Assembly: GCA_963743885.1 (NCBI GenBank)
Contig: CAVURJ010000001.1
Coordinates: 355,173-419,172, forward strand
DNA: 64,000 nt
Direction of reading: 5' to 3'
Source of the DNA: Candidatus Moraniibacteriota bacterium
GTDB lineage: Bacteria > Patescibacteriota > Minisyncoccia > Moranbacterales > UBA1568
Shown here: positions 1 to 64,000 of the stretch, in pieces
Numbering within the stretch: position 1 is the first letter of the stretch
Layout of the letters: every line of letters begins with the position of its first letter
The notes under the pieces: model-generated
What the model was told of the DNA's origin: nothing
Databases searched by the model: none
What the model saw: only the letters and a program-made list of their open reading frames with translations
Made by a program: the position numbers and the translations under genes

Positions 1-209
1 CTCATCCGGTGGAAATGGAGATTCCGGAGGGGCTCGCAGCGAAGATCGAGAACAACATCATGACCATTTCCGGTATTGATAAGCAGATGGTCGGCGAGTT
101 CGCTGCCGTCATAAGGAAGCGCAAGCCAGTGGAGCCGTACAAGGGTAAGGGATTCCGCTATGTCGGCGAGATCGTCAGGCGCAAGGAAGGCAAGAAGGCC
201 GCCGCGTAA
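1..209 (+). CDS. rplF: 50S ribosomal protein L6, C-terminal part (5' end outside window)
   Basis: ORF 9..209 (...[16 protein letters not shown]...) matches the L6 C-terminus; lies upstream of rplR in conserved spc-operon order. Confidence 0.85.
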
Positions 210-237
210 AATATTTTAACATTTCAATATTCAAATA

Positions 238-609
238 TTGAAATATCCCCATATGTTGAAGCGAGAAGCGAAAAAAGCGAAGCGGTACGAGCGCAAGCGC
301 CGTGTCCGTGCCAAGATTTCCGGTACGGCGGAGTGTCCGCGCGTGTCTGTTTTCCGTAGCCTCAAGGGCGTTTCGGCCCAGGCGATTGATGACGAGGCAG
401 GCAAGACGCTGGCCCAGGCCAATCTCTTCGAGCTCGGCAAGAAGGCTGAGAACACCGTCGAGGGAGCCGCGCAGGTGGGTAAGCTCATTGCGGAGCGCTT
501 GGTCGCTCTCGGCGTGAGCCGGTCCGTCTTCGACCGATCCGGATACAAGTATCACGGCAAGGTGAAGGCGATCGCCGAAGCCATGCGCGAGAACGGTATC
601 ACGATCTAA
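238..609 (+). CDS. rplR: 50S ribosomal protein L18
   Basis: 123-aa basic protein with L18-like sequence; conserved position between L6 and S5. Confidence 0.9.
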   Translation: MKYPHMLKREAKKAKRYERKRRVRAKISGTAECPRVSVFRSLKGVSAQAIDDEAGKTLAQANLFELGKKAENTVEGAAQVGKLIAERLVALGVSRSVFDRSGYKYHGKVKAIAEAMRENGITI

Positions 610-631
610 GTATTTCTAAAGAAGCCTTTCT

Positions 632-1141
632 ATGGCAAAGCAGCAAGGAAAAAGGACAATGAGGAGGGAGAAGCCGGAGTTCGATCAGAAGCTCCTCAAT
701 TTGGCGCGCGTCACTCGCGTGGTGAAGGGCGGCCGCCGTTTCCGTTTCCGAGCGACGCTCGTCATCGGGAACCGCAAGGGCAAGGTCGGTGTCGGTGTCG
801 CGAAGGGCGCTGATGTTTCCGGTGCTATTCAGAAGGCTTTCAACGATGCCAAGAAGAACATGGTTACTATCGCGCTCGATGGATCGACCATTCCGCACGA
901 TACCGCTGCGAAGCTCGGTGCAGCCTCGGTGCTCCTCAAGCCAGCCTCGGCCGGTCAGGGTGTCATCGCTGGTGGTGCCGTCCGCGCGGTCGTTGATCTC
1001 CTGGGCGTCAAGGATATCGTTTCGAAGTCGCTCGGAGCATCCAACCCGCTCAATGTCGCCCGTGCGACCATCAAGGCGCTCGAAGGCCTCAAGGCCCCTC
1101 GCGTCAAGGCTGAGAAGAAGACGGAAGAAGTCGCAGCCTAA
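632..1141 (+). CDS. rpsE: 30S ribosomal protein S5
   Basis: 169 aa; VTRVVKGGRRFRF...GAGVIAGG motifs typical of S5. Confidence 0.92.
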   Translation: MAKQQGKRTMRREKPEFDQKLLNLARVTRVVKGGRRFRFRATLVIGNRKGKVGVGVAKGADVSGAIQKAFNDAKKNMVTIALDGSTIPHDTAAKLGAASVLLKPASAGQGVIAGGAVRAVVDLLGVKDIVSKSLGASNPLNVARATIKALEGLKAPRVKAEKKTEEVAA

Positions 1142-1168
1142 GCCGGTTACCGCTATCTACACGAATCT

Positions 1169-1585
1169 ATGCAGATCCATCAACTCACAGTAGCAAAGCG
1201 CCAGGAGCGCAAGCGCATCGGCCGTGGCGGCAAGCGCGGCACCACGTCGGGCCGTGGCACCAAGGGCCAGAAGTCCCGTACCGGTTCGTCCGTCGACCCG
1301 TTGTTCGAGGGTGGACGCTCCACGTTTACTGAGCGTCTGAAGAAGCTTCGCGGTTTCAAGTCCATCCATCCGAAGATGCATGCCGTCACGCTTACCAAGA
1401 TCGACCGGATGTTCGCGGATGGCGAGACCGTCACACTCGCAGCACTTATCGAGAAGAAGCTTGTCAGTAAGCGGGCGCTCAAGGACGGTGCTAAGGTGTT
1501 GGCGACCGGCGAGCTTACGAAGAAGCTCGTTCTCGGCAGCGATGTCGCCGCCTCCGAGAAGGCGAAAGCAGCCTTCAAGGCGTAA
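1169..1585 (+). CDS. rplO: 50S ribosomal protein L15 (no L30 gene between S5 and L15)
   Basis: 138 aa; GRGGKRGTTSGRGTKGQKSR motif of L15; only 27 bp separate it from rpsE, so rpmD is absent. Confidence 0.92.
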   Translation: MQIHQLTVAKRQERKRIGRGGKRGTTSGRGTKGQKSRTGSSVDPLFEGGRSTFTERLKKLRGFKSIHPKMHAVTLTKIDRMFADGETVTLAALIEKKLVSKRALKDGAKVLATGELTKKLVLGSDVAASEKAKAAFKA

Positions 1586-1600
1586 ACTGCAGTTTTCGAT

Positions 1601-1629
1601 CCCGCGCTTCTGAAAAGCGCGGGTTTTTG
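1601..1629 (+). terminator. rho-independent terminator after rplO
   Basis: hairpin cccgcgcttctgaaaagcgcggg followed by TTTTT. Confidence 0.75.
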
Positions 1630-1688
1630 CTTTCTTGAGGCAAAACTGCTAGAATCTAAAAGTTGAATCTACTATATACATTCCTGCT

Positions 1689-2960
1689 ATGTACGAGGCA
1701 CTCCAGAACATTTTCCGCGTTTCCGAGCTCCGAAACAAGATTTTGTTTATTTTCGGTATCTTGGTTGTGTATCGTGTGATCGCCAATATCCCGCTTCCGG
1801 GCGTCGATGTACTGGCGCTTCAGAAGCTGTTTGAGGATAATGCTTTTCTCGGACTCCTCAATATGTTCTCCGGCGGCGGATTGTCCAATATCTCGATTGT
1901 GCTTTTGGGTGTCGCACCGTATATTACTGCTTCGATCATCATGCAGCTCATGACGACGCTTGTACCGACGCTTGAGCGTTTGTACAAGGAAGAGGGCGAG
2001 CAGGGACGCCAGAAGTTCAATATGTATACGCGCTGGCTGACCGTGCCGCTTGCGGCGCTCCAATCGTTCAGCATGCTTTCGCTTCTCCGCTCGCAGCAGA
2101 TCCTGGGTGATATCGTGGCGTTCGATATGGCGGTCATCATCGTCACAGCGACCGCTGGCACGATCTTCCTCATGTGGCTCGGCGAGCTTATCACAGAGAA
2201 GGGACTCGGCAACGGCGTTTCTATGATCATCTTTGCAGGCATCGTCACGAGCCTGCCGACATCCGTTTCGCGCTTTATCTCGACATGGGATCCGTCGCAG
2301 CTCTTCACATACCTCCTGTTCTTTGTGCTCGCGGTTGTCACGATCGCCGGCGTTATCTTCATCAATGAGGGGCAGCGCACTATCCCGGTGGCGTATGCCA
2401 AGCGAATGCGCGGTGCTCAGGTCTATGGCGGTTCATCGACGCATCTTCCGCTCAAGGTCAATCAGGCCGGCGTTATCCCGATCATCTTCGCTGTCTCACT
2501 CATCCTCATCCCGACCATGGTGGCCAACTATTTTGCTCAGGCCGGTACAGGAAGAGTGGCTGAGATCGCGCTGTCCGTCTCAGCGTGGTTGCAGGATCAG
2601 TGGGTCTATGGCAGCATCTACTTCCTGCTCGTTGTCATTTTCACGTACTTCTATACCGCGGTCGTCTTCGATCCGGTCAAGATTTCTGAAAACCTCCAGA
2701 AGCAGGGCGGCTATATACCAGGCATCCGTCCTGGCAATACGACGGCCGAGTACCTCTACCACATCATCAATCGCATCACGCTCGCTGGGTCGGTCTTCCT
2801 CGGCGCCATCGCGGTCTTGCCGTATGTCGTGCAGGGCATCACGGGCATCCAGACGCTCACGCTCGGCGGCATCTCGATCCTCATCGTCGTATCGGTTGTG
2901 CTTGAGACGATCAAGCATACGCAGAGCCAGCTGGTGATGCGTAGCTATGAATCGTTCTAG
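1689..2960 (+). CDS. secY: preprotein translocase subunit SecY
   Basis: 423-aa polytopic membrane protein; SecY N-terminal and TM-segment motifs; conserved position after rplO. Confidence 0.95.
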   Translation: MYEALQNIFRVSELRNKILFIFGILVVYRVIANIPLPGVDVLALQKLFEDNAFLGLLNMFSGGGLSNISIVLLGVAPYITASIIMQLMTTLVPTLERLYKEEGEQGRQKFNMYTRWLTVPLAALQSFSMLSLLRSQQILGDIVAFDMAVIIVTATAGTIFLMWLGELITEKGLGNGVSMIIFAGIVTSLPTSVSRFISTWDPSQLFTYLLFFVLAVVTIAGVIFINEGQRTIPVAYAKRMRGAQVYGGSSTHLPLKVNQAGVIPIIFAVSLILIPTMVANYFAQAGTGRVAEIALSVSAWLQDQWVYGSIYFLLVVIFTYFYTAVVFDPVKISENLQKQGGYIPGIRPGNTTAEYLYHIINRITLAGSVFLGAIAVLPYVVQGITGIQTLTLGGISILIVVSVVLETIKHTQSQLVMRSYESF

Positions 2961-2998
2961 TGAATGATAGAAATTAGATATTAGAAATTTTTTATCAC

Positions 2999-3661
2999 AT
3001 GCCATTAAAGGACACCTACATCCTGCTCGGCTCAGCCGGTTCCGGCAAGAGCACCCAGGCAGAGCTTTTGAAGAGCTCGCTCCATCTTTCTCATGTCGAT
3101 ATCGGGGCAGAATTGCGCGCGGTCGCGTCGCATGATACGCCGTTCGGCCGACAGGTGAATGAGATCATGAATGGCCGTCACGAGCTTCTGCCCGATGAAA
3201 TCATCCATGACGTGCTCGAGAATGCGATCCGTTCTGTGCCGGAGACGGTTGGTATTCTCATCGATGGCGCACCACGCTGCGAGAGCCAGATCGCGCAAGT
3301 GCTTGGCGTTCTCGAAGAGACGGGGAGAGAGCTTAATACGGTCATTTATATAGACGTGCCGGAGACGGTGTCGGTTGATCGTATTTCCAAGCGTTTCGCC
3401 TGTCAGGGCTGCCACCGTACGTATATCCTCGGCAAGAACCTGATTGATGCCGACGTTCCGTGCCGGTATTGCGGTGGGAAGATTTCTCAGCGCGAGGATG
3501 ATACCGAGGAGGGGGTCCGCAAGCGCCACCAGGTCTTCCACGAGGAGACGCTTCCGGTCGTCGAGTATTTCGAAAAGACGGGCAAACTGCTCCGTGTCGA
3601 TGGCAACCAAGAAACCTACAAAGTATTTAAGTTTATTCTTGAACATGTCCGCCCCGAATAA
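2999..3661 (+). CDS. adk: adenylate kinase (zinc-binding lid type)
   Basis: GSGKSTQ P-loop, CQGC...CRYCGG lid cysteines; follows secY. Confidence 0.93.
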   Translation: MPLKDTYILLGSAGSGKSTQAELLKSSLHLSHVDIGAELRAVASHDTPFGRQVNEIMNGRHELLPDEIIHDVLENAIRSVPETVGILIDGAPRCESQIAQVLGVLEETGRELNTVIYIDVPETVSVDRISKRFACQGCHRTYILGKNLIDADVPCRYCGGKISQREDDTEEGVRKRHQVFHEETLPVVEYFEKTGKLLRVDGNQETYKVFKFILEHVRPE

Positions 3662-3685
3662 TACGGCCTTGCCGTATGTAAAACT

Positions 3686-4453
3686 ATGAAAGAATGGGTC
3701 AAAACTGAAGATGAACTCCGGCGTTTTCGTGCAGCTGGAAAAGCGCTCGCCTTGGTGCTTGCGGAAGTGATGGCGGCGGTCCGTCCTGGCATGACGACAT
3801 GGGAAGTGGATGCGCTCGCTGAGCGATTGATTCGCGAAAAGGGTGGTACGCCGATTTTTAAAGGTTATGGAGCCGAGTATGGTCGGCCGTTTCCGGCATC
3901 ACTTTGTACGTCGCTTAATGACGAGGTGGTGCATGGTATTCCGAGCGCAAAGCGGGTTATCCGCGAGGGTGATCTCTTCAAACTCGATATCGGTCTCCGG
4001 CTTGATGGTATGGTAGCGGATATGGCGCGGACGATGGCGGTCGGAGAGGTATCGGACGAGGCAAAGCGACTCATGGCGGTTACAGAGGAAAGTCTTCGTC
4101 TTGGCATCGCTGAGCTCCGTTCCGGTGCTCGTATCTCGGCATATGCGCATGCGGTGCAGTCGTATGTCGAGGCAGCCGGCTGTTCGGTCGTTCGCGACCT
4201 GGTTGGTCATGGCGTGGGTCGCGAGCTCCATGAGGAACCGCAGGTGCCGAATTTCGTCTCGCGCCAGCTTGATGATTTCGTCCTTGAGCCGGGCATGACG
4301 CTCGCGCTTGAACCAATGGTGAATGCTGGGAAGTACATGGTCAAGATCGCACCGGATGACTGGACGTTCGTCACGACCGATGGCTCGCTCTCGGCGCACT
4401 TCGAGGATTCGGTCATTATTACGGATGGAGAGGCAGAAATCGTCACGAGATAG
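3686..4453 (+). CDS. map: methionine aminopeptidase type I
   Basis: 255 aa; MetAP pita-bread fold motifs (HGVGRELHEEP, metal-ligand D/H/E pattern); follows adk. Confidence 0.93.
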   Translation: MKEWVKTEDELRRFRAAGKALALVLAEVMAAVRPGMTTWEVDALAERLIREKGGTPIFKGYGAEYGRPFPASLCTSLNDEVVHGIPSAKRVIREGDLFKLDIGLRLDGMVADMARTMAVGEVSDEAKRLMAVTEESLRLGIAELRSGARISAYAHAVQSYVEAAGCSVVRDLVGHGVGRELHEEPQVPNFVSRQLDDFVLEPGMTLALEPMVNAGKYMVKIAPDDWTFVTTDGSLSAHFEDSVIITDGEAEIVTR

Positions 4454-4560
4454 TATCCCGTATTTGCGTATATCGTATATCGGAATATCCTAAACAAGGT
4501 CTTCTTCACCGGCATACGATATACGAAATTCGATATTCGTCTTTTGAGGAGCACTATACT

Positions 4561-4992
4561 TTGGTTAAAGGAAATATGTCGCAAGAGGTTGGAAAAAACT
4601 ATTTAGGAATCGATTGGGGTGCTTCCGATGTGGGGGTAGCGCTCGCACATAGGGAGACGCGCGTGGCTATGGCCTATGCGACGCTGGCAAATGATGGGGA
4701 GCTCTTGCAGCACCTTGCGGATATCATCGCCCGTGAGGATGTCGGCACAGTCGTTATTGGTATCCCGTCGTATATCAACCGCAAGGACGTCGAATATGAA
4801 GGGGAGAAGCTCGGAAAGTTGATTGCTGACATGCTTCCGGATATCCGAGTGGAATACCAGAATGAGATGTTCACGACCAAGATGGCCCAGGTGAATCTGA
4901 TTGAGCGTGGTATGAGGCAGGTCTCAAAACATGACGACGAAGAAGCTGCCCGCATTATTCTCGAAGAATGGCTAGAAAGAAGCGCTTGTTGA
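4561..4992 (+). CDS. ruvX: Holliday-junction resolvase-like nuclease YqgF/RuvX
   Basis: LGIDWGASDVGVALA N-terminal motif of the YqgF/RuvX family; 143 aa; true start may be at MSQEV (4576). Confidence 0.75.
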   Translation: MVKGNMSQEVGKNYLGIDWGASDVGVALAHRETRVAMAYATLANDGELLQHLADIIAREDVGTVVIGIPSYINRKDVEYEGEKLGKLIADMLPDIRVEYQNEMFTTKMAQVNLIERGMRQVSKHDDEEAARIILEEWLERSAC

Positions 4993-5078
4993 TGTCGTTA
5001 GGATTATCGTGCGGAGAGGGGATTTTTGTGGTACAATATCCGTGTAATTAGTCAGGATCATCATCCTCTTTTTTCTGT

Positions 5079-5858
5079 ATGGAACAGCCCTATCTGTCAG
5101 TCATCATCCCGGCCTACAAGGAAGGTGAGCGTATCGGGCGCAATCTACTCGAGATAGACAAGTATCTCAAGGGGAAGAATTATCCGTATGAGATTATCGT
5201 CGTGGATGATGGGTCTCCGGATAATACCGCCGAAGTGGCGCGCAACTACGCGCTCCAGGTACCGAATCTCCGGGTCATCGACAACGATGAGAATCATGGC
5301 AAGGGCTATGTCGTCCGCCAGGGGCTTTTGGACGCCAAAGGAAAGTATCGTCTTTTCCTCGATGCTGACGGTTCCACGTCAATCACGCATCTGGATTCCT
5401 TCCTGCCGCAGTTGGAGAGTGGCTATGATGTCGTCATCGGCTCGCGCAAGATTGAGGGGTCCTTTGTCCAGGTGCACCAGCCGCGACATCGGGAGATCAT
5501 GGGCGAGGGCGGCAATTGGCTTATTCGTATCGTGCTCGGGCTGTGGAGCTATCCGGACACGCAGTGCGGTTTCAAGATGATGAATGCCGAATCAGCCGAG
5601 CAGGTGGCGAGCCGCATGGTCATTGACCGCTTCGGGTTTGATTTCGAGCAGATCATCCTTTCCATCAAGCTCGGCTTCAGGGTCAAGCAGATGCCGGTCC
5701 GCTGGATGAATGAGGAGGGGTCGACCGTATCGCTTACCGGTCCGAACGGTTTCATCCAGGTACTGATAGACCTTTTCAAGACGAAGTGGCGCCTTTTGAT
5801 CGGCGCGTACCATATTGGAGCGTATACCAAGGCCAAGACTGAAGCAGTGAAGGCCTGA
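5079..5858 (+). CDS. family-2 glycosyltransferase (dolichyl/polyprenyl-phosphate sugar synthase-like)
   Basis: LSVIIPAYKE...IVVDDGSPDNT...DADG GT-A fold signature (DxD). Confidence 0.85.
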   Translation: MEQPYLSVIIPAYKEGERIGRNLLEIDKYLKGKNYPYEIIVVDDGSPDNTAEVARNYALQVPNLRVIDNDENHGKGYVVRQGLLDAKGKYRLFLDADGSTSITHLDSFLPQLESGYDVVIGSRKIEGSFVQVHQPRHREIMGEGGNWLIRIVLGLWSYPDTQCGFKMMNAESAEQVASRMVIDRFGFDFEQIILSIKLGFRVKQMPVRWMNEEGSTVSLTGPNGFIQVLIDLFKTKWRLLIGAYHIGAYTKAKTEAVKA

Positions 5859-5874
5859 AGCAGCAAAAAAAGGA

Positions 5875-6924
5875 GTGGAAACAAAACAGAAAGAAATGTC
5901 GGATATACAGATTGAAAACGTGAAAAAGGGTGCGACCTACGAATCCGAGCTTCGGCAGGATATCGTGACAGGGGATTGGGTCGTCATCGCCACTGGCCGC
6001 GCCAAGCGTCCGGATGATTTCGTTGCGGTCGAGCGTATCCCATCTGAGGATGGGCCGGACCCATTCGATGATCCAGAGGCGTCTGGCCAGGAGAAGGATA
6101 TTCTCATCTATCGGCGTGATGACGGCGATTGGAGTCTGCGCGTCTTCCCGAACAAATACCCAGCCTTTACCCGTAGCAAGGCGGTCCGCGAGCTCTCAGA
6201 GGGACCGTATTTTTCTATGACTGGTGTCGGCTATCACGAGATAGTGGTCACACGCGATCCGAGGAAGTCGCTTGGTCTCCTTGAGACCTGGCAGGTGGCC
6301 GAGGTGCTCGATGCGTATCAGGACCGCTATCTGTCGCTCATGAACAAGAAGAGCGTTAGCTATATCCAGATCTTCCATAACCATGGTAAGGAGGCCGGAG
6401 CCTCGATCCCGCACCCACATTCGCAGTTGATGGCCATACCGGTCATCTCGCCGTATATCGAGCTCGAGCTTGATGGAGCGGAGCGCTATTACCGGAGCAA
6501 CCGGCACAAGGTTTACGAAGTGATGGCGGAATATGAGAGTGCGGAAGGGAAGCGTGTCGTCTATGAGAATGATCATTTCATCGCGTTCTGTCCGTTCGCT
6601 TCGCGTGCGGCTTTCGAGGTTTGGGTGGTCGGCAAACATCCGAACCCGTATTTTGAGCGCATCAATGATGAGGAGAAGTTTGCCGCAGCCGAGGCGCTCC
6701 GCACGGCGCTCCGGGCTATCTATGATGGTTTGAATGATCCGGCATACAATTTCTATATCCATACAGCGCCCTGCGATGGCCGCGAGTATCCACACTACCA
6801 GTGGCACATCGAGATTCTGCCGCATACGGGTACGTGGGCCGGATTTGAACTCTCAACCGGTATCGAGGTATCGACGATCCAGCCTGAGGCTGCGGCCGAG
6901 TATCTGCGTTCCAAGATAGCCTGA
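5875..6924 (+). CDS. galT: galactose-1-phosphate uridylyltransferase (GalT/HIT superfamily)
   Basis: FPNKYPAF and HPHSQL motifs characteristic of the GalT family. Confidence 0.8.
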   Translation: METKQKEMSDIQIENVKKGATYESELRQDIVTGDWVVIATGRAKRPDDFVAVERIPSEDGPDPFDDPEASGQEKDILIYRRDDGDWSLRVFPNKYPAFTRSKAVRELSEGPYFSMTGVGYHEIVVTRDPRKSLGLLETWQVAEVLDAYQDRYLSLMNKKSVSYIQIFHNHGKEAGASIPHPHSQLMAIPVISPYIELELDGAERYYRSNRHKVYEVMAEYESAEGKRVVYENDHFIAFCPFASRAAFEVWVVGKHPNPYFERINDEEKFAAAEALRTALRAIYDGLNDPAYNFYIHTAPCDGREYPHYQWHIEILPHTGTWAGFELSTGIEVSTIQPEAAAEYLRSKIA

Positions 6925-6927
6925 TAT

Positions 6928-7710
6928 ATGCGCATGTCTTATGTCATCGGCAATCTGAAGATGAATCTCCTGTCGCGCGAAGAGGCGCGGCAGTATCTTT
7001 CCGTCTTCCGCCGCGAGATGCAGGGGAAACAGCTTGAACATACGGTCTGTGCTGTCTGCCCTTCGTTCGTCCATCTTTCCGAGTTCGATCATCTGCCGCA
7101 TGGCATCAAGAAGGGCGCGCAGGATGTCTTTTGGGAGAAGAGCGGCGCCTATACCGGCGAGGTCTCGCCGGCGACGCTTAAGGACGAAGGTGTCGAGTAT
7201 GTGATCGTGGGTCACAGCGAGCGGCGTCTCTATGGCGGCGAGACGAATGAGATCGTCAGGGAGAAGGCACTCGCCGCGCTCAAGCATCATATGACGCCTA
7301 TCGTCTGCATCGGCGAGACCGATGAGGAGCGTCGGGCTGAGGAGACCGATCGAGTGCTGTCACTTCAGGTACGGACAGTATTTTCTGGACTCTCGAAACT
7401 CCAAGCGGAAGGTGTCATGATTGCCTATGAGCCGCGCTGGGCGATCGGGACGGACCGGCTGCCGACGACACAGGAGATCCTTTCTGTGCGTGTCCTCTTG
7501 CGCAAGATCCTGACGGAGGAGTTCGATGCTCAGACCGCAGAACGCGTTGCTATGATTTACGGTGGATCGGTCAAGAGTTCTTTCCTTGGTGATGTCTCCT
7601 GGGAGGCAGGCATGGATGGCGTGCTGGTCGGGAGAGAGAGTCTTTTTCCGTACGAGCTGGTCAAGATGGCGTCGATGTTTGAAGAGCATGGCAAGGAAGA
7701 AGAGGCATAA
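6928..7710 (+). CDS. tpiA: triosephosphate isomerase
   Basis: IGNLKMN, IVGHSERR and AYEPRWAIGT motifs. Confidence 0.93.
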   Translation: MRMSYVIGNLKMNLLSREEARQYLSVFRREMQGKQLEHTVCAVCPSFVHLSEFDHLPHGIKKGAQDVFWEKSGAYTGEVSPATLKDEGVEYVIVGHSERRLYGGETNEIVREKALAALKHHMTPIVCIGETDEERRAEETDRVLSLQVRTVFSGLSKLQAEGVMIAYEPRWAIGTDRLPTTQEILSVRVLLRKILTEEFDAQTAERVAMIYGGSVKSSFLGDVSWEAGMDGVLVGRESLFPYELVKMASMFEEHGKEEEA

Positions 7711-7714
7711 AAAA

Positions 7715-7858
7715 GCACCAAATCCAAAATCACAATTTCCAAATAAATCCCAATGTTCAAAATAAAAAAATAACGCCGCATCATTTTGAGTTTCGGGATT
7801 TGAATTTGTAATTTGTTTGGAGCTTGGGATTTCAGTTTTTGAATTTTTATAGAAACAT
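7715..7858. repeat. AT-rich imperfect palindromic intergenic element, copy E1 (homologous to 23040..23170)
   Basis: shared words tccaaaatcacaa..ccaaataaat / tttggagcttgggattt..gtttttgaattt with the second copy; the two arms are inverted relative to each other. Confidence 0.6.
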
Positions 7859-8716
7859 ATGATAGTCGATGTGAAGGAGATGCTCATGAAGGCGAAGGCA
7901 GGCGGCTATGCTGTCGGTGCTTTCAATACGGTCAACCTTGAGACGACGCGCGCGATCATCGATACGGCGAAGGAGCTCTCCTCACCGGTCATCGTGCAGA
8001 TGACTGAGAAGACCTTCGACTATGCCGGCGGGCGCGCCATCTTCCATCTTGTGAAGCATATCGCCGAATATTATGCTCCGGAGATCCCAATCGGCATCCA
8101 CCTCGATCATGGTAAGAGTTTTGAAGCAGTGGAGCGGGCCATGGAGATTGGCTTCGGTTCGGTCATGTATGACGGGTCGCGCAAAGAATACGTCGACAAC
8201 CTGATGATGACCAAAAAGATTGTTGAGATCGCTCATAAGAAGGGTATCGTCGTTCAGGCGGAGCTTGGCAATGTGCCGTATCTCGGCGAGATGCAGATGG
8301 AAACGATTGATTGGAACAAGTATATGACCGATCTCGGTCAGGTGGAAGAGTTCGTGAAGGAGACTGGCGTCGATACGCTCGCGGTTGCGATTGGCAATGC
8401 ACACGGGTTTTTTCGTGAACGGAGCGAACCGGATTACGACCGGCTGTCGGCAATCGCTGCCAAGGTGGACTTGCCGCTCGTGCTCCACGGAGCATCCGAT
8501 TGGCATAATGGCCGGGTCACAGAGGTAATCAAGCGCGGTATCAGCTGTTTCAATGTCGATACGGCTGTACGCATGGCGTTCATCAGCGGACTGCGCGAAG
8601 TGCTCGCTTCTGAGGAGGAGACGGATCTCCGCAAGGTGATGGGCAGCGCTCGTGATGCCGCATCGAATGCTGTGAAAGAGAAGATAATCGCATTCGGAAG
8701 CGCGGGACGTGCGTAA
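7859..8716 (+). CDS. fba: fructose-bisphosphate aldolase class II
   Basis: AGGYAVGAFN, VIVQ and HLDHG motifs of class II FBA. Confidence 0.9.
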   Translation: MIVDVKEMLMKAKAGGYAVGAFNTVNLETTRAIIDTAKELSSPVIVQMTEKTFDYAGGRAIFHLVKHIAEYYAPEIPIGIHLDHGKSFEAVERAMEIGFGSVMYDGSRKEYVDNLMMTKKIVEIAHKKGIVVQAELGNVPYLGEMQMETIDWNKYMTDLGQVEEFVKETGVDTLAVAIGNAHGFFRERSEPDYDRLSAIAAKVDLPLVLHGASDWHNGRVTEVIKRGISCFNVDTAVRMAFISGLREVLASEEETDLRKVMGSARDAASNAVKEKIIAFGSAGRA

Positions 8717-8764
8717 GACAGAATAAAGAATCATGAATTAAGAATCAAGAAAAGGAATAAACCT

Positions 8765-9763
8765 ATGGCGAAAAGAATTGCGATAAACGGTTTTGGGAGG
8801 ATTGGACGTGCGGCGCTCAAGATCGCGCTTGAGAAGAAGTCGCTCGAGGTGGTGGCGATCAATGACCTGACGGAGGCGTCCGTTTTGGCGCATCTGTTCC
8901 GCTATGATACGGCGTATGGCCGCTATCGGAAGAGCGTCGAGGCGAAGGATGGCAAGCTTATCATCGACGGCCAGGAGATTCCCGTGTATGCCGAACCGGA
9001 TCCGAAAAAGCTGCCTTGGGGCGAGCTCAAGGTAGATGTAGTGCTCGAGTGCACCGGTCGTTTCACAGATAAGGATAGTTCAGCTCAGCATATCGAGGCG
9101 GGCGCGAAGAAAGTAGTGCTTTCAGCGCCGTCCAAAGGCGATGATGGCTCTGTTCCGACCTTTCTTATTGGCGTGAACGAGGATGAGTACGCCGGCGAAA
9201 CGGTTGTTTCGAACGCTTCCTGTACGACGAACTGCCTGGCACCGGTCGCCAAGGTACTGCACGATGCGTTCGGTATCGGCAAGGCCATGATGACGACGAT
9301 TCATTCGTATACGGCCGACCAGAATCTCCAGGATGCGCCGCATAAGGACCTGCGACGTGCCCGTGCTGCTGCCCAGAATATCGTCCCGACGACGACTGGT
9401 GCAGCGATCTCGGTGACGCAGGTCATTCCTGACCTCAAGGGGATGTTTGATGGCTTGGCGGTCCGTGTGCCGACGATCGTCGTCTCTCTGACTGATTTCA
9501 CGTTCTTGCTCAAGAAGAAGACAACGAAAGAGGAAGTGAACGAGGTGCTCCGTGCCGCTGCTGCTTCAGCACGCTTCGGCAAAGTGCTCGCCGTGACGGA
9601 TGAGCCGCTCGTCTCCTCGGACTTCATCGGCAATCCGTATTCGACAATCGTCGACCTCTCGCTTACCAAGGTGGTGGATGGAGACCTTGTGAAGGTGGTG
9701 GCGTGGTATGATAATGAATGGGGATATTCCAACCGCCTCGTGGAGATGGCGGAGATCATTTAG
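8765..9763 (+). CDS. gap: glyceraldehyde-3-phosphate dehydrogenase
   Basis: INGFGRIGR NAD-binding motif and SCTTNCLAP active-site motif. Confidence 0.95.
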   Translation: MAKRIAINGFGRIGRAALKIALEKKSLEVVAINDLTEASVLAHLFRYDTAYGRYRKSVEAKDGKLIIDGQEIPVYAEPDPKKLPWGELKVDVVLECTGRFTDKDSSAQHIEAGAKKVVLSAPSKGDDGSVPTFLIGVNEDEYAGETVVSNASCTTNCLAPVAKVLHDAFGIGKAMMTTIHSYTADQNLQDAPHKDLRRARAAAQNIVPTTTGAAISVTQVIPDLKGMFDGLAVRVPTIVVSLTDFTFLLKKKTTKEEVNEVLRAAAASARFGKVLAVTDEPLVSSDFIGNPYSTIVDLSLTKVVDGDLVKVVAWYDNEWGYSNRLVEMAEII

Positions 9764-9793
9764 GGATACACATATAACAGGAGGGAAAGTAGT

Positions 9794-10867
9794 ATGGGAG
9801 GAAAAAAAACAAACGTATCAGTCATGACGAAGGAGCAATGCAAGGCACGTCTCGATGAGATCGCGTTGCTTTCAATCGGCGCGCTTGGCGATGATGAGGC
9901 GTTCGCTATCATCAAGGAGCGCAAGGAGCTCGAGAAGCTTTTTATCGAGCTTGAGCATGCTGAAGAAGCGGCAGCTCAGGCGGCGCGCCTTGAAAACGAG
10001 GCGTCCAATCTCGTAGCCTCTATCGAAGAGCTGAACCGGTCTATTGTGCCAGATAAGTCCGACGAGGAGCTTTTAGCGCTTATCGGAAGGCGGAAGGAGC
10101 TCGAAGCCAAATTGAAAGCCATTGATACTGGACGTGTATCGCGCATGCTCGTTTCCAAACCAGTGTCTGTTGCTATCGAGATGGATGCTGCTGTGCCAGA
10201 ATTTGCCACTGGCTCTGCTGAGGATCCTGTTGCTGCTGATCCAGTGATAGATACTGAGGAATCGGTAGCGGAATCGGGATCAGCTGACAGAGAAGAGGGT
10301 ATTTCGGTCCGGCAGACACCGGAAGATTTCGGTGACGAGGGTATTCGAATCAATCCGCTCGAAGTGACCGGTGAGTTTAAACAGTATCTCGATGGTATCC
10401 AGGGTCATCTTGATTCGCTTGGTCCGTATCTTCAGCGCTTGCCGGCAACTGCTAGAGCGAATAAGCATTTTATGCTCAAGGCCGCCGAGACCGACCCTGC
10501 CTACGTGATGCATTATGCTGATCCGGCGCTCAAGAGCGATGAGGATTTTTGTACGCGCGTAGCGGCGATGCCGAACAAGCGAAATTCCGGCAATGCGCTG
10601 GCTGAGATGGATCCGGTTGGCCGTACCGGCAAGACGGTCATGGCTGGTGTGAAGCAGGATTATCGCAATATCCGTTTCGCGTTGCCAAATATGGAGGGAT
10701 ACCGCGAGATGCTCGAGATCGCGAAGCGCGGCGCGCTCCACAAGATACAGGAATTGAAGGATGGCGCTGATGTGATGTTGCTCGTGCCGAAGGTCCTCCA
10801 GAAAGACCAGGAATTTATGCGCCAGGTGAACGCTATTGCTTCGCCGGAAGGGGATTCATCGAAATAG
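9794..10867 (+). CDS. hypothetical protein (coiled-coil N-terminus, acidic linker, C-terminal DUF4116-like repeats)
   Basis: 357-aa ORF with good RBS (aggagg); no recognisable catalytic motifs. Confidence 0.6.
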   Translation: MGGKKTNVSVMTKEQCKARLDEIALLSIGALGDDEAFAIIKERKELEKLFIELEHAEEAAAQAARLENEASNLVASIEELNRSIVPDKSDEELLALIGRRKELEAKLKAIDTGRVSRMLVSKPVSVAIEMDAAVPEFATGSAEDPVAADPVIDTEESVAESGSADREEGISVRQTPEDFGDEGIRINPLEVTGEFKQYLDGIQGHLDSLGPYLQRLPATARANKHFMLKAAETDPAYVMHYADPALKSDEDFCTRVAAMPNKRNSGNALAEMDPVGRTGKTVMAGVKQDYRNIRFALPNMEGYREMLEIAKRGALHKIQELKDGADVMLLVPKVLQKDQEFMRQVNAIASPEGDSSK

Positions 10868-10880
10868 CAGACCAAGTCCC

Positions 10881-12473
10881 ATGTACGATATTCTTATCAG
10901 GAACGGGATCGTGGTAGACGGCAGCGGGCGCCCTATGTACCGCTCGGACGTCGCGATCAATGAGGACCGTATCGCCGCGATGGGCGATCTTTCGCATGCG
11001 CATGCGGAGCGTATTATCGAGGCCGATGGGAAATATGTCGTCCCTGGTTTCGTTGATATTAACAATCATTCCGATACATACTGGCAGCTTTTCGCTGCTC
11101 CGGATCTTGAGAGTCTGCTCCGGCAGGGCGTGACGACTATCATCGGTGGCAATTCAGGTTCATCACTTGCGCCGCTTACTGATCGGAGCGTCATCCGTTC
11201 CATTCAGAAGTGGACTGATGTCGAGAAGATCAATTTCAATTGGCTCTCGATGGAAGAGTTCCTTGCCGAGACTGAGCATCGCCGGCCGAGGCTCAATTTC
11301 GCGACACTTGTCGGCCATGGTACGATTCGCCGCGGCGCGATGAAGGATGAGACACGCACGATCACGCCGGATGAAATCGATATTATGCAGGATCTGCTCA
11401 AGCAATCGCTCAAAGATGGAGCGATCGGGCTTTCGACCGGCCTCAAATACACGCATGCTCGCGGGACTGGCATCCGGGAGCTCGTCGCGCTTACCAAGAC
11501 GGTGGTTGGTCAGAAAGGCGTCTACGTGACCTATGTCCGCGATGAGGAGGAGGGACTGGTCAAGTCGGTGGAGGAAGCGATCACGGTCGCTCGTGAGACC
11601 GGGGCGCCGCTCCACATCTCGCACCTCAAAGCGGTCAGTGAGAAGAACTGGCACCTTATGGACGAGGCGCTCAATCTGATCGAGACGGCGGCGCTCAATG
11701 ATATCAAAGTGACATTCGATGTCTATCCGTATATCACGACCGGTTCGGTGCTCTATACGCTTTTGCCGGAGTGGGTCACACAGGATGGCCGCAAGATGAT
11801 GCTCGAGCGTCTCAAAGATATGCAGGTGCGGAGCGCTGTCATCCGCGATATGAAGAAACGCGGGACTGATTATTCGAAGGTGCTCGTCTCTACCTCGACG
11901 CTCTCCAAGATGATGACACATCGTAAGATCTCTGATATCGCACTCCTTCAGGGTAAGTCGCCGGAAGAGACGGTCGTTGATTTTCTTATCGCGTCGGCTG
12001 GCCGGGCAATCGTATCAATGGAAGTGCTCTCGCCTCGCAATGTCCGCCGTGCTATCCAGCATCCATTTTCGATCATTTCGAGCAATGGCGTCGGTTACAG
12101 CGTGACGCACAAGGAGACGGGGGAGTTGGTACATCCACGCAATTTTGGTACCTTTCCCAAGGTGCTCGCCCAGTATGTACGTGAGGAGAAGGCGCTCTCC
12201 TGGGAAGAAGCGATTCATAAGATGAGCGGCAAGCCAGCGATGAAGTTCAGTCTGGAGAAGCGCGGCATGATCCAAGAGGGATATTTCGCCGATGTCGTCA
12301 TTCTCGATCCGGAGACCGTGGCGGACAATGCGACCATGGAGGACCCGTACCAGTATCCTGACGGTATCTCGCATGTCATTGTGAACGGCCGGCTCTCTCT
12401 TGAGAACGGCGTTCTGGTCGGCGAGCGTACCGGCACCGTACTTCGGAGGAAGAAGAAGCTGTTTGAGTGGTAG
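10881..12473 (+). CDS. N-acyl-D-amino-acid deacylase (D-aminoacylase), amidohydrolase superfamily
   Basis: MYDILIRNGIVVDGSG...VVPGFVDINNHSD N-terminus typical of D-aminoacylases; the ORF-track start 10836 overlaps the preceding gene, so the internal Met at 10881 was chosen. Confidence 0.8.
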   Translation: MYDILIRNGIVVDGSGRPMYRSDVAINEDRIAAMGDLSHAHAERIIEADGKYVVPGFVDINNHSDTYWQLFAAPDLESLLRQGVTTIIGGNSGSSLAPLTDRSVIRSIQKWTDVEKINFNWLSMEEFLAETEHRRPRLNFATLVGHGTIRRGAMKDETRTITPDEIDIMQDLLKQSLKDGAIGLSTGLKYTHARGTGIRELVALTKTVVGQKGVYVTYVRDEEEGLVKSVEEAITVARETGAPLHISHLKAVSEKNWHLMDEALNLIETAALNDIKVTFDVYPYITTGSVLYTLLPEWVTQDGRKMMLERLKDMQVRSAVIRDMKKRGTDYSKVLVSTSTLSKMMTHRKISDIALLQGKSPEETVVDFLIASAGRAIVSMEVLSPRNVRRAIQHPFSIISSNGVGYSVTHKETGELVHPRNFGTFPKVLAQYVREEKALSWEEAIHKMSGKPAMKFSLEKRGMIQEGYFADVVILDPETVADNATMEDPYQYPDGISHVIVNGRLSLENGVLVGERTGTVLRRKKKLFEW

Positions 12474-12563
12474 CAAATAAAATTTTTGTAATTTTGTAAT
12501 TTAAAATTTTAAAAGAATGTCCTAATATCTTAATTTTTTGAGTATTTGGAAATTCAAAAATTA

Positions 12564-12656
12564 TTACCAAGTGTAGTGAGTGAAACGAGAACTTGCTCTC
12601 GTTTCCGAGCGCAGCGCAGGTAAAATCGGGTCAATACCCCGCAGCTTGCTGCGGGG
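12564..12656 (+). repeat. conserved intergenic element R1 (two hairpins plus a GTAAAAT box); copies at 31544 and 47337
   Basis: about 90 nt alignable to 31544..31622 with compensatory changes in hairpin gaaacgaga..tctcgtttc versus gaaacgaaa..tttcgtttc. Confidence 0.6.
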
Positions 12657-12801
12657 AAGGCAAGCGAAGCTTGTCTGCAATGCGGGTCTTGCCCCGCGGT
12701 GCAATACTTGTTATTTTAAAATTTAGAATTTGAAATTAAAAATTTAAAAGCTCCTTTCCTGGGGGTATTTTTTTATTGTCTGAAAAGGTGTAGAATGACG
12801 G

Positions 12802-14223
12802 GTGTCTGAAGCGAAATATATGCAACCAGAATCATTTTTCAAGGGAAAGAAAGTGACAGTGTTCGGTCTTGGCCTCAATATGGGAGGCGTAGGGACGGTC
12901 CGTTTTTTGGCTGAGCATGGAGCTCGTGAGATCGTCGTGACCGACATCAAGACGCGTGAAGAGCTCGCGCCTTCCATGGAAAAACTCGCGAAATACAAGC
13001 AGATCACTTATGTGCTCGGCCAACATCGGCCGGAGGATTTTTCGCATACGGACATGGTGATTAAGAATCCGGGTATTCCATGGACGAATGAATACATACG
13101 GGCGGCGGAGCAGGCCGGTGTGCCGGTCGAGATGGATTCGAGTCTCTTCTTCCGATTTTCTAAGGCACCGATCATTGGTGTGACCGGGACTAAGGGCAAG
13201 ACGACTACGGCGAGCCTGATAGCACATATCCTCCAGGCGGCGGGACGCGATGTCGTGCGCGCTGGCATCGGTCAGGTCGGCGTACTGTCCGTGCTCGAGA
13301 AGATTTCGCCGGAGAGCGTCGTCGTCTTCGAGCTTTCTTCATGGCGGCTTTCAGCGCTCGGTCGCATTAAGAAGAGTCCGCATATCGCTGTCCTCACCAA
13401 TCTCTATCCTGACCACCTCAACTATTACGGCACGATGAAGGCGTATGCTGATGATAAGCGGTATATCTTCTCGTCGCAAAAGGGGAAAGATATACTGATT
13501 GCCAATGCTGATAACGGATTTGTCCGAGATATGGCGCAGGATGCACCGGGAGAGCTCGTATGGTTTTCAGAGGCGGGTCTGGCGGATGGCGATGGTGTCT
13601 GGTACTCCGATGGCGTGCTGTTTGCCCGAGTGCAGGGTAAGGAAAGCGTGCTCCTGCCGATCGAGAAGGTACCGCTCAAGGGAAGGCATAATATTGGCAA
13701 TGTGCTGGCGGCAGCCGGGGCGGCGCTTGCGGCTGGACTTTCTGTCGAGGAAGTCCGCTCCGGTATCGAGAGCTTTCAGGGCGTACCGCATCGTCTCGAG
13801 CGTATCGCCGAGAAGGGCGGCGTCCAGTATTTCAATGATACGGCGGCGACGATTCCGGAGGCGGCGATTGCGGCGCTTCGGGCGTTCGATCAGCCGGTCA
13901 TCCTTATTGCGGGCGGGAGCGATAAGCGGCTCGAGTTCGGCGCGTTCGCAGATGAGATCCTGGCGCGCTCCAAGGCACTCATCCTTTTCAAGGGTGTCGC
14001 GACGGATAAGCTGGTCCAGGCGCTGAGAGAGCGTCTGCCGGAAAGCGAGAAGGAGCGGAGGTTCGTCGTGGTGGAGAGCATGGGCAAGGCAGTGGAGTTT
14101 GCTGCCCGCGGCGCCGAGCCAGGAGATACTGTGTTGTTGTCGCCGGGCGCGGCGAGCTTCGGGCTGTTCCGCAACGAGTTCGATCGTGGCGAGCAGTTCT
14201 CCGCTCGGGTGAAGGAGTTGTAA
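12802..14223 (+). CDS. murD: UDP-N-acetylmuramoyl-L-alanine--D-glutamate ligase
   Basis: GVTGTKGKTTT P-loop and overall Mur ligase architecture; N-terminal Rossmann motif VFGLGLNMGG. Confidence 0.9.
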   Translation: MSEAKYMQPESFFKGKKVTVFGLGLNMGGVGTVRFLAEHGAREIVVTDIKTREELAPSMEKLAKYKQITYVLGQHRPEDFSHTDMVIKNPGIPWTNEYIRAAEQAGVPVEMDSSLFFRFSKAPIIGVTGTKGKTTTASLIAHILQAAGRDVVRAGIGQVGVLSVLEKISPESVVVFELSSWRLSALGRIKKSPHIAVLTNLYPDHLNYYGTMKAYADDKRYIFSSQKGKDILIANADNGFVRDMAQDAPGELVWFSEAGLADGDGVWYSDGVLFARVQGKESVLLPIEKVPLKGRHNIGNVLAAAGAALAAGLSVEEVRSGIESFQGVPHRLERIAEKGGVQYFNDTAATIPEAAIAALRAFDQPVILIAGGSDKRLEFGAFADEILARSKALILFKGVATDKLVQALRERLPESEKERRFVVVESMGKAVEFAARGAEPGDTVLLSPGAASFGLFRNEFDRGEQFSARVKEL

Positions 14224-14236
14224 GATTTTCTTTGAA

Positions 14237-14270
14237 ATACCCCTTTTAAAAGGGGTATTTTTTGTTTTTT
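14237..14270 (+). terminator. rho-independent terminator after murD (the hairpin is also a TACCCC/GGGGTA palindrome)
   Basis: ataccccttttaaaaggggtat followed by a T-run. Confidence 0.75.
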
Positions 14271-14280
14271 TAAATAGGAG

Positions 14281-14347
14281 TTGACAGTATATACCCCCAT
14301 GGGGTACTATATATGTATACCATAAGGGGGTATAGGTATAATAAGGA
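14281..14347 (+). promoter_or_regulatory. promoter region with TTGACA(14281)-18-TACTAT and a second TATAAT (about 14342), overlapped by two TACCC-N-GGGTA palindromes
   Basis: ttgacagtatatacccccatggggtactatat...tataccataagggggtataggtataat; the palindromes resemble CsoR/RcnR-family operator architecture. Confidence 0.55.
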
Positions 14348-14376
14348 GTTCTTTATAAACCAAGGAGGAATCAATC

Positions 14377-14814
14377 ATGTGTCATGCAACGAATCCGGAA
14401 GTCTGGTTTCGTCCCAACTCCAGGCTCAGTCTTGATAGGCTGGTCGGTCTTATGCGATCGGGTGAACTCGTCGCTACGCCCCGTCTTGGTATCCGTGACA
14501 GACATCATCCGAAAGGATATGTTCCAGGACAGCGCGTGACACTCAGGGTGTTCGACGCCGCTGGAGCGGAACGGCTCACTGCGAGCATCAAAGTGGAGCA
14601 TCTCTGCATCAAGCCGCTCTCGCGGCTTACGAAGCAGGATCTTCTTGGTACGATGATGTACGATGACTGGCATCAGATCCAGTCTGACCTCTCGGGTTTT
14701 GAGGGAAAGGTCCTTGATGAGGAGAATATGGTTACGATCGTAGCCTTTTCCTATGTTCATCCGTTGATAACAAATAAGGAGAAAGACTATGGCGACTATC
14801 GGATCGCTTGCTGA
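14377..14814 (+). CDS. hypothetical protein, possible ASCH/PUA-like domain
   Basis: 145 aa; LMRSGELVATPR...GQRVTL resembles the ASCH core; weak. Confidence 0.45.
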   Translation: MCHATNPEVWFRPNSRLSLDRLVGLMRSGELVATPRLGIRDRHHPKGYVPGQRVTLRVFDAAGAERLTASIKVEHLCIKPLSRLTKQDLLGTMMYDDWHQIQSDLSGFEGKVLDEENMVTIVAFSYVHPLITNKEKDYGDYRIAC

Positions 14815-15793
14815 GAATGGTGTCATTACGGTGGCTTCGCAGCCGCCGAAGAATGGCGAGCTGTCCGGTTCCGGACCGCTTGTCATTCCGCTCATCGCGG
14901 AAGATTATCCCGCGAAGACGGCGGTAATGTGGAATGCTGCTTTCAAGGCTTTTGGGTTGCAAGATAGGAACGCCATGGTAATAGCCGATCCTCTTCAGGC
15001 TGGCGAGATCCTCGAGGCATTTCGGAAGGACCCGAGATATATCGGCGGGGGCGCCGGTGTCGGCTTCAAGGAGGCAGTTGTTGCACATCTTGATGCTGTC
15101 GAACCAATCGCGCAAGCGATGGGTTCGGTCAATATCATCAGGAAAATTGATGGCCGTCTCGTGGGGAGCAATACCGATGGAGCCGGGTACGTGGCGAGCT
15201 TGGAGCGATTGTTTCCAGAGGCATCCGTCGAGAGGAAGCATATCCTGATGCTCGGTGCTGGCGGTACCGGTCGCGCGATCGCGTTCTTTCTCGCTCGAAA
15301 AGGCGCGCGGATTAGTATCGTGAACCGGACTGTCGAAAAGGCGGTCGAGCTCGCGAGCGCCGTGAATGCATTCGTCTCAACGGAAGCCGCAAGGGGCTTT
15401 GGGCGCGAACATATCGGCGAGTTGATCCCGTCTGCTGATGCCGTCGTATCGGTCATCGATGACGCTCATTCGCCGCTTGATGAGTACTCGACGCTCGGGA
15501 GCATGGCGCTACCGATTACTGAAGCATCTGTGCTCGCCAATCGGCAGGAAACGGCAGATCTGCTTGCATCTGCGAGGCCCGGACTCGTTGTATCGGATAT
15601 CCGGATCCGGAAATCCGAGACGGCGATGCTTCGGCAGGCACGAGAAGCGGGATTTGCCGTGCTGAATGGTATTCCGATGGTTATCAACCAGGGTGTCCAG
15701 GCATTCTGGTGGATCTATGGTGATACGCTTTCTTCTCGGGGTGTTTCCGAGCAGGATGTAGAGCACATCATGAGAGATGCCGCTTCTTGGTGA
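14789..15793 (+). CDS. aroE: shikimate dehydrogenase family protein
   Basis: substrate-binding N-domain (VMWNAAFKAFGL), NTDGAG and LGAGGTGRA NADP-binding motifs; overlaps the upstream gene by 26 nt. Confidence 0.75.
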   Translation: MATIGSLAENGVITVASQPPKNGELSGSGPLVIPLIAEDYPAKTAVMWNAAFKAFGLQDRNAMVIADPLQAGEILEAFRKDPRYIGGGAGVGFKEAVVAHLDAVEPIAQAMGSVNIIRKIDGRLVGSNTDGAGYVASLERLFPEASVERKHILMLGAGGTGRAIAFFLARKGARISIVNRTVEKAVELASAVNAFVSTEAARGFGREHIGELIPSADAVVSVIDDAHSPLDEYSTLGSMALPITEASVLANRQETADLLASARPGLVVSDIRIRKSETAMLRQAREAGFAVLNGIPMVINQGVQAFWWIYGDTLSSRGVSEQDVEHIMRDAASW

Positions 15794-15812
15794 ATAGCTG
15801 CAGCGCAGCGAA

Positions 15813-15847
15813 GGGAGAATCTTTCGAGATTCTCCCGATTCTTTTTT
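15813..15847 (+). terminator. rho-independent terminator after the aroE-like gene
   Basis: perfect hairpin gggagaatctttcgagattctccc followed by TTTTTT. Confidence 0.75.
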
Positions 15848-15876
15848 CAGGGTTGATATTTTTTTTCAAGCGATGT

Positions 15877-15891
15877 ATCCTTTACCCTAGA
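15877..15891. promoter_or_regulatory. TACCCTAGAGGGGTA palindrome (CsoR-family operator-like) just upstream of the csoR-like gene
   Basis: GC-tract inverted repeat flanked by TA, 30 nt upstream of ORF 15924. Confidence 0.5.
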
Positions 15892-15923
15892 GGGGTATAT
15901 CTTAATTCGAATGCCGTATTATT

Positions 15924-16181
15924 ATGCCAAAAGCATCAACGAAGCCGGAACAAGAGAAGATTCTCGACCGCATATCTAGGATAGAAGGACAGCTCAAGGG
16001 CATCCGCCGCATGGTGGAGGGCGGGAAGGAGTGTCTTGATATCATCACGCAGATCAGCGCTATCCGCGAAGCGGTGGCAATGCTCGGTGTAGAGCTTCTC
16101 CGGAATGATTTCGTCTGCAAGTGGGAAGGGAAGAAGAAGATCGACGAAGCCTATCTCAAGTCTCTCTTCAAGATGCAGTAA
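15924..16181 (+). CDS. CsoR/RcnR/FrmR-family (DUF156) transcriptional repressor
   Basis: 85 aa; IEGQLKGIRRMVEGGKECLDIITQISAIREAVAMLG matches the CsoR-family helix alpha1-alpha2 signature; second Cys present (FVCK) but no His in the usual H-x-x-x-C position. Confidence 0.8.
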   Translation: MPKASTKPEQEKILDRISRIEGQLKGIRRMVEGGKECLDIITQISAIREAVAMLGVELLRNDFVCKWEGKKKIDEAYLKSLFKMQ

Positions 16182-16198
16182 TCATTTTTTTCAAGCAT

Positions 16199-17122
16199 AT
16201 GTACGATATTATCATCATCGGTGGGGGGCCGGGCGGAGTAGCAGCCGGTGTCTATGCGGCTCGCAAGCAGATGAAAGCGCTTCTCATCACGGAGAATTTC
16301 CTTTCGCAGTCGGCGGTCTCGGCGAGCATCGAGAACTGGATTGGCACCGTGACTATCCCAGGGTATGAGTTTGCACAGTCTCTTGAGAAGCATCTGCGGG
16401 CTCAGGAGGGGATCGAAATCAAGACTGAAGACCGGGTAGCGAAGGTAGAGGAGATCGCTTCCGGTGGGTATGCGGTCACGACCGTGAAAGGCGAACGCTA
16501 CGAGACCAAGACGATCGTCATCGCGGCCGGCGGCCGGCATCGCCATCTCGAGGTGCCGGGCGAGGAGAAGTTCGTCGGCAAGGGTGTCGTATTCTGCTCG
16601 ACGTGCGATGCACCGTTCTTCCGCAGCAAGCGGGCGGTCGTCGTAGGGAGTGGCAACTCAGCGCTTGAGGCAGTGGAGGATCTCTTGCCGTATGCGAGCG
16701 AGATTACGCTCCTTGTCCGTTCGGGCGAGCTGAAGGGTGATCAGGTGACGCGTGAGAAGATCCTGGCTGATAGCCGTGTGAAGGCCATCTTTTTCGGAAC
16801 GACGAAGGAGATCCTGGGTGAAGAAAAACTCACAGGACTCCGCTATCTCGATACGCAGTCGAATGAGGAGAAGGTCATCGAGACCGATGGTGTCTTCGTG
16901 GAGATCGGCATGCTGCCGAATACGGAATTTGTGAAGGGCTTGGTCGATCTCAATGAGCGTGGCGAGATTATCCTTGATCATCGGACCAAAGCGACGTCGA
17001 AGCCCGGTATTTTTGCGGCGGGCGATGCGACCGATGCACCGTACAAACAGAACAATATTTCTGCCGGTGAAGGCGTCGTCGCAGCACTCTCGGCGTATGA
17101 CTTTGTGCGGAAAGGGAAATAA
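16199..17122 (+). CDS. trxB: thioredoxin-disulfide reductase
   Basis: YDIIIIGGGPGG FAD motif, CSTC redox-active pair region, second GSGNSA NADPH motif; start chosen at the internal Met of ORF 16121. Confidence 0.85.
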   Translation: MYDIIIIGGGPGGVAAGVYAARKQMKALLITENFLSQSAVSASIENWIGTVTIPGYEFAQSLEKHLRAQEGIEIKTEDRVAKVEEIASGGYAVTTVKGERYETKTIVIAAGGRHRHLEVPGEEKFVGKGVVFCSTCDAPFFRSKRAVVVGSGNSALEAVEDLLPYASEITLLVRSGELKGDQVTREKILADSRVKAIFFGTTKEILGEEKLTGLRYLDTQSNEEKVIETDGVFVEIGMLPNTEFVKGLVDLNERGEIILDHRTKATSKPGIFAAGDATDAPYKQNNISAGEGVVAALSAYDFVRKGK

Positions 17123-17138
17123 TCTTAAGGAAGAACGA

Positions 17139-17166
17139 AGAGGGGTTTGTATGCCCCTCTTTTTTG
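17139..17166 (+). terminator. rho-independent terminator after trxB
   Basis: agaggggtttgtatgcccctct followed by TTTTTT. Confidence 0.75.
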
Positions 17167-17216
17167 ATATATTCTTCCATTTTTTTCATTCCACCTAGAG
17201 CCACTTCCTACGTAAT

Positions 17217-17372
17217 CTCCCACCCGGAAACTCTTTTCTCGAGCAAAAGGAAACTCGAATGGCTTGTTTCTAACGAAGCTCTTCCCTCCCTCTTCACGAC
17301 CTAAGGAATAGCTTCGAGAAACAAGCCCTTCTCAGACAGTCCTTTTGCCTCAAAAAGACATCCGGGTGGGAG
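17217..17372 (+). repeat. structured repeat element, C family, copy 1 (candidate ncRNA); core about 156 nt
   Basis: aligns to 27518..27673 with compensatory substitutions in three nested stems (ctcccacccgg/ccgggtgggag versus ctcccgcccag/ctgggcgggag, and others). Confidence 0.65.
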
Positions 17373-17696
17373 ATGCCTTTTCAAAATATTTCTACTTATT
17401 TAGAGGTTAAACTTCTAAGCAGAAGAATTTTTTGGCAGCGCCAGAGACCCAGGAAACACGTCTGCGGGGGCGGAATCGCCTCGTCCCCATTTCTGGAAAA
17501 ACAGAAGGAAATCCTTGATAAGATGGATAGATAAAAGAGGCTTCGAAAGCCTCTTTTATGGCGCCATTCGCGACCCTTTACAGAATCGAAAAAATGTGCT
17601 ATAATGGAATGTTTGTGGAGATGCTGAGAGGCATATCCGGAACCGCCATCTTTCCGGGCGTATCGGAAAAATGTATCTTGAAAAGGAGATGACGCC

Positions 17697-18323
17697 ATGG
17701 AAACCCATGTCCCCATCGAAAGTGTTACCCCTGGTCAAGCGGGGAAGCTGTACGACATGTTCGTCGCGAGCTTGTGCAAGAGCGGCGCTCAAAAGGAGCC
17801 CTCGCAACAAGTGATCGAACATCAGGGCACGCAGGTGGTTCGCGATATGGTGGCCGTGTTCTGCAAATATGTGGAAGCGATTAGCAACTTAATCGTCCGT
17901 CACGCCACTGTGAATCGCACCCGCACCCCGACGGAAGCGATCGATGCGACTGGTCGGAACAAGTATCTTACCGATGATGTCGTCAAGACGATGCCACGAG
18001 GCGAGGGCGACGAAGTGGACGTGGTCTTCTTCAAGCCCGACGAGTCGGCATACGACAAGCATGGCCTGATCAGCGACGACGAGGTCGCCAGGCAGTACGA
18101 GCTGCGCGGTTTCAAGCCCGCTGACCCGTATGCGCTCGCTGCCGTCAACGAGGCCGATCCGGCGTTTGCTGATGAGCATCCCAATGGTACTCATTGGCAG
18201 GATGCGAATGGCAACTGGTGCTATGCGGCCTTCGGTCGGTGGCGCGACGAGCGTGGCGTGCACGTCCACCGGCACGGCTACGACTGGCGTGGCCGCTGGT
18301 GGTTCGCTGGCCTGCGCAAGTAG
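17697..18323 (+). CDS. DGR target (variable) protein; C-terminal variable repeat, probable C-type-lectin-fold ligand-binding domain
   Basis: 208-aa ORF with RBS aaggag; C-terminal 32 codons are homologous to the template repeat 18742..18839 with adenine-specific differences; ends ...WWFAGLRK. Confidence 0.8.
   Translation: METHVPIESVTPGQAGKLYDMFVASLCKSGAQKEPSQQVIEHQGTQVVRDMVAVFCKYVEAISNLIVRHATVNRTRTPTEAIDATGRNKYLTDDVVKTMPRGEGDEVDVVFFKPDESAYDKHGLISDDEVARQYELRGFKPADPYALAAVNEADPAFADEHPNGTHWQDANGNWCYAAFGRWRDERGVHVHRHGYDWRGRWWFAGLRK
18223..18320 (+). repeat. DGR variable repeat (VR), about 96 bp, at the 3' end of the target gene
   Basis: about 80% identical to the TR; every internal difference lies at a TR adenine; shared 3' block tggtggttcgctggcctgcgcaa is a candidate IMH. 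Confidence 0.85.
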
Positions 18324-18369
18324 TCCTCTGGACTTTGGATTTTGCTCTGACCTTTGAGCTTAGTCCTTA

Positions 18370-18401
18370 GCCCTTTGACCCCGCATTTTACCAACATGGT
18401 A
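18370..18401 (+). terminator. GC-rich hairpin plus T-run downstream of the VR (terminator and/or DGR homing-associated hairpin)
   Basis: ccccgca-N17-tgcgggg followed by tttcatttttt, about 50 nt after the target-gene stop. Confidence 0.5.
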
Positions 18402-18741
18402 GTGCGGGGTTTCATTTTTTCAATTTCTTACATTTTGATATACTGAAACTGGTAGTAGGCGAATCTGGAGGTGATTACGGTTGCTTCCGGCCGAATCCAG
18501 TATCCATACATCGAGAATATCTTCGGACTACGGTTCAGGGTAGGGTGATGTATGCAGACACTTCATCCTTCGATAAGACTCAGGATGACCCCGAGTTTGT
18601 CGATGGGTCAAAAATGAAGATACTTGGTATAGGGCACTATGGCATTTGAGATGCCGAATCCGATTCAATTCCGAGAGTTCGTCTCTGCCTAGTCGGCGGA
18701 TGAAGAATCAAGGAATGGTGGCATGGGCGGTGCCTTATACG

Positions 18742-18839
18742 ATGCGGCCTTCAATCGGTGGAACGACAAGCGTAACGTGAACGTCAACCGGAACGACAAC
18801 GACTGGAATGACAACTGGTGGTTCGCTGGCCTGCGCAAC
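18742..18839 (+). repeat. DGR template repeat (TR), about 96 bp, adenine-rich (many AAC codons)
   Basis: same orientation as the VR; noncoding although ORF finders call 18723..19040; abuts the 3' end of the avd-like gene on the opposite strand. Confidence 0.85.
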
Positions 18840-18844
18840 TCTCT

Positions 18845-19243
18845 TCATTTCTCTCCCTTCCTTGTGTTGGGAGAGTTTTGTTTCAAGAGTTGTCCGTTCC
18901 AGCCGCCGAGCATCCGCCCGATTTCGTCGATCTTTTCGGAAAGTGCGATATACTTCTTGGTATCGACCGATTTCGTTTCCCAGAGGACGAGCAGGAGAAC
19001 TTTGAGTGTGTCGACTTTTCGTATCGCATGGCGGACATAGGGCATCTTTTCCTGCGGCGAGAGGAAAGCGGCTGCCGAGACGCATTCGATGCACTCTATG
19101 AAAATATGATCGATTCGTTGGCCGAGAGAATAGCGATGCGTCTTGGGAAGCGAAGAAAGAATATTGTACCAGAATAAATAAGCATCCTTTATCTTATGCA
19201 AGACAGGCACAAGTCTGGGGGGGGTAACTCCAGGAAGCATCAT
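18845..19243 (-). CDS. avd: DGR accessory variability determinant (Avd), four-helix-bundle protein (23S rRNA-intervening-sequence protein family)
   Basis: 132 aa; pattern Y..L....Y.IL..LPKTHRYSLG.RI....I...E....A...............K.....LL.L...........S.KIDEIGRMLGGW matches Bordetella phage bAvd and other DGR Avd proteins. Confidence 0.8.
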   Translation of the reverse strand: MMLPGVTPPRLVPVLHKIKDAYLFWYNILSSLPKTHRYSLGQRIDHIFIECIECVSAAAFLSPQEKMPYVRHAIRKVDTLKVLLLVLWETKSVDTKKYIALSEKIDEIGRMLGGWNGQLLKQNSPNTRKGEK

Positions 19244-20347
19244 AGCAAAACAAAAAAGAAATTAGCGGCTGCCTATGATGATATCATATCTCTTGAGAAT
19301 CTTCTCGATGCCTGGAAAGAATTCCTGAAGGGGAAAAAGAACAAGCAGGATGTCCAGGCATTCGAAGCGCGTCTCATGGACAACCTCTTCTCGCTCCATG
19401 AAGACCTGAAGCACAAAACCTACGAGCACGGTGGCTATCAGGCTTTCAAGATAAGTGACCCGAAGCCGCGCGATATCCACAAAGCCTCGGTACGTGACCG
19501 GCTCATCCATCACGCCATCTACCGAATCCTCTATCCGTTCTTCGATACGCTCTTTATCGCCGATTCATATTCTTGCCGCGAAGAGAAAGGCACACACCGG
19601 GCACTTGATCGTTTCCAGGCCTTCGCTCGGAAAGTCTCGTGCAATCACACAAAGACCGCCTGGGTGCTCAAGTGTGATATCCGGAAGTTTTTCGCGTCGA
19701 TTGATCAGGATATTCTACTTAGTATCTTACAGGAGCGGATACCGGACCGGGACATACTGTGGCTTTTGGAGAAAGTGATAGGAAGTTTTTCCTCTACCTG
19801 TTGTCATCCCGGGCTCCCGCCCGTACCGAACCGGTGCGTTCGGGCGGGTGACCCGGGATCCAGAGGGGATGGATTCCGGCTCGGGGGCCGGAATGACAGA
19901 GAAGAGGATTCTATGAGAAAAAATGGGCTCCCACTTGGCAACCTCACTTCGCAGCTTCTCGTGAATATCTACATGAACGAATTCGACCAGTTCGTGAAGC
20001 ATCGCCTGAAAGCGAAATACTCTATACGTTACGCAGATGATTTTGTCTTGTTTTCAAGAAACCACGAAGAGCTTGATGGCTGGCTTATCCTCATCACGGA
20101 GTTCCTTTGGGAACAGCTTCATCTGAAGCTCCACCCAAACAAGGTCTCTATCCAGACAGTCGCTTCGGGTGTGGACTTCCTTGGGTGGACACATTTTCCT
20201 GATCATCGGGTGCTCCGAGGAGCGACGAAGCGGAGGATGTTCCGGAAAGCGAGTGAGAAGAATGTCGCTTCATATATTGGATTGCTCTCGCATGGGAATG
20301 GGTACCGACTCCAAAAGATGTTGGCAGAGCGTTTTGGTGTGGAGTGA
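19196..20347 (+). CDS. DGR reverse transcriptase
   Basis: VRDRLIHHAIYRIL...FIADSYSCREEKGTHRALDRFQ is nearly collinear with Bordetella bRT; YADDFVLF catalytic motif; LGNLTSQ motif 4 (the I/LGxxxSQ DGR signature); ATG start overlaps the divergent avd start by about 48 nt. Confidence 0.9.
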   Translation: MQDRHKSGGGNSRKHHSKTKKKLAAAYDDIISLENLLDAWKEFLKGKKNKQDVQAFEARLMDNLFSLHEDLKHKTYEHGGYQAFKISDPKPRDIHKASVRDRLIHHAIYRILYPFFDTLFIADSYSCREEKGTHRALDRFQAFARKVSCNHTKTAWVLKCDIRKFFASIDQDILLSILQERIPDRDILWLLEKVIGSFSSTCCHPGLPPVPNRCVRAGDPGSRGDGFRLGGRNDREEDSMRKNGLPLGNLTSQLLVNIYMNEFDQFVKHRLKAKYSIRYADDFVLFSRNHEELDGWLILITEFLWEQLHLKLHPNKVSIQTVASGVDFLGWTHFPDHRVLRGATKRRMFRKASEKNVASYIGLLSHGNGYRLQKMLAERFGVE

Positions 20348-20421
20348 TGCAAAGGTACTGAAACAGTACGCGCGCTTTACAGCGACGTAAAAACGTGCTA
20401 TACTGATAGGGTAGTGGAAAG

Positions 20422-20460
20422 GCGGGTGGTCTCGGAAACGGGACGCCCGCTTTTCTTTTT
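20422..20460 (+). terminator. hairpin plus T-rich tract downstream of the RT
   Basis: gcgggtggtctcggaaacgggacgcccgc followed by ttttcttttt, then a second long imperfect hairpin at 20461..20538. Confidence 0.45.
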
Positions 20461-20703
20461 CCGGGAGAGAAAGCCTGCTTTTTGAGGTACTGCGGCGCAG
20501 TTTCTGTGTTACGCGGCCCAGCGAGGCTTTTCTCCCGGGGGAAGAAACAGGTCCTTTAAAAACAAAAATCAAAAACAAAAAGCCCTGCTTTTTACAAAGC
20601 AAGACATGATTCCCTGTCTTGACCGCCTTCTTCACGGCGAAAAATCGAACAGACCGCTTCTGAAAAAACCTTTTCACAAGCGGTTTTTTCATTTATTCCC
20701 ATA

Positions 20704-20732
20704 TTGATTTATAGGCTGTTTTCGGCTATGAT
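20704..20732 (+). promoter_or_regulatory. sigma70-like promoter TTGATT-17-TATGAT upstream of murA
   Basis: spacing and hexamers fit the consensus; 30 nt upstream of the ATG. Confidence 0.5.
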
Positions 20733-20761
20733 GCCAGGGTACATCCGGTAATACATCTGTC

Positions 20762-22024
20762 ATGGAAGTATTCGAAATCGAGGGAGGAAAGCGGCTGAAA
20801 GGCGAGATATCTGTCTCGGGATCCAAGAACGCGACAACGCCGATTCTCGCTGCGACGCTTCTCACTCAGGAAATTTGCGTACTCTCAAATCTACCCCTCA
20901 TCGAGGACGTGTTCCGCATGCTCGAAATCCTCGAGAGCATGGGAGCGGTCATCGAATGGCGTGGCAAGCGGACGGTCGCTATCACGGCGAAGGATATCGA
21001 TCCGAAGAAGATGGATGTCGAGAAAGTGAAGCAGATCCGTTCCTCGATTCTCTTGCTTGGTTCACTCTCGGCCCGTTTTGATCGGTTCTCGCTCTATCAT
21101 CCCGGCGGTTGTGTGATTGGCGCCCGTCCGGTCGGGACGCATTTTGATGCGCTTCGGAAGCTCGGCGTGAAGATTGCCGCGAAGGGGAAAGCATACCAGC
21201 TGGATGCATCCGGCCGCCATGCAGATACCGTCGTGCTCCGCGAGATGTCGGTGACAGCGACGGAGAATGCCATGATGCTCGCTGCCGGGTGTCCCGGGAA
21301 GACGGTCATCAAGATCGCTGCATCCGAGCCTCACGTCGAGGATCTCGGCCGTTTTCTTATCTCGATGGGTGCGAAGATCAATGGCTTGGGGACTCATACG
21401 CTTACGATCACCGGTACGAAGAAGCTTCGTGGTGGGAAGCATCGGATCATCCCGGATGCCAATGAGGCAGCGACGTTCCTTATCCTCGGTGCAGCGACTG
21501 GTAGCCCGATCACAGTGAAGGGCGCACGCGAAGAACATCTCGACCTTGTGCTCGAGAAGCTCCGTGAGTTCGGCGCTGATTTTTCCATAAAGAAGGATGC
21601 TATCACTGTGGTGCCGGCGAGGCGGCTTCGAGCGGTTGCCAAAGTGGACACGCGGACCTATCCGGGCATCCCGACGGATGTGCAGGCGCCATTCGGAGTG
21701 TTGGCAACGCAGGCGGAGGGTGAGACGCTCATCCACGACTCGCTGTTCGAAGGGCGGTTCAATTATGTCTCTGAGATTGAGAAGATGGGTGGCCAGGCAT
21801 CAGTGCTCAATCCGCACCAGGTAGTAGTGCATGGCAGGACGAAGCTCCATGGCACCGTGATCAAGAGCTATGACCTCCGAGCTGGTGCGGCGCTCATCAT
21901 CGCGGCGCTTTCGGCTTCCGGCAAGACGGTCATTGAGGATATCTACCAGGTGGATCGCGGGTATGAGCGGATAGAGGAACGGCTTGCGAAGATCGGTGCC
22001 CGGATCAAAAGAATCACCGTATGA
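20762..22024 (+). CDS. murA: UDP-N-acetylglucosamine 1-carboxyvinyltransferase
   Basis: 420 aa; EPSP-synthase-like fold signatures; MurA N-terminus (EIEGGKRLKGEISVSGSKNA). Confidence 0.93.
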   Translation: MEVFEIEGGKRLKGEISVSGSKNATTPILAATLLTQEICVLSNLPLIEDVFRMLEILESMGAVIEWRGKRTVAITAKDIDPKKMDVEKVKQIRSSILLLGSLSARFDRFSLYHPGGCVIGARPVGTHFDALRKLGVKIAAKGKAYQLDASGRHADTVVLREMSVTATENAMMLAAGCPGKTVIKIAASEPHVEDLGRFLISMGAKINGLGTHTLTITGTKKLRGGKHRIIPDANEAATFLILGAATGSPITVKGAREEHLDLVLEKLREFGADFSIKKDAITVVPARRLRAVAKVDTRTYPGIPTDVQAPFGVLATQAEGETLIHDSLFEGRFNYVSEIEKMGGQASVLNPHQVVVHGRTKLHGTVIKSYDLRAGAALIIAALSASGKTVIEDIYQVDRGYERIEERLAKIGARIKRITV

Positions 22025-23037
22025 AACCAGTATTCCTCCGAAAAATAGGCATCGATCTTGGTACGGCGAATACGCTCGTGTTTGTGCCGGGGAAGGGCGT
22101 CGTGATCAACGAACCTTCTGTCGTGGCGATATCGCTCTTGGAAAACAAGGTCATCGCGGTTGGTAATGAGGCCAAGGAGATGCTTGGCCGCACGCCGGAT
22201 ACAATCGTCGCGAGCCAGCCTTTGAAGGACGGTGCTATCGCGGACTATCGCATTACCGAGGCGATGCTCAAGTATTTCTTGAACCGTGTCGGCGGACGCA
22301 TCCGCTTTTTTCGCCCGGAGGTTGTGCTGTCTATTCCGGCTGGTATCACGTCGACCGAGCGCCGCGCGGTCATTGATGCCGCGCTCAAGGCGGGTGCCAA
22401 GGCGGCGTATGTCGTGAAGGAGCCAATCCTGGCAGCGATTGGTGCCGGTATCCCGATCCATACGGCACAGGGCAATATGATTATCAATATCGGCGGCGGT
22501 ACATCTGAGATTGCTATCATCAGTCTTGGTGGCGTGGTGGCGGCGCACAGCGCGCGCGTCGGCGGCAACCGTATTGATCAGGCCATCTCCGACTATATCA
22601 AGCGCAAGTACAGCCTGGCGATCGGTGATCGGACGGCTGAGGAGGTCAAGATCAAGATCGGATCGGCCATCGCCCAGGTGAAGGAGGATCATATGGAGGT
22701 GCGCGGCCGCGACCTGATGGGCGGATTGCCGAAGACGGTCTCTATCTCGTCGAATGAGGTGACCGAAGCGATTCAGGATGAGCTCCGTGAGATCATCAAT
22801 GTCATCAAGCAGGTGCTCCAGGAGACGCCGCCGGAGCTCGCGGCCGATATTATGGATAAGGGCATGGTGCTTTCGGGCGGCACAGCGCAACTCCGTTATC
22901 TCGACCAGCTCATCTCGAAGACGATCAATGTGCCGTGCTATGTCGCGGATGATCCGGCTTTCTGTGTGGTCAAGGGGACGGGCATCGTGCTCGAGAATCT
23001 CGAAGTCTACAAGAGGAGTATCATGTTAGCAAAATAG
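22021..23037 (+). CDS. mreB: rod shape-determining protein MreB
   Basis: IGIDLGTANTLVFV actin-fold phosphate-1 motif and MreB-wide similarity; 4-nt overlap with murA. Confidence 0.93.
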   Translation: MKPVFLRKIGIDLGTANTLVFVPGKGVVINEPSVVAISLLENKVIAVGNEAKEMLGRTPDTIVASQPLKDGAIADYRITEAMLKYFLNRVGGRIRFFRPEVVLSIPAGITSTERRAVIDAALKAGAKAAYVVKEPILAAIGAGIPIHTAQGNMIINIGGGTSEIAIISLGGVVAAHSARVGGNRIDQAISDYIKRKYSLAIGDRTAEEVKIKIGSAIAQVKEDHMEVRGRDLMGGLPKTVSISSNEVTEAIQDELREIINVIKQVLQETPPELAADIMDKGMVLSGGTAQLRYLDQLISKTINVPCYVADDPAFCVVKGTGIVLENLEVYKRSIMLAK

Positions 23038-23039
23038 AT

Positions 23040-23170
23040 TTTGCTAACAAATTCCAAAGCTCAAAATCACAAATCCCAAATAAATTTCAAATGACAAAAT
23101 TCGAATGTTCGAAATGTCTTGGATTTTGATATTGAGTTTTTGAATTTATTTGGAGCTTGCGATTTTGAAT
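23040..23170. repeat. AT-rich imperfect palindromic intergenic element, copy E2
   Basis: left arm ccaaagctcaaaatcacaaatcccaaataaattt and right arm aatttatttggagcttgcgattttgaatttt are near reverse-complements; homologous to 7715..7858. Confidence 0.6.
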
Positions 23171-23171
23171 T

Positions 23172-24305
23172 TTGAATTTTATGCTCATCGGTATTGATGC
23201 TTCGCGGGCGTTTCTCAAGCGGCGGACAGGCATCGAGGAATACGCGTATCAGACGATCAAACATTTGCGGACGGCTATCCCGGTGACGGATAGTGTTGTT
23301 TTATATGTTCGAAAAAAATTGGAAATTGGTCCGCCGGCTGGCGGATGGAAATTGGAAATTCGCACGCCAGAGATAGACTTTGAATTACCGAAAAACTGGC
23401 ACGTGCGCGCCTTATGGGCTCCTCGTTTTTGGACACAAGTAGGGCTTTCACTTGAGATGCTTCTCCGGCGCCCGGATGTTCTTTTTGTGCCAGCCCATAC
23501 GGTTCCAATCATCCACCCGAAAAAGACTATCGTGACGGTCCATGGCCTGGAATACGAATTCTGTCCCGAAGCGTATCCGTTTCTTGCACGTCTCTATATG
23601 CGCTTTTTCATCCGGCACTCATGTCGTGTGGCGAGTACGGTAATCTGTGTATCGGAGAATACCAAGAGGGATGTGATGCGGCTTTATGGTACGCCGGAAG
23701 AAAAAATACGGGTGGTGTATGAAGGTTTTGAAAGAATCAAGAATCAAGAATCAAGAATCAAGAACGGAATTCAAAAACCGTATTTGTTATTCATCGGCAG
23801 GCTTGAGGAGAGAAAAAATCTCAAGAGAATCATAGAGGCTTTTGAAATTTTGAAAAAGTGGCACGGCATCCCGCATGATTTGATGCTTGTCGGGAAACCC
23901 GGATATGGGTATGGGGGCATAAAATCCTTGATTCTCAATTCTCAATTCTCAATTCATCTCAAAGAGCTGGGATATGTAAGCGAGGAAGAGAAGTGGAGTC
24001 TCTTGGCAAATGCTGATGTATTCCTTTTCCCGACGCTCTATGAGGGATTCGGTATCCCGGTACTCGAAGCACAAGCGGCTGGTGCGCCGGTCGTCGCGTC
24101 GAATACGTCTTCTTTGCCCGAGGTGGGCGGTGAGGGGGCGGTCTACGCTGATCCTTTGAGTGCGGAAAGCATCGCGGAAGCTATCCAGAAGCTCCTTTCG
24201 GACGAAGCCTTTCGAGATGATATAATAAGGAAAGGTTTGGAAAACGTGAAGCGTTTCAGTTGGCATGGATGTGCAGGTGAGATTGCGAGCTTATTGAGGA
24301 AGTAA
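23172..24305 (+). CDS. family-4 (GT-B) glycosyltransferase; contains two heptanucleotide tandem-repeat tracts
   Basis: C-terminal EGFGIPVLEA...G.PVVAS GT4 motif; (gaatcaa)x4 at 23734..23761 and (attctca)x3-4 at 23931..23958 lie inside the CDS. Confidence 0.85.
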   Translation: MNFMLIGIDASRAFLKRRTGIEEYAYQTIKHLRTAIPVTDSVVLYVRKKLEIGPPAGGWKLEIRTPEIDFELPKNWHVRALWAPRFWTQVGLSLEMLLRRPDVLFVPAHTVPIIHPKKTIVTVHGLEYEFCPEAYPFLARLYMRFFIRHSCRVASTVICVSENTKRDVMRLYGTPEEKIRVVYEGFERIKNQESRIKNGIQKPYLLFIGRLEERKNLKRIIEAFEILKKWHGIPHDLMLVGKPGYGYGGIKSLILNSQFSIHLKELGYVSEEEKWSLLANADVFLFPTLYEGFGIPVLEAQAAGAPVVASNTSSLPEVGGEGAVYADPLSAESIAEAIQKLLSDEAFRDDIIRKGLENVKRFSWHGCAGEIASLLRK

Positions 24306-24404
24306 CTGGTAATCAGTAACTAGGGAGAAGAGATTGGCGGGCTTTCCTGGTTACCAGTTACGAGTTACTAATTACGTTGTATAGATTTTTATTTTGAAAA
24401 TCAG

Positions 24405-25544
24405 ATGTTAGATACAATGAAGTCAAAAAAAATCGCATTAGTTCATGATTTTCTTGTTTCGTACGGCGGGGCGGAGCGGGTGTTTCAGACGATCGCCGAG
24501 ATGTATCCGGAAGCGCCGATCTACACGTTGGTCGCGGACCGCGAATTGGTCGAGCGGCATTTCCCTGGCCGTGATGTCCGGGTTTCATGGTTGTCTGGGC
24601 TACCTTCGTTCCTCCGCAGGCGGTATCGCTGGTTTCTGCCGTTCTTTCCGGCAGCGGTCGAGGCGTTCGATTTGCGCGATTTCGATCTCGTCATCTCATC
24701 ATCCGGTGCTTGGGGGAAGGGTATCGTCACTCGGCTTAATACGAAGCATATCGCGTACCTGCATTCGCCTATGCGCTATGCTTGGGACTACCACGAAGAA
24801 TACTTGAAGGAGATTGGCCGTCGGAAGCCGGGCATCTGTGTCAGACTACTGCTTTCCTATCTTCGTGTCTGGGATCGCCAGGCAGCGGACCGACCAGACT
24901 TCCTTATTGCCAATTCACGGTATACTGCTGACCGTGTCAGGAAATACTATCGCCGTGAAAGCGTGGTTATTTATCCACCGGCTTTGGGATTGGCGGAGAC
25001 GATTTCAAACGGGGCCCTTCGACAAGCTCAGGGCGACCAAAAAATAAGAGAACATTTTTTGGTCGTTTCGCGGCTGACCAGATCAAAGAAAGTCGATATT
25101 GCTATCGAGGCGTTCAATAAGCTCGGATTCCCGCTTGTCATCGTCGGCGATGGCCCGGAGCGTGCACGGCTGGCACGGATGGCTGGCACGAATATTCGTT
25201 TTGCTGGTTTTGTCTCGGATGATGAGCTTGCAAAGCTGTATCTTGGCGCACGGGCGCTCATCTTCCCGTCTGAGGAGGATTTTGGCATGACGGCCGCAGA
25301 AGCACTCTCTTTCGGGACGCCGGTCATTGCGTTCGAATACGGCGGCATCCGGGAGGTTGTTGAGCAGGGCCGGTCAGGAGAGTTGTTCGCGGCCCAGACG
25401 CCGGAGATCCTCGCCGAGGGTGTGCGGCGCTTCCTTGCGAATGAGGGGAAGTATGATGAAACACTTATGAAGGAATCGGTGGATAGATTTAGCAAAGAGC
25501 GGTTTCGGGAAGAACTCCGTGCGTTTGTAGAAAAAGTGATTTAA
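24405..25544 (+). CDS. family-4 (GT-B) glycosyltransferase
   Basis: EDFGMTAAEALSFGTPVIA GT4 signature; N-terminal ALVHDFLVSYGGAERV typical of GT1/GT4 N-domains. Confidence 0.85.
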   Translation: MLDTMKSKKIALVHDFLVSYGGAERVFQTIAEMYPEAPIYTLVADRELVERHFPGRDVRVSWLSGLPSFLRRRYRWFLPFFPAAVEAFDLRDFDLVISSSGAWGKGIVTRLNTKHIAYLHSPMRYAWDYHEEYLKEIGRRKPGICVRLLLSYLRVWDRQAADRPDFLIANSRYTADRVRKYYRRESVVIYPPALGLAETISNGALRQAQGDQKIREHFLVVSRLTRSKKVDIAIEAFNKLGFPLVIVGDGPERARLARMAGTNIRFAGFVSDDELAKLYLGARALIFPSEEDFGMTAAEALSFGTPVIAFEYGGIREVVEQGRSGELFAAQTPEILAEGVRRFLANEGKYDETLMKESVDRFSKERFREELRAFVEKVI

Positions 25545-25607
25545 GATTGATGATTGATGATTTAGGAATGAATTCATAAATCCTAATTCATAAATCCTAA
25601 ATCGTCT

Positions 25608-26495
25608 ATGTATATCATCGGCCATCAGAAACAGAGGGAGCAGCTGCGGATGGCGGCGGAGCAGGGGAATCTCGCCCAGAGTTACTTGTTTTCCGGCCCG
25701 GATAGCGTCGGCAAATCGCTCTGTGCTCTGGAGTTCGCTTGCTGTTTGGCGGGGGAGCCAGATTTCGAGCCGGAGGCTGCAAAGGAAGCACCGTTCGATG
25801 TCATGATTGTTCGACCCGAGGAGGAGACGAAGCGCGGCGTGACGAAGACGAAGAGTATCGCGGCGGAGGATATCCGCGATGCGCTCTCGTTTCTGGGAAA
25901 GTATCCGGTTGCCGGCCGGTATCGAGCGGTCATCATCCTCGATGCGCACAAGCTGTCGATTTCGGCGCAGAACGTTCTTCTGAAGACGCTTGAGGAGCCG
26001 AATACCTCGGCGGTTATCATCCTCTCGACGCATGAATCCGGAAGCCTCCTGCCGACGATCATCTCCCGCGTGCAGCATGTCCGTTTTGGGCTCGTTCCAG
26101 AAGAAGATATCCGGTCCGGTGTTTCTGATCCAGGATCTCTTCCAGGGTTCTTCTTTTCACTTGGTCGTCCAGGAGCGATCATCCGCGCGCTCGGGAATCC
26201 GGAGGCCTTCGCGGGCGACAAGGAGCTTTTGAGCGGCTTGTTCCGTCTTTCTACTCTTTCCCTTGCGGAACGGCTTGTGCTTGCTGAGAAGATGGCGGGC
26301 GATGTGCCGCGCGCTATCCGGATGCTCGAATGGTGGCTGCCAGGACTGCATGCTTCTGCACTCAAGACTACCGAATCAGGAGCGACGGCGCGCTTCTTCG
26401 CGCTGCTCGATGAGACTGAACAAATGCTCCGTCTACTCAAGACGACACAGAGCAACGCGCGTCTCCTCCTGGAGCGGCTATTCCTTTCTGTTTGA
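25608..26495 (+). CDS. holB: DNA polymerase III delta' subunit
   Basis: SYLFSGPDSVGKSLCALEFA AAA+ P-loop-like motif and delta' architecture. Confidence 0.8.
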   Translation: MYIIGHQKQREQLRMAAEQGNLAQSYLFSGPDSVGKSLCALEFACCLAGEPDFEPEAAKEAPFDVMIVRPEEETKRGVTKTKSIAAEDIRDALSFLGKYPVAGRYRAVIILDAHKLSISAQNVLLKTLEEPNTSAVIILSTHESGSLLPTIISRVQHVRFGLVPEEDIRSGVSDPGSLPGFFFSLGRPGAIIRALGNPEAFAGDKELLSGLFRLSTLSLAERLVLAEKMAGDVPRAIRMLEWWLPGLHASALKTTESGATARFFALLDETEQMLRLLKTTQSNARLLLERLFLSV

Positions 26496-27475
26496 ATCGT
26501 ATGGGTATCCTGGCGAAATGGAAGAAGACGCGCGGAACGAGAGGGGATTTCTCTTCGAAGGTGTTTACGTCGTCGCGCGCGATGGCTCGGCCGAACCGCC
26601 GAGAGGCGATTGATGGCAGGAAGCCACTGCCAATCGTTGACTTCGTCCTGTGGGGCTCGCTGCTTGCAGTTTCCGGTTATTTGCTCTTGTTCTCACCGTT
26701 TCTCACGGTAAGCCGAGTGGATATTTCAGGTCTTTCCGAGCTGGATGATTCGGATGTGCGTGCTGCGGTTATGAGCGAGCTTTCTGGCAAGCATCTTGGC
26801 ATCTGGCCGAAGGACAACTTCTTCGCGGTGCGACCGGCTAAGCTTTCCGGATTGCTCACCGGTCAGTATCCACTTTTGCGGGAGGTCTTGGTGACGCGCC
26901 GCTTCCCAGAGACGCTGCTTATAGAGGTGAAAGAACGCGAGCATATCGTGCTCTGGCACAGGGCGGGAGAGCAAGGCCTGATGCTCGGCGAGGATGGCCG
27001 GCTGTTCCAGAATGACCAAGTGTTTTCCGAAGCGAATGCGCCGTATGTCGTCTCGATCACTGATCTATCTGCTCAGCCGGCGGCCGAGGGTCAGCGTGTG
27101 GCTGATGAGCGGCTGGTTCCATTCGTTTCCTCGATAGGTGAGGAAATAGCACGTCGTCTTGGGCTTTCGGTCGGGAATGAGTATTCGATTGTATCGCGGT
27201 TCGCCGGTGAGCTCCGCATGACGACCGGTGAGGGGTGGGAACTTTATATGAGCACGGAGCGGCCGCTTGCTGCGACGCTTGATGCGCTTGCGCTTCTTTT
27301 TGAGAAGGAACTGTCGCCGGAAAAGCGGTCAGGACTCCGGTATATCGATATGCGCATCGAAAATCGCGTGTACTATGCTTTTAAGGATGCTCCAGCGGAA
27401 GAGCCAGCCATCGAGTCATCTGAATCATCGGATAAGAAGGAGGTTGTGGATGACGAGAAGAAAAAGAAAAAGTAG
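26492..27475 (+). CDS. ftsQ: cell-division protein FtsQ/DivIB-like (POTRA domain)
   Basis: single TM segment followed by POTRA-like VSRVDISGL...; true start probably downstream near 26582. Confidence 0.65.
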   Translation: MNRMGILAKWKKTRGTRGDFSSKVFTSSRAMARPNRREAIDGRKPLPIVDFVLWGSLLAVSGYLLLFSPFLTVSRVDISGLSELDDSDVRAAVMSELSGKHLGIWPKDNFFAVRPAKLSGLLTGQYPLLREVLVTRRFPETLLIEVKEREHIVLWHRAGEQGLMLGEDGRLFQNDQVFSEANAPYVVSITDLSAQPAAEGQRVADERLVPFVSSIGEEIARRLGLSVGNEYSIVSRFAGELRMTTGEGWELYMSTERPLAATLDALALLFEKELSPEKRSGLRYIDMRIENRVYYAFKDAPAEEPAIESSESSDKKEVVDDEKKKKK

Positions 27476-27517
27476 TTTTTTGGCTCATGGTCTTGGCATG
27501 TATCTTTGAGCGTGAGT

Positions 27518-27890
27518 CTCCCGCCCAGAAACTCCTTTCTCGAGCAAAAGAAAACTCGAAGGGTTTGTTTCTAACGGAGCTTTTCCCTCATTCTACACGG
27601 CCCCAGGAAAACCTCCGAGAAACAAACCCTTCTTAGACAATTCTTTTGCCTCAAAAGGACATCTGGGCGGGAGACCTTCCTCATACCACGCTTGGTCTCT
27701 TTCGTTTGAGTTTCGCATCTCCTCCTCGTCCATTTTTTCTTCCTCTGGTTTCCGGCGGCAACATTTCTGATGAGTGAGCCGGTAACGGTCGAGCATGGCG
27801 TTCGGGACTGCTTCAGTCCTCAGAACGAACAACTCCCCGTTCGGCAGAGCAAGTCAGAAATGTTCGACGGAAATCATGGAATGAAAAAAT
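27518..27890 (+). repeat. structured repeat element, C family, copy 2 (156-nt core plus about 155-nt 3' module shared with copy 3)
   Basis: core 27518..27673 aligns to copy 1; 3' module 27735..27890 is nearly identical to 47672..47830. Confidence 0.65.
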
Positions 27891-27946
27891 GGATAGGAGG
27901 CGATGCATGAATGGTTTCCGGATGAGAAATTGATGCGGTCCTTACT

Positions 27947-27982
27947 GCTTAAAAAACACCCCGGAATTATTCTGGGGTGTTT
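27947..27982 (-). terminator. rho-independent terminator for the minus-strand gene 27998..29893
   Basis: hairpin aacaccccggaattattctggggtgtt with an A-run on plus (T-run on minus). Confidence 0.7.
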
Positions 27983-27997
27983 CGTATTTGGTCTGTA

Positions 27998-29893
27998 TCA
28001 GTCCGCGACGGGAGGAATGTAATAGATGAAGAAAGAATCTCCGACGCGGGTGACAGGCGTGTAGTCCTTGAGCCAGGAGTAGTCGCGCTGGCCTGCAGGC
28101 TTCTCCTTGTAGAGGCTTTCCTGATAGAAGAAAGAGCAGATCGCGTACCAGCCGGCCTCTGGTTCTCGTTTGTCCCACCATGGAATAAACATGTTACCAA
28201 GGTAGTAGGCCGGGCTCGATCCGCCGAAGTAGTCGACGCGGATCTTGTCGATCGGGGGAAGCGTGGCGAGAGAGTCGTCACATCTGGTGGATGTATCCGT
28301 TCCGGCGATGCAGGCATTGTGTTCCTCGATGAACCCTCTGAGGTATTTGAGATCCTGGCCCCAGTCGTAGTTGGAATCAGTGACGTACTTGTAGCCGTTC
28401 TGGTGGCCGCCGGCCGCGGCATTGAAGTACGAGAGGTAGTGCGGGAAGGCGAGTACGGGGATTGCGATGATGGAGAGAGCGAGGCCGAGGATAACAATCC
28501 GTGAAGTCTTGCGGTCGGCAGCGTCGCCATCCTGGCGCTTGAGAAAATCGCCGACGGTCTTGCCGACGAGCAGATACAGGAATGGTAAGATCGGAAAGAG
28601 ATGGCGGAATCCGATATTGAGATTGCCAGTTACGCTTATCGACATGTAGTAGAAGATGAAGAACGCTGCGAGATACTGGGCGGTCCGCGCCTGGAAGGAT
28701 CGGGCGAAGATGCGCCAGAGCGAATCACCCGCAGCGCGCTCTCCGAGATAGGCTTTCGCTATGCGGAAGAGTGAGTAGAAGAGCGTGGCGAGGATCAGGA
28801 AGAGGAATGGGAGCGTTTCCTTGAGCATGAAGACGAGCGGGAAGTATGAAGCACTCGCTTTGTCGGAAACGGTACCGAGGTAGTAATAGACATTGCCAGC
28901 GCCGACGCGTGAGAAGACTTTGGCGACGCCGACAAAATAGACAGCAAAAGGTCGGAGGACGGGGGATTCACCGAGCGTCACGATGGCTGAATGAGCCATC
29001 TGGGCCGGGGTGTTGGGTTGCGAGAGGAAGAGATCAGCCAGGGCGTTCACTTTTTCTGCTGGCATGGCGAAGGTGTTGAGCGCGTAGACGATCCAGATGA
29101 GCACGAATGAGACAGCGACGCTGCCGGCATATTTGAGGATATAACTGATGATCGTCCGGCTCCGGAACGAGAGAACTGTCCGGCTGTCTGTCTTTGGCTG
29201 AAGGAGTGTCATGGCGGCGAGGAGCGCGAAGAGTCCGAAGGCTGGAAAAAGGAGCACGGCTGAGAACTTGGTCAGCTGTGCGATTCCGAGGAAAAAGCCG
29301 GCGACAAAGACATTTTGCCAGTTCGGGTGTCTGAGGAAGCGGACGAAGAAGTAGGCGGCAGCGAAGACTGCAGCGGCGATACCGATATCGGTCGTGACGT
29401 AGTGGCTATGGGCGATGACGTTGGGGTCGGCCGCATAGAGGAGCGTCGCGAAGAGACCGGCGACGGTGCCGCCGAGCTCACGCGTCCAAGCGAAGATACC
29501 GAGACCGAGAAGGACAGCGACCAGTGTGATAGGCAGTCGCGACCAGAAGAGGATCGCATCTGAATCATTGCAGATCTGGGATGGGTCGGTGCAATTGAGG
29601 AAGAGATCACCAAGGATCCATTGTTCGTTGCGTCCGGTCTGCCAGGCATCGGATCCATAGGGGAAGGAGATATTGAGGAACTGGAGCGGAAAACCGGAGA
29701 GATCCTTGATAAGCGGTGGATGTTCCGGATTGACGCGCATGTCGTACGCATCGAGGTATGAATAGGCGGCCGGAATATGAGCGCGCTCGTCATAAGTAGC
29801 CGATTCTTTGAGGGAAACAGTGGTCGATACGATGAAGAGCGCCGCGAGCATAAGGGCGACGAAGCGTAGTGGATAGCGTCTGAGCACTTCCAT
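27998..29893 (-). CDS. family-39/PMT-like membrane glycosyltransferase (dolichyl-phosphate-mannose-protein mannosyltransferase / ArnT-like)
   Basis: 631 aa polytopic; N-terminal DE...HPPL loop-1 motif of GT-C enzymes. Confidence 0.75.
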   Translation of the reverse strand: MEVLRRYPLRFVALMLAALFIVSTTVSLKESATYDERAHIPAAYSYLDAYDMRVNPEHPPLIKDLSGFPLQFLNISFPYGSDAWQTGRNEQWILGDLFLNCTDPSQICNDSDAILFWSRLPITLVAVLLGLGIFAWTRELGGTVAGLFATLLYAADPNVIAHSHYVTTDIGIAAAVFAAAYFFVRFLRHPNWQNVFVAGFFLGIAQLTKFSAVLLFPAFGLFALLAAMTLLQPKTDSRTVLSFRSRTIISYILKYAGSVAVSFVLIWIVYALNTFAMPAEKVNALADLFLSQPNTPAQMAHSAIVTLGESPVLRPFAVYFVGVAKVFSRVGAGNVYYYLGTVSDKASASYFPLVFMLKETLPFLFLILATLFYSLFRIAKAYLGERAAGDSLWRIFARSFQARTAQYLAAFFIFYYMSISVTGNLNIGFRHLFPILPFLYLLVGKTVGDFLKRQDGDAADRKTSRIVILGLALSIIAIPVLAFPHYLSYFNAAAGGHQNGYKYVTDSNYDWGQDLKYLRGFIEEHNACIAGTDTSTRCDDSLATLPPIDKIRVDYFGGSSPAYYLGNMFIPWWDKREPEAGWYAICSFFYQESLYKEKPAGQRDYSWLKDYTPVTRVGDSFFIYYIPPVAD

Positions 29894-29914
29894 AATGAGC
29901 AGATGATAAATTGG

Positions 29915-31540
29915 TTACGGTAGACGGACGATGGTAAAGGCGCTTCCGGTGCCTGGCCGCGGGTCGATTTCTATGACTTTGGCTTCTGGGGAGCGGGCGA
30001 GGATGTTGGCGATGACTTTGTCGTTGCGTGAGATGAAGATGATGATGCTGTCATAGCGCGAGATGGTCACATCGGCATCAGGAATGAGCCAGGTGAGGTT
30101 CTTGATCTTTCCGTCAGTCAGAAAGACAATCGGCTGAGCATCGATCGGGAGGTGGTTGCCGACGATGCGGCTTCGGTCGTTTGAGACGACGTATTTATGT
30201 GTTTCTTCCGGCAGAGCGAGGAGGTATTCGGCGATATTGCGCTCGTTTAGGGAGAATGAGCTCATCTGGCTCGGGCTCCCGGCGAAGTAGACGAAATATT
30301 TGGTGAGATTGATGGCGGCGCTCGCACCGAGGAGGATGATCAGTGCTGAGAGGAGCATCGTCCGCTTGGTATGCCGCGCAGTGATGCCGTGTTTGGCTAT
30401 CCAGAAGACAGGGAGCGTCGCCATGAGGAAGACCGGTACTTGGGTGCCGATGGAGCGGAGTGCGTGTGGCAGTCCCTCGTGGGTGAGGAATTCCGGCATG
30501 AGCATGACGAAGAACGATCCGAGGAGGAAGGTATTGCGCACGAGCCGGAGATCGCGGTCCTTGCGTATCAGCCTTCGGCCGAGGAGTAATCCAGCCTGCC
30601 AGACAGTATAGATGAAGCCGGCAAGGAAAAGTGCACCGACGATCGGATCAAGGACGGGATAGGGCGGATAGTTGTGTCGCCAGTTCTGGTCGCCCCAGAA
30701 GTTGTATTTGATGAGGCTAAGTGTGACGGTTTTGCTCATTGTTCCGAGGAGATCACCGTGGTTAATCTCCGGGGAGAAGATGGAGACGGCAGCGGAACGG
30801 GAGGCAAAATCTCCTGGATGCGAGATGAAGAAATGGTAGAGCATCGGAGCGGCCGAGACGAAAGCGCCGAAGATGAAGACGACTCCGTGTTTCCAGTAGC
30901 GCCTGAGGAAGTCCTCGTAGGAGAGGATGAGTACTGGGAGAAGGATGACGAGGATGAGTGGTGCGACGCGGAAGGCGACGTACGTATGGAGTCCGAGACC
31001 GAAGATGAGGCCACCCCAGAGGAAATCTGCGAATTTGCGTGTGCGGAGGCCGCGGAAGAAGAAGTAGAAGGAGAACGAGAGGATGAGCGACGTCATAATC
31101 GCCCGGAAGCCGATGCGGGAGAAGTTGATCGCCCAGAAGGAGGTGGCAGTGATGAAGGCGGCGATGAGTCCGGCGGAACGGCGGCGGAAGAGTTCGGCAG
31201 CGAGGAGATACATGCCCCAGACAGTCAACGTGCCGAAGATGATCGACCAGAGTTTGAGGGCAGGAATGGTGTTGCCGAGAGCCTTGAGCGCCAAGGCCTG
31301 GAGGTTGATGAAGAGCCCTTCGCGGCCGTAATTGTTCTCGTAGAAGAGGAGGTAGTCGCCGGTCCGGTTGGCGTAGGTTGCATCGGCCGCATTGACGGCT
31401 TCGTCGGGGTAGATGCCGGAGGGGATGTCTGAGATACGGTAGCTTCGGACGAAGAGTGCGAGGAGAAGGATGAGTGTGAGCACTCCGAAATTTATGAGCC
31501 GTGCACGCTGGGTGTTGTTCATATGTTTTTTTATTACCAA
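29915..31540 (-). CDS. ArnT/GT83-GT39-like membrane glycosyltransferase
   Basis: 541 aa polytopic; YRISDIPSGIYPDEAVNA GT-C loop motif. Confidence 0.75.
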   Translation of the reverse strand: MVIKKHMNNTQRARLINFGVLTLILLLALFVRSYRISDIPSGIYPDEAVNAADATYANRTGDYLLFYENNYGREGLFINLQALALKALGNTIPALKLWSIIFGTLTVWGMYLLAAELFRRRSAGLIAAFITATSFWAINFSRIGFRAIMTSLILSFSFYFFFRGLRTRKFADFLWGGLIFGLGLHTYVAFRVAPLILVILLPVLILSYEDFLRRYWKHGVVFIFGAFVSAAPMLYHFFISHPGDFASRSAAVSIFSPEINHGDLLGTMSKTVTLSLIKYNFWGDQNWRHNYPPYPVLDPIVGALFLAGFIYTVWQAGLLLGRRLIRKDRDLRLVRNTFLLGSFFVMLMPEFLTHEGLPHALRSIGTQVPVFLMATLPVFWIAKHGITARHTKRTMLLSALIILLGASAAINLTKYFVYFAGSPSQMSSFSLNERNIAEYLLALPEETHKYVVSNDRSRIVGNHLPIDAQPIVFLTDGKIKNLTWLIPDADVTISRYDSIIIFISRNDKVIANILARSPEAKVIEIDPRPGTGSAFTIVRLP

Positions 31541-31543
31541 ACG

Positions 31544-31622
31544 AAGTGAGTGAAACGAAAGTTTGCTTTCGTTTCCGAACGCAGTGCTGGTAAAATCAGG
31601 TATAATACTCCGCGGCTTGCCC
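31544..31622 (+). repeat. conserved intergenic element R2 (hairpins plus tgGTAAAAT box)
   Basis: aligns to 12564..12656 with compensatory hairpin changes. Confidence 0.6.
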
Positions 31623-31761
31623 GCCTAGCCGGTGAGTCTAGCCGCAGAAAGAAATGAACATCGGTTCGTTACCTGTTGTTATCCCGCTGCCTTCCGACAG
31701 CGTTTTTTGTTTCTCTTTCTTTATGGTACAATTATAGCAAATCGCATATGAAAAAAACAGC

Positions 31762-32943
31762 ATGTTCGGGAGAGGTTTTTCATTTTTTCAAGGAGCGGCC
31801 GAATCTCGCGCAACGAGTGGGGGGTCGATAGGGTTTATAGACGCAGACGTGTCCAAGGAAAAGATTTCTAGTGGTAATGGGGAGATCACTTTTTTTGGTA
31901 CGCCGCAATCTTCTATGCCGATAGCAGAAGAGTTTATGGGGCCCGCTGGGGCGAAAATTATACAGTGGCCGGTTGTTGATGATGCGGAAGCGGAGAAGAG
32001 GATGGAGGAGTTGAGGGAGGCACATCATTCGGATGTCTTATTGAAGGGCGTTGAAGACACTGGGGTAGCCGAGTCGGTTGCTATCCCTGTCAGGGAGGAA
32101 GTATCGTCTGTGGATGCGACCGTTGTTCCGGCGGAGGAGGCTGTAGCGTCGTCAGAATTGGTTTCTCAGGCAGTATCGGGGAATGTTGCGAAAGTTTTAG
32201 TGCATGTTGAAGGAGAGGCGGAAGCGCCTGAGATACAGACTGAGGCACAGAAGCAGTTCGAGGCGCTTGAAGAGGAGATTGAACAGGAGATCAATGAGAT
32301 AGACAAGATGATCAAGAGTCATCGGAAGACGGTCCAGATGCGCGCGATGAACAAATGGACGCATGAGGAGGAATGGACCAAGCTAACTGCGGCGCTCGAT
32401 CAGGCGAAGGCGGATATGGATGCAGCTATCGATCTTGCTAATGGAAATGGACATGAGCAGGAGGCGCTTGATCAGCTCAAGAAGATCAAAGCGAGTCTCG
32501 ATATCAGTGTGCTTGAGGTCAAGGTGCTGCCGGAGCTTGAAGAAGAAACAGTGGATGTAAAAGTGCCTGTTGCTGAGAAGAAAAAGAAACAAGGGGAGGG
32601 TCCGAAGAAGAAGCCAGAGGGAAAAAAGAAGGCGGTTGCGAAGCAGGAAACGCGCGAGTCGGAAGAGGTAGTATACGAGAGACTTGAGCGGATGGCTGAG
32701 GATGATGGCGCGTATCATACGGTTTTGGGCGCTATCGCGGCCGGTCTGCGTACGATGAAGGAGACTGTTCCGGGTATCGAGAAGAGGAAGGATGAGCTTT
32801 CGGGTCGTATCGCGGAAGCGATCGCTCTGAAACTGGAGCATCCTATCGTTGCGACCGGAGAGCGGCTCGGCTGGTCCGCGGATGAGACTGGATTGTTCGC
32901 GCGGGAGATTGTCCGGAAGGGTATCGAGAAATTTCTGAAATAA
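31762..32943 (+). CDS. hypothetical acidic coiled-coil protein
   Basis: 393-aa ORF; first gene of a tightly packed plus-strand block 31762..39166. Confidence 0.55.
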   Translation: MFGRGFSFFQGAAESRATSGGSIGFIDADVSKEKISSGNGEITFFGTPQSSMPIAEEFMGPAGAKIIQWPVVDDAEAEKRMEELREAHHSDVLLKGVEDTGVAESVAIPVREEVSSVDATVVPAEEAVASSELVSQAVSGNVAKVLVHVEGEAEAPEIQTEAQKQFEALEEEIEQEINEIDKMIKSHRKTVQMRAMNKWTHEEEWTKLTAALDQAKADMDAAIDLANGNGHEQEALDQLKKIKASLDISVLEVKVLPELEEETVDVKVPVAEKKKKQGEGPKKKPEGKKKAVAKQETRESEEVVYERLERMAEDDGAYHTVLGAIAAGLRTMKETVPGIEKRKDELSGRIAEAIALKLEHPIVATGERLGWSADETGLFAREIVRKGIEKFLK

Positions 32944-32964
32944 GATTAAGAAGGAGGGATATCT

Positions 32965-33543
32965 ATGACGAAGGAAGGGATGAATCATGCGCCTACTGAT
33001 GCCGAGATAGATGCGGCCATCCTCAAGGGAGCAGAGGTCGCTGGCGAAGAGGCACGTAAGGGTCTTGGATTGCCGGCGGAGGCACCGGTTGTTGGGGCTG
33101 TTCCGGAAGCAAAGCCGGCTGTTGTTGAAGCTGCTCCGAAGACTGAGAAGACGCCGGAGAAGGTTCGGAGTCCCAAGAACAGCAAATCGACTTCTCCTAT
33201 GAGTGCGACCGGAGCTGGGAGAAATAGGAGCGGTCGCGTCGGGAAGAAGGTCGCTAAGAAGATATCTCAAGAAATTGCTGCTGAGACCGGTTCCGGCACG
33301 ATCGTCGAAGAGGAGAATCCGGAAGCGAGGCCTGTCAGCGCGGGATTTCCGGAATGGGGCGTTTCGCGGGATTCGGTGTATGAATCGCGGATGATTATCC
33401 CGATGGTTCAGAATGAGGTTTTGGTGGAAGCGGTCTCTTCCGGGATGCGAGAAGAGAAAGCGCCGGCCGCGGTTGCTGAGGCGGTTGCTGATTCGGTTTC
33501 AGATGGCGGTCGCTTCGGATGCTGGTGCGGCTGGATCTGGTGA
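32965..33543 (+). CDS. hypothetical protein (Ala/Pro/Glu-rich)
   Basis: 192 aa; its TGA stop overlaps the ATG of the next gene (TGAgATG). Confidence 0.5.
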   Translation: MTKEGMNHAPTDAEIDAAILKGAEVAGEEARKGLGLPAEAPVVGAVPEAKPAVVEAAPKTEKTPEKVRSPKNSKSTSPMSATGAGRNRSGRVGKKVAKKISQEIAAETGSGTIVEEENPEARPVSAGFPEWGVSRDSVYESRMIIPMVQNEVLVEAVSSGMREEKAPAAVAEAVADSVSDGGRFGCWCGWIW

Positions 33544-33544
33544 G

Positions 33545-35719
33545 ATGCAGCCTCATAAAGCTTGGAAGGTGTCGGCGCAGGAGGGGTGGTATAAGGAAGA
33601 GGAGGGGCATGGTCCGGAAGGCGGTGATGAGGATGAATTCGTAGTGAAGAATCCGAGGATAGCGATCCCTGGCAGTTCGGAGTGGAGTGAGGTGATGGCA
33701 GCGTATGGTCGAACTGCGGATACCGCGTCCGGGGAGGCTGAAAGAGGGACGATCGACAAATTAAAAGATGAGGTCGCCGGATTGCGAGCGAAATACGCGT
33801 CGAGAATGTATGAACATAGCCGATTGGCAGCGAATCTGAAGTCATCGAAGATCGGAAGATTTTTCAGTCTTGGGGATGCTGATGAGGCTGATCTTGAATA
33901 CTGGAGGAGGGAATATGAAGAGAAGCTCGCAGCGCTCCGTGAGGCGGAGCTCGAGGAGATCAAAGGATCTCGTCTCAAGGGACAGGAGCTCAAGGAGGCC
34001 ATGGCAGGATTGCTCCGTGCATCAAAGGTGGACGAAGTGCTTTCGCTGATCAGTGATCGGGATACGTATCGGCTTGAAGGAAATAAATGGTCAGATAAGG
34101 TTTATAATACTTTTCGGTCAGTAGGTGAGTGGTATAACAAGGTACCGAAGAGGTATAAGATCATGGCTGGCGTAGCAATCGGATCGCTTGCGCTTGGTAC
34201 GGCTGCAATGGGCGGGGTGGCTTTGGCGGGTGGAGTGAAAATTGCACGGCGATTGGTCTCTGGCGCCGGTTTTGCGGTAGCTATTGATGCCGCGCTTGAT
34301 GCGAAGATGGAAGAACGCTTTAAGAAGCAGGCAGAATATGAGATTGAAGTGGAGCTCGATCAGATGTTTGGTTCGGTCGAGCCGTCCACAGAAGGTAAGT
34401 CGTCTTCTGAGCGCTCGCAGGAAGAGATGATGCAGATGTTCGAGGAACGTTTGCAAGCTGCTTCTGGCGGGGTGACGCTCGTATTTGAGGACCAACTTTT
34501 CAAGCGGAAGTTGAATGGCGTCGCAGGTGTCGCTGCCGGTACGATCGCAGGTTTCGCAGGTTCGGCGGCAATGGAATGGTTCAAGGAGAGCGGTGCGGCG
34601 GATGCGACACGCGATATTCTTTTTGGGCAGGATGCCGAGCCAATCCAGATGACTGATGCGGAATTGGCTGCTCGGACGGCAGCGGCTCGCGATATGGCTG
34701 AGGAATATGGGAGTGCCTCGCCGGAGCGACAGCTCGATATCCGGAATGCCACGAGTATGACTGATGGCCAGCTCTCTGCTTTGGCGCGGACGATCGAGAT
34801 AGAAGGCGGGCATATTGTTCCGGGATCAGTCAGTGCTGTGGAAATAGTCTCAGCTGGACCGAATGAGATTGTAAAAAGCCTGCTTTTAGAGCATGAATTG
34901 ACAACAGCCGATGCTAAAAGAGGGTTGTGGGGCGTGCTCGAATCGCGTTTGCCGGCCGATATGTCGGGAGCGGATAAGGCGCGCACGATTGCGGCATTGG
35001 AGAATGCGATCAGCCTGAAGGTTGGGCAGATGTCACCAGAAGAGCGGCTGGCAGCTGGTTTCCGGGGCAACAATATCGGTGAGGTATTCGCTGGCGATAC
35101 GCTTCATCTCGATAGGGTGCTATCGGTCGATGAAGTGCGGACTGCGATGGAAGGCGGGCATGCCTCTGGTATTGGATCGGCGGTTGCGGAGCATCATGTA
35201 GCCGGATCGGCCGGGATTGAGAAGCATGCCGGTGTTGTCGCGCATGATCACGGCGGTCCCGCTGTTCCTGATCGCGGTGCTGCCGCGGCGATTGCTGAGC
35301 CGGTTACGGAAGCGGCGGATATCGAGACGATGTCCCAGGCACTTCGCCCGCGTGTCGATAGCTGGTTTGACCAGATCTTCCGTGCTGAGAATGAGATGCT
35401 GGGATCGGGGCGTGATTGGGTTGTCGATCGCGAACGGATCAGCAAGATCAGCATCCGTGATATGATGCGTGATGCCGCATTGTATGGGCGGGGAGCGGTT
35501 TCGGGGTATCGGACAGGACTTTCCGTCGAGCAGATTAAGAATTTCATCCAGTTTTTCAAAGAAGTCGGTGATGGTGTTAAGGATCAGGATGCTATGACGG
35601 AGATCATCTATGCCACGGTAGTGCCAGGGAAGGATATGACGGTGGCGGAATATCTTGAGAGGGTTGCGCCACTCGTCAAAAAGAGCCAGCATCTCGGGCC
35701 CTTCACGACGCCCGTCTAG
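33545..35719 (+). CDS. large hypothetical protein with coiled-coil and internal hydrophobic segments
   Basis: start moved to the ATG at 33545 (ORF track 33413); Gly/Ala-rich TM-like stretch GVAIGSLALGTAAMGGVALAGG. Confidence 0.55.
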   Translation: MQPHKAWKVSAQEGWYKEEEGHGPEGGDEDEFVVKNPRIAIPGSSEWSEVMAAYGRTADTASGEAERGTIDKLKDEVAGLRAKYASRMYEHSRLAANLKSSKIGRFFSLGDADEADLEYWRREYEEKLAALREAELEEIKGSRLKGQELKEAMAGLLRASKVDEVLSLISDRDTYRLEGNKWSDKVYNTFRSVGEWYNKVPKRYKIMAGVAIGSLALGTAAMGGVALAGGVKIARRLVSGAGFAVAIDAALDAKMEERFKKQAEYEIEVELDQMFGSVEPSTEGKSSSERSQEEMMQMFEERLQAASGGVTLVFEDQLFKRKLNGVAGVAAGTIAGFAGSAAMEWFKESGAADATRDILFGQDAEPIQMTDAELAARTAAARDMAEEYGSASPERQLDIRNATSMTDGQLSALARTIEIEGGHIVPGSVSAVEIVSAGPNEIVKSLLLEHELTTADAKRGLWGVLESRLPADMSGADKARTIAALENAISLKVGQMSPEERLAAGFRGNNIGEVFAGDTLHLDRVLSVDEVRTAMEGGHASGIGSAVAEHHVAGSAGIEKHAGVVAHDHGGPAVPDRGAAAAIAEPVTEAADIETMSQALRPRVDSWFDQIFRAENEMLGSGRDWVVDRERISKISIRDMMRDAALYGRGAVSGYRTGLSVEQIKNFIQFFKEVGDGVKDQDAMTEIIYATVVPGKDMTVAEYLERVAPLVKKSQHLGPFTTPV

Positions 35720-35749
35720 GTATAACTAATTACCAATTACTAAAGACAT

Positions 35750-36061
35750 ATGATCGATCAGCAAGCGCTTACGCAGGAGCTTATCGCCGCCTTCCATTTA
35801 GAAGGTATCCCGAAAGAGAAGCAGGAGGCGCTCATCGCCAAGATGGGCGAGGCTATCCTGAAGCGTATCTTTCTTGAGACGATGGAGAAAATCGGCGACG
35901 AGGGCGTGAAGGAATATGAAACTCTTCTTGACCGGCAGGCAGGAGAGCAGGAAATTAGCGCGTTTTTCGAGGCGAAGATTCCGGGGTATGATATATTCGT
36001 GGAGGATACGGTGAAGAAGTTCAAGGAGGATATGCTTCAGGGTATGGCAGCAGGTAACTAA
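35750..36061 (+). CDS. hypothetical small protein
   Basis: 103-aa ORF in the operon. Confidence 0.5.
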   Translation: MIDQQALTQELIAAFHLEGIPKEKQEALIAKMGEAILKRIFLETMEKIGDEGVKEYETLLDRQAGEQEISAFFEAKIPGYDIFVEDTVKKFKEDMLQGMAAGN

Positions 36062-36158
36062 CAACTAACAACTGATAACTAACGACACGCATAGACAACG
36101 GCAGGGCTCGTTTCATGATTTCTTCCGTTGTAAGTTGTGGGTTGTAGGTTTATATAGT

Positions 36159-36572
36159 ATGGCCGAAGAGATCATAGAACCAGCAGGTATCGAGACAGAG
36201 CCGGCAGCAGCGTCGGTAGAGAAGGAGGCATCCCATGATATCCCGTCCGCAGAGCGGATAGAGTTTTATGAAACGGGGCATGAGCGTGCTGAAGCGAAAT
36301 ACAAGAAGATTCTGTCGAAGGTGGTGGCGCTGAAGTCCGCATCTGCTTCGGATGATGATGCAGCGGCTGACGTGAGTAGTCTGAGCGACATGGACGATGA
36401 GGAGGGGAAGGTGAAGAAGCTTATCGATCTGGCCCAGACGAAGAGCGTCGAGCATGCCGTACGGGTCGCCCGTTCACTTGGGGACTATTACGTCCTCGAT
36501 CGGATGCATGACGAGCTCGCTGGAAAATTTTATGACGGCCTGGTTGAGAAGGGCCTGATCGAAAAAGAATAA
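36159..36572 (+). CDS. hypothetical acidic protein
   Basis: start chosen at MAEEII within ORF 36135. Confidence 0.45.
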   Translation: MAEEIIEPAGIETEPAAASVEKEASHDIPSAERIEFYETGHERAEAKYKKILSKVVALKSASASDDDAAADVSSLSDMDDEEGKVKKLIDLAQTKSVEHAVRVARSLGDYYVLDRMHDELAGKFYDGLVEKGLIEKE

Positions 36573-36646
36573 TCGAAACAGATCCTTTGCTTGATGATTG
36601 GTGCTTGGTTCTTGGGATTTGTTTTGTTTCAGAAAAAACAAAACTT

Positions 36647-39166
36647 ATGGAGGGATTCGACTATAATACGGTATTCGTGCCGCTGGCCTGGGTGCTTGCC
36701 TGTGTAGCGCTCGGCAGCGGAATATTTCTGATTCTCAGGAGCTTTTTTCGTTTCCGCTACCAGGTGAACCAGTCGATTGCAATGGATATCGAGCTGGTCC
36801 GTGTCGTGAAGCCGGTGATTCAGTCGGAAGTTCAGACGTCGAAAGAGGCTTGGAAGGAAGAAGTGCTTGTCATGGAGAAACTGTTTGCGGCTATGGCATC
36901 CTTCAAACGGAGCGCGAGTCCGATGAAGCGGTTTTTCTATGAGACGCCGACAATCGTGCTTGAGATGGCTCAGCCGGCGGGAAGTGAGGAGATACTCTTT
37001 TTCATCGCGATGCCGAAGAAGTTCCGTGATGGTATCGAGAAGCAGGTACATAGCTTTTTTCCTGGCGCGGTCATCGAGAAGATGGCTGATTATACGATTT
37101 TCTCACCAGGGAGCGCGACCGCGCTCTCGATGCTTGGGCTCAAGTCCGATTCAGCATTGCCGCTTCGTACATATAATGCGTTCGGGACTGATTCGCTCGA
37201 TGAGTTCGCGAGCGCGATGAGTAAGCTTGATACCAGCGATGAAGGCGCGGCAATCCAAGTCGTCTTAGCTCCGTGCCATGAGAACGGATGGCGCAAGCAT
37301 GCGAAAGAGATCGCTCGGCGCATGCAGCAGGGGAAACGGCTCAAGGAAGCCGCGGAACATCCGAGTTCATCCGGGTCAGCATTTCTTACAGGTGTCGCTA
37401 AGGGTGTGGTAAAAGAAGCGGCTGGAGCAGCGACTTTCGGTGTCGTCGGAAAGAAGTCTGATTCTACCAAGCCAGATGCTGAAGAGAAAGTTGTCTCTCT
37501 CACTCCCGAAGAGCAGGAAACGCTCAAGGCGATCGAGACGAAAGCGGCAAGCCCGGCTTTCCGGGTGAATATTCGGTTGCTTACGTCTGCTCGGACGGAG
37601 GCGCGTGCGGAAGAGCTTCTTGGTCAGCTTGAGACGGCGTTCACGCAGTTTGATCACCCGGAAGTGAATACGCTCCAGGTGAAGCGTCGAGTGAAGAAGA
37701 AGCAGGCTGCCTTTGATTATATCTTCCGCAATTTCGACGAAGAGATGTCGATGACACTGTCTTCTGAGGAGATTGCAAGCATCTTCCATTTCCCGATATC
37801 GGTGACAGAGACGCCCAAGATCAAGTGGCTCAAGTCGGGTGCTGCCGCTCCGCCAATCAATATTCCGAAGGAAGGCCTCCTGCTCGGCTATAACGAGTAT
37901 CGCGGCATCAAGTCGGAGATCCGCATCACGGATAATGACCGTCGTCGACATATGTATGTCATCGGTCAGACCGGTGTCGGCAAGTCGAACTATCTCCAGG
38001 AGATGGCTAAGAAGGATGCTCAGGCCGGCAAAGGATTCTGTTTTATTGATCCGCATGGCGATGCTATCGAAGATATCCTAACTGCTATTCCGAAAGAGCG
38101 CGCGGAAGATGTGATTATTTTCGACCCATCGGACATGGCTCGGCCAATCGGTATCAATATGCTTGAATACGATCCGGCGCATCCGGAACAGAAGACGTTC
38201 GTCATCAACGAGATGATCGGCATCTTCGACCAGCTCTACGATATGAAGGCGACCGGCGGACCGATGTTCGAGCAGTATATGCGCAATGCCATGCTACTCA
38301 TCATGGAGGATCCGGAGAGCGGATCGACGCTGCTTGAGATCTCTAAGGTGCTCTCGGATGAGGATTTCCGCCGGTACAAGCTCTCGAAGTGCACGAACCC
38401 GATTGTCCGCGACTTCTGGATCAAGGAGGCGGAGAAGGCCGGCGGTGAGGCGGCGCTCGCCAATATGGTGCCGTACATTACGTCCAAACTCACGACGTTC
38501 ATTTCGAACGACATGATGCGTCCAATCATTGCGCAGCAGAAGAGCGCGCTTGATTTTCGCGCCATCATGGACGGCCGGAAGATCCTCCTTATCAACCTTT
38601 CCAAGGGCAAGATTGGCGAGATTAATGCCAAACTGCTCGGTATGGTCGTCGTCGGCAAGATCCTCATGGCAGCACTTTCCCGCGTCGATATGCCAGAAGC
38701 TGAGCGTGAGGATTTCTATCTCTATCTTGATGAATTCCAGAACGTGACGACGAATTCGATTGCGCAGATCCTCTCTGAGGCGCGCAAGTACCATCTCTGC
38801 CTCATCTTGGCGCACCAGTTCATCGGGCAGCTCAAAGAGGAGATCTCCAAGGCAGTCTTCGGCAACGTGGGATCGCTCTGCTCGTTCCGCGTCGGTCCGG
38901 AAGACGCTGAGTTCCTTGAGAAGCAGTTTGAGCCGGTCTTCACGGCGAATGATATTGTCAATGTTGATAACTATAACTTCTTCGCGCGGCTGCTCATGAA
39001 CAACGAGTTGACCAAGCCGTTCAATATGAAGACATATCCGCCGACCCATGGCGATCAGGAGGTGGCCAATGCGTTCAAGGAGCTTTCCCGTCTGCGGTAC
39101 GGCCGCGATACCGATATCGTTAATCGGGAGATCATGAGCCGCATCCGTCTCGCTGAAGGAGCGTAG
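36647..39166 (+). CDS. membrane-anchored P-loop ATPase of the VirD4/TraD-HerA/FtsK superfamily (type IV secretion coupling-protein-like)
   Basis: N-terminal TM helix, Walker A GQTGVGKS, Walker B region LYLDEFQN, then ARKYHLCLILAHQ, typical of TraG/TraD/DUF87 ATPases. Confidence 0.6.
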   Translation: MEGFDYNTVFVPLAWVLACVALGSGIFLILRSFFRFRYQVNQSIAMDIELVRVVKPVIQSEVQTSKEAWKEEVLVMEKLFAAMASFKRSASPMKRFFYETPTIVLEMAQPAGSEEILFFIAMPKKFRDGIEKQVHSFFPGAVIEKMADYTIFSPGSATALSMLGLKSDSALPLRTYNAFGTDSLDEFASAMSKLDTSDEGAAIQVVLAPCHENGWRKHAKEIARRMQQGKRLKEAAEHPSSSGSAFLTGVAKGVVKEAAGAATFGVVGKKSDSTKPDAEEKVVSLTPEEQETLKAIETKAASPAFRVNIRLLTSARTEARAEELLGQLETAFTQFDHPEVNTLQVKRRVKKKQAAFDYIFRNFDEEMSMTLSSEEIASIFHFPISVTETPKIKWLKSGAAAPPINIPKEGLLLGYNEYRGIKSEIRITDNDRRRHMYVIGQTGVGKSNYLQEMAKKDAQAGKGFCFIDPHGDAIEDILTAIPKERAEDVIIFDPSDMARPIGINMLEYDPAHPEQKTFVINEMIGIFDQLYDMKATGGPMFEQYMRNAMLLIMEDPESGSTLLEISKVLSDEDFRRYKLSKCTNPIVRDFWIKEAEKAGGEAALANMVPYITSKLTTFISNDMMRPIIAQQKSALDFRAIMDGRKILLINLSKGKIGEINAKLLGMVVVGKILMAALSRVDMPEAEREDFYLYLDEFQNVTTNSIAQILSEARKYHLCLILAHQFIGQLKEEISKAVFGNVGSLCSFRVGPEDAEFLEKQFEPVFTANDIVNVDNYNFFARLLMNNELTKPFNMKTYPPTHGDQEVANAFKELSRLRYGRDTDIVNREIMSRIRLAEGA

Positions 39167-39241
39167 TGGAAAGATGAGATATCAATCGGGTATGAAAAAG
39201 CCTCTCCGAGTGGAGAGGCTTTTGGTTTTCAGCGGGTTTTC

Positions 39242-41854
39242 TTATGGCTTTAGGGAGAAGAGTGTATCTTCGGCGGCGATGAGGAGTTCGTCAGTCTCCT
39301 CGTTCCAAGTGATCGATCGAGCGCCCTTCAGCTGTTCTCCGAAGTATTGTGTCTCGATGGCACCGTCCTTGTTCCAGATGATGATGCGCCCTGAGACAGT
39401 GTCGAGGGCGTAGGCGGCGCTCACATCAGAACGGCTCGCGATGCTCGTGATAGAGAGAGGGGTGTGAGTCGTTTCGAGGTCTTTATCGGGACGGCCGCGG
39501 AAGAATCTCTTGAGAGATGCCCCATCAGACGAAGCGAAGATGCTTTCGCTGACTGCCATGCGGGCATGTTCGTCTGTTGTCAGGCTCTCACGGAGCCAGG
39601 ATGCGGGCGTTCCGAATCCGCCATCGGCGCGGGGGAAGCGATAGATCTGCCCGCTCATTCCGTCGAGAGTGTAGAGGTAGGTGAGATAGGTGCCGATGCT
39701 CTGTACGCGGGCTCCTTGCGGGAGGGTAAGGGTATTCTCAGCGAAGGTTCGGCTGATCGGGCTCCAGGCGAAGAGCTTTCCTTGGTCGGTATAGAGGAAG
39801 ATGAGCCGTAAGTCATCCATAGGTGTAGAGAGGACGACCTGCCCACTTCCTGAAGGGATCTGGTATTCCCGGTCTCCGGAGATATCGTAGATACTCTGGG
39901 AAGAGATGGCATATGCTTGGCCGTGGAGCGTTACGGCATCCGTGATGCCGTTTCGTCGCAAGATCGTTGTCAGAGCGTTGAGCTGCTTTGCATTCTTTTC
40001 TTCGACATAGGCCGGTGCAGCAGCTGTTTCGGCTGGTTCTGGTGCTGGCGCGGATACTGATTCCGGGGTGTCATTAGAAAGCAGAGCGAAGGTTCCGGCC
40101 GCTCCGAGGAGCGCCAGGGATGATCCGAGGACAATCAAGCGTCGTTTCGGCGGGAGCGCAGATAGGGCTGAGACGGACTTTTTTGCGGTTTTCAGGGTAT
40201 TTCGGAGAAGCTGTCCACCAAGCTTGGTCGTCGTCGATGCGACTGAAGCAGCGACCGGTCGGACGGATCGGAATACGGATGAGACGATAAGGACAGCCTT
40301 TTCGGAAATCGGCGTGACGCTGATAACTGCTGTCTCGTGGACCTCGATAGTAGCTGTTTCTGGACTTGGTTGCGCGGATTGGGCGTGTTCCTTTCGGTAG
40401 AAGGCGGCGAGCTTTTCGCGTATGAAAAGAGGGATCTCGACTTCTTCGGGTATCGGCGCTGTCGGAGGAGCGATGGGAGTGGTAGGTGACGGTTGTTCTG
40501 GTGCCGGACGGATCGCGTCGAGAGGCGGCGCTACTGGAGGGGTGGTCGCGGCTATCGGAGGCTTCGTTTCTATGGTGAGCGCCCGCTGCTCGTCTTGTTC
40601 TTTCCTGATTCGCTTGCGGTTTGCCAAGCACCGTCGGAATGCTGCAAACATCCGGTCAGCTGCTGATTGCATCGACTCGGTCGATTCAGCGAGAGCGATT
40701 GCGGATTGTTTCCGCATCTTGCGGAACCATTTTGATTGCGTTCCGACTGATGCGCGGAGCGAAGCGCCGATTTCTTGAGAGAAGAGAGAGAGACGTTCGA
40801 GAGCAGGGTGGGCAGCCGGTTCTATAGGATCGTTTCCTTGTACATAGATGTGCCCGGTTTTGGAATCTATATATTCGCTTTGCGGCTCTTCTGCTGCCGA
40901 GGCATCTTTTTCTGTTTCTGCTTGCGCTTCAGAGGCTTTTTTAGAAAAAGCCGACTGACTGAAGACATTTTGGATAGTGGAGGCTGCCCGGACCGGCTCA
41001 GGCTTCTTTTCTGGAGCTTTTTTCGGAGCTTGGGTGCCTTCCTTGATATGCATGACGATCGTTCCGGCCATGTCGAGCTCGTTGACGAGAGCGGTTTTCA
41101 GGAATTGATCGAACTGCCCTTCGTCCATGCGGAGCGCGTTCTTGATGAGATCCTCCTGCGAGAAGAGCCTGAGGAGTTCTGGAGAAGAGAAAATGATGCG
41201 ATCGCCAGCAAGCAGCCGGCCGCTGGAGATCTCTATGAATGTCTTGATAGGATGGACCGATGCCTCGTCGGACGCCAATCCTTCGCCGATGTCAGTCAGC
41301 GTATCATTGCGGAGAAGAAGGATGCTGCCTTGGCCGGTGGCGGAAAAATGCATGCCGCCTTTCTCGAAGGCGCCAATGACACCATGGAAGCTGCCGAGCC
41401 AGGCGACGTTGCCGTGCTTGACGAGCTCGGCCAATGCGAGGTTCACCTTATGGAGAGCCGCTTCGAAGCTTTCGACGGCGCCACGTCGTGGGTTGCCGAA
41501 ATATTCCTTCTTAGCAACTGAGGCTAGGAAGTTGACGATGTACGCGGAATCCTCGCTCCGCTCGTCTACTTCGAAGACACCGACAAGCGTCCCGAGGTCG
41601 AGGGAGGAGACGTTCTCGCCGCTCTGGATGAATGTCTTCACGAACGGCTCAAAAGATCGTCCGCGAGCGACGAGGATTTCTGTGGGGAATTTTTCAAGCA
41701 CGGTCGATTGGCCGTTTTTTTCCGAAGATTTCTTTTCGTGCATAGCGGGCATTTCCGGTGCCGGACCGATTTTCGTATCCAGCGGAACGCGCAGAAAAAT
41801 TGGATTTCTGCCGGTCATCCGTTCTCTCATAGTATAGCATACAAAAGCTCTCAT
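39242..41854 (-). CDS. large hypothetical membrane protein (N-terminal domain with weak PP2C/SpoIIE-like features, Pro-rich linker, TM segment, C-terminal beta-rich domain)
   Basis: 870-aa ORF; domain assignment is low confidence. Confidence 0.5.
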   Translation of the reverse strand: MRAFVCYTMRERMTGRNPIFLRVPLDTKIGPAPEMPAMHEKKSSEKNGQSTVLEKFPTEILVARGRSFEPFVKTFIQSGENVSSLDLGTLVGVFEVDERSEDSAYIVNFLASVAKKEYFGNPRRGAVESFEAALHKVNLALAELVKHGNVAWLGSFHGVIGAFEKGGMHFSATGQGSILLLRNDTLTDIGEGLASDEASVHPIKTFIEISSGRLLAGDRIIFSSPELLRLFSQEDLIKNALRMDEGQFDQFLKTALVNELDMAGTIVMHIKEGTQAPKKAPEKKPEPVRAASTIQNVFSQSAFSKKASEAQAETEKDASAAEEPQSEYIDSKTGHIYVQGNDPIEPAAHPALERLSLFSQEIGASLRASVGTQSKWFRKMRKQSAIALAESTESMQSAADRMFAAFRRCLANRKRIRKEQDEQRALTIETKPPIAATTPPVAPPLDAIRPAPEQPSPTTPIAPPTAPIPEEVEIPLFIREKLAAFYRKEHAQSAQPSPETATIEVHETAVISVTPISEKAVLIVSSVFRSVRPVAASVASTTTKLGGQLLRNTLKTAKKSVSALSALPPKRRLIVLGSSLALLGAAGTFALLSNDTPESVSAPAPEPAETAAAPAYVEEKNAKQLNALTTILRRNGITDAVTLHGQAYAISSQSIYDISGDREYQIPSGSGQVVLSTPMDDLRLIFLYTDQGKLFAWSPISRTFAENTLTLPQGARVQSIGTYLTYLYTLDGMSGQIYRFPRADGGFGTPASWLRESLTTDEHARMAVSESIFASSDGASLKRFFRGRPDKDLETTHTPLSITSIASRSDVSAAYALDTVSGRIIIWNKDGAIETQYFGEQLKGARSITWNEETDELLIAAEDTLFSLKP

Positions 41855-41905
41855 TGGAGAGCTTTTTCGGTGGTTTTGGCATCACTTGCCGTCCAGGGAC
41901 GGTTT

Positions 41906-41934
41906 TTGACTTTTCTATCGGGTTTTCCTATACT
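41906..41934 (+). promoter_or_regulatory. sigma70-like promoter TTGACT-17-TATACT
   Basis: consensus spacing; 40 nt upstream of ORF 41976. Confidence 0.55.
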
Positions 41935-41975
41935 TCCGTGTAGTATCCCGTCCTAACCATAATTCCTGTCTTCCT

Positions 41976-42581
41976 ATGTCGCTTGCATTGTTTGATACGC
42001 TGTTTGGATCGAAAGCCCGTGCCCGCCTCATCAGATTCTTCATTCTTAATCCCGGTGCTGAATTTACGGCAGCTCAGGTCGCTGAGAGGACGCTTGTTTC
42101 TAGGACGGAAGTTTCGAGAGAGCTCGCCCGACTGGTCAAGATGAAACTTATCTTTGAGCGGGCACGCAAGAATCGGAAGCATTTCATTGTGAATGAGGAT
42201 TTCCCGTTCTTCATCGAGTTGAAGAGCCTGGTGTCGAAGCTCAATGTCCATGCTCAGTCGCAGGTGTTCCGAAAATTGAAGATCATTGGCGAAGTGAAGC
42301 TCATTCTGATCAGCGGCCTCTTCCTCAACTATCCCAAGAGCAAGGTCGACATGATCCTGGTCGTGAACAATGTTAACCGGACCAAGCTCAAGCATGCGAT
42401 CGCTCATCTTGAGGCTGAGGTCGGTAAGGAGATTCGCTTCATGCTTATGAACAACGAGGAGCTGCACTATCGGCTCAATATGCTCGACCGTTTCTTCATC
42501 GAGTTCCTTGAAGCGCCGTATGAGGAAGTGACCAACAAAGTGCCAGAGCTCAAGCGGTTCGTGGCAGGGCTCAAGAAGTAG
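41976..42581 (+). CDS. hypothetical protein with N-terminal winged-HTH-like segment
   Basis: 201 aa; LIRFFILNPGAEFTAAQVAERTLVSRTEVSRELARL resembles ArsR/MarR-type HTH. Confidence 0.45.
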   Translation: MSLALFDTLFGSKARARLIRFFILNPGAEFTAAQVAERTLVSRTEVSRELARLVKMKLIFERARKNRKHFIVNEDFPFFIELKSLVSKLNVHAQSQVFRKLKIIGEVKLILISGLFLNYPKSKVDMILVVNNVNRTKLKHAIAHLEAEVGKEIRFMLMNNEELHYRLNMLDRFFIEFLEAPYEEVTNKVPELKRFVAGLKK

Positions 42582-42679
42582 CTTAGTGGAATTCCTAATA
42601 TCACACTTCTAATCTTTAGGGATTAAGACATTGGGATCTTCGTTAGGAATTAGAAATTAGATATTAGAAATTTGAAAGT

Positions 42680-43780
42680 ATGCTTACGGGGGCGCTCATT
42701 TTTTTGGGAATCGTAATAGCTGGCCTGCTCTTGTGGCTGGCTTTTTCTTTCCGTCGGCAGCCGATCGCTCCTGATCAGGGGCTCACAGAGCTGCGCGCGC
42801 AGCTTGATGTTTCGGCACGGCGTTCCGATGAGCGGCTGCAGATGGTGGCCAATACGCTCAATCAGCAGCTCGCGGCCTTTCAACACACGCTTGACCGTCG
42901 GCTCGATGATAGCGGCAAGCGCCTCGATGAGCGCCTCGATGCGGCTTCGCGATCGTATGCGGATGTCCAGAAGAGCCTTTCGGAGATGCATCAGTCGAGC
43001 GCGCGCATCCTCGAAGTCGGCAAGGAGGTGGCTTCGCTCCAGGAGATCCTCAAGGCACCGAAGATTCGTGGTGGTTTCGGCGAGCTCATGCTCAAGGATC
43101 TGCTTATGCAGATGTTGCCGAAGGAGAATTTCGTCCTGCAGTACGCCTTCAAGAGCGGCGAGGCAGTGGATGCGCTCATCCGATTGAAGGATGCTTCCGT
43201 CAGCGTCGATTCCAAGTTTCCGCTCGAGAATTTCCGCCGCGTGATTGAAGCCAAGACTGATGACGAACGAAAGGTCGCGAGGAGGCAGTTTTATACCGAT
43301 GTGAAGAAGCATGTCGATGCTATTGCGTCCAAATACATCGTGCCGGAAGAAGGAACGCTCGATTTCGCGCTCATGTATATTCCGGCTGAGAACGTTTATT
43401 ACGAAATCATCATCAAGGATGAGGATGGCCAGGGTCTGATCAACTATCTCGCACAGAAGCGGGTCATGCCGGTCTCGCCCAATTCGTTCTACGCCTATAT
43501 GCGCACTATCCTTTTCGGGCTGCAGGGGCTTCAGATCGAGAAGCGGGCCAAGGAGATCATGGGGCAGCTTGAGAGGCTCGCGAGGATGTATGAACGGTTC
43601 GAGAAGGAATTCGACGTGCTCGGCAGCCATATCGGCAATGCGCATAAGAAGTATGAGGACGCCGAGAAGCATCTCCGTCGTGTTGGTGACCAGCTGGAGC
43701 ATTCCCGGCTCGGTCTTGGGCAGGGATCAGCGGCCTTGCTGGACGGTGATGAGGTAGTATCTGGAGACGAACACCTATGA
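42680..43780 (+). CDS. rmuC: DNA recombination protein RmuC
   Basis: N-terminal TM segment, long coiled coil, and C-terminal RmuC nuclease-like region ([14 protein letters not shown]). Confidence 0.75.
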
Positions 43781-44181
43781 TATCGGAAACGCCGGGAGGA
43801 TTGATGTGGGAGCGGGATATCGCCGAATCCGAGCAGGGAGTCGGCTTTTTCGGCAATGCGATCATCCGTACGCTGCTTATCCTTTCTGTCATCGTGATCA
43901 TCGCGCTCACTGGCATCCTCGTCTGGGCTGTCAGTCCGACGGAAAATCTTATCATTCTCCATTACAGCGTCTATTTCGGCGTTGATATGCTCGGGGCTTG
44001 GTGGCAGGCGTATCTCGCTCCTGTCTTGGCTACGCTGTTCCTTTTTGGCCATCTGCTGCTCGCGAAGTATTTTTATAATCATTCGGAGCGTATCGCCGCG
44101 TATTTGCTCATGCTGTCTGCTGGGTGGATAGCGGCAGGGGCGTTGGTTTCGGGTGCAAGCATCGCGTTCATCAACTATTGA
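43777..44181 (+). CDS. hypothetical membrane protein
   Basis: 134 aa with 3-4 predicted TM helices; 4-nt overlap with rmuC. Confidence 0.5.
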
Positions 44182-44184
44182 TAT

Positions 44185-45231
44185 ATGATGCGCTGGGAAC
44201 TCTTCTTGCCGCCATTCCTGACAGCATTCGTCCTGACGGCAGGGCTGATCCTTATGTTTCTGCTTGTGCCGTTCTTCAAGCGGGAGGCGTGGCGGATCGG
44301 GAAACGCCATGGTCGGAAGCAGTCGCTTTCACGGCTCGGAGGACTCGCTATGCTGCTCGCTTTCCTTGTGACAGTGGCGATGGATCCACACCTCGTCCTC
44401 TCCAAAGAGCTGCTTGGTCTCTTCGTCGGGTCAATCTTTGTGCTCGGTTTCGGGCTCTGGGACGATCTTTCGGAGCTTAGCTGGAAGGTTCAAGTTTTCC
44501 TCCAAGTGTCGCTCGCCGTCATCATCTTCGTCTTCGGCATCAGGATCATCTCGATTCCGGACCTTTCCGGCGGTGCCTGGTTCTTTCCAGTGGACGGGAT
44601 GATCCTCCCAGCCTTCCTCTTGCTGCTCGCCTGGCTCATGCTGGTCATGAATTCCATGAATTGGCTCGATGGGCTCGATGGACTTTCCGGTGGGGTCGCG
44701 ACGGTTACGCTTACGACAGTCTTCTTTCTTAGCCTCAAGCCGGAAGTGAACCAGCCAGCCATCGCTATCCTCGCCGCTATCGGTATGGGCGCGGCGCTCG
44801 GTTTTCTGCTTTTCAACGCGTATCCTGCTCGAATCATGGCGGGGACGGCTGGATCGATGTTTCTCGGCTTCCTTATCACGGCGCTTTCAGTGATTGCCGG
44901 TACCAAGATCGCTACGGCATTACTCGTCCTTGCGCTGCCGGTCGCCGATGCCCTCTGGGTGATCGGAGAGCGTCTCCGCGCTGGCGTCTCGGCGTTTCAT
45001 GCCGATGAGCGGCACCTGCATTACCGTCTCCGGAAGCTCGGCTGGTCAGAGGGATACATCACTGCCACTTTTTTTTCCGTGACGCTCGCTATCGCCCCGA
45101 TCGCGCTCTTTACGAGATCGTTTGGTAAGCTTATCGCGTTCACTCTTGTTTCGGCAGCTATCTTCCTTTTCCTCTTCTTGGTCGGCAGGAAGGTGAAGCG
45201 TCTGGAAGCGGAATCCAATCATGAAGCATGA
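44185..45231 (+). CDS. polyprenyl-phosphate N-acetylhexosamine-1-phosphate transferase (MraY/WecA family)
   Basis: NSMNWLDGLDGLSGG motif diagnostic of MraY/WecA-family transferases. Confidence 0.85.
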   Translation: MMRWELFLPPFLTAFVLTAGLILMFLLVPFFKREAWRIGKRHGRKQSLSRLGGLAMLLAFLVTVAMDPHLVLSKELLGLFVGSIFVLGFGLWDDLSELSWKVQVFLQVSLAVIIFVFGIRIISIPDLSGGAWFFPVDGMILPAFLLLLAWLMLVMNSMNWLDGLDGLSGGVATVTLTTVFFLSLKPEVNQPAIAILAAIGMGAALGFLLFNAYPARIMAGTAGSMFLGFLITALSVIAGTKIATALLVLALPVADALWVIGERLRAGVSAFHADERHLHYRLRKLGWSEGYITATFFSVTLAIAPIALFTRSFGKLIAFTLVSAAIFLFLFLVGRKVKRLEAESNHEA

Positions 45232-45234
45232 GGT

Positions 45235-45699
45235 ATGATGCGGAAACTATGGAACAGAAAAACGATAATCATTCCTGTGGCAGCGATGTTTTTGCTCGCC
45301 TGCGGATTGTTGGTAGTTTTTTTGTATCAGGAGACGGATGTTCCGCACGCGAAGGGGAATTCCGTGTCGATAGTTGGGAAAGAATATACTCTCGAGATTG
45401 CTGATACGGATAATGAGCGTTCGTTCGGTCTCGGTGAGCGTGATAGTCTCTGTTCGTCGTGTGCGATGCTCTTTGTCTTCGATCGGCCGGCTGCGTATGC
45501 CTTCTGGATGAAGGGGATGCGTTTCCCGATCGATATCGTCTGGCTGTTGGGCGGCGAAGTCGTCCATATCGAGCGGCGTATCCCGGCAGATGCGCGTTCT
45601 ATCTATACGCCAGCTCGACCGGCGGACCGGGTACTCGAGTTCAATGCCGGAGCCACGGATGGCTTGTTCGTCGGGGATAAGGTGGAATCTTTGCCGTAA
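45235..45699 (+). CDS. DUF192 domain protein
   Basis: LEIADTDNERSFGLGERDSL...FWMKGMRFPIDIVWL matches the COG1430/DUF192 core. Confidence 0.7.
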   Translation: MMRKLWNRKTIIIPVAAMFLLACGLLVVFLYQETDVPHAKGNSVSIVGKEYTLEIADTDNERSFGLGERDSLCSSCAMLFVFDRPAAYAFWMKGMRFPIDIVWLLGGEVVHIERRIPADARSIYTPARPADRVLEFNAGATDGLFVGDKVESLP

Positions 45700-45720
45700 A
45701 AAATCCTTTTTAGGGAAACA

Positions 45721-45750
45721 AAAAGCCCCCATTTGGGGGTTTTTTGTTTT
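45721..45750. terminator. bidirectional rho-independent terminator
   Basis: aaagcccccatttgggggttttttgtttt; A-run upstream and T-run downstream serve both the plus gene 45235 and the minus gene 45773. Confidence 0.75.
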
Positions 45751-45772
45751 GAACCGAAAGAATCGAAGGCAA

Positions 45773-45898
45773 TTACTTGCGCTTCGCAGTCTTCTTCGCC
45801 GCCTTCTTCTTGGCGACCTTCTTCACGGTCTTCTTCACGGCCTTCTTTGCGACCTTCTTCTTGGTCACCTTCTTTGCCGCCTTTTTCTTAGCTGCCAT
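45773..45898 (-). CDS. 41-aa lysine-rich basic protein (histone H1/Hc1-like)
   Basis: not in the ORF track (under 60 aa); minus-strand translation MAAKKKAAKKVTKKKVAKKAVKKTVKKVAKKKAAKKTAKRK; strong RBS (GAAGGAGGAGGTG) just upstream. Confidence 0.6.
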   Translation of the reverse strand: MAAKKKAAKKVTKKKVAKKAVKKTVKKVAKKKAAKKTAKRK

Positions 45899-46305
45899 AA
45901 TGATCACCTCCTCCTTCTTCCTTCTCCGATCACACGTTCTCCATACGTTCATGGATGCGTCCGCCGTGAGAAGATTTAATTTTTTGTTTCACGACACAGA
46001 TGTTTTTGTGCGTGATACAGAAAAATTTTTCTGTACATTTTTATTATACACTCTTTTTAGAAAAAGCAAAGAGAAAATAAATATATGTCAACCCTGTTAG
46101 AGATATGAGTTGAGATATTTTTATTATGAAATGAAATATGCGAGTAGTGAGTGGATTGCGCGCAGATTTTTTTAAATAGTTTGTATGGCATCAGTCTTGT
46201 TGCGCGCTTCGTGTACGGTCATCATCGGAACATCAGTCGATGTATCCGTGTCGTATGATGATATGCAGATGAAGGATAAGATCTTGATGTGATTTTTTTC
46301 GAGAG

Positions 46306-46325
46306 AATTTCTCGCGCGAGAAATT
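46306..46325. promoter_or_regulatory. perfect 20-bp palindrome AATTTCTCGCGCGAGAAATT (operator-like) in a long noncoding region
   Basis: exact reverse-complement symmetry; about 230 nt upstream of the promoter at 46531. Confidence 0.45.
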
Positions 46326-46530
46326 TCAACGATGATTTTCATGCGATGTAAGAATCCTTTCGTGCAGATGAGGAGGATCCGGTGTGTGATGCGAGATCAC
46401 CCGGCTATCGCGCGTTCTTTCTTGCCATTTGCACTGGCACTAGCCGTCTCTAGACCGGACATCGCGTATTTTTTCACAAAAACAGCTCAAAAGAGGCTTC
46501 ATTAAGCTGAAAATGAGACGTTTTGTCCAG

Positions 46531-46559
46531 TTGACAGCCATTTTTCGCAGACGTACTAT
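46531..46559 (+). promoter_or_regulatory. sigma70-like promoter TTGACA-17-TACTAT
   Basis: consensus hexamers and spacing; about 125-nt leader before ORF 46684. Confidence 0.6.
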
Positions 46560-46683
46560 GGAGAGACGGGGGGTCGATAATGGCTTCAACGCAAGCGTAC
46601 TTTTAAAATCATCATGATTCTATCGGGAGAATCATTCCGATTTTTTCGATAGCGTCTAAAACTAGGAAGAGAGGTGAATATTC

Positions 46684-55793: not shown

Positions 55794-56606
55794 ATGTCAC
55801 TTATCAAAGATGCAGGAGATGCTTTGTTGGCCGATTCTCTCGCAAACGATTCTGCGCGGGCGCGCGGCGAATATCTACCGAAGCCTGCCGCTTTGGAGCT
55901 TGTCCGGTATGCGCTCAATATTGGCGCACTCGAACTCGTTCCTGAGGGTCGTAAGCTGAAGAGTGGGCGTATCTCGCCGTACTTCTTCAATTCCGGCTTG
56001 TTCAAGACCGGTTTGTCGATGGACTATCTGGCGAACGCTTACGCTGTCGCAATCGACGCCCCTTTCGGCGCGGAGATGGATGTCATCTTCGGGCCGGCGT
56101 ACAAGGGCATACCGCTCGCGGTCGCAATCGCCATGAAATGGCAATCGCTGAGCGGGCATGATGTCGAGTTTGCATTCAACCGCAAGGAAGAGAAACAGCA
56201 TGGCGATGGCGGTCTCGTTGTCGGTGCATCGCTCCAGGGGAAAAAGGTCCTCATCGTCGATGATGTCATCACAAGCGGCGAGAGTAAGCGCGAGGCGGTG
56301 GAGATCATCCGAGCCCAGGGCGGAACGCCGATTGGGTGTGCGGTCGCCTTTGATCGCCAGGAGAAGGGGTTCGACAAGGAGACTCAGACGGACAAGGACT
56401 TGTCGGCAGTGCAAGAGTTCGAACAGGTGTTCGGCATCCCGCTCGTTGCCGCGGCGACGCTCAGCGATCTCATGTATTACCTCTATCGTTTAGTCGACGA
56501 GGAGCAGCTGGATGATCTTGGCCAGTATCGTGCCGGTCTGATGTTTCATAAGCTCAAGGAGTACCGTGCACAATACGGCGCGGCAGTCCCTGATGCTTGG
56601 CCGTGA
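55794..56606 (+). CDS. pyrE: orotate phosphoribosyltransferase
   Basis: VLIVDDVITSGES PRPP-binding motif. Confidence 0.85.
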   Translation: MSLIKDAGDALLADSLANDSARARGEYLPKPAALELVRYALNIGALELVPEGRKLKSGRISPYFFNSGLFKTGLSMDYLANAYAVAIDAPFGAEMDVIFGPAYKGIPLAVAIAMKWQSLSGHDVEFAFNRKEEKQHGDGGLVVGASLQGKKVLIVDDVITSGESKREAVEIIRAQGGTPIGCAVAFDRQEKGFDKETQTDKDLSAVQEFEQVFGIPLVAAATLSDLMYYLYRLVDEEQLDDLGQYRAGLMFHKLKEYRAQYGAAVPDAWP

Positions 56607-56768
56607 TGTGACGGAAATGAGGTTTGGTGCGCAACGCGCGCCATGACTCACAAAGCTCGTTCTGCAACGCGCAAGCGTTTCAGTCGGGCTTTTTTCTTTT
56701 TATGCTAAAATAGGAGTGTTTCCTGCTAACTGTTGTTTACTGTTGATTGCTCACTGTTAACTGACTTT

Positions 56769-57482
56769 ATGTCTACTTTGATTTTCGATATCGAGACCGT
56801 CGGCGATGATTTTGATGCGCTCGATGAGACCAGTCAGGATGTGCTCACGCGCTGGATCAGGAAAGAATCCGAGAGCAGTGAGAGCTACGCGGCGGCGCTC
56901 GCGGATCTCAAGAATACGATGGGATTCTCTCCACTCACCGGGCAGATTGTCGCGATCGGCATGTATGACGGCGAGCGTGAGAAGGGCGCGGTGTATTTCC
57001 AGTCGTCGCCAAAGAAGGATGAGCAGAGCTTTGAGGAAGATGGTTACAAGTTCGAAGTGATGACAGAGGAAGTCATGCTCCGGAAGTTTTGGGAGGTGGT
57101 GGAGAAGTATGATACGTTCGTCACATTCAACGGCCGGCAGTTCGATGTACCGTTCCTTATGGTGCGTTCGGCGGTGCATGGTATCCGTCCGACCAAGAAC
57201 CTCCTTGCCAACCGCTATCTCAACTATCATCCATCTAACGCGCGGCATATCGACCTCTTCGACCAGCTGACATTTTACGGGGCGATGCGCAAGAAGGGGA
57301 GTCTCCATCTCTGGTGCCGGGCGTTCGGCATCGAGAGTCCGAAGAGTCAAGGCGTGGACGGTGATGATGTGAAGATGCTCTTCGACAAGGGGCGGAGCTC
57401 CGATATCGCGCGCTACAATTCCCGCGACCTCAAGGCGACGTATGAGCTGTACCGGAAATACGTCGAATACCTGCAGTTTTAA
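56769..57482 (+). CDS. DnaQ-like 3'-5' exonuclease (PolB-exo-like, DEDD family)
   Basis: LIFDIETVG Exo I motif, then FNGRQFDVPFL and YNSRDLKATYELY Exo II/III-like motifs. Confidence 0.7.
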   Translation: MSTLIFDIETVGDDFDALDETSQDVLTRWIRKESESSESYAAALADLKNTMGFSPLTGQIVAIGMYDGEREKGAVYFQSSPKKDEQSFEEDGYKFEVMTEEVMLRKFWEVVEKYDTFVTFNGRQFDVPFLMVRSAVHGIRPTKNLLANRYLNYHPSNARHIDLFDQLTFYGAMRKKGSLHLWCRAFGIESPKSQGVDGDDVKMLFDKGRSSDIARYNSRDLKATYELYRKYVEYLQF

Positions 57483-57644
57483 GAGCATGAAGCCTTAATA
57501 GGTTGCTTATGAGCGACAAGCCTTGTTTTTGTGCTCTTTTTCGGATACAATCACAGGCGTATCACGTTTCGTTGCTGTGCCCGGTAGTAGAGCTTCGATC
57601 GGGTCTGAGAGGGGCGAATATTGAAATGGTAAACATGTGAAATA

Positions 57645-58784
57645 TTGTTTACCATACTTTTGATGGATAGTTTAGAAGGAGAAATCATCGAAGTTTCACT
57701 ATCGGGTATGGAAATCAAGCAGGAATTGAAGGATTTTAAGGCGCGTCTCGATCCGAAAATCGGGGCGTATTTCGATACAGTCATAGCCAAGGCTGGCAAG
57801 GAAGACGATCTGATCGCCGAAGCGGTCCAGCACGTCCGCGAGCTGGTGCTTGCTGGCGGAAAGCGCTTGCGGGCAGCTTTTATGTATTATGGTTACCTGG
57901 GAGCCGGTGGCACTGAGGAAGAGAAGATTCTCGATACGGCCGTGGCGGTCGAGCTGGTCCATGCCTTCCTTCTCGTTCATGATGATATCATCGATCGTGA
58001 TGAGATCCGTCATGGAGTGCCGACGCTGCATCGGCGGTATGCCGATTTCGGCAAACGGTTCTTTCCGGACAAGGATACGGAGCATTTCGGCGCCTCCATC
58101 GCTCTTATCATGGGCGATATGCTTTGCGCGTTCGGCAATGACATCATTTTCCGTTCAGTGTTCCCGGCTGAACGCGTATTCGAAGCGCTTTCGAAGCTCC
58201 AGCATATCGTCTCGTATACCGTGGTCGGTCAGGCGCGCGATGTCTATATGGAATACAAGCGCGAAGCGAGCGAAGAGGAGATCCTCAAGATGTATGAGAA
58301 TAAGACGGCCAAGTATACTGTCGAGGGGCCGCTCCATCTGGGTGGTATTCTGGCAGGTGCGTCGCAAGAGCTTTTGAGCGGGTTTTCAGCCTATGCTGTG
58401 CCGCTCGGTATCGCGTTCCAGATCCAGGATGATATTTTGGGCACATTCGGGACGGAAGAACGTCTCGGCAAACCGGTCGGTTCCGATATCCAGGAAGGAA
58501 AAATCACGCTGCTGGTTTCGCGTGCGCTCCGTGACGGTACGCCGGCCCAGGCGAAGCGGATTCGTGAGATCCTCGATGCTGGTGATCGGTTGACGGAGGC
58601 GGACATAGCCGAATTCCGCTCCATTATCGAAGCGACGGGCGCGCTTGCTGGATCGCAGCAGTTGGCGGCTGGGTATATAGCGTCCGGCAGGAGTGCGCTT
58701 GAGGGGATCCGCGATGGGTTGCATCCGCGAGCATATGATTTTCTCTCCTCCGTTTCCGAATACATGATGAAGAGGGAGTACTAG
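57645..58784 (+). CDS. polyprenyl diphosphate synthase (trans-isoprenyl, IspA/GGPPS-like)
   Basis: first and second Asp-rich motifs LVHDDIIDRD and FQIQDDILG. Confidence 0.85.
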   Translation: MFTILLMDSLEGEIIEVSLSGMEIKQELKDFKARLDPKIGAYFDTVIAKAGKEDDLIAEAVQHVRELVLAGGKRLRAAFMYYGYLGAGGTEEEKILDTAVAVELVHAFLLVHDDIIDRDEIRHGVPTLHRRYADFGKRFFPDKDTEHFGASIALIMGDMLCAFGNDIIFRSVFPAERVFEALSKLQHIVSYTVVGQARDVYMEYKREASEEEILKMYENKTAKYTVEGPLHLGGILAGASQELLSGFSAYAVPLGIAFQIQDDILGTFGTEERLGKPVGSDIQEGKITLLVSRALRDGTPAQAKRIREILDAGDRLTEADIAEFRSIIEATGALAGSQQLAAGYIASGRSALEGIRDGLHPRAYDFLSSVSEYMMKREY

Positions 58785-58890
58785 CCGTAACTCGTAACCA
58801 GTAACTAGTAATTAGGGAAGACGGGCTTTTTCGGTCCTCTCCCAGTTACCAATTACCAGTCACTAGTTACTTTTTCATAAAGACTCAATT

Positions 58891-59619
58891 ATGACGAAAT
58901 CGGACATCGTTTTGAAAGAAGAATTTTTGCCAAGACATGTTGCCATCATTCCTGATGGTAATCGCCGTTGGGCGGCTGCCCGTGGCCTTGAGCCGTGGGA
59001 TGGACACGAAGCAGGCGCCAAGAATACCGAGCGCCTCGTCCGCGAGGCGAGAAGGCTCGGCATCCGCGAGTTGTCGCTTTGGGGATCGTCTATCGAAAAT
59101 CTCAAGAAGCGGCCGATGCTCGAGAGCAAAGCGCTTCTGGATATCTACAGCCGATATCTTGAGCAGTTGATCGGGAGCGAGGACATCATGCGTGACAAGG
59201 TACGGCTCCGTTTCATCGGGAGGTGGCGTGAGCAATTTCCTGCTTCGCTCCGGACGATGCTCGAGGAAGCGGAAGAGAAGACTCGTCAGCATGATGCGTA
59301 TTTCCTGAATTTCTTCCTTGCTTATAGCGGTGATGATGAGATGCGCTTGGCGATCCGCGGCATCGCTGATGAACTCCGGCCCGGCGAAGCGGTGACGGAC
59401 GAGATGATCAAGCGTCACCTGATGACGAACGATATGCCGCCGGTTGACCTCCTGATCAGAACAGGTGGGGAGCCGCATCTTTCGGCTGGATTCATGATGT
59501 GGGACCTTGCTGATAGTCAACTGTATTTCTCGGAAAAGCACTACCCGGATTTCGATGAAAAGGCATTCCAGGAGGCGATAGAGGATTACGCTGTCCGCAG
59601 TCGCCGTTTCGGCAAATAG
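58891..59619 (+). CDS. uppS: undecaprenyl-diphosphate synthase (cis-prenyltransferase)
   Basis: HVAIIPDGNRRWA signature of UPP synthases. Confidence 0.9.
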   Translation: MTKSDIVLKEEFLPRHVAIIPDGNRRWAAARGLEPWDGHEAGAKNTERLVREARRLGIRELSLWGSSIENLKKRPMLESKALLDIYSRYLEQLIGSEDIMRDKVRLRFIGRWREQFPASLRTMLEEAEEKTRQHDAYFLNFFLAYSGDDEMRLAIRGIADELRPGEAVTDEMIKRHLMTNDMPPVDLLIRTGGEPHLSAGFMMWDLADSQLYFSEKHYPDFDEKAFQEAIEDYAVRSRRFGK

Positions 59620-59717
59620 TACGGACTTATACAGACCGGAAACGGACCTTTGCGGAAGCGGAAAAGAAGGAAAAGTCAGCATGGGTCAGATGGAGTCAGT
59701 ATCGGTCGGCGATATTG

Positions 59718-59746
59718 TTGACAATATTCCAGTCTTCCTCTACAAT
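59718..59746 (+). promoter_or_regulatory. strong sigma70-like promoter TTGACA-17-TACAAT upstream of infA
   Basis: consensus hexamers and 17-bp spacer, followed by an about 160-nt leader. Confidence 0.6.
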
Positions 59747-59908
59747 GGTAACTACGTTTGAAAAACCGCATAGATTCGGGAAAGAGAGGGCAACCGAGAG
59801 CCGTTTTCAGGAACGAGGATCGATCGAGTGCCAAAAGGAAACTTCTCTGTTTTTTGTCGTTTACAGAGCTTTTTTCCATGAATCTTGCTAGCGAAAAAAC
59901 CGTACGGT

Positions 59909-60130
59909 ATGGCCAATAATAAGGAATTGATCCGGGTAGAGGGCGAAGTGCTCGAAACACTTCCCAGCACTACTTTCCGTGTCCGTCTCGATAACGGGCA
60001 TGAGGTCCTGGCTCATATTTCCGGCCGCATGCGCGTGCATTATATCCGTCTTTTGCCAGGGGATCGCGTGACGCTCGAGATGAGCCCGTACGATCTCTCG
60101 AAAGGTAGAATCGTCCTGCGAAACAGATAA
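59909..60130 (+). CDS. infA: translation initiation factor IF-1
   Basis: S1-like OB fold sequence (ELIRVEGEV...[19 protein letters not shown]); ATG at 59909 preferred over the TTG of ORF 59885. Confidence 0.9.
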
Positions 60131-60140
60131 CTGCGAATTT

Positions 60141-60254
60141 ATGAAAGTGAGAGCATCAGTCAAGAAAATCTGCGCGAATTGCAAGATCGTGAAGCGCAAG
60201 GGTGTCATTTTCGTCATCTGCGCCAATCCTAAGCATAAGCAGCGCCAGGGCTAA
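60141..60254 (+). CDS. rpmJ: 50S ribosomal protein L36
   Basis: [37 protein letters not shown], canonical L36 zinc ribbon; not in the ORF track. Confidence 0.9.
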
Positions 60255-60269
60255 CTAGGAGAACCTACT

Positions 60270-60659
60270 ATGATAAGAATCGCAGGCATCAACATTCCGG
60301 ATAATAAGAGGATCGAAATCGCTTTGACGTATGTCTATGGCATCGGTCTTCCGACGAGCCAGAAGATCCTCAAGGATCTTGGTATCGACGCGAATGTCCG
60401 TACGAAGGATCTCTCTACTGAGGATGCAAATAAGCTCCGTGAGACGATTGAGAAGAAGCATCGTGTCGAAGGTGAGCTCCGCCATGTTGTGAAGAGCAAT
60501 ATCAAGCGCCTGAAGGAGATCGGTTGCTATCGCGGTACCAGGCATCAGAAGAGCCTGCCGGCCCGCGGTCAGCGCACCAAGACCAATACCCGTACTGTCC
60601 GTGGCAACGTACGCCGCACGATGGGCAGCGGCCGCAAGAAGTCAGACGCCAAGACTTAA
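60270..60659 (+). CDS. rpsM: 30S ribosomal protein S13
   Basis: [10 protein letters not shown]...YGIG N-terminus and basic C-tail. Confidence 0.95.
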
Positions 60660-60769
60660 AATAGTTTTCAGCTTCGCTAGCTCCTTAGCTTCGCTAGCGG
60701 AATCAAGAAAGACTAATGAAGCTAAAAGCTAATGAAGCTAATGAAGCTAATGAAGCTCAGAAATATAGT

Positions 60770-61228
60770 ATGGCAGACGAAGTGAAGACAACTGATGAGA
60801 CGACGGAGGCCCCGGAAAGCGCTGTTGCCGCTGCTGCGGATGCAGTCGCTGAGAAGAAGCGCAAGAAGTCGTCCAAGCGCCAGATCCTGAAGGGTCGGGC
60901 GAGCATCCAGTGCACCTACAACAACACGATCGTTTCGATCGCTGATCTTTCGGGTGCCGTCCTCGGATGGTCGAGCTCTGGACACATGGGTTTCAAGGGC
61001 GCCAAGAAGTCGACACCGTATGCTGCTACCCAGGTAGTCGCTGAGCTTTCTGAAAAGGTGAAGAAATATGGTATCCAGGAACTCGAAGTCTTCGTGAAGG
61101 GTGTCGGCAGTGGTCGCGAGGCCTCTATCCGCGCTCTGTCCAACAATGGCTTCAACCTCGTTGCGATCAAGGATATCACTCCGATTCCTCACAATGGTTG
61201 CCGTCCGCGCCGTCCGCGCCGCATTTAA
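60770..61228 (+). CDS. rpsK: 30S ribosomal protein S11
   Basis: S11 core (ASIQCTYNNTIVSIADLSGA...GFKGAKKSTPYAA); start at the internal Met after the low-complexity (gctaatgaa)n leader of ORF 60716; manual start may be off by 1 nt. Confidence 0.9.
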   Translation: MADEVKTTDETTEAPESAVAAAADAVAEKKRKKSSKRQILKGRASIQCTYNNTIVSIADLSGAVLGWSSSGHMGFKGAKKSTPYAATQVVAELSEKVKKYGIQELEVFVKGVGSGREASIRALSNNGFNLVAIKDITPIPHNGCRPRRPRRI

Positions 61229-61243
61229 CCGAAGAAGAATACT

Positions 61244-61873
61244 ATGGCCATTATCGATTCCAAATGCAAACTCTGCCGCCGCGCTGGCGAAAAGCTCTTC
61301 CTCAAGGGGGACCGCTGTCTGTCGCCGAAGTGCGCGATGGTGCGTCGGCCGTATCTTCCGGGTGTCCATGGACATAATCCTTCCCGCGGTGGTAGCGAAT
61401 TCGGCCGCCAGCTCGCGATGAAGCAGAAGATCAAGCGCCTCTACGGTGTCATGGAGCGTCAGTTCCGCCACCACTTCGATGAGGTGAGGAAGACCCCGGG
61501 TATCACCGGTGATCAGCTGCTCTCCCGTCTCGAGCGTCGTCTCGACAACGTGATCTATCGCCTCGGTTTCGCGGCTTCCCGCGTCCAGGCCAAGCAGCTC
61601 GTTTCGCACAAGATGTTCGAGGTGAACGGCAAGCGCATGAATATCCCGTCTGTCGAGGTGCATGTCGGCGATGTGATCGCTCTCAAGCAGAACAAGAAGG
61701 ACAAGACGTTCTTCAAGCTCCAGTCTGAGATCATGAAGGGTAAGAAGGATGTGCCGCACTGGCTGGAACTCGATACTGAGAAGCTCGTCGCCAAGGTGAT
61801 CGCGCTTCCGACCCGTCAGGATGTCGGCGTGAGCGTCGATCCGCAGATGGTCGTCGAATATTACTCCAAGTAG
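61244..61873 (+). CDS. rpsD: 30S ribosomal protein S4
   Basis: Cys cluster CKLCRR...C..KC and S4 domain. Confidence 0.95.
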   Translation: MAIIDSKCKLCRRAGEKLFLKGDRCLSPKCAMVRRPYLPGVHGHNPSRGGSEFGRQLAMKQKIKRLYGVMERQFRHHFDEVRKTPGITGDQLLSRLERRLDNVIYRLGFAASRVQAKQLVSHKMFEVNGKRMNIPSVEVHVGDVIALKQNKKDKTFFKLQSEIMKGKKDVPHWLELDTEKLVAKVIALPTRQDVGVSVDPQMVVEYYSK

Positions 61874-61974
61874 TCAACGCCCGGATGGGCCGTAAATCAT
61901 AATCAACGCTAAGCGTTTCCGGTGACCAGTCAATATCCGCCAGGTCCGACAGGTCATCCGAGACAAGCAAAGAT

Positions 61975-62790
61975 ATGCAGACGATAACCGTGCCGCAGCA
62001 GCCTAAGCAGACCGTGCTAGGCCAGAACCACAGCAAGTTCGAGATCATGGGGTGCTTCCCGGGCTATGGCACCACGCTTGGAAACGCGCTGCGCCGTGTG
62101 CTGCTCTCGTCTCTCGAGGGCGCCGCTGCGAAGTCTGTGAAGATATCAGGTGTTTCCCATGAGTTTTCCGCCGTTGATGGCGTCATGGAAGATGTCGTGC
62201 AGATCATCCTCAACATGAAGCAGGTCCGCTTTCGCCTCCATGGCGAAGAGGATGAGACCGTCAAGGTGACCCTCAAGCACAAGGGCGAGGGCGCAGTGAC
62301 AGCGGGTATGATCAAGGTTCCGTCGAATGTCGAAGTCGTCAATCCGGACCAGGTGATCGCCACGCTGACCGACAAGAAGACCGAGTTCGAGATGGAGATT
62401 GAGATCGACCGCGGTCTCGGGTATGTCCCGGCTGAGGCTCGTGAGAACGAAGAGCGTGAAATCGGCGTCATCGCTATCGACGCGATCTATACTCCGGTCA
62501 AGCGCGTGAACTACGAGATCGAGAACATGCGCGTCGGAAAGCGCACGGATTATGATAAGATCACCCTCGAGGTGGTGACCGACGGCAGCGTGACGCCGGA
62601 AGAGGCTTTCATGAAGGGTGTAAACATCCTTATGGGACAGTTCTCGGCTATGTCTGCTTTTGCGACAGATGAGGTGGCAGCCCCAGCGGAAGCTGTTGAG
62701 GCCCCGGTCGCTGAGGAGGCTCCGGTTGCCGAAGAGTCTGAAGAGAAGCCGAAGAAGGCCGCAAAGAAGAAGAAGACCGAAGAGGAATAA
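61975..62790 (+). CDS. rpoA: DNA-directed RNA polymerase subunit alpha, N-terminal domain only (no alpha-CTD)
   Basis: 271 aa; alpha-NTD motifs present; ends in a low-complexity acidic/Lys tail instead of the about 80-aa HhH C-terminal domain. Confidence 0.85.
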   Translation: MQTITVPQQPKQTVLGQNHSKFEIMGCFPGYGTTLGNALRRVLLSSLEGAAAKSVKISGVSHEFSAVDGVMEDVVQIILNMKQVRFRLHGEEDETVKVTLKHKGEGAVTAGMIKVPSNVEVVNPDQVIATLTDKKTEFEMEIEIDRGLGYVPAEARENEEREIGVIAIDAIYTPVKRVNYEIENMRVGKRTDYDKITLEVVTDGSVTPEEAFMKGVNILMGQFSAMSAFATDEVAAPAEAVEAPVAEEAPVAEESEEKPKKAAKKKKTEEE

Positions 62791-62814
62791 GTCACCAGTC
62801 AGCATGTCAGCATT

Positions 62815-63180
62815 ATGAAGCATAGGCACACAGGCCGTATTCTCTCCCGCGGCAGGAACCAGCGCAGAGCGCTTATCAAGACTCTTCTTGGGAGCTTGAT
62901 TCTCCATGAGAGCATCACTACGACCGAGGCGAAGGCCAAGGAAGTCAAGGATTATGTCGACCAGATCGTCGGCAAGGCCAAGGTGGCTCGAAATGATGAG
63001 AAGCGCCGCGTCGCTATGATTCGCGAGCTCCGCAAGAAGCTCCCGTTGGTGGCTGTCGAGAAACTTGTCTCCGATTTCGGCGCTCGTTTCGACGCTCGCC
63101 AGAGCGGCTATACCCGTATCGTGAAGCTCGATGCCAGGAAGAGCGACAGTGCTCGTATGGCTGTCATCGAATTCGTCTAA
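62815..63180 (+). CDS. rplQ: 50S ribosomal protein L17
   Basis: MKHRHTGRILSR...TTTEAKAKE L17 signature. Confidence 0.93.
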   Translation: MKHRHTGRILSRGRNQRRALIKTLLGSLILHESITTTEAKAKEVKDYVDQIVGKAKVARNDEKRRVAMIRELRKKLPLVAVEKLVSDFGARFDARQSGYTRIVKLDARKSDSARMAVIEFV

Positions 63181-63193
63181 GCAATCCTCCCTT

Positions 63194-63607
63194 ATGGCAC
63201 AGAAGAAGAACATGATCGATCGGAAGTACCACCTCTTTGATGCGCAGGGGAAGGTGCTCGGCCGCCTTGCGACTGAGATCGCTACGATACTGATCGGCAA
63301 GGACAAGGTTACCTATGCTCCGCATATTGATGGAGGCGATTTCGTCGTGATCATCAATTCCGATGGTATCGATGTGACCGGCAACAAGCGCACTGACAAG
63401 ATGTATCATCGCTTCTCGGGCTATCCGGGCGGCATCACCTCGATTGCTTTCAAGGACCAGCTCAAGAAGGATTCGAGGAAGCTGATCCATCAGGCGGTCT
63501 ACGGTATGCTTCCGAAGAACACTCTCCGCGACCGGATGCTCACCAGACTCCGTATCTACAAGAAGGGCGAGCACGGGCACAAGGCGATCCATGTAACACA
63601 CGACTAA
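63194..63607 (+). CDS. rplM: 50S ribosomal protein L13
   Basis: start at the internal Met of ORF 63131; L13 motifs (KVLGRLATEIATIL...GDFVVIINSD). Confidence 0.92.
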   Translation: MAQKKNMIDRKYHLFDAQGKVLGRLATEIATILIGKDKVTYAPHIDGGDFVVIINSDGIDVTGNKRTDKMYHRFSGYPGGITSIAFKDQLKKDSRKLIHQAVYGMLPKNTLRDRMLTRLRIYKKGEHGHKAIHVTHD

Positions 63608-63612
63608 CGGTT

Positions 63613-64000
63613 ATGGCAACGAAGGCAACGACAATCAAGGAAGAGACAAAGGCGGTGAAGGCACCGGCCAAGAAGAAGGCGGTCGCTGCTGCTGCTTCAG
63701 AGCGTTATACGTACGCTGTGGGCCGCCGCAAGACAGCTGTCGCCCAGGTACGTCTCTATCCGTCGGCTGCGGCTGAGGAAGGCGTCGTCAATGAGCGTCC
63801 GCTCAAGGAGTATTTCGCTACGCCGGCGCTCCAGTCGGCTGCACTCGCTCCGCTTACCGCTACCGGCCTTATCGAGGCGTTCCGCGTCTCTGTCTTGGTC
63901 CGTGGAGGCGGTCTCAACGGTCAGGCAGATGCCGTGAAGCTCGGTGTTGCCCGCGCGTTGATTGAGCACGATGCGGCACTCCGCTCCGCTCTCAAGGCTG
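63613..64000 (+). CDS. rpsI: 30S ribosomal protein S9 (3' end outside window)
   Basis: ATG at about 63613; translation ...YAVGRRKTAVAQVRLYP... matches S9; not in the ORF track because it is truncated by the window edge. Confidence 0.85.
   Translation, partial: MATKATTIKEETKAVKAPAKKKAVAAAASERYTYAVGRRKTAVAQVRLYPSAAAEEGVVNERPLKEYFATPALQSAALAPLTATGLIEAFRVSVLVRGGGLNGQADAVKLGVARALIEHDAALRSALKA

Follow-up and report, generated by a model that had tools for sequence, protein, structure and literature searches.

A CsoR/RcnR-family regulator of Patescibacteria that probably represses its own gene and the thioredoxin system through a dithiol switch

The window analysed here (the whole 64-kb stretch of DNA) encodes, at 15924..16181 on the plus strand, an 85-amino-acid protein that is a genuine member of the CsoR/RcnR family with the CsoR fold and that lies outside the CstR, Cu-CsoR, FrmR and RcnR subfamilies. 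In the best explanation, which we consider probable as a whole, the protein is a founding-type member of a Patescibacteria-wide CsoR/RcnR subfamily controlling the thioredoxin system; the subfamily is restricted to Patescibacteria. An autoregulated, dithiol-switch mode of repression appears probable as well, and the regulator most likely induces a thioredoxin reductase (TrxR)-type enzyme together with a helper dehydrogenase upon thiol oxidation, a pairing of signal and target that has not yet been described for the CsoR family.

Family assignment and sensing site of the regulator

The assignment to the CsoR/RcnR (DUF156) family, which an earlier note on this DNA had made from the sequence, was confirmed by a match to PF02583 (Trns_repr_metal, formerly DUF156) of 68.1 bits against a gathering cut-off of 22.8; no other PF02583 gene was found within the 64-kb window. 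Ten members of the family were recovered as PDB sequence matches at E < 0.01, the best being 4M1P (E = 5.9e-13) and the second SpCstR (7MQ1). The AF2 monomer model (pLDDT 82) contains helices at residues 6-32, 37-60 and 75-81, with low confidence at the end of helix 2 and in the following loop (pLDDT 65-73, residues 61-74). Its top 21 PDB matches in Foldseek were all FrmR, CsoR, CstR or InrS structures (probability 0.98-1.00, TM 0.53-0.66), FrmR entries being among the best matches in both fold and sequence.

The residues of the putative sensing site were counted in 120 homologs with 70-94% identity to the regulator. Cys37, at position X, and Asp62 are kept in all 120, and Cys65, at position Z within the segment ...LLRNDFVC, in 119. 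Since the protein has these two cysteines and not a single His, the copper-binding C-H-C triad is indeed absent, as had been claimed; no His is conserved among the homologs, and positions W, Y and Z are without His in the alignment with characterised members. The reading of 'NDFVC instead of HxxxC' holds when one counts back from Cys65. However, the Cys-Cys spacing in the subfamily is 28 residues, one fewer than in every characterised member (29 in CstR), and in the MAFFT alignment it is the invariant Asp62 and not Asn61 that falls on the His/Asn 'Y' position, opposite Asn55 of SpCstR. At position 61, 84 of the 120 homologs have Asp and only 35 have Asn. The earlier note had regarded a His or another metal ligand at the sensing position as contrary evidence; no His is present, but the invariant Asp, a possible hard-metal ligand, aligns there, and with Asp62, Asp/Asn61 and Glu36 around the cysteines a Cys2-Asp metal site is conceivable.

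In 119 of the 120 homologs the residue before Cys37 is acidic, a feature shared with CstR, whereas Cu-CsoRs have Tyr there. The alpha2-alpha3 segment is 6-7 residues shorter in the alignment than that of CstRs, and the N-terminal length is highly variable, with a Met-Pro start in only 11 of the 120. The subfamily typing is based on PDB-derived sequences; the SaCstR and BsCsoR sequences were used solely to query the PDB and to fill two rows of the alignment.

Operons and operators in the window

The regulator gene is followed, after a gap of 17 bp, by a gene for a low-molecular-weight TrxR-family flavoprotein disulfide reductase (16199..17122, plus strand, 307 aa, CSTC active site), which bears out the earlier placement of a thioredoxin reductase directly downstream. 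The two genes are predicted to form a co-transcribed operon, with a promoter identified by the promoter scan at 15853..15881 (plus strand; TTGATA, 17-bp spacer, TATCCT), which aligns with the TTGACA-17-TAATAT promoter of related loci, and an intrinsic terminator at 17137..17162 (plus strand; fold -16.8 kcal/mol, z = -5.25). Upstream lies a second unit on the same strand, whose promoter at 14281..14310 (TTGACA at 14281..14286, 18-bp spacer, TACTAT at 14305..14310) is the best site of the region in the promoter scan, with 10/12 matches. It comprises p145 (14377..14814, 145 aa), preceded by a strong AGGAGG ribosome-binding site, an AroE-like NAD(P)-dependent dehydrogenase (14789..15793, 334 aa; PF01488, PF08501), and an intrinsic terminator detected by the terminator scan at 15813..15836 (plus strand; fold -16 kcal/mol).

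The pattern TACCC-N(2-10)-GGGTA occurs three times in the 64 kb against an expectation of 0.08, a number that none of 100 shuffles reached. Exact copies of TACCC-N5-GGGTA are found in the 64 kb at 14292 and 15883 only, the sole copy with one mismatch is at 14318, and all three N5 sites overlap sigma-70-type core promoters identified by the promoter scan. The predicted operator O1 (TACCCCCATGGGGTA, 14292..14306, exact) is a perfect palindrome in the spacer and -10 box of the p145/AroE-like promoter and is the same in sequence as the operator of the regulator in a related locus (L015). Predicted operator O2 (TACCATAAGGGGGTA, 14318..14332, one mismatch) begins 8 bp past the -10 box, and the centres of O1 and O2 are 26 bp apart. 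Predicted operator O3 (TACCCTAGAGGGGTA, 15883..15897, exact) begins 1 bp beyond the -10 box in the regulator promoter and spans the expected transcription start; the terminator scan also marks it as a weak stem of 6 pairs. The palindrome reported before the regulator is thus an operator-type site, but at 15883..15897 rather than at 15877..15891, and among the three that had been reported ahead of p145, those at 14292 and 14318 are supported as operator sites in the promoter, while the one at 14237 is the murD terminator.

This last palindrome (ATACCCC-TTTTAAAA-GGGGTAT, 14237..14258) lies inside the intrinsic terminator of murD (14234..14261, plus strand, U-run to about 14272; murD itself spans 12802..14223). 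It folds into a stem of 12 bp (-15.2 kcal/mol, z = -3.9) with UUUUUUGUUUUUUU behind it, 11 nt past the murD stop codon, which identifies it as an intrinsic terminator; this structure, together with the N10 spacing of its TACCC and GGGTA (N5 in the operators), ruled it out as a fourth operator. The murD terminator hairpin uses the operator half-site.

Enzymes encoded by the two operons

The TrxR-like protein matches the AhpF model TIGR03140 with 308 bits (positions 213-511 of 515) versus 262 bits for TRX_reduct, without reaching the curated threshold of either equivalog model, AhpF or TrxR, and among PDB entries it matches the catalytic core of AhpF (1FL2) with 223 bits and the best TrxR with 184. 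It has in common with AhpF and low-molecular-weight TrxR the CxxC active site and the FAD and NAD(P)H domains, but has no counterpart of the N-terminal double thioredoxin-fold domain, which AhpF requires for the reduction of AhpC, and the Glu in the pyridine-nucleotide motif of AhpF is replaced by Val-Arg-Ser...Lys, which hints at the use of NADPH.

No Pfam or NCBIfam family was found for p145, even at E = 10. A word-indexed search returned only p145 itself and an exhaustive search 48 distant relatives; among the ones checked, three are fusions to a shikimate-DH-like domain; p145 is predicted from these sequences to be a partner domain of the AroE-like enzyme. The latter scores 133.8 bits with TIGR00507, under the aroE equivalog cut-off of 200.2, and its homologs are at most 60% identical and typical of Patescibacteria. 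The best reading of O1 and O2 is that the p145/AroE-like module would, in this genome, also be under the control of the regulator. No operators were detected near the p145/AroE-like modules of other genomes (L074-L077, L198-L200), so that the evidence for its membership in the regulon comes from the present window.

Conservation of the operator and of the gene neighbourhood

A comparison set of 70 related Patescibacteria loci (L001-L070, mostly Moranbacteria, 493,607 bp) was used for phylogenetic footprinting. The set contains 61 exact operator sites, all of them at most 350 bp upstream of the regulator gene, and 8 further loci have a site with one mismatch in the same place; an operator-type site thus precedes the regulator in 69 of the 69 loci that have upstream DNA, and its position is kept although the flanking sequence diverges. 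The consensus of these loci is a TTGACA-17-TAATAT promoter in which the final base of the -10 box is also the first of the operator. Almost all loci of sufficient length have a TrxR/AhpF-core-like gene downstream in the same orientation. These two observations, the footprint and the conserved synteny, support the operator nature of the sites, the autoregulation that had been suggested earlier and the link to TrxR. The gene before the TrxR-like gene encodes a thioredoxin in 6 loci, a glutamate dehydrogenase (GDH) in at least 23 and an SDR in at least 9; besides Trx, TrxR, GDH and SDR, the 70 loci contain housekeeping families such as MurA, MreB, NusG and UppP. No homologs of thioredoxin, GDH or SDR were found elsewhere in the 64-kb window.

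A metagenome scan with TATACCCC-N4-GGGTATA showed that the motif adjoins PF02583 genes in 76 of 120 hits, suggesting that it is the standard operator type of the CsoR family. Most of these hits were promoters of canonical C-H-C CsoRs in other phyla and only one (L108) belongs to this subfamily; the scan validates the operator type and is uninformative on regulon membership.

Proposed mechanism and alternative explanations

In the proposed mechanism, the reduced tetramer would bind the 15-bp inverted repeat TACCC-N5-GGGTA. Binding at O3, adjacent to the -10 box in the promoter of the regulator gene itself, would repress the operon of the regulator and the TrxR/AhpF-core-like reductase, and the location of O1 and O2 over the promoter of the inserted p145/AroE-like operon suggests that this operon would be co-repressed in this genome. 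Oxidation of the Cys37/Cys65' pair, either to an intersubunit disulfide or to a sulfur-bridged crosslink, would lower the affinity for DNA; the derepressed reductase, drawing NAD(P)H from the dehydrogenase that accompanies it, could then restore thiol homeostasis and re-reduce the repressor, closing a feedback loop. The supply of NAD(P)H by the dehydrogenases is speculation. The content of the regulon makes 'redox-responsive' a reasonable inference. We infer the inducer (oxidant, persulfide or metal) only from the regulon content; as Trx/TrxR also reduces persulfides, a thioredoxin regulon is compatible with a reactive-sulfur signal too.

The resemblance to CstR pointed out by the earlier note would imply a persulfide or reactive sulfur species (RSS) sensor, in which Cys37, after attacking a persulfide, becomes joined to Cys65' by di- to tetrasulfide bridges, the TrxR-type reductase serving as a depersulfidase system. 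The conserved, His-free cysteine pair at X and Z, the acidic residue ahead of Cys37 (as in SaCstR and SpCstR), the rank of SpCstR among the PDB sequence matches and the Asn that the window's protein has four residues before Cys65 are all in its favour, as is sulfidic groundwater, the habitat of many Patescibacteria. In vitro, moreover, CstRs separate H2O2 from persulfide only loosely, and their dithiols are oxidised by both (PMC8643695). However, CstR clusters have been defined by a genomic neighbourhood of sulfide and persulfide genes (PMC8643695), and none of the 70 loci contains a gene for rhodanese, persulfide dioxygenase, SQR, CoA-persulfide reductase (CoAPR) or TauE. With this regulon, a spacing of 28 instead of 29 residues, an unconserved wedge Asn (mostly Asp at position 61) and the shortened alpha2-alpha3 segment, the likeness to CstR could not be upheld, and we regard persulfide sensing of the CstR type as unlikely. 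It is still less probable that the regulator senses a metal at a non-canonical site, whether Cu(I) bound by two thiolates or Zn, Cd, Fe or Co bound by Cys2-Asp(-Asp/Glu), with the metal releasing the DNA or a Zn-thiolate acting as a redox switch. Most characterised CsoR/RcnR members do sense metals, and the invariant Asp62 at the alignment position of the His ligand, with Asp/Asn61 and Glu36 close by, would suit such a site, although there is no His in the window's protein, none conserved in the subfamily, and no second-shell Tyr/Glu of the Cu-CsoR kind. Metal sensing is disfavoured mainly by the gene context: the 70 loci contain no genes for P-type ATPase, CDF, RcnA or metallochaperone and no nickel genes, tblastn with CopA gave no match in these loci or in the 64-kb window, which also has no second PF02583 gene, whereas a true C-H-C CsoR recovered by the same search (L073) adjoins copA.

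An aldehyde or electrophile sensor resembling FrmR, using Pro2 and Cys37, might be suggested by the Met-Pro start of the window's protein, by the FrmR entries among its best matches and by the SDR and AroE-like dehydrogenases, which in principle might reduce carbonyls. The equivalent of His60 and a frmA-type gene are missing, though, and the second Cys, dispensable in FrmR, is invariant; sensing through Pro2 was rejected, as this residue is unconserved (the Met-Pro start is confined to 11 homologs), leaving such a sensor very improbable. Hardly any credence can be given to the idea that the palindromes are chance GC-tract repeats, RNA hairpins or terminators instead of protein sites. The palindrome at 14237 really is a terminator and the O3 site is marked as a weak stem, but the number of sites is far above the chance expectation, O1-O3 are located in promoters and not 3' of genes, no terminator-like T-run follows them, the same promoter position is retained in 69 of 69 loci amid diverging flanks, and the motif is tied to PF02583 genes across phyla. 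A repressor of the thioredoxin system that responds to thiol oxidation is accordingly the reading we prefer.

Implications

The CsoR superfamily serves as a model for the evolution of diverse inducer specificities (Cu, Ni/Co, formaldehyde and persulfide) on a single small scaffold. No H2O2-specific sensor of the family had been characterised by 2024, which hinders a side-by-side study of selectivity between reactive oxygen species (ROS) and RSS (PMC11672702). The subfamily described here is sharply defined and highly conserved, its operator can be predicted in full and its regulon is that of the thioredoxin system; it is therefore a ready candidate for tests of ROS/RSS selectivity. A wider proposal, put forward tentatively, is that it might represent the missing peroxide- or disulfide-stress sensor of the CsoR superfamily and the principal redox-stress regulator of minimal Patescibacteria genomes, with a site (Cys37...Asp-Asp62-x2-Cys65) that is possibly metal-assisted, and with a TrxR/AhpF-core reductase coupled to interchangeable dehydrogenases that produce NAD(P)H (GDH, SDR, or AroE-like plus p145). 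Patescibacteria are uncultured and have minimal genomes with few regulators, and the present regulon is one of a small number in them that lend themselves to confident reconstruction; it suggests how these organisms respond to exposure to oxygen or oxidants.

Comparison with known systems

The CstRs of S. aureus, E. faecalis and S. pneumoniae (7MQ1) share with the regulator the PF02583 fold, the X and Z cysteines without His, the acidic residue before the N-terminal Cys, an operator of the TACCC/GGGTA type and the expected release by a Cys-Cys' crosslink. They differ in their wedge Asn (x-C-N-C), located four positions ahead of the Z Cys, and in their spacing of 29, where the subfamily has Asp-Asp/Asn-Asp and 28, in a much longer alpha2-alpha3 segment, and in a regulon of sulfurtransferase, persulfide dioxygenase, SQR and CoAPR in place of a TrxR-like protein with or without thioredoxin or a dehydrogenase. 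The Cu(I)-CsoRs of M. tuberculosis (2HH7), B. subtilis and G. thermodenitrificans (4M1P) have the same Cys positions, operator architecture and autoregulatory placement; nevertheless, their x-C-H-C triad (Cys36, His61 and Cys65 in MtCsoR) differs from the site of the regulator, which lacks the His at Y, and the subfamily has neither their Tyr before Cys nor, in the 70 loci, their copZA neighbours. Of the P-C-H-x set of FrmR (Pro2, Cys35, His60) the window's protein has Pro2 but no His, and it also lacks the ligand sets of RcnR and InrS (H-C-H-H or H-C-H-C).

In its proposed logic, the regulator resembles RsrA/SigR-trxBA of Streptomyces, Spx-trxAB of Bacillus and the OxyR regulon, in which a Cys switch induces thioredoxin and its reductase, by which the sensor is then reduced, providing homeostatic feedback. 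Those sensors have unrelated folds (an anti-sigma factor, an ArsC-like protein and a LysR-type protein, respectively), whereas here the same task would be performed by a CsoR-family tetramer acting as a promoter-occluding repressor.

Organization of the Regulator Locus

ORF calls, profile matches, a promoter/terminator scan and RNA folding revealed three transcription units on the + strand of the region. The first carries murD (12802..14223) and is followed by a terminator hairpin (14234..14261; 12-bp stem, -15.2 kcal/mol, z = -3.9) and then UUUUUUGUUUUUUU. The second has a near-consensus promoter (TTGACA at 14281, 18-bp spacer, TACTAT ending at 14310) and comprises p145, a gene for a 145-aa protein (14377..14814), and an AroE-like dehydrogenase gene (14789..15793), with a terminator at 15813..15836. 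The third promoter (TTGATA at 15853, 17-bp spacer, TATCCT ending at 15881) precedes the 85-aa CsoR/RcnR-family regulator (15924..16181) and, 17 bp downstream, a 307-aa TrxR-family reductase (16199..17122; TrxR-like), and the unit ends with a terminator at 17137..17162. Strong AGGAGG/AAGGAG sites were found for p145 and the AroE-like gene, whereas no recognisable Shine-Dalgarno sequence precedes the regulator, either at 15898..15923 or in the matching leaders of 70 related loci, where it starts in a conserved context (...GTATG) approximately 25-30 nt after the operator, as in the window.

Several other elements were observed. A near-perfect long hairpin of ~165 nt (17212..17376; -79.9 kcal/mol, z = -9.85; outer arms ATCTCCCACCCGGA/TCCGGGTGGGAGAT) sits between the trxR-like terminator and a diversity-generating retroelement; it matched no Rfam family at gathering score and may represent either a structured RNA or an element of the MITE type. 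The retroelement (17697..20347) consists of a target gene (17697..18323; 208 aa, no Pfam family) containing the variable repeat (18223..18319), a template repeat (18742..18838) that is 82% identical, with differences at template adenines by eye, and a reverse transcriptase (19196..20347; PF00078). In addition, a five-tRNA cluster (Thr, Tyr, Thr, Trp, Glu) occupies 52964..54567. Its tRNA-Glu ends 3' in the 15-mer TTCCCCTTAGGGCTA (54170), further copies of which lie at 54344 and 54553, suggesting partial tRNA-end duplications, e.g., integration scars.

Predicted Operators and Their Conservation

The earlier note had taken TACCC/GGGTA palindromes as suggesting an autoregulated, redox-responsive regulon. 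Their number is beyond chance, as three TACCC-N(2-10)-GGGTA sites were observed in 64 kb versus 0.08 expected, and 0/100 shuffles gave three. With N5 spacing and at most one mismatch, the sole sites in the window were the predicted operators O1 (14292..14306, within the p145/AroE-like promoter, at its spacer and -10), O2 (14318..14332, beginning 8 bp after that -10) and O3 (15883..15897, beginning 1 bp past the -10 box from which the regulator would be transcribed), the last of which had been placed 6 bp too low. Allowing two mismatches gave 18 sites in total versus 8.8 expected, and the 15 that this added all resemble background. A further palindrome (14237..14258) was dropped as an operator, having N10 spacing and forming part of the murD terminator. 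Its stem is the operator half-site (ATACCCC/GGGGTAT) at the wrong spacing, yet TACCC occurs just 15 times in the window; such a stem was found in 0/70 related loci. It may have been left behind by an operator duplication or serve as an additional site of low affinity.

A scan at one genome per species yielded 73 loci, 70 of which were patescibacterial relatives (47-86% identity). Exact TACCC-N5-GGGTA sites number 61 in these 70 loci (493,607 bp), and each of them precedes the regulator by no more than 350 bp. In eight other loci the equivalent position holds a site with one mismatch, and the last had no upstream DNA; a site is present in all 69 loci with such DNA. Site-anchored alignment showed a conserved promoter (TTGACA-like -35, 17-bp spacer, TAATAT -10) whose spacer sequence varies freely and whose -10 shares its last base with the start of the operator, the geometry expected of a promoter-occluding repressor. 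Among metagenome sites of the form TATACCCC-N4-GGGTATA, 76/120 lie beside a PF02583 gene, mostly one with a His-x3-Cys motif; the predicted operator is thus of the standard CsoR-family type.

Gene Neighborhood and Candidate Regulon

The synteny in Moranbacteria is amidohydrolase - murD - regulator - (variable gene) - TrxR-like. Including tblastn rescue, the regulator is followed by glutamate dehydrogenase and then TrxR-like in at least 23 related loci, by TrxR-like directly in at least 18, by an SDR and TrxR-like in at least nine, and by a thioredoxin (WCGPC) and TrxR in six, Wolfebacteria among them. With 69 site-bearing loci and TrxR-like downstream, comparative genomics strongly supports the proposal that a CsoR-family repressor without His, putatively autoregulated, is linked to trxB. 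The remaining neighbors are housekeeping genes (MurA, MreB, NusG, L11, and UppP). CopA was found in 0/70 related loci, and a true C-H-C CsoR from the same scan (L073) adjoins copA. Many MAGs (L005, L006, L010, L013 and others) labelled 'uncultured Bdellovibrionales', one 'Gammaproteobacteria' and one 'Undibacterium' show the Moranbacteria-type amidohydrolase-murD-regulator-trxR synteny with 60-80% protein identity, and these labels are probably wrong.

The TrxR-like reductase scored higher with the AhpF profile (308 bits, model 213-511 of 515) than with that of TrxR (262 bits), both under the curated cut-offs. Its best structural relative is the AhpF catalytic core (1FL2), although it lacks the N-terminal domain of AhpF. 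The redox centre is CSTC, and the pyridine-nucleotide motif (LLVRSGELK, versus LLEFAPEMK in AhpF) hints at use of NADPH.

The p145 and AroE-like genes fill the murD-regulator gap in the window and were found in no other locus of the regulator set. In the closest relative (L201, regulator 94% identical), the gap instead holds an rve-family integrase/transposase gene (L201:32..628) directly upstream of the regulator, and the operator is degenerate (TACCACAGAGAGGTA); insertions seem to favour this gap as a hot spot. p145 matched no Pfam or NCBIfam family and has 48 distant relatives. Because a shikimate-DH-like domain is fused N-terminally in 3/3 long p145 relatives checked, and the AroE-like protein has many more homologs of ~470-490 aa, the two make up a two-part module that is conserved in, and typical of, Patescibacteria, occurring there as a pair or as one fused protein of that length. 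Elsewhere this uncharacterised, redox-looking module often lies near ApbE, FMN_bind, NAD_binding_1, and ECF-sigma genes (L075, L198, and L200), and no CsoR-type operator was found at the modules of other genomes. No thioredoxin, GDH or SDR homologs were detected within the window, where the p145/AroE-like module, with its own promoter and two operators, seems to take the regulon's 'dehydrogenase slot'.

Regulator Protein and Possible Signal

The regulator matched PF02583 (68 bits), and its closest solved structures are G. thermodenitrificans CsoR (4M1P), S. pneumoniae CstR (7MQ1), and E. coli FrmR (5LBM). An AF2 model from 31 homologs (pLDDT 82; helices 6-32, 37-60, and 75-81) has a predicted CsoR-family fold, with the top 21 PDB matches all belonging to this family. 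Among the best 120 of more than 350 homologs (70-94% identical, named sources nearly all Candidatus Moranbacteria/Moraniibacteriota or other Patescibacteria), C37 and D62 are present in 120/120 and C65 in 119/120, Glu or Asp precedes C37 in 119/120, and 84 have Asp at position 61, against 35 with Asn and one with His. MAFFT alignment with characterised members, whose sequences were taken from PDB alignments, separated the Cys at sensing positions X (C37) and Z (C65) by 28 residues, versus 29 in every characterised member aligned; beyond the Z Cys, the following segment is 6-7 residues shorter than theirs in all cases. The regulator has no histidine, in line with the missing His ligand that the earlier note had pointed out. 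Since the gap falls immediately before C65, the invariant Asp62 is aligned with the position that is the His ligand in CsoR/InrS and the wedge residue Asn55 in SpCstR.

Sequence and model comparisons establish the family and fold, the pattern of residues, which operators there are and where they lie, the structure of the operons, and the conservation of all these, and we infer a redox signal for the regulator. Judging by the biochemistry of CsoR/CstR (PMC8643695, PMC11672702), the tetramer would, when reduced, bind O1-O3 and block RNA polymerase, and modification of the C37/C65' pair would release it. Thioredoxin-system partners are invariant and sulfide-detoxification and metal-efflux genes occur in none of the related loci; therefore, the inducer is probably general thiol oxidation (peroxide or disulfide stress) with Trx-mediated reset. 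Persulfide is an unlikely signal given the absence of the sulfide genes, and a metal or metal-assisted site, which two Cys and the invariant Asp could build, is less likely still given that of the efflux genes. FrmR-type sensing was rejected because Pro2 is not conserved.

Comparison with Known CsoR-Family Sensors

The residue preceding the X Cys is Tyr in Cu-CsoRs but Glu/Asp in the regulator family, an acidic residue shared with CstRs. By their defining tests, the regulator falls within the CsoR superfamily and outside the Cu-CsoR, CstR, FrmR, and RcnR/InrS subfamilies, so the suggested CstR likeness does not amount to membership. A full-text literature search returned no account of CsoR-family regulators from the candidate phyla radiation, nor of thioredoxin genes repressed by a member of this family, and according to a 2024 review no H2O2-specific CsoR-family sensor has been characterised (PMC11672702). 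The regulon is among the few in Patescibacteria that can be reconstructed with confidence, and the regulator, a clean candidate that lends itself to testing, may represent a new inducer and regulon class on a well-studied scaffold, with a mechanism of the expected kind. Its subfamily may correspond to one of clusters 6-9, which a 2021 sequence-similarity-network study left uncharacterised, guessing at Cu as the ligand of clusters 6 and 7 and at Ni/Co as that of cluster 8 (PMC8643695).

Follow-up and report, generated by a model that had tools for sequence, protein, structure and literature searches.

The intergenic DNA upstream of a DGR target gene raises the question of what kind of element forms a long, repeated hairpin at this site. 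In the preliminary description of the 64,000-nucleotide stretch that we analyzed (hereafter, the window), this element was proposed to be either a novel non-coding RNA or a MITE, based upon three apparent copies with seemingly compensatory base changes. We will refer to it as C. Using a covariance model together with blastn, we identified a total of six copies (n=6) in four genomes: two in the window and one each in L008, L001, L003, and L011. The related syntenic contigs used for comparison are derived from SRR33452767 (L001, L008, and L013), JGI 3300037810 (L003 and L005), SRR25032434 (L002 and L007), and JGI 3300045995 (L009 and L011); the four copies outside the window stem from three metagenomic genomes. 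Based upon homologues of PrmC, FtsQ, and TrxB, the window itself is assigned to Candidatus Moranbacteria (CPR). It should be noted that the family is described here from six copies only, and that these are split into two subfamilies. The coordinates of C and of the features surrounding it are compiled in Table 1.

Table 1. Features of the window and copies of C in related contigs (positions lacking a contig prefix are those of the window)
Feature	Position	Strand	Remarks
Terminator-like hairpin of trxB-like gene	17137..17162	+	Upstream of C copy 1
Possible m terminal fragment	17176..17193	-	Left of C copy 1; weak match
C copy 1	17216..17373	+	158-nt imperfect hairpin; inner core 17251-17338; covariance-model score 182 bits
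Inverted-X 5'-part-like fragment	17424..17476 (about 54 nt)	+	Downstream of C copy 1
A/T-flanked hairpin	17533-17557		Between C copy 1 and DGR target gene
Promoter-like site	17577-17605		Between C copy 1 and DGR target gene; 11/12 matches
DGR variable region	18223..18319	+	3' end of target gene 17697-18323; not part of C
DGR template region	18742-18838		Every mismatch to the variable region is an A in the template
DGR RT gene	19196-20347		RVT_1 match
C copy 2	27517..27674	+	Inner core 27552-27639; covariance-model score 192 bits
m copy 1	27715..27910	+	Long irregular hairpin; conserved core 27733-27889 plus site-specific outer stem
Bidirectional terminator-like hairpin	27954..27982	.	Common to the ftsQ-like gene and the PMT gene (convergent); conservation extends to L005, L007, and L009
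Terminator hairpin after 193-aa gene	47306..47330	.	Kept in all relatives; element mosaic begins just past it
X element	47383..47587	+	Conserved multi-branch structured module
C 3'-arm remnant fused to X	47578..47640 (right end approximate)	+	Not a full copy
m copy 2	47655..47845	+	Conserved core 47672-47828
C in relative	L008:2011-2168		97% identity to copy 2; same site downstream of ftsQ
C, diverged subfamily	L001:1543-1723, L003:10828-11006, L011:7560-7744	- (of loci)	prmC/193-aa-gene spacer

Structure and covariation of the C element

The two window copies are 85% identical over 158 nt without a single gap (blastn E 7e-42), and each of them folds into a single imperfect hairpin of 58 pairs. 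The computed folding energies are -77.5 and -79.4 kcal/mol for the + strands of the two copies and -87.4 and -90.6 kcal/mol for their - strands, which corresponds to z-scores of -9.2 to -10.2, with 0 of 200 shuffles equaling the stability of either copy. The element is an inverted repeat throughout, with arms of 60-80 nt and with TCTCCCRCCCRGA / TCYGGGYGGGAGA as its terminal inverted repeats, while inspection of the sequence revealed no conserved ORF within it. All three of the stem pairs quoted in the preliminary description are indeed present in the window sequence, but the two copies had been interchanged: the copy at 17216 carries ctcccacccgg/ccgggtgggag, ggcttgtttct/agaaacaagccc, and cgaag/cttcg, while the copy at 27517 carries the other versions. 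Similarly, the pairing that had been assigned to three nested helices is genuine, but these are not separate helices, as all are segments of one continuous stem.

A key feature of the family is an inner core of 88 nt, which is invariant in length in all six copies. Within this core, the motifs RAACTC, TTCCCTC, AGGAA, and CTYAGACA are separated by 31, 22, and 27 nt, respectively, with the same spacing in every copy. The order of its parts is RAACUC, a 15-bp helix, a CGGAG/CUCCG helix, a UUUCC/GGAAA helix, and a 19-nt CU-rich apical loop, with CUYAGACA serving as the motif on the 3' side. The apical loop, the CGGAG/CUCCG helix next to it, and both strands of the internal loops are constant, whereas the intervening helices are free to change. 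Outside of the core is an outer stem of 35-50 nt per arm, which varies between the two subfamilies in both length and sequence.

We then examined how the differences among copies are distributed with respect to this structure. Half of the 24 differences between the window copies (12) make up six compensated Watson-Crick pairs, while the remainder comprise one pair in which both positions have changed and pairing is lost, a single one-sided change, and nine changes in unpaired columns. The true register pairs 98% of cells compared to 37-63% for slid registers, and the covariation score of this pair of copies was reached by 0 of 500 shuffles. Each of the six compensated pairs consists of two transitions, in contrast to the remaining 12 changes, which are divided 6:6 between transitions and transversions (P ~0.05, as recounted with the non-pairing 66/94 pair left out). 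Such a pattern fits passage through wobble (G-U or G-T) intermediates and, together with the conserved asymmetric bulges, it provides evidence against a simple arm-to-arm copy correction. A MAFFT alignment of the orthologous trio from L001, L003, and L011 likewise contained six compensated pairs, indicating that the covariation is robust among paralogues as well as orthologues. As the inner core is length-invariant, it was also possible to align all six copies without gaps and independently of any structure fit (alignment A7). In this alignment, 11 of 28 pairs were changed on both sides and 0 on one side only, 94.6% of cells were paired compared to 33-59% for slid registers, and the covariation score again occurred in 0 of 500 shuffles. 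It should be noted that a full-length MAFFT alignment across both subfamilies misaligns the 3' arms; covariance-model and ungapped core alignments were used for this comparison.

From these results, we can conclude that C is a real, non-coding, and statistically solid structured repeat. The earlier proposal that compensatory changes preserve its pairing holds between paralogues, among the orthologues of three genomes, and in the ungapped alignment of all six copies. However, the further step from covariation to an RNA gene is not warranted, as compensatory changes are also described as common in hairpin-forming mobile repeats. They are frequent in the hairpins of REPINs (PMC3116915), and base-pair compensatory changes maintain the stem-loop of the ~155-bp bcr1 repeats (PMC3184786). 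Hence, an RNA gene is not to be deduced from covariation by itself.

The strand properties of C were also considered. In the model-fitted alignment, G-U pairs account for 2% of cells, and wobble-type mismatches are roughly equal on both strands. In five of the six copies, the fold of the - strand is more stable than that of the + strand by 10-16 kcal/mol, and in L001, L003, and L011 the - strand is co-directional with prmC. The better fold of this strand hints at a strand-specific role, which would be superfluous for a purely selfish DNA palindrome.

Mosaic arrays of C, m, and X

The preliminary description had also reported a 3' module shared by the second and third copies. This module is real, as the two conserved cores listed in Table 1 are 91% identical, and it constitutes a hairpin family separate from C, which we refer to as m. 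The m hairpins are ~190 nt in length with folding energies of -101.4 kcal/mol (27715 copy, z -11) and -93.3 kcal/mol (47655 copy), and the latter copy is 92% identical to L011:7278-7458. The m consensus contains 13 compensated pairs and 34 G-U cells versus 8 A-C cells, while its + strand is the more stable by 6-22 kcal/mol in all six of its copies. Beyond the core, m is enclosed by an outer stem of 11-29 bp that varies from one site to another. In L009, the 29-nt flanks on the left and right of m are reverse complements of one another at 26/29 positions, and the right flank occurs as a single copy in the empty L007 site (28/29). In this single case, either an inverted copy was made during or after the arrival of m or L007 has lost the arm together with m; a deletion in L007 would have occurred between short GAT repeats. 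A 62-aa "gene" has been called on m in L009. We also considered two coding or catalytic assignments for m and rejected both: the reading frame of a small protein (MSEPVTVEHG...) is broken by TAG in L002 and frameshifted in L009b, while the CUGAUGAG motif suggestive of a hammerhead ribozyme is paired within the long hairpin and had no hammerhead match in Rfam.

The diverged third copy of C that had been placed at 47493-47670 was not recovered, as no match at 47460-47670 was obtained even at E<=10 with a covariance model derived from full copies of C. What is present is a C-like stretch of only ~30-60 nt, of which 47578-47607 fits the degenerate 3'-arm pattern of C and blastn aligns 31 nt at 84% identity. 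Accordingly, the 64-kb window contains two full copies and one remnant at three loci. The remnant is fused to X, which has a multi-branch consensus fold with a long closing stem and has 96% identity to L001:1356-1560 and 83% to L003:10631-10836, compared to ~90% for the adjoining 193-aa gene itself. Relative to the flanking genes, X is inverted in the window in comparison with L001 and L003. Identification of X as SRP, 6S, or RNase P RNA found no support from Rfam. Fragments resembling these modules were also found around C copy 1. The downstream fragment (Table 1) matches the sequence downstream of C in L011 (local alignment z 12.9), and the latter can itself be aligned to inverted X (z 5-13). 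The putative m terminus to the left of copy 1 has 17/18 matches and z 4.5, which is barely above the best shuffle.

Comparison of the same spacers among relatives revealed extensive site polymorphism. The ftsQ-PMT spacer is 523 bp in the window with C followed by m, an arrangement shared by L008, whereas L007 has an empty spacer of 101 bp, L005 one of 175 bp that contains an unrelated AT-rich hairpin, and L009 one of 271 bp with an inverted m. C therefore occupies this spacer in the window and L008 and is absent from L005, L007, and L009, with the insertion point blurred by unalignable flanks; no base-for-base alignment of a filled and an empty C site was obtained at the examined loci. In the direction from the 193-aa gene to prmC, the spacer between these two genes contains X, the C remnant, and m in the window; C and inverted X in L001 and L003; C, a truncated inverted X, and m in L011; and an inverted m alone in L002. 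Similarly, murA and mreB share an ATGA overlap in the window and L007, while in L009 and L005 these genes are separated by m, in opposite orientations. The reshuffled spacers, together with the fragments around copy 1, indicate that C, m, and X behave as modules of mosaic intergenic arrays.

Orthologous copies of C are 94-97% identical between genomes. Between the window and L008, identity is 73-80% across holB and ftsQ (~76% for ftsQ) and then rises to 92-98% from ~27300 onward, through the spacer, C, and m. Since this increase begins inside coding sequence, we take it to reflect a recent recombination tract, as opposed to constraint upon the elements alone, although strong constraint could be an alternative explanation for the 97% identity of C despite ~76% for ftsQ.

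Several signatures of known mobile elements were sought as well. Within 5 nt of the ends, consistent direct repeats of >=3 nt were lacking at all six copies, and the window encodes no transposase. A strict MITE reading of C therefore fails for want of a target-site duplication at any copy. Neither the 64-kb window nor the called genes of ~190 kb of related loci include transposase, integrase, RAYT, Y1, or IS genes, and the window contains no isolated C termini or parent element with matching ends. By inspection, no REP-like units of 20-35 nt occur in C, whose arms are far longer, and no attC R''/R' core sites (RYYYAAC ... GTTRRRY) occur at the ends of C or m. Bridge RNA, omega RNA, retron msd, and integron attC were each set aside, having no adjacent partner gene and lacking the defining motifs.

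With regard to distribution, C, m, and X had no match at gathering score in Rfam 15, whether searched with the whole window or with short stretches, and the short stretches returned only generic miRNA-hairpin noise at E<=10. The suggestion of novelty is upheld in this respect, as there is no known Rfam family for structured, multi-copy C. Scans of GTDB representatives with window-subtype patterns gave 0 matches to C, while metagenome pattern scans gave a single chance match (L004) that is AT-rich and has no hairpin. There was also no match in pattern scans of viral contigs or in blastn searches of plasmids and phages. Judged from these searches, the distribution of C appears to be narrow and lineage-restricted to the Candidatus Moranbacteria clade (CPR).

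Genomic setting of the copies

All six copies of C are intergenic and located in the 3' flanks of genes. Copy 1 sits just past the trxB terminator, while copy 2 and m are found between the stop codon of the ftsQ-like gene (27475) and the bidirectional terminator it shares with the PMT gene. Lying upstream of that terminator, copy 2 and m would belong to the ftsQ 3' UTR. The copies in L001, L003, and L011 are situated in the interval from the 193-aa gene terminator to prmC. No promoter-like site adjoins C at either window copy, and a scan called no intrinsic terminator at its ends, where no T-run follows the hairpin; the sequences directly following the window copies are TGCCTTTTC and CCTTCCTC. 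Gene content of the 64-kb window consists of housekeeping genes and the DGR only. Palindromic inserts were also observed inside window ORFs, namely in prmC, a GT4 gene, and the DGR RT.

Copy 1 is upstream of the DGR target gene as previously described, but not immediately so, since it ends 323 nt short of the ATG (17697), with both a hairpin and a promoter-like site in between. It falls within a ~3.3-kb block (about 17125-20400) located between trxB and the region upstream of murA. This block is missing from L007 and L009, in which the trxB-murA site has neither C nor the DGR; in L013, the closest relative at the trxB site, the contig ends 66 nt past the stop codon. As the five other copies of C have no nearby DGR and L007 and L009 lack both, the adjacency of copy 1 to the DGR looks incidental.

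Relation to known hairpin repeats and alternative explanations

C is most aptly regarded as a new family of intergenic elements with long hairpins, and it is mosaic with two other families, m and X. In our best reading, it is closer to the hairpin repeats known from other bacteria than to a stand-alone RNA gene. We place a probability of about 0.55 upon C being a lineage-restricted long-hairpin intergenic repeat family similar to ERIC, bcr1, and Correia elements, and thus "MITE-like" in the broad sense; it is an imperfect palindrome with one long stem-loop and falls within the 120-180 bp size of this class. The bcr1 repeats of the Bacillus cereus group (~155 bp) are similar to C in size, dispersed intergenic location, strain variability, and long stem-loop (PMC3184786). 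However, they are flanked by 5-bp direct repeats, of which C has none, and they are transcribed. They also share no sequence similarity with C and are found in a different host phylum. The ERIC/IRU sequences of Enterobacteriaceae are imperfect palindromes of ~127 bp in transcribed intergenic regions near gene 3' ends, with variable copy numbers between relatives and no associated transposase. C shares with them a long imperfect palindrome near gene 3' ends, a variable copy number, and the lack of a transposase, but it differs in its length-invariant core with loop motifs, its variable outer stem, and its being known only from a narrow CPR clade, and the sequences are unrelated. The Correia elements of Neisseria (CREE/NEMIS) have 26-bp terminal inverted repeats, a TA duplication, the ability to create promoters, and an IHF site. 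None of these four features was found for C, even though both are hairpin-forming elements situated beside genes, with Correia elements being 100-160 bp. When Correia elements are co-transcribed, their double-stranded RNA is bound and cleaved by RNase III or else the transcript is protected, and IHF binding has been reported as well (PMC2649163). BIMEs and REPINs are likewise mosaics of palindromic modules, with order and orientation alternating in the same spacers as for C, m, and X, except that their REP units are 20-35 nt and RAYT-linked, whereas the modules described here are 160-200 nt with no RAYT seen. Rickettsia palindromic elements (RPEs) are palindromes of 100-150 nt in a reduced genome, where they also occur inside ORFs. 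The C family similarly consists of palindromic elements in a reduced genome, in which window ORFs also hold palindromic inserts, but all copies of C itself are intergenic and its sequence is unrelated to RPEs. In full-text literature searches, we encountered no account of MITE-like or palindromic repeat families in the intergenic DNA of CPR bacteria.

If C is a hairpin repeat of this kind, its hairpin would be maintained by selection on pairing. The conservation of loop and bulge motifs and their spacing, while the helices covary, suggests recognition of a folded single strand, most probably by a protein. Read-through from the neighboring gene would allow C to fold within the 3' UTR as a near-continuous duplex of ~60 bp. 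If a host function exists, C could then act in cis at the mRNA 3' end, either as a stabilizer or as an RNase III-type processing site, a mechanism like the one described for co-transcribed Correia elements. Its spread would occur at the DNA level, through recombination or through transposition in trans by an enzyme absent from the examined loci, and the arrays would be gained, lost, reordered, and inverted among close relatives at the same loci. The hairpin may act either as an RNA element of 3' UTRs or in the form of single-stranded DNA; the strand data for both C and m are compatible with either one.

Among the alternatives, a stand-alone sRNA gene is less likely than a hairpin repeat of the ERIC/bcr1/Correia type. 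In this case, C would represent multi-copy stand-alone ncRNA genes encoding a CPR-specific sRNA with its own promoter and with functional apical and internal loops. Such a role could account for the strong covariation of the helices, the conserved loop motifs and spacing, and the high identity of orthologous copies, yet copies within one genome are 15% different, C is missing from the same spacers in L005, L007, L009, and L002, and one window copy is truncated and fused to another element. Similarly, the consistently better fold of the - strand and its orientation with prmC in three relatives favor a transcribed RNA, but the two strands fold near-equally and G-U use is low. The absence of an Rfam family is likewise what would be expected of a new sRNA, whereas the lack of both an adjoining promoter-like site and a T-run terminator at the window copies is not. 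We consider this explanation to be unlikely, albeit one to be taken seriously. It is distinctly improbable that C is instead a substrate of single-stranded DNA recombination or transposition in the style of REPIN/RAYT, IS200/IS605-derived elements, or attC, with the hairpin functioning as DNA and a recombinase encoded elsewhere. No Y1 transposase, RAYT, integrase, or IS gene exists in the window or among the genes called in the ~190 kb of related loci, and neither REP-like units nor attC core sites were evident upon inspection. Nevertheless, the structure of C is kept while its sequence varies, its asymmetric bulges are conserved, and elements are found in both orientations at the same site among relatives, all of which would be in accord with a DNA substrate. 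The same can be said of m, which has a clear strand asymmetry despite an inconsistent orientation relative to host transcription, as well as site-specific outer stems and, in L009, a left flank that is an inverted copy of the right. However, this flank duplication was seen only once, and at m rather than at C.

A very improbable explanation is that C is a neutral palindrome, the arms of which are kept complementary by templated repair (strand switching), such that its changes are mutational rather than selected. Template switching of this type is the mechanism of quasi-palindrome mutagenesis, and the inverted flank beside m in L009 suggests that palindrome extension by templating is possible in this lineage. 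The compensated changes between the window copies are all from Watson-Crick to Watson-Crick with just one one-sided change among 24 differences, and the hairpin is nearly symmetric on both strands, as templating would predict. However, templated correction should also erase asymmetries, yet the bulges of C are kept in both subfamilies, uncorrected mismatches persist, and RAACUC, CUYAGACA, and the 19-nt apical loop keep their exact spacing across both subfamilies. The restriction of compensated pairs to transitions, unlike the remaining changes, argues against it as well. Lastly, the notion that C is an accessory element of the DGR beside copy 1 is close to refuted. Although copy 1 is inside the block missing from L007 and L009, the five other copies have no adjoining RT, template region, or variable region, and a hairpin and a promoter-like site stand between copy 1 and the target gene. 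Furthermore, known cis elements of DGRs occur around the template region and at the variable region's 3' end, rather than upstream of the target gene.

A more speculative and quite doubtful possibility is that C, m, and X are undescribed, CPR-specific, strand-specific elements, the folded strands of which would be bound by a dedicated protein, with hairpin-templated inverted copying of adjacent DNA. If true, such a system would explain the conserved loops and covarying stems, the site-specific outer stems of m, the orientation flips at fixed sites, and the missing target-site duplications and transposase.

In practical terms, hairpin elements of this kind break short-read assemblies and are mis-annotated by gene callers as small ORFs. 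The genomes of CPR bacteria (Patescibacteria) are very small. Here, at least three families of 160-200-nt hairpin elements take up the few intergenic spacers of a genome that is represented by a 652-kb contig, and they are reshuffled between close relatives with their structure still under selection. If these elements act upon mRNA 3' ends, they would provide a cheap regulatory layer for organisms with few regulators, and if they move as single-stranded hairpins, they would represent an unrecognized route of mobilization.

Flanks, strand asymmetry and annotation of the m hairpin family

Comparison of the flanks of the long-hairpin m element in the relative L009 with the m-less ftsQ-PMT spacer of L007 revealed that an inverted copy of the m right flank forms the m left flank in L009 (26/29 nt matching), while the right flank itself occurs just once in the empty L007 site. 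The outer stems of m are also different at every site. Judged from these sequence comparisons, the flank inversion and the site-varying outer stems suggest either templated palindrome extension or a hairpin-based insertion mechanism. The family shows a marked strand asymmetry, with 34 G-U cells versus 8 A-C cells, and predicted folding finds the + strand more stable by 6-22 kcal/mol in 6/6 copies. Despite this asymmetry, the orientation of m relative to its neighboring genes is inconsistent. Gene callers annotate a small ORF on m (62 aa in L009), the frame of which is broken in L002 and in the L009b copy.

Coordinates of the elements and regions in the window and in syntenic contigs of related genomes
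Feature	Window	Relatives
m copies	27729-27893; 47668-47832	four more in L002, L009, L011
m flank comparison		L009:10969-11000 and 11143-11180 vs L007:10970-11000
Element X	47383-47587	L001:1356-1560; L003:10631-10836
GAATCAA-heptad inverted repeats, prmC	48340-48500	
GAATCAA-heptad inverted repeats, GT4 gene	23733-23955	
Further GAATCAA-heptad inverted repeats	8717-8751; 25534-25568	
DGR RT ORF	19196-20347	
GC-rich palindromes in RT ORF	19808-19895	
AT-rich long hairpins	42590-42672; 23049-23180	L005:5640-5790
71-nt repeat	12561-12631; 31531-31601	
DGR cassette and C copy 1, compared regions	~17125-20400	L007:4027-4437; L009:3636-4001
Conserved murA upstream region	20395-20760	L007:4040-4437; L009:3650-4001
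High-identity tract to L008	27300-27810	
Contig end past trxB		L013:6046-6111

Element X and other intergenic hairpins

The prmC spacer holds a third structured element, X, of ~160-200 nt with internal hairpins and a long closing stem. Copies of X in different genomes share 96% and 83% identity, against 67-69% for the PrmC proteins of these genomes, and X had no match in Rfam. With the flanking genes as reference, X in the window has the opposite orientation to X in L001 and L003; the corresponding spacer of L002 lacks it. X could be an undescribed structured RNA.

Intergenic spacers carry additional AT-rich long hairpins of the AATTCCTAATATCA...TTCTAAT type, one of which fills the ftsQ-PMT spacer of L005, where the window has the hairpin repeat C together with m. 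A two-copy 71-nt repeat (85% identical) contains an internal hairpin, GAAACGAGAAC...CTCGTTTC.

Palindromes within open reading frames

Apparently intact ORFs harbor inverted repeats built on a GAATCAA heptad, an arrangement reminiscent of the Rickettsia RPEs, which are in-frame palindromic inserts. Within prmC, conservation is lowest in the segment bearing them (43-55% identity to L001). The DGR reverse transcriptase ORF contains two in-frame GC-rich palindromes, the first being CCCGGGCTCCCGCCCG...CGGGCGGGTGACCCGGG and the second ATTCCGGCTCGGGGGCCGGAAT; the CTCCCGCCC/GGGCGGG motif is common to the first of these and the C termini.

Insertion, a probable recombination tract and the murA upstream region

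Nucleotide identity to L008 (closest relative) jumps abruptly from 73-80% to 92-98%, starting inside the ftsQ 3' end and staying high across the spacer elements, which looks like a recent recombination tract. The L013 contig, also from the closest relative, ends 66 nt past trxB and contains TTCCGCCCAGCCG there; as this resembles the C 5' terminus, the assembly may have broken at a repeat. Compared with L007 and L009, the window carries the entire DGR cassette and C copy 1 as an insertion; in both relatives trxB is directly followed by the conserved murA upstream region. This non-coding region of ~350 nt has an extended -10 type promoter (CGTGCTATACT) and several conserved hairpins, and may be a leader or small RNA.

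Follow-up and report, generated by a model that had tools for sequence, protein, structure and literature searches.

A chromosomal CPR DGR of B3 layout with a putatively separate template RNA and a candidate switch repeat at the avd/RT junction

The window (i.e., the whole 64-kb stretch of DNA that was analysed) contains a complete DGR, whose four components are flanked by housekeeping genes. This cassette is an ordinary chromosomal DGR of the CPR/Patescibacteria, constituted by a target gene with its VR, a TR, an avd gene on the opposite strand and a reverse transcriptase (RT) gene, in the layout named B3. The account that best explains the whole, and which we regard as likely, combines this layout with separate transcription units and with a tract of eight G residues (G8) that would serve as a reversible switch of the RT. 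For CPR DGRs at large we tentatively propose that a hypermutable repeat at the junction of avd and RT makes the mutagenesis machinery phase-variable, and that the template is a stand-alone non-coding RNA of ~430 nt with a structured 5′ domain. CPR DGRs are very abundant and their hosts are uncultured. Taken alone, a divergent avd is one further example of a known layout and changes little; conversely, as far as our search shows, the slippery repeat at the junction and the structured leader of the TR are undescribed, since the literature searched on DGRs with homopolymers, poly-G, phase variation or structured RNA yielded the RT-10 motif as its one relevant item; Paul et al. (2017; PMC5436926), the principal paper on CPR DGRs, lay outside the scope of that search.

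The target gene (17697–18323, plus strand, 208 aa in the ORF list) gave empty family scans with Pfam and NCBIfam, and carries at its C-terminal end the VR (18223–18319, plus strand), a 97-nt repeat that lies 519 nt upstream of the TR and ends 1 nt before the TAG stop codon at 18321–18323. The TR (18742–18838, plus strand) is AAC-rich and has an IMH*-like 3′ end, GGTGGTTCGCTGGCCTGCGCAA. Along the 97-nt pair, 17 of 17 mismatches fall on TR adenines, all of them from A in the TR to G or C in the VR, and the two repeats are identical over their last 22 nt and diverge directly beyond; the pair thus bears the mark of adenine-specific mutagenesis. Two characters place the cassette among DGRs: the TR/VR differences are confined to TR adenines, and the target ORF has the VR at its 3′ end, where both repeats finish in the same GC-rich sequence (IMH/IMH*). 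Directly 3′ of the VR and of the target stop, at 18324–18378, short repeats of the CTTTG/CTTNG type (…GGACTTTGGATTTTGCTCTGACCTTTGAGCTTAGTCCTTAGCCCTTTGACC) were observed, a pattern kept in a spacer alignment of 107 loci; they may act in cis, either in the integration of cDNA or as a site bound by protein.

The RT gene (19196–20347, plus strand) encodes 383 aa with a match to RVT_1 (E = 5e-25), and its translation displays the motifs LGNLTSQ and RYADDF, which fit the DGR clade ([I/L]GxxxSQ in motif 4, and the YxDD box, here YADD). The protein is 55–73% identical to CPR DGR RTs encoded in cassettes with a TR/VR pair; judged by its motifs, the RVT_1 match and this identity, we assign it to the DGR clade. 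Between motifs 3 and 4, the protein alignment places an in-frame insertion of 36–37 codons (about 19806–19918), GC-rich and strongly hairpinned (dG of −63.6 kcal/mol for the fold of 19795–19925), which is single-copy in the window and missing from all relatives examined, including those 71–73% identical; it could be a small inserted element.

With the RT as query, 160 related loci (numbered within L001–L183) were collected, 80 from species-representative genomes and 80 from metagenomes. Almost all belong to Patescibacteria/CPR, the closest (71% identity) being a Moraniibacteriota MAG. A MurA-type gene (PF00275) lies downstream of the DGR in the window and also in the closest relatives L167–L171, whose RTs are 72% identical to that of the window, and because this neighbour is kept, the cassette seems to reside in the chromosome and to have been inherited at this site, not to have moved recently. 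A scan of metagenomes returned no near-identical copy of the window (best match 61% identical), and an exact-protein search with the neighbouring MurA for other assemblies of the organism returned a single short contig.

The repeat at the avd/RT junction

The overlap of avd and RT contains a G8 homopolymer (19217–19224; C8 when read along avd), which is thereby part of both ORFs; no other G/C run in the 64-kb window reaches 7. The only other sizeable simple repeats in the window are heptanucleotide tandem repeats, (AAGAATC)x4 and (GAATCTT)x4, at 23732–23759 and 48343–48370. A simple repeat occupies the avd/RT junction in about 90% of the 160 relatives. The run, read on the plus strand, goes from G7 to G16 with a mode of G10, and about 129 of ~155 loci have at least 7 Gs; in the others its place is taken by (GT)n, (GA)n, (CT)n, (TGGC)n or (TGATTGC)n, or by degenerate purine runs, such as the GGGAGGG or GAGGAGGAGGGGG versions of L035 and L070. 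The non-G units, found in at least 12 loci, have repetitiveness alone in common. Across 971 kb of related loci, G/C runs of at least 8 number 124 at the junction versus 4 elsewhere.

Further, among 11 groups of contigs whose flanks or RT proteins are identical, 5 differ in repeat length alone. The variable groups comprise (GT)9 versus (GT)8, G11 versus G8, and three with G9 versus G10, one of which unites six independent assemblies that agree without a mismatch over 1,691 nt; this variation was seen in relatives, and some of the G9/G10 differences are possibly homopolymer consensus errors in low-coverage assemblies. Another group (P0074), with six contigs of one organism, is G10 throughout, and the group of the closest RT relatives (P0002) is uninformative on tract length because its tract lies inside the RT ORF used for exact matching. 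A conserved position, a replaceable unit and a polymorphism of length alone are, in combination, what characterizes hypermutable contingency repeats, and G8 has the form that defines such a repeat, i.e., a run of mutable length (at least 7 for G/C) in a 5′ coding region.

The avd and RT genes diverge from a junction too short for two promoters, with the conserved, length-polymorphic repeat at its core. In most relatives this repeat lies between the two start codons, while both ORFs of the window begin past it and read through it, a geometry that produces their overlap. When 127 distinct loci were classed by the start of the RT, 96 began after the repeat, 20 read through it from an upstream start and 11 had no in-frame start; the read-through class (~16%) includes the window and its closest relative, and the repeat is outside the RT ORF in 76% of relatives. 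In the window, the ATG at 19196, upstream of the G8 tract, is the sole candidate start of the RT. The original prediction that this gene has no alternative ATG was borne out, as none occurs in frame before the conserved YDDIIS region; the downstream non-ATG start that it had named as a way of removing the overlap is not available either, since the same frame from 19196 to YDDIIS also contains no GTG or TTG.

The eleven loci with no in-frame start (L008, L041, L055, L075, L088, L115, L121, L127, L130, L135 and L143) retain an intact RT body, and in ten of them a tract change of ±1 restores both an upstream RT ATG and an upstream avd ATG, as would be expected of 'off' alleles. These two restorations are counted as one line of evidence because they are geometrically coupled, at least in part, both ATGs being antisense of in-frame CAT codons. 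An in-frame avd ATG past the repeat was found in 11 of the 20 read-through loci versus 16 of the 96 with an RT start after the repeat (p = 7e-4). Across the tract, the frames of avd and RT relative to each other depart only weakly from uniformity, and the statistics on the frame of the upstream Avd ATG versus the tract are marginal and carry no weight in this account. The consequence of a length change for avd can be read in one group (P0006), where G10 gives a 132-aa ORF from an ATG past the tract and G9 a 121-aa ORF from a TTG after it. In silico, changing the tract of the window to G6, G7, G9 or G10 cuts the RT to 9–23 aa and the ATG-started Avd to 15–18 aa, and leaves the GTG and TTG starts at avd codons 12 and 15 unaffected.

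Slipped-strand changes of ±1 or ±2 at G8 would, on this basis, remove the RT and the long form of Avd, and the tract would work as a reversible on/off switch for mutagenic retrohoming. As a direct prediction from the reading frames of this window, a frameshift switch of the RT is plausible; that the junction repeat is in fact a functional switch we judge to be near an even chance, leaning slightly towards doubt. A simple frameshift switch is not the general mechanism, given that the repeat lies outside the RT ORF in the 76% of relatives noted above and that many TTG/GTG starts of avd follow it; in that majority class, the repeat being non-coding for the RT, any effect has to come through the avd start or through 5′ untranslated regions that overlap.

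The tract might instead be a fixed cis element, acting as a Shine-Dalgarno (SD)-like or standby site for the RT or as a structural element of the mRNA, with length differences that are neutral or sequencing noise and no switch involved; we consider this somewhat unlikely. The commonest position of the RT ATG, at +14 from the last G (about 40 loci), would suit such a site, and GGGGG is able to pair with the anti-SD CCUCC by the rules of base pairing, but thirteen nucleotides are long for SD spacing, and the RT ORF of the window encloses the tract. The purine-rich degenerate versions of L035 and L070 would likewise agree with a fixed element, whereas the at least 12 loci with one of the non-G units listed above in its place do not. 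Finally, several groups with identical flanks display no length variation, yet (GT)9 versus (GT)8 and G11 versus G8 between identical flanks are improbable as base-calling errors. If the repeat is a true switch, a targeted hypermutation system would be under stochastic control, the target gene would be diversified in just part of the cell population at a given moment, and DGRs that look intact but are inactive in metagenomes would be accounted for.

Transcription of the template repeat

The spacer between VR and TR (~340 nt) is strongly conserved in DNA across 107 loci, even though the RTs of these are 55–60% identical. It contains a likely terminator of the target gene, read from the sequence at 18379–18421 (plus strand) as a hairpin, CCCCGCA...TGCGGGG, followed by a T-run. 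Next, the promoter scan found a promoter-like site for a TR RNA, TTTTCA-16-TGaTATACT (18417–18444, plus strand), with a predicted start at about 18451; the T-rich tract ahead of its −10 box is kept in the 107 loci, and in 60 aligned loci the −10 box 'TAnAnT' stands at a fixed distance from the invariant GGTAGTAGG.

The segment that follows, at 18451–18741 (plus strand, ~290 nt), is a conserved and structured leader, as supported by RNAalifold and covariation controls. The covariation model comprises six helices, namely P1 (18467-76/18479-88), P2 (18505-12/18547-54), P3 (18518-28/18533-42), P4 (18627-38/18729-40), P5 (18641-45/18651-55) and P6 (18668-71/18713-16), of which the long-range P4 stops one base short of the TR. 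RNAalifold on 60 sequences gave 49 pairs, 46 of them with compensatory double changes. In an independent count, 93.9% of cells were paired versus 36–50% in controls with slid partners, and double-change cells numbered 683 versus 117–183 in the slid controls; 0 of 500 shuffles reached the observed values. In relatives, the leader measures ~230–300 nt between the conserved −10 box and the TR, retains the six helices, and has invariant loops (CCGAATCC, AAAAAATGAAGATACTTGGT and CCGAATACGATACA). Searches against Rfam 15 with the region of the window and 7 related loci matched no family, the RT-1 to RT-19 motifs included.

Directly 3′ of the TR (18839–18884), a conserved CGCAAC-TCTCTTCATTTCTC tail is followed by the hairpin CTCTCCC/GGGAGAG and TTTTGTTT, which the terminator scan scored as an intrinsic-terminator-like element at 18852–18884 (plus strand). 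In 40 loci, the hairpin and T-run are kept with differing stem sequences, which argues that termination is under selection. On the other strand, this hairpin and T-run fall inside the last ~13 codons of avd, so that the C-terminal tail of Avd (KQNSP...GEK) is encoded by the complement of the terminator; positions 18839–18884 are hence of dual use, with a likely terminator on the plus strand and the avd stop codon and C-terminal tail on the minus strand. The avd gene and the template RNA would in this manner share one sequence, serving as terminator on one strand and as the tail of Avd on the other.

From these elements we infer that the cassette would run as separate transcription units, with the TR carried on its own RNA of ~430 nt (about 18451–18884), made of leader, TR, short tail and terminator hairpin, whose ends would be set by the promoter and the terminator. 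This RNA would be co-transcribed neither with avd nor, largely, with the RT, and its leader and tail presumably fill the roles that flanking RNA (the avd 3′ end and the spacer) plays for the Bordetella bRT-Avd complex. An apparently discrete, structured template RNA with defined ends would offer a construct for in vitro reconstitution or for reprogramming of a CPR DGR. The original prediction had held that the TR RNA could not be co-transcribed with avd, and this stands: avd is divergent from the RT and convergent with the TR, and therefore there is no avd-TR-RT co-transcript from which the TR RNA could derive. It had also suggested a promoter for the TR/RT transcript inside avd, which is unsupported for the TR, since the TR is upstream of avd and has its own conserved −10 box, leader and terminator; a promoter inside avd could thus serve the RT alone.

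The way in which the RT itself is transcribed leaves room for another possibility, namely that TR and RT lie on one long plus-strand transcript from 18417–18444, the polymerase passing the hairpin at 18852–18884 and crossing avd in antisense, and the RT being expressed without a separate promoter. Termination is seldom complete at such sites in general, and the promoter scan revealed no convincing plus-strand promoter in 18885–19195; moreover, the candidate −10 box beside the tract is unassociated with the position of the RT start. Nonetheless, a hairpin and T-run maintained after the TR despite differing stem sequence speak against routine passage, and the read-through RNA would be fully antisense to the avd mRNA, so we rate the single transcript as unlikely and retain separate units as the preferred reading. 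The box in question, an extended −10 TGGYAAAAT on the plus strand to the left of the tract, was tried as a promoter of the RT and rejected: it occurs in 43% of loci whose RT starts after the tract versus 38% of those with RT read-through, i.e., with no association to RT start class, and it is better explained by the Avd codons Ile-Leu-Pro plus a TTG start.

Three near-alike promoter-like boxes were observed in the region, before the target gene, before the TR RNA, and before a short hairpin downstream of the RT. The third, TTTACA-17-TGcTATACT, lies just past the RT stop (20375–20460; compare 17576–17624 and 18417–18451), is 73% identical to the promoter region of the target gene, and is followed by GGGTAGTGG, which resembles the start of the TR RNA (GGTAGTAGG), and then by a GC-rich hairpin with a T-run. 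This element may be a small RNA or a murA leader.

The avd gene and the order of the cassette

The avd gene (accessory variability determinant; 18845–19243, minus strand) was recognized by Pfam and NCBIfam matches and by homologues in relatives. Its ORF matches the Pfam family bAvd, PF22296, with E = 3.8e-12 and 47.1 bits, over the gathering cutoff of 40, and the NCBIfam equivalog DivGenRetAVD (NF033474) with E = 2.9e-19 and 69.3 bits, under the cutoff of 80. Its product would measure 132 aa from the ATG at 19243, 121 aa from the GTG at 19210, or 118 aa from the TTG at 19201. The stop codon (18845–18847) leaves a gap of 6 nt to the end of the TR at 18838, in good agreement with the ~5 nt that had been predicted, and the predicted overlap of ~16 codons with the RT is equally confirmed, as it spans 48 nt (16 codons) from the ATG at 19243 to the ATG at 19196. 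The non-ATG starts of avd at codons 12 and 15, which the original prediction had marked for checking, are present: codon 12 is GTG (19210–19208) and codon 15 is TTG (19201–19199), and TTG/GTG are enriched at both positions in relatives; with them the overlap shrinks to 15 or 6 nt but persists.

One alternative is that the Avd-like ORF is untranslated, being a decayed or chance frame, and that the overlap is therefore not real. The sub-cutoff equivalog score (69.3 versus 80), a search of PDB sequences with Avd that returned no significant match, and the lack of an obvious Shine-Dalgarno sequence before any of the candidate starts could be taken in its favour; they are outweighed by a bAvd match above the gathering score and by phmmer E-values of 1e-19 to 1e-80 to relatives, in 145 of which the ORF is intact, and we find this alternative very improbable.

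A minus-strand avd divergent from the RT, as the original prediction described it, is thus supported by the profile matches, and the same arrangement was found directly upstream of the RT in 145 of the 145 loci with a detectable avd, including 75 of the 75 genome loci with enough flank; the loci lacking an avd match mostly lack upstream flank. An adenine-biased TR/VR pair was detectable in 111 related loci, in all but one of which TR and RT share a strand and the distance from the TR end to the avd stop is −14 to +47 nt (one outlier at +78), with a modal distance of 6 nt as in the window and a VR located ~420–520 nt further upstream. This recurrence implies that the layout is neither chance nor misassembly. 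An assembly inversion of a colinear avd-TR-RT order, raised in the original prediction should related genomes have a colinear avd, has practically no chance of being correct, and nothing was found in its favour: many independent studies and assemblers yield the same minus-strand avd in the 145 loci, the TR adjoins the avd stop likewise in 111, the layout is catalogued by Wu et al. (2018; PMC5758913), and flipping avd alone would produce TR-avd-RT, which differs from the canonical order.

The same source also corrects the notion of an unusual architecture. Wu et al. (2018; Nucleic Acids Res 46:11; PMC5758913) list architecture B3, 'TR-(avd)-RT', as 90% of their CPR set, and the window shows precisely this succession: TR at 18742–18838 (plus), avd at 18845–19243 (minus) and RT at 19196–20347 (plus). 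The divergent-avd layout is already catalogued as B3 and, with 145 of 145 relatives sharing it, is unusual only with respect to the Bordetella phage.

Comparison with known systems

[quoted passage not shown] (2018; PMC5758913), and the nearest relatives of the window are Moraniibacteriota and other Patescibacteria MAGs; promoters, a TR leader, a terminator overlapping avd and a repeat at the avd/RT junction are not described in the text consulted. The window is one of the ~16% of loci whose two ORFs both begin past the junction and overlap by up to 48 nt, and its RT carries an extra insertion of 36–37 aa relative to B3 relatives.

The DGR of Bordetella phage BPP-1 (mtd-avd-TR-brt) shares with the window a DGR-type RT with [I/L]GxxxSQ and YADD, a protein of the bAvd family, adenine-specific TR/VR changes, and a VR at the 3′ end of the target with an identical GC-rich IMH/IMH*-like end. 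Unlike in BPP-1, the avd gene of the window follows the TR and is read from the other strand, and the TR is preceded in its RNA by a structured leader dedicated to it, where BPP-1 has avd coding sequence. In BPP-1, priming of cDNA synthesis reportedly takes place from the ~140-nt spacer between TR and brt; no obvious equivalent is seen in the window, where a conserved tail of ~45 nt and a hairpin follow the TR.

A parallel to the leader is the RT-10 RNA motif (Weinberg et al., 2017; PMC5737381), a structured RNA that BPP-1-like DGRs carry between TR and brt. In both cases a conserved structured RNA forms part of the DGR template transcript, but RT-10 is 3′ of the TR, whereas the leader of the window, of about 230–300 nt in the group, is 5′ of it.

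Contingency loci provide the remaining comparison, exemplified by the poly-G tracts in ORFs of Campylobacter and Neisseria and by (TA)n between the divergent hifA/hifB promoters of Haemophilus influenzae. As in these, the junction repeat is located at the 5′ end of an ORF or between divergent genes, its unit is replaceable while its position is conserved, otherwise identical sequences of relatives differ in its length only, and some genes are intact save for a ±1 offset. It differs from them in that the tract is outside the RT ORF in most relatives and in that the likeness is one of sequence; furthermore, the function placed under control would itself be a targeted mutagenesis system.

Follow-up and report, generated by a model that had tools for sequence, protein, structure and literature searches.

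Two perfect heptanucleotide tracts (A and B) within a glycosyltransferase gene (GT4a) of an environmental Candidatus Moranbacteria (CPR) MAG are probably in-frame, length-constrained members of a lineage-wide period-7 tandem-repeat system, and not an on/off switch. Short arrays (∼4-5 copies of many different 7-nt units) build up in this lineage almost solely at period 7. In the GT4 gene and in prmC, such arrays are found at shared permissive sites in nearly every species, where they encode linker or helix segments with a 7-residue periodicity. Positions are those of the window, the 64,000-nt stretch of DNA that was analyzed, and its features are collected in Table 1.

Table 1. Genes, period-7 tracts and heptamer hairpins of the window.
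Feature	Position	Strand	Description	Evidence
Inverted arrays, intergenic	4464..4540	.	CGTATAT / ATATACG	Inverted repeat I18; fold z = -3.1
Hairpin upstream of GT4a	23045..23180	+	Degenerate (CAAAATN)n / (NATTTTG)n	52-nt inverted repeat, 73% complementary; RNA fold z = -4.3
GT4a	23181..24305	+	GT4 glycosyltransferase (GT-B fold predicted)	ORF, Pfam, protein P0001, synteny, AF2
Site C	23316..23362	+	(AAATTGG)x2, nested CCGCCGGCTGGCGG, then (AAATTGG)(AAATTCG)	Sequence
Tract A	23732..23764	+	Perfect (AAGAATC)x4.7, 100% matches; encodes RIKNQESRIKN, disordered interdomain linker	TRF, AF2
Tract B	23931..23955	+	Perfect (ATTCTCA)x3.6, 100% matches; encodes LILNSQFS, ordered helix and turn	TRF, AF2
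Hairpin downstream of GT4a	24301..24375	+	(GTAACTN)n / (NAGTTAC)n	Inverted repeats I3-I6; RNA fold z = -4.0
Inverted arrays between GT4b and holB, intergenic	25537..25603	.		TRF; fold z = -3.9
prmC	47896..48798	-	Release-factor glutamine methyltransferase; downstream of prfA	TIGR03534 215 bits (cut-off 199), Pfam PrmC_N
prmC site 2	48343..48371	-	Perfect (AAGATTC)x4.1 on the coding strand; translated FKIQDSRF	TRF
prmC site 1	48453..48483	-	(GAATCTN)x4.4, coding strand; encodes ESRISNLESR	Inverted repeat I1
Inverted arrays, intergenic	53892..53985	.	AACAGNN / NNCTGTT; 5-bp helices with 2-nt mismatches between	Fold z = -6.0
GTAACTN-family inverted arrays	58786..58870	.	Sister of the 24301..24375 hairpin	Fold z = -3.5

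The initial annotation had assigned the gene carrying the tracts to the GT4 glycosyltransferases, and this was borne out: both Pfam Glycos_transf_1 (E=2.5e-34, 118.7 bits, cut-off 26.4) and Glyco_transf_4 (E=1.1e-13, 52.1 bits, cut-off 28.5) scored above the gathering score, and no NCBIfam equivalog reached its cut-off. The TTG start proposed at 23172 lies 9 nt upstream of the ATG at 23181, where the identical database protein P0001 begins. The AF2 model (pLDDT 91.6) has two beta/alpha/beta domains, connected by a linker at residues ∼181-200. Residues E288 and E296, invariant in 49 orthologues, give an E-x7-E motif. The modeled pair of Rossmann-like domains and this motif are consistent with a retaining GT-B enzyme of the GT4 family. 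GT4a is a core gene of a murA-mreB-GT4a-GT4b-holB-ftsQ-like cluster, and the synteny was seen in two related loci (L060 and L061).

The 7-base repeats first reported inside this coding sequence are real, since TRF recovered both arrays and the ORF (23172..24305) contains both. The gaatcaa x4 repeat placed at 23734-23761 is the AAGAATC array of tract A. The tract B array also stood, although its end had been set at 23958, 3 nt too far, the repeat being broken at attcatc. The description of the two tracts as independent was inaccurate: the gene has a third array site (C), and tract B, when extended by 23924-23930, is 79-81% complementary to tract A across 26-29 nt (inverted repeats I1/I2). The site C array is interrupted by the GC-rich mini-hairpin CCGCCGGCTGGCGG (23331-23344, translated PPAGG), and the orthologues of GT4a lack this 15-nt insert. 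In the AF2 model, the tract A linker has a pLDDT of 62-73, tract B corresponds to residues 244-259 with a helix at 244-253, and site C maps to the loop of a beta-hairpin in the N-terminal domain (loop residues 51-56 with low pLDDT). Immediately 5′ of the GT4a start codon, the upstream hairpin ends with (ATTTTGA)x2.7 (23162-23180, TRF).

Arrays at the same three sites recurred in orthologous GT4 genes, with different units, and at least one array was present in the GT4 gene of 33 of 52 loci. Among the related loci, array density was 1.09/kb in GT4a, 0.21/kb in intergenic DNA and 0.02-0.10/kb in the neighboring genes. Perfect arrays in the orthologues (n=52) were most often 30-33 nt long, and the longest measured 36 nt (∼5 copies). 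The length of site B was constant in 59 of 60 orthologues, the lone exception having gained 7 aa. Orthologue pairs with >92% amino acid identity (∼30 pairs, many from a few shared clades) had zero indels, and at site A several pairs of 86-92% identity, from 3 groups, differed by exactly 7 aa (3 units). The reading frame of one orthologue, L044, is shifted within its site-C array, and one added unit restores the ORF; in another, L051, the indel falls outside any array. All other GT4 orthologues that could be read through were in frame. N-gaps located exactly at site B interrupt two orthologues (L048 and L052), and contig ends interrupt three more. Arrays thus coincide with scaffold gaps in two MAGs, and spurious annotation frameshifts may arise from arrays. 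The L044 frameshift and the two site-B N-gap assemblies would fit some heterogeneity of tract length within populations. A scan of metagenome contigs for further orthologues yielded mainly distant GT4s (29-43% identity) and 5 close ones, which served as a control only. A flank-anchored variable-gap scan of metagenome contigs gave 0 hits for same-species alleles of other tract length, and the exact-protein cluster had 1 member.

The retained arrays are conserved far more strongly than synonymous sites. Third-codon-position identity between the window and its relatives L059 and L060 was only 40-44% (56-60% differ), so that synonymous divergence is saturated. In these two relatives tract A was identical to that of the window at 32 of 33 nt, with copy number unchanged, and tract B at 23-25 of 25 nt. 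An independent replicate was provided by L010 and L019, whose third-position identity was 43%, yet they share an identical 31-nt array and its partner arm.

The preference for period 7 extends beyond the GT4 gene. The window contained 8 period-7 arrays (score ≥12), whereas 20 local shuffles gave 0.0 and the other periods between 4 and 15 gave 0-3. In 609 kb of orthologous and related loci, 97 period-7 arrays were found vs. at most 8 for any other period. Six outgroup loci contained 0 period-7 arrays, and the distant CPR-type loci, used as a control, contained 18 vs. 1-4 for other periods. The repeat habit is therefore common to Moranbacteria and is found more thinly in other CPR bacteria. No description of heptamer repeats in Moranbacteria or CPR was found in the searchable literature. 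The 125 arrays comprised 72 canonical A/T-rich units, only moderately below the random expectation of ∼102, so that the period is conserved and not a sequence; these numbers rule out a single repeat family or a restricted unit vocabulary. No unit of the coding arrays has a stop codon in any of its three frames. The strong arrays of the window form inverted-repeat pairs or adjoin an inverted partner.

Inverted heptamer array pairs occupied about ten intergenic spacers of the window. They fold into long hairpins of 5-bp helices interrupted every 7 nt, and 6 of 9 intergenic examples folded with z ≤ -3.1 and this 5+2 periodic geometry. A search of the repeat-flanked intergenic regions and of the 170-nt repeat against Rfam gave no credible match. 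A tract pair of the same kind as in GT4a was present in a housekeeping gene, prmC, and its orthologues carried arrays at the same two sites. In the window, prmC sites 1 and 2 are 89% complementary over 27 nt (RNA fold z = -3.3), and the GTGSG SAM-binding motif is encoded in the 87 nt between the arms. Conserved pairing of the prmC sites into a stem was unsupported, because in 9 orthologues cognate arms (-13.9 kcal/mol) did not pair significantly better than non-cognate ones (-11.9 kcal/mol, p = 0.15). In the prmC gene of L148, both sites carry the same unit in direct, not inverted, orientation.

The initial annotation read the tracts as a candidate phase-variation switch, of the kind known for surface glycosyltransferases of host-associated bacteria. 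In its full form, this reading would have one-unit slippage in tract A, B or C reversibly toggle the glycosyltransferase OFF and ON and diversify the cell surface within the population. The mechanics proposed are right: the repeats are perfect, they lie within an ORF, their 7-nt unit is not divisible by 3 and a one-unit change shifts the frame, as in the SSR contingency loci. Unit-wise slippage has also occurred in the family, as the 3-unit site-A indels and the L044 site-C frame change, repaired by one added unit, indicate. The internal homogeneity of the arrays implies ongoing unit-wise misalignment, GT4a is the strongest array hotspot of the locus, and the N-gaps at site B could be read in the same way. 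Phase variation by heptanucleotides is established or proposed elsewhere, with tracts at the hmw1A/hmw2A promoters and AACAACC and AATTTTG tracts in Haemophilus influenzae (PMC2651432, PMC8262952) and at neuO in Escherichia coli K1 (PMC13001214). Nevertheless, we consider adaptive phase variation of GT4a improbable. Contingency tracts in these host-adapted pathogens lie in ORFs or promoters of accessory genes for surface structures or virulence. They differ among near-identical strains and have ∼8-38 copies, the range of the H. influenzae tracts proposed or shown to phase-vary (PMC2651432). In contrast, those of GT4a have 3.6-4.7 copies and their orthologous counterparts never exceed ∼5, which is far below that range. 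Their length does not vary between close relatives, and copy number is unchanged across saturated synonymous divergence (window, L059 and L060). The expectation that identical tracts in all relatives would argue against a switch was thus partly borne out. Comparison of tract lengths between orthologues, which had been suggested as a check, revealed no variation among the pairs with >92% identity and essentially none at site B, but it did reveal the 7-aa site-A indels and L044. Moreover, GT4a is a core, syntenic gene with array sites at three positions, the orthologues that could be read through are in frame save for L044 and the unrelated L051 indel, and the host is an environmental CPR bacterium. 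The same tract pairs are found in prmC, an improbable contingency gene, and in most intergenic spacers. An ON/OFF surface switch in a host-associated bacterium is unsupported by these data.

Two other explanations concern the DNA or RNA itself. The arrays, alone or as inverted pairs, might be selected as periodic 5+2 stems or as 7-nt-periodic sites for a lineage-specific protein, acting between genes as terminators or processing signals and within genes as mRNA structures (e.g., for domain-boundary translational pausing or stability control). We regard this as doubtful. Conservation of the retained arrays far beyond that of synonymous sites, in two independent clades, is not explained by neutral slippage and conversion alone and points to an additional constraint on the nucleic acid itself. 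Nor does such slippage account for the 5- to 50-fold array hotspot in GT4a relative to its neighbors, and both points weigh against the preferred reading set out below. Tracts A and B pair in the MFE fold with the 5-bp/2-nt geometry of the intergenic hairpins, the prmC arms fold as given above, site A of three orthologues (L010, L019 and L028) contains complete local hairpins, and both coding hotspots, GT4a and prmC, are at or near domain boundaries. Complementarity between A and B units is slightly higher for cognate than for non-cognate pairs (4.2 vs. 3.7 of 7), a value reached by 0.00055 of 20,000 re-pairings. The 5/7 match could be explained because the perfect complement of AAGAATC would hold an in-frame TGA. 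However, direct similarity of cognate units is elevated too, and A:B complementarity is unconserved: it is absent in the closest orthologue, L061, the segment-level signal comes only from the clade of the window, L059 and L060, and the GT4 A:B fold is no better than that of shuffles (z = -1.0). The segment-level test covered 29 orthologues, and a conserved stem, in mRNA or DNA, that joins A and B around 164 nt is rejected as a general feature. The prmC duplexes and the direct orientation in L148 also argue against a nucleic-acid element, as do the high diversity of the units and the absence of an Rfam family match. Alternatively, the arrays could be the terminal arms of MITE-like hairpins, or 7-bp target-site duplications accumulated by repeated insertion and excision, with the GC-rich mini-hairpins as mobile cores; this we find very improbable. 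RPEs in Rickettsia ORFs provide a precedent: RPEs, of ∼150 bp and with a family consensus, and other MITEs insert in frame into ORFs, RPEs being inserted whole (PMC10969869, PMC1779305). As with RPEs, unrelated housekeeping proteins tolerate in-frame repeat DNA able to form hairpins at their permissive surface positions, and GC-rich palindromes are nested in frame in some arrays, such as CCGCCGGCTGGCGG in the window. Site A of P0004, P0020 and P0058 likewise includes the PPAGG peptide, and site C of L060 contains a palindrome of ∼80 nt. Related mini-hairpins lie at 51534 and 53628, and the GTAACTN hairpin is present as two intergenic copies in the window. Nostocaceae heptamer arrays with nested small dispersed repeats are a second precedent. 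Unlike RPEs, the arrays are tandem, 25-35 nt long and of variable unit, and there are two or three per gene. The units are diverse and define no element consensus, the sequence between the GT4 arrays and between the prmC arrays is the host's own conserved coding sequence, and no transposase was identified nearby. With its fixed length and ordered helix, site B replaces sequence and is no insertion. A conserved consensus inserted as one unit into unrelated ORFs, as in RPEs and MITEs, was thus not found, and only the nested GC-rich hairpins resemble it. As a dispersed element CCGCCGGCTGGCGG itself was rejected, because none of the 149 loci contains the exact 14-mer and the window has only 3-4 related copies.

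Under the preferred reading, that of an in-frame period-7 repeat system under length constraint, unit-wise misalignment (by replication slippage or template switching, followed by conversion) would create the arrays and keep them homogeneous. Such misalignment with conversion may account for arrays that are perfect within each lineage while their units differ between lineages. Protein-level selection would then hold total length, such that the linker tolerates only 3-unit (21-nt, 7-aa) changes and the helix slot essentially none. In this genome the tracts would be a structural part, under constraint, of an enzyme that is needed constitutively, and occasional frameshifts would be deleterious by-products.

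Heptanucleotide repeats of Calothrix and Nostoc are known as STRR. The arrays described here depart from that type, which consists of a few, predominantly intergenic consensus heptamers, because their units are diverse and GT4a and prmC are coding hotspots. Over-representation of heptameric SSRs, some of them in inverted pairs and hypothesized to arise by polymerase slippage, is documented for certain bacterial lineages, examples being the cyanobacterial heptanucleotide repeats and GGGAATC in Xanthomonas (PMC4692102, refs 33 and 39 therein). The period-7 enrichment observed here is a lineage-specific over-representation of this kind. In both cases short, mostly intergenic arrays are enriched specifically at period 7, some as inverted stem-loop pairs, the unit sequence and length vary between related species at conserved positions, and an origin by slippage has been proposed. 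The cyanobacterial and Xanthomonas heptamers are, however, few G-rich consensus units (GGGAATC, GGGGA(T/C)T), whereas the Moranbacteria units are A/T-rich and have no G-quadruplex potential. The Moranbacteria arrays also differ in lying in frame at fixed core-gene sites, with fixed length and conservation past synonymous saturation, in a small-genome CPR host.

These results are mostly deflationary as regards the switch: a contingency switch is unlikely, so that the tracts are not evidence for surface phase variation in CPR bacteria. In our estimate, the 7-nt-periodic arrays are rather unlikely to be a functional nucleic-acid signal that Moranbacteria, and perhaps CPR bacteria more generally, keep up actively and that a period-specific factor reads. 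If they were, the factor could be, e.g., a protein or nuclease recognizing 5+2 periodic stems or single strands. Between genes the signal would take the form of terminator or processing hairpins; within core genes it would be embedded, in mRNA or DNA, at fixed sites on domain boundaries. Such a signal would explain the class-wide persistence of the sites, the ∼30-nt length and the conservation past synonymous saturation despite wholesale sequence swaps, and might also account for the old cyanobacterial heptamer-repeat puzzle. The broader interest is that a whole CPR lineage carries short period-7 arrays at fixed core-gene positions and in most of its intergenic hairpins, with units that turn over while length is fixed and with nucleotide conservation stronger than expected. 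This provides a comparative system of hundreds of genomes for two questions: (i) why period 7 is favored, which was left open for cyanobacteria and Xanthomonas (PMC4692102); and (ii) how coding sequence tolerates or uses microsatellite-like DNA.

TRF detected two perfect period-7 arrays within the ORF of a GT4 glycosyltransferase gene (GT4a): 4.7 copies of AAGAATC (tract A, read as gaatcaa in the initial annotation) and 3.6 copies of ATTCTCA (tract B). Both tracts are present as that annotation described them. Since they are mutually complementary (79–81% over 26–29 nt) and the gene has a third array site (site C), in which a GC-rich mini-hairpin interrupts the array in frame, the description "two independent tracts" is not apt. 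The ATG at 23181 is the start codon of the identical database protein (P0001). The GT4 assignment is supported by Pfam (Glycos_transf_1, E = 2.5e-34; Glyco_transf_4, E = 1.1e-13), both glutamates of the E-x7-E motif (E288 and E296) are invariant, and no specific NCBIfam equivalog was found at cut-off. The gene lies within a conserved cluster, murA-mreB-GT4a-GT4b-holB-ftsQ-like-PMT.

The period-7 arrays of the window are far above chance expectation: eight arrays with score ≥12 were found vs. none in 20 local shuffles, with no comparable excess at the other periods from 4 to 15. They are distributed across ∼10 intergenic spacers, almost always as inverted pairs of degenerate heptamers. An RNA-type fold gave z ≤ −3.1 in six of nine intergenic arrays tested, and the stems consist of 5-bp helices with 2-nt mismatches every 7 nt. 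These hairpins, and the local hairpins in site A of three orthologous loci (L010, L019 and L028), are real structures. Heptamer hairpins also occur in the spacers of a five-tRNA cluster, where the one at 53892–53985 folds with z = −6.0. A GC-rich, apparently structured intergenic segment of ∼150 nt, bracketed by A/T-rich inverted heptamer arrays, had no credible Rfam match. Two copies of a ∼170-nt intergenic repeat (∼85–90% identical), with terminal inverted arms TTTTTTCTTCCTCTGGTTTCCGGCG ... CGACGGAAATCATGGAATGAAAAAA and no match in Rfam, are candidates for a small non-coding RNA or a MITE.

Coordinates of genes, arrays and hairpins in the window and in related loci
Feature	Position (nt)	Strand	Description
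GT4a ORF	23172–24305	+	encloses tracts A and B
Site C	23316–23362		third GT4 array site
Tract A	23732–23764		site A
Tract B	23931–23955		site B
Mini-hairpins	23331–23344; 51534–51547; 53628–53641		first copy nested in site C
prmC	47896–48798	−	housekeeping gene
prmC arrays	48343–48371; 48453–48483	
Intergenic heptamer arrays	4464–4540; 7720–7850; 12481–12749; 23045–23180; 24301–24375; 25537–25603; 36056–36150; 42590–42677; 53892–53985; 58786–58870	
GC-rich segment	12560–12710		∼150 nt
Bracketing arrays	12481–12517; 12711–12749	
∼170-nt repeat	27729–27893; 47660–47840	
tRNA cluster	52964–54185		Thr-TGT, Tyr, Thr-GGT, Trp, Glu-CTC
L060 palindrome	∼5130–5260		site C of GT4 orthologue
L010 and L019 arrays	6541–6639 (L010); 4825–4932 (L019)		GT4 linker coding region
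L044 frame change	6143–6170		site C
N-gaps	∼3514–3523 (L048); ∼4504–4602 (L052)		site B

The same kind of tract pair is present in prmC (NCBIfam equivalog TIGR03534 above cut-off; prfA upstream). On the coding strand, (GAATCTN)x4.4 and (AAGATTC)x4.1 form an inverted pair, 89% complementary and 87 nt apart, with the GTGSG SAM-binding motif between them. At both of these positions, prmC orthologues throughout Moranbacteria likewise have arrays in their DNA and peptides derived from heptamers; in one genome, both sites share one unit in direct orientation.

The nearest proteins and loci were from Candidatus Moranbacteria/Moraniibacteriota (CPR/Patescibacteria) MAGs of groundwater and similar habitats, and, with the source genome set aside, identity to the closest GT4 orthologue is 76%. 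Across 58 loci (609 kb) there were 97 period-7 arrays vs. ≤8 at any other period (5 to 12); six outgroup loci had none, and more distant CPR-like GT4 loci had 18 vs. 1–4 at other periods. There were 72 canonical units in 125 arrays, and therefore it is the period of 7, not the unit sequence, that is conserved. We found no earlier description of heptamer repeats in Moranbacteria or CPR in the searchable literature.

Of 52 GT4 orthologues, 33 had one or more arrays. These recur at three positions (nt ∼135–170, ∼500–640 and ∼690–890 of the gene) and differ in unit and copy number. The GT4 gene is a genuine array hotspot, because its density is 1.09/kb compared with 0.21/kb in intergenic DNA and 0.02–0.10/kb in neighbouring genes. 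Protein alignment and an AF2 model (pLDDT 91.6) placed site C in a β-hairpin loop, site A in a disordered interdomain linker of variable length, and site B in an ordered helix and turn, whose length is fixed in 59 of 60 orthologues (the sole exception being +7 aa). Tracts A and B are length-constrained parts of a core enzyme.

Three copies of the mini-hairpin (TCCGCC-RGYT-GGCGGA) are present in the window vs. 0.78 matches expected (≤2 mismatches). The copy in GT4a encodes PPAGG, a peptide also found at site A of orthologues P0004, P0020 and P0058. In L060, a ∼80-nt composite GC-rich palindrome forms an in-frame insert in the site C loop, translated as VIPAQAGIQ...IPGQARDD, and similar in-frame inserts are present in P0004, P0023 and the prmC orthologues P0130, P0143 and P0144.

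The initial annotation took the tracts for a candidate phase-variation switch of GT4. Its slippage mechanism is plausible, and unit-wise slippage is real over evolutionary time: at 86–92% identity, three groups of orthologue pairs differ by exactly 7 aa (three units) at site A. Rare frameshift alleles exist. The frame changes at four orthologous loci include one inside the (GAATTAC)x3.6 site C array of L044, where +1 unit restores a full-length ORF; that of L051 is an indel unrelated to the arrays, and the L048 and L052 assemblies are interrupted by N-gaps right at site B. Arrays of this kind thus appear to disrupt or mislead assembly. Adaptive phase variation by a regulated ON/OFF switch, however, is decidedly unlikely, given length-constrained tracts in a core enzyme and similar tracts in prmC. 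The 52 perfect arrays of the GT4 orthologues peak at 30–33 nt and never exceed 36 nt, whereas the heptanucleotide tracts of H. influenzae with proposed or demonstrated phase variation have ∼8–38 copies (PMC2651432). No indels were observed among ∼30 orthologue pairs of >92% identity, many of them within the same few clades, and no other allele of the window's species was found in the collections searched. Between the window, L059 and L060, GT4 nucleotide identity is 67–69% overall and only 40–44% in the third codon position. Even so, 32 of 33 positions are identical in tract A, with equal copy number, and 23–25 of 25 in tract B. In an independent clade, L010 and L019 (third-position identity 43%) have an identical 31-nt (AATTTCG) array and share a complementary (TCAAAAT) arm, yielding a local hairpin. 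In L061, the closest orthologue, other units have replaced those of both tracts: site A has (CAAGATA)x4, in a linker with 3 additional aa, and site B has (ATATCAA)x3 at unchanged length.

The conservation of retained arrays past synonymous saturation is not accounted for by neutral slippage and conversion, and it would fit a functional RNA or DNA signal. We regard such a signal as doubtful. A conserved long-range stem between paired sites, its most obvious form, is not supported. In GT4, the A:B fold gave z = −1.0 and segment-level complementarity was confined to the window/L059/L060 clade. The prmC arms of the window fold well (z = −3.3); cognate vs. non-cognate duplexes of nine orthologues showed no significant gain (p = 0.15). 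Unit-level complementarity of cognate GT4 sites was slightly raised (4.2 vs. 3.7 of 7), as was their direct similarity. Together with the direct-orientation prmC case, this suggests copying between arrays: the two sites of one gene tend toward a common unit family in either orientation. The perfect complement of AAGAATC (GATTCTT) would introduce an in-frame TGA, and therefore stop avoidance may limit coding arms to about 5–6 complementary positions of 7. That the arrays are footprints of mobile elements appears very improbable.

The closest known phenomenon is the lineage-specific over-representation of heptameric SSRs, as in Calothrix and Nostoc or the GGGAATC repeats of Xanthomonas, which are mostly intergenic, with some inverted pairs, and variable among related species; polymerase-slippage bias is the sole explanation proposed (PMC4692102). 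In contrast, the units described here are A/T-rich and diverse, and the arrays are persistent, in frame, at fixed core-gene sites, of fixed length and strongly conserved. The likeness to contingency loci is limited to unit arithmetic, and that to Rickettsia RPEs (PMC10969869) to the tolerance of in-frame hairpin DNA, which best fits the nested GC-rich hairpins. We consider it probable that tracts A and B belong to a lineage-wide system of period-7 repeats, as members that are in frame and constrained in length; the arrays of this system would be kept going by unit-wise misalignment and conversion.

Follow-up and report, generated by a model that had tools for sequence, protein, structure and literature searches.

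Patescibacteria depend on host cells, and their type IV secretion system (T4SS) is essential in the one species tested. We know of no coupling protein or substrate for the patescibacterial T4SS. VirD4-like homologues have been counted by Quinonero-Coronel et al. (2025; PMC12102498), who found 5,713 of them in 2,918 of 3,035 Patescibacteria genomes, only 148 being near virB4. These homologues of type IV coupling proteins (T4CPs) are without a relaxase and the authors suggest exaptation to another function; the only genetic datum comes from another class, the T4CP homologue of S. epibionticum being reported as dispensable for epibiotic growth (PMC12102498). The ATPase described here is likewise chromosomal and has T4CP Pfam signatures in common with them. 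The published survey consists of HMM counts only and omits the VirB4-like N-terminal domain (the DUF8128 fold), the 137-aa partner with its fused form, DUF5663 and the relatives on Bacillus plasmids and phages.

Distant homologues of the ATPase, at 22-27% identity, were found in 241 records of plasmids and 33 of phages. Those on small Tcp-type plasmids of Bacillus and Shouchella (for example NZ_CP012476.1 and NZ_CP154917.1), annotated as "DUF87 domain-containing" ATPases, are similar over the full length (E about 1e-23 with the N-domain profile and about 1e-49 with the C-domain profile). The homologue lies directly 5' of a Replic_Relax gene, followed by TcpC, TcpE and a separate AAA_10 VirB4, and this order puts it in the position of a coupling protein. 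The plasmid ATPases differ from the present one in being plasmid-borne, ~25% identical and C-terminally extended, and in having no 137-aa or DUF5663 partner.

Full-length homologues are also encoded by Bacillus phages (SP-10 BS_SP10_203, phage G gp156 and 031MP004 gp51), covering 81-91% of the query at ~22% identity, and PHROG family phrog_5156 matches the ATPase over its full length (E 5e-90). As in the present locus, a small gene is found directly upstream of each phage homologue, but its products are small membrane proteins and not acidic soluble ones; one of them is TrbC/VirB2-pilin-like, just under the Pfam cutoff. The phage homologues are located among replication and recombination genes, so that DNA handling fits as well as secretion.

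The coupling proteins TrwB, VirD4, TraD and DotL have a two-TM (transmembrane) domain directly on the motor, whereas the present ATPase has a single N-terminal TM helix and then a ~340-aa soluble VirB4-type domain, with no relaxase or T4SS genes nearby. NCBIfam models for T4CPs score far under their cutoffs, the best being TIGR03743 (29.4 against 366) and conju_CD1115 (27.8 against 250). Neither is the ATPase a VirB4 by sequence in comparison with VirB4, TrwK and TrbE: there is no match to CagE_TrbE_VirB or AAA_10, NCBIfam VirB4_plasma gives 11 bits against 590, and the profiles of its N- and C-terminal domains miss the genuine AAA_10 VirB4 of the same Bacillus plasmids.

Layout and boundaries of the region

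The region was studied within a window of 64 kb, which is the whole stretch of DNA analysed. It probably represents a chromosomal, vertically inherited T4SS-related ATPase module typical of Paceibacteria/ABY1-type Patescibacteria rather than a secretion system complete in itself. Its core consists of DUF5663 (103 aa), an acidic helical protein of 137 aa and the ATPase of 839 aa, together 3.4 kb. The features are as follows.

31724-31732, plus strand: extended -10-like motif TGGTACAAT, 30 nt 5' of the first ATG
31762-32943, plus strand: 393-aa ORF, lineage-specific accessory gene
32965-33543, plus strand: 192-aa ORF without detectable homologue
33545-35719, plus strand: 724-aa ORF, alternative ORF start possible at 33413
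35750-36061, plus strand: 103-aa ORF, DUF5663, conserved core
36159-36572, plus strand: 137-aa ORF, putative adaptor, conserved core
36647-39166, plus strand: 839-aa ATPase ORF, conserved core
36677-36733, plus strand: N-terminal TM anchor of the ATPase, residues 11-29, hydropathy 2.28
37964-37987, plus strand: Walker A GQTGVGKS, residues 440-447
38720-38743, plus strand: Walker B region LYLDEFQN, residues 692-699, followed by an ARKY..L..AHQ motif
39196-39223, both directions: intrinsic terminator, 12-bp stem with an A-run before and a U-run after
39242-41854, minus strand: 870-aa ORF, own transcription unit

The six plus-strand genes are placed as in the initial annotation and their coordinates were confirmed, with the correction that the last one encodes 839 and not 840 aa. 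The TGAgATG reported there is present at 33541-33547, where the stop of the 192-aa ORF lies 1 nt from the ATG of the 724-aa gene. The 870-aa gene had been called divergent; it is convergent with the ATPase gene and the terminator at 39196-39223 is common to both, closing the plus-strand unit at its 3' end. When the terminator region (39160-39250) was folded, a z score of -2.3 was obtained and the centroid structure kept the hairpin. A promoter-like element named R2 had also been placed before the block, and could be matched only to the extended -10-like TGGTACAAT, which is probably the putative element intended. With 0.22 copies expected in the window, this motif occurs three times; a generic sigma-70 scan gave no more sites than chance.

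The block is flanked by housekeeping genes (SecY, MurD, MurA, FtsQ, PMT_2, RmuC and RF-1). No relaxase or mating-pair-formation genes were found in the block or in the scanned ORFs of the window, such linkage being seen only for the distant homologues on Bacillus plasmids, VirB4-type T4SS genes are absent from the window, and no VirB3, VirB6 or VirB8 family member was found among the ATPase neighbours.

The ATPase family

The ATPase is made up of four parts: a TM helix, a DUF8128 domain, a linker and a P-loop motor. The N-terminal TM helix of the initial annotation corresponds to one hydrophobic helix (residues 11-29), and in the structural model a helix is unbroken over residues 6-44. The protein is predicted to be anchored in the membrane by this helix alone, with the remainder in the cytoplasm. 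Anchoring is not universal in the family, because fused Paceibacteria-type homologues have no TM segment and a domain of the 137-aa type replaces the anchor.

Residues about 46-380 constitute the DUF8128 domain (PF26449), which resembles the N-terminal domain of VirB4. The DUF8128 match comes from precomputed annotation of the identical protein and of all listed homologues, and was not reported by the local Pfam scan. In the fold comparison the N-terminal ~370 aa had the fold of a VirB4 N-terminal domain. This VirB4-type fold had been missed by the initial annotation.

The motor (residues about 411-839) is a RecA-type P-loop domain of the VirB4/VirD4 clade. It contains a VirD4/TrwB-type nucleotide-binding domain and scores above the cutoffs of Pfam TrwB_AAD_bind, TraG-D_C and DUF87. 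The three motifs noted earlier, GQTGVGKS, LYLDEFQN and ARKYHLCLILAHQ, are all found in the translation, and the LYLDEFQN region aligns with the Walker B region of TrwB. In both 36 and 80 diverse homologues, G440, G443, G445 and K446 are invariant in Walker A, as are D695, E696, N699, R713, K714 and Q724 in the Walker B region and the ARKY..L..AHQ motif. The ATPase is a hybrid of two T4SS motor types, with a VirB4-like front half and a VirD4-like motor.

Membership in two other translocase families was considered and rejected. The combination of an FtsK_SpoIIIE motor, a multi-TM N-terminus and a gamma domain was not found. Nor was there the HerA combination of a HAS-barrel, a DUF87-type motor and NurA or another nuclease as partner.

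The family comprises 5,579 clusters at 50% identity (E<1e-30). All of the best 80 genome loci look patescibacterial, mostly from CPR lineages and the others with the same synteny, and more than 100 Moranbacteria clusters share at least 69% identity with the ATPase.

Partner and accessory genes

As the initial annotation had it, the upstream partners are acidic, and this holds for all partners of the ATPase (pI 4.6-5.3). It had also described the partners as being without annotation, which is correct in that the 393-, 137- and 870-aa proteins have no Pfam family, but the 103-aa acidic helical protein is DUF5663 (PF18908; 25.0 bits against a cutoff of 23.7). Co-occurrence of the neighbours across deep lineages was found for DUF5663 and the 137-aa protein and not for the 393-, 192- and 870-aa genes, which are lineage-specific.

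The 137-aa protein has a conserved helical C-terminal domain of ~65 aa with the motif KGV.HAV.VA..L.DPY.LD.FHD.L. Among 75 loci with upstream sequence, a gene of this type lies directly 5' of the ATPase gene in 27, the window being one of them, and is fused to the N-terminus of the ATPase in 28. A profile made exclusively from stand-alone copies matches the N-terminal extensions of the fused ATPases, and the partner recurs in loci fetched independently through DUF5663. In 13 ABY1-type loci an unrelated small protein is found upstream in its place, which counts against the proposed explanation. The sequence comparisons mark the 137-aa protein as a dedicated partner and putative adaptor of the ATPase.

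DUF5663 is carried by all 120 listed homologues of the 103-aa protein, which is 56-63% identical in Moranbacteria. The gene is near the ATPase gene in 13 fetched loci and in the window, with permuted order in L022, L068 and L076, and of five distant DUF5663 genes, four have a DUF8128 ATPase no more than 2.4 kb away. Only 8 of the 41 loci with full flanks have DUF5663 within 10 kb of the ATPase, which also speaks against the proposed explanation. The gene is more patchily conserved, yet part of the core.

The 393-aa protein is charged and acidic (pI 4.9, 20% D+E), has no TM segment and matches no Pfam or NCBIfam family. An iterative profile search found the gene in 2 of 83 loci (82 fetched loci and the window segment); the single Moranbacteria relative was matched by the C-terminal ~105 aa only. 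The 192-aa ORF had no homologue in any related locus searched, and relatives of the 724-aa protein have 100-320 additional N-terminal residues; judged by sequence, the 192-aa ORF may be a gene specific to the lineage, or an N-terminal part that has become detached from the 724-aa gene.

The 724-aa protein has a charged N-terminal region and a variable C-terminus, and the Gly/Ala-rich membrane segments attributed to it were recovered as hydrophobic segments at residues 210-228 and near residue 345. It is ~25% identical to its Moranbacteria relatives. Profile matches were obtained in eight fetched loci, including Paceibacterota L076, and in the window, and proteins with similar architecture adjoin DUF5663 and the ATPase in L012, L022, L068 and L083-L087. 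The protein belongs to a class of fast-evolving large proteins recurring beside DUF5663.

The conserved N-terminal domain of the 870-aa protein is cytoplasmic and is followed by a Pro-rich linker, a single TM segment (residues 574-592) and a C-terminal domain that weakly resembles NHL repeats in PDB (E 0.0014). No match was found in Pfam, PADLOC or PHROG. The product is probably 833 aa instead of 870 because homologues align from M38 onward. The gene shows 37-43% identity in Moranbacteria and is absent from the loci of all other lineages; being a neighbour within Moranbacteria only, it falls outside the conserved module.

Alternative explanations and significance

The initial annotation saw the ten-kb block, with its six plus-strand genes and the 870-aa gene, as one autonomous envelope-spanning machine for secretion or DNA transfer. 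In favour of this, the genes follow closely on one another along a single strand with one pair 1 nt apart, three of the proteins have TM segments, the ATPase comes from a family of secretion motors, and large charged or TM-hairpin proteins are found near the ATPase in other lineages too. However, only the three genes in 35750-39166 are conserved beyond Moranbacteria, with relatives of the 724-aa protein recurring loosely, and the 393- and 192-aa genes have few homologues or none. Beyond the terminator the 870-aa gene forms a unit of its own, and its synteny is limited to a class in which the entire neighbourhood is syntenic. Many ATPase homologues lack the TM helix altogether, and no VirB6, VirB8, VirB1, pilin, relaxase or polytopic channel protein was detectable in the block with Pfam and NCBIfam, all of which makes a single machine improbable. 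Somewhat less improbable, though still unlikely, is that the ATPase is a housekeeping DNA translocase, acting like FtsK in segregation or DNA handling at division with the small proteins as regulators. As DNA pumps, T4CPs are related to FtsK. The family is inherited vertically and is present near-universally, the conservation of the ATPase is much higher than that of its neighbours (70% against 25-60% identity), and the order FtsQ(POTRA)-DUF5663-137aa-ATPase is found in L063 and L084, with FtsQ 4.3 kb upstream in the window. The setting of the phage homologues points the same way, as does the second-best structural match of the ATPase, which is the C-domain of DptH/DndH from a DNA-acting system.

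Plasmid and phage relatives, the relaxase-like gene adjoining the homologue in Bacillus and the full-length phrog_5156 match could also suggest the remnant or cargo of a mobile element (ICE, plasmid or prophage) with the ATPase as its conjugative coupling protein. This is highly improbable given that GC content is even throughout the region, that Pfam and NCBIfam found no integrase, relaxase or replication gene in the block, that many Moranbacteria have the ATPase at ~70% identity amid the same housekeeping genes, and that the plasmid and phage homologues are so distant. Equally improbable is anti-phage defence by a system based on a HerA/DptH-like ATPase: the PADLOC matches span the generic P-loop region only, there is no nuclease, Sir2 or other effector partner, and the linkage of a 201-aa gene amounts to nine Moranbacteria-type loci and a single outlier (L042). 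Defence systems are patchily distributed, whereas the ATPase gene is core and highly conserved.

What was computed, namely the family, the folds, the conserved motifs, the linkage and fusion and the lack of further T4SS parts, favours, on balance, a domesticated T4SS-type ATPase with dedicated adaptors. As to oligomeric state, physical adaptor binding and substrate, we infer by analogy with VirB4, TrwB and HerA that the ATPase would form a hexameric ring at the membrane, where ATP would drive the moving or extracting of a polymer, either DNA or protein. Docking might take place on the VirB4-like N-domain, and the 137-aa protein would bind as a dedicated adaptor that in half of the lineages is N-terminally fused and replaces the anchor. 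Among the other proteins, DUF5663 and those large, charged or TM-hairpin ones that evolve quickly (724 aa and 393 aa) may be accessories or cargo varying between lineages. The patescibacterial T4SS is encoded elsewhere, without an adjoining coupling protein, and the most likely role of the ATPase would be coupling or energising, either for that system or as a stand-alone translocase.

The flagged ten kb are mostly lineage-specific filler about a conserved core of 3.4 kb. A near-universal, vertically inherited ATPase combining a VirB4-type docking domain, a VirD4-type motor and a dedicated, often fused partner is a concrete candidate for the missing T4SS part; it may instead be a translocase of its own, for DNA or protein. 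It is a more speculative, rather doubtful idea that the ATPase, the 137-aa adaptor and DUF5663 together make up either an independent translocon or the coupling complex so far missing for the essential patescibacterial T4SS, that the neighbouring large proteins are cargo or host-interface effectors, and that the family is a surviving VirB4-VirD4 intermediate common to Bacillus plasmids and phages. With DUF8128 assigned by structure and the core defined, three families of "unknown function" now have testable hypotheses, and the assignment and the three-gene core bear on the evolutionary kinship of VirB4 and the coupling proteins.

Gene layout and transcription signals

The block is made up of six plus-strand genes and one minus-strand gene, named here by protein length.

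Features of the block (ORF listing and translation; Pfam for DUF5663)
31762-32943, plus strand: 393-aa gene
32965-33543, plus strand: 192-aa ORF
33545-35719, plus strand: 724-aa gene
35750-36061, plus strand: 103-aa gene, Pfam DUF5663
36159-36572, plus strand: 137-aa gene
36647-39166, plus strand: 839-aa ATPase gene
39196-39223, both strands: bidirectional terminator, 12-bp stem, between the ATPase and 870-aa genes
39242-41854, minus strand: 870-aa gene

The gene positions in the initial annotation were largely borne out, as were the TGAgATG stop/start junction (33541-33547) and the ATPase motifs GQTGVGKS, LYLDEFQN and ARKYHLCLILAHQ, the three motifs being found in the translation. The hydropathy scan gave a single N-terminal membrane helix in the ATPase (residues 11-29). 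In the 724-aa protein it picked out one clear segment rich in Gly and Ala. The computed pI is acidic for every partner. The 870-aa gene had been called divergent but is convergent with the ATPase gene, with the terminator between them. Its product has one transmembrane (TM) segment, and its homologues begin at M38. Of the partners, said to have no obvious annotation, the 103-aa protein belongs to DUF5663; the 724-aa and 870-aa proteins and several proteins of the 137-aa type gave no Pfam matches.

The promoter-like element 'R2' reported before the block could not be identified as such, but an extended -10-like TGGTACAAT lies 30 nt 5' of the first ATG and occurs 3 times in the window, where 0.22 copies would be expected. 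A generic sigma-70 promoter scan showed no enrichment; the same scan placed candidate promoters inside the plus-strand unit at 36092-36119 and 36544-36573. The 220-nt gap before the block (31541-31761) has a TATAAT at 31601-31606. Some 80 nt downstream, at 31685-31702, a hairpin followed by a T-run resembles a terminator, and the gap could give a short transcript or leader. As a small RNA or leader it has a fold z of -1.5 and no Rfam match, and no exact copy of the promoter-proximal 38 nt (31598-31635) was found in related loci. Another copy of TGGTACAAT (19163-19171) is situated just upstream of, and on the opposite strand to, a 383-aa reverse transcriptase gene (19196-20347, plus strand; Pfam RVT_1, E 5e-25) amid housekeeping genes; the reverse transcriptase could be part of a retron, DGR or group II intron.

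The ATPase and its relatives

The initial annotation called the ATPase VirD4/TraD-like, with motifs typical of type IV coupling proteins (T4CP) and HerA/FtsK-like translocases, and this family call was right. Pfam TrwB_AAD_bind, TraG-D_C and DUF87 score above cutoffs, TrwB and DotL are the best solved relatives by sequence, and DUF8128 covers the N-terminal ~370 aa in the precomputed Pfam annotation. The NCBIfam models for T4CP, VirB4, HerA and Ced were all far below cutoffs.

Structural matches to the ATPase
VirB4 C-terminal domain (4ag5): 29.0
DptH/DndH C-domain: 27.3
TrwB: 26.8
HerA: 24.7
DotL: 23.8
Cag-beta: 21.0
EccC: ~18
FtsK: 16.7

From the sequence and structural matches, the ATPase therefore has a VirB4 architecture (N-domain and motor) with a motor that is coupling-protein-like by sequence and one N-terminal membrane helix. 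An identity as FtsK, which the initial annotation had named, together with neighbours lacking co-occurrence, as the outcome that would count against a secretion module, is rejected; that half of the question thus falls in favour of the earlier proposal. VirB4 and VirD4 are both relatives of the protein and it works like either, yet it fails the curated sequence tests of each, and it is best filed as the DUF8128 branch of the VirB4/T4CP clade. At E<0.001 the family comprises 21,446 clusters (50% identity), and a threshold of E<1e-30 leaves 5,579, with members mostly of 800-930 aa and homology over the full length. The Walker A/B residues and R713, K714, Q724 and Q728 are invariant in 80 diverse homologues.

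Plasmid matches were found in 241 records (Streptomyces, Bacillus, haloarchaea, Sulfolobus). In plasmids of Shouchella clausii and Bacillus subtilis (~27-31 kb) the gene immediately after an 883-885-aa homologue is relaxase-like (Replic_Relax); next come TcpC, TcpE and an AAA_10 VirB4 that is a gene of its own. Coupling proteins classically occupy this place. These plasmid proteins, and those of phages and haloarchaea, are matched by N- and C-domain profiles with E-values from 1e-12 to 1e-50, whereas the AAA_10 VirB4 of the same plasmids is missed. This sets the family apart as a separate branch, in which a VirB4 fold comes first and the motor behind it is T4CP-like, as is the genomic role.

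PHROG phrog_5156 matches the ATPase over its full length (E 5e-90), and tblastn found full-length homologues with ~22% identity in 31 Bacillus phages (among them SP-10, Goe26, phage G gp156, JL, Shanette and the 031MP004 group), where they sit amid replication and recombination genes with small membrane proteins upstream. The upstream genes are at 5560-5952 in the fetched 031MP004 locus L089 (gp50) and 4992-5864 in the SP-10 locus L088 (gp201, gp202); the 137-aa profile did not match these phage proteins. Gp50 of 031MP004 narrowly misses the Pfam cutoffs for TrbC/VirB2 pilin (26.7 against 27.9 bits) and T4SS_pilin; together with the ATPase homologue, it looks as if the phage carries a pilin-like gene paired with a VirB4-like ATPase.

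Neighbours of the ATPase and their chromosomal setting

A scan with one genome per species gave 80 loci, from which all ORFs were extracted and searched with iterative profiles of each window protein. Most loci are titled Patescibacteria (Moran-, Uhr-, Falkow-, Komeili-, Nomura-, Taylor-, Azam-, Niyogi- and Portnoybacteria, Paceibacterota) and a minority have other taxon titles and the same synteny. Several 'MAG TPA_asm' records (L003-L006, L018, L019, L021, L023 and others) titled uncultured Bdellovibrionales, Gammaproteobacteria and Candidatus Saccharibacteria have synteny of Moranbacteria or Paceibacteria type and ATPases that are 64-72% identical; their taxon labels look unreliable.

The 137-aa family is the only broadly conserved neighbour of the ATPase in the comparison of the 80 loci. 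With a profile made from stand-alone copies alone, it was found in 27 loci, window included, as the gene immediately before the ATPase, and inside the ATPase ORF in 28 further loci, as an N-terminal extension stopping where the ATPase profile starts. It is consequently adjacent or fused in 55 of the 75 loci having upstream sequence. Such a fusion argues strongly that the two products work jointly and puts the 137-aa domain on the cytoplasmic side; the fused (Paceibacteria-type) ATPases have no TM helix. Thirteen loci from Uhr-, Falkow- and Komeilibacteria, called ABY1-type, have an unrelated ~170-aa protein in its place, disordered at the N-terminus and bearing the motif IPGVNKFFLEQEAKIKTD in its C-terminal part (L017 at 9375-9899, L018-L021, L023, L027, L029, L030, L045, L064, L065 and L077). 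Comparisons with hhalign found the 137-aa family, the ABY1-type protein and DUF5663 unrelated in all three pairings, and several ABY1-type proteins were also without Pfam matches.

DUF5663 is close to the ATPase in 13 fetched loci and the window, non-Moranbacteria among them, with a permuted order (ATPase, large protein, DUF5663) in three. In a reciprocal look-up of five distant DUF5663 proteins, ranging from no significant BLASTP alignment to 33% identity with the window protein, four of the five genes had a DUF8128 ATPase at most 2.4 kb away, again with a 137-aa-type gene or fusion. The link is asymmetric, because DUF5663 lies within 10 kb of the ATPase in just 8 of 41 loci with full flanks. 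Two loci (L063, L084) show a minimal arrangement of FtsQ, DUF5663, 137-aa gene and ATPase. Locus L086 (JAYEHC010000097.1, 5193-12328) has the order of large protein, DUF5663 and 439-aa gene seen in L085 and L087, with a 447-aa and an 82-aa TM protein in place of the 137-aa gene and ATPase.

Identity to Moranbacteria relatives was measured gene by gene and contrasts sharply between the genes.

Identity of window genes to Moranbacteria relatives
201-aa gene: 84%
ATPase: 70%
DUF5663 protein: 56-63%
137-aa gene: 47-56%
870-aa gene: 37-43%
724-aa gene: ~25%
393-aa gene: relatives match the C-terminal tail only
192-aa gene: none

DUF5663 is repeatedly adjoined by large charged proteins, some of which have Gly/Ala-rich TM segments; they evolve too fast to count as one family. 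The 192-aa ORF, for which no homologue was found, stops 1 nt before the 724-aa gene, and the relatives of the latter have 100-320 additional N-terminal residues, so a frameshift, whether genuine or introduced in assembly, may have divided a single gene into these two. BLAST of the 192-aa ORF against those N-termini gave no significant match. The 870-aa protein has a weak NHL-repeat match. The whole region is syntenic within Moranbacteria, and it is only in this group that the 870-aa gene, RmuC and the remaining downstream genes are neighbours of the ATPase. Conserved co-occurrence of the neighbours is accordingly broad for the 137-aa family and partial for DUF5663, but limited to one lineage for the 870-aa gene. 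Linkage of the 201-aa gene (41976-42581, plus strand) is also confined to Moranbacteria, with the single exception of L042. This best-conserved gene of the region encodes a basic protein (pI 10.1) with a MarR-like winged helix and a full-length match to the PADLOC phage-defence candidate PDC-M05A (E 2e-22).

The window is ordinary chromosome, with SecY, MurD, MurA, glycosyltransferases, FtsQ, two PMT_2 glycosyltransferases, RmuC, RF-1 and a cluster of five tRNA genes (52964-54184, plus strand). A protein encoded on a 652-kb contig is 100% identical to the ATPase. More than 100 clusters have at least 69% identity to the ATPase, and the source names, where given, are Candidatus Moranbacteria or Patescibacteria. 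Two Moranbacteria contigs share with the window the order PMT_2, PMT_2, variable large proteins, DUF5663, ~140-aa gene, ATPase, reversed ~800-aa gene, 201-aa HTH gene and RmuC. No integrase, relaxase or replication genes were detected in the block, which is therefore not a mobile element; GC content is even over the region and the synteny is kept. A defence system was also rejected, as the PADLOC matches of the block are weak and at P-loop level only. In five non-Moranbacteria loci (L033, L035, L039, L041, L044) a divergent PMT_2 gene is directly upstream of the pair of 137-aa gene and ATPase, and the window has the same arrangement with the large acidic genes and DUF5663 interposed. This placement could be a gene order kept from a common ancestor, or it could point to a functional connection with envelope glycosylation.

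Proposed role of the core

The computed basis for a mechanism consists of the family and its folds, the conserved catalytic residues, a single membrane helix, vertical inheritance, a 137-aa protein that is adjacent or fused to the ATPase and partial linkage of DUF5663. From what is established for VirB4, TrwB and HerA, the ATPase would be a hexameric, membrane-associated, ATP-driven motor with the VirB4-like N-domain as docking platform and the 137-aa protein, bound or fused, as a dedicated adaptor. The variable large charged proteins might, by analogy, be cargo or membrane partners. IcmS and IcmW are coupling-protein adaptors on DotL, and the small acidic helical partners found here may resemble them.

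Other parts of a type IV secretion system (T4SS) are absent from the block. In S. epibionticum, the patescibacterial T4SS is essential and its cluster is without recognisable coupling and relaxase proteins (PMC10633639), which makes a coupling role for the ATPase plausible. Against this role, the T4CP homologue of S. epibionticum is reported to be non-essential (PMC12102498), genomes with T4CP homologues outnumber those with VirB4, and the membrane helix is missing from many homologues. An FtsK-like housekeeping role in DNA handling is a live rival, favoured by ftsQ nearby, by the context of the phage homologues and by the similarity to DptH.

Orphan T4CP-like genes in Patescibacteria have already been published. 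No papers on DUF8128 or DUF5663 came up in literature searches. Nor was there, in the searchable literature, any account of a VirB4 fold for DUF8128, of the 137-aa family as a separate or fused partner, of a link between DUF5663 and the ATPase, or of the relatives in Bacillus plasmids and phages. The 10-kb envelope-spanning machine suggested by the initial annotation is not supported; the module is a 3.4-kb core consisting of the DUF5663 gene, the 137-aa gene and the ATPase, for which a coupling role is plausible.
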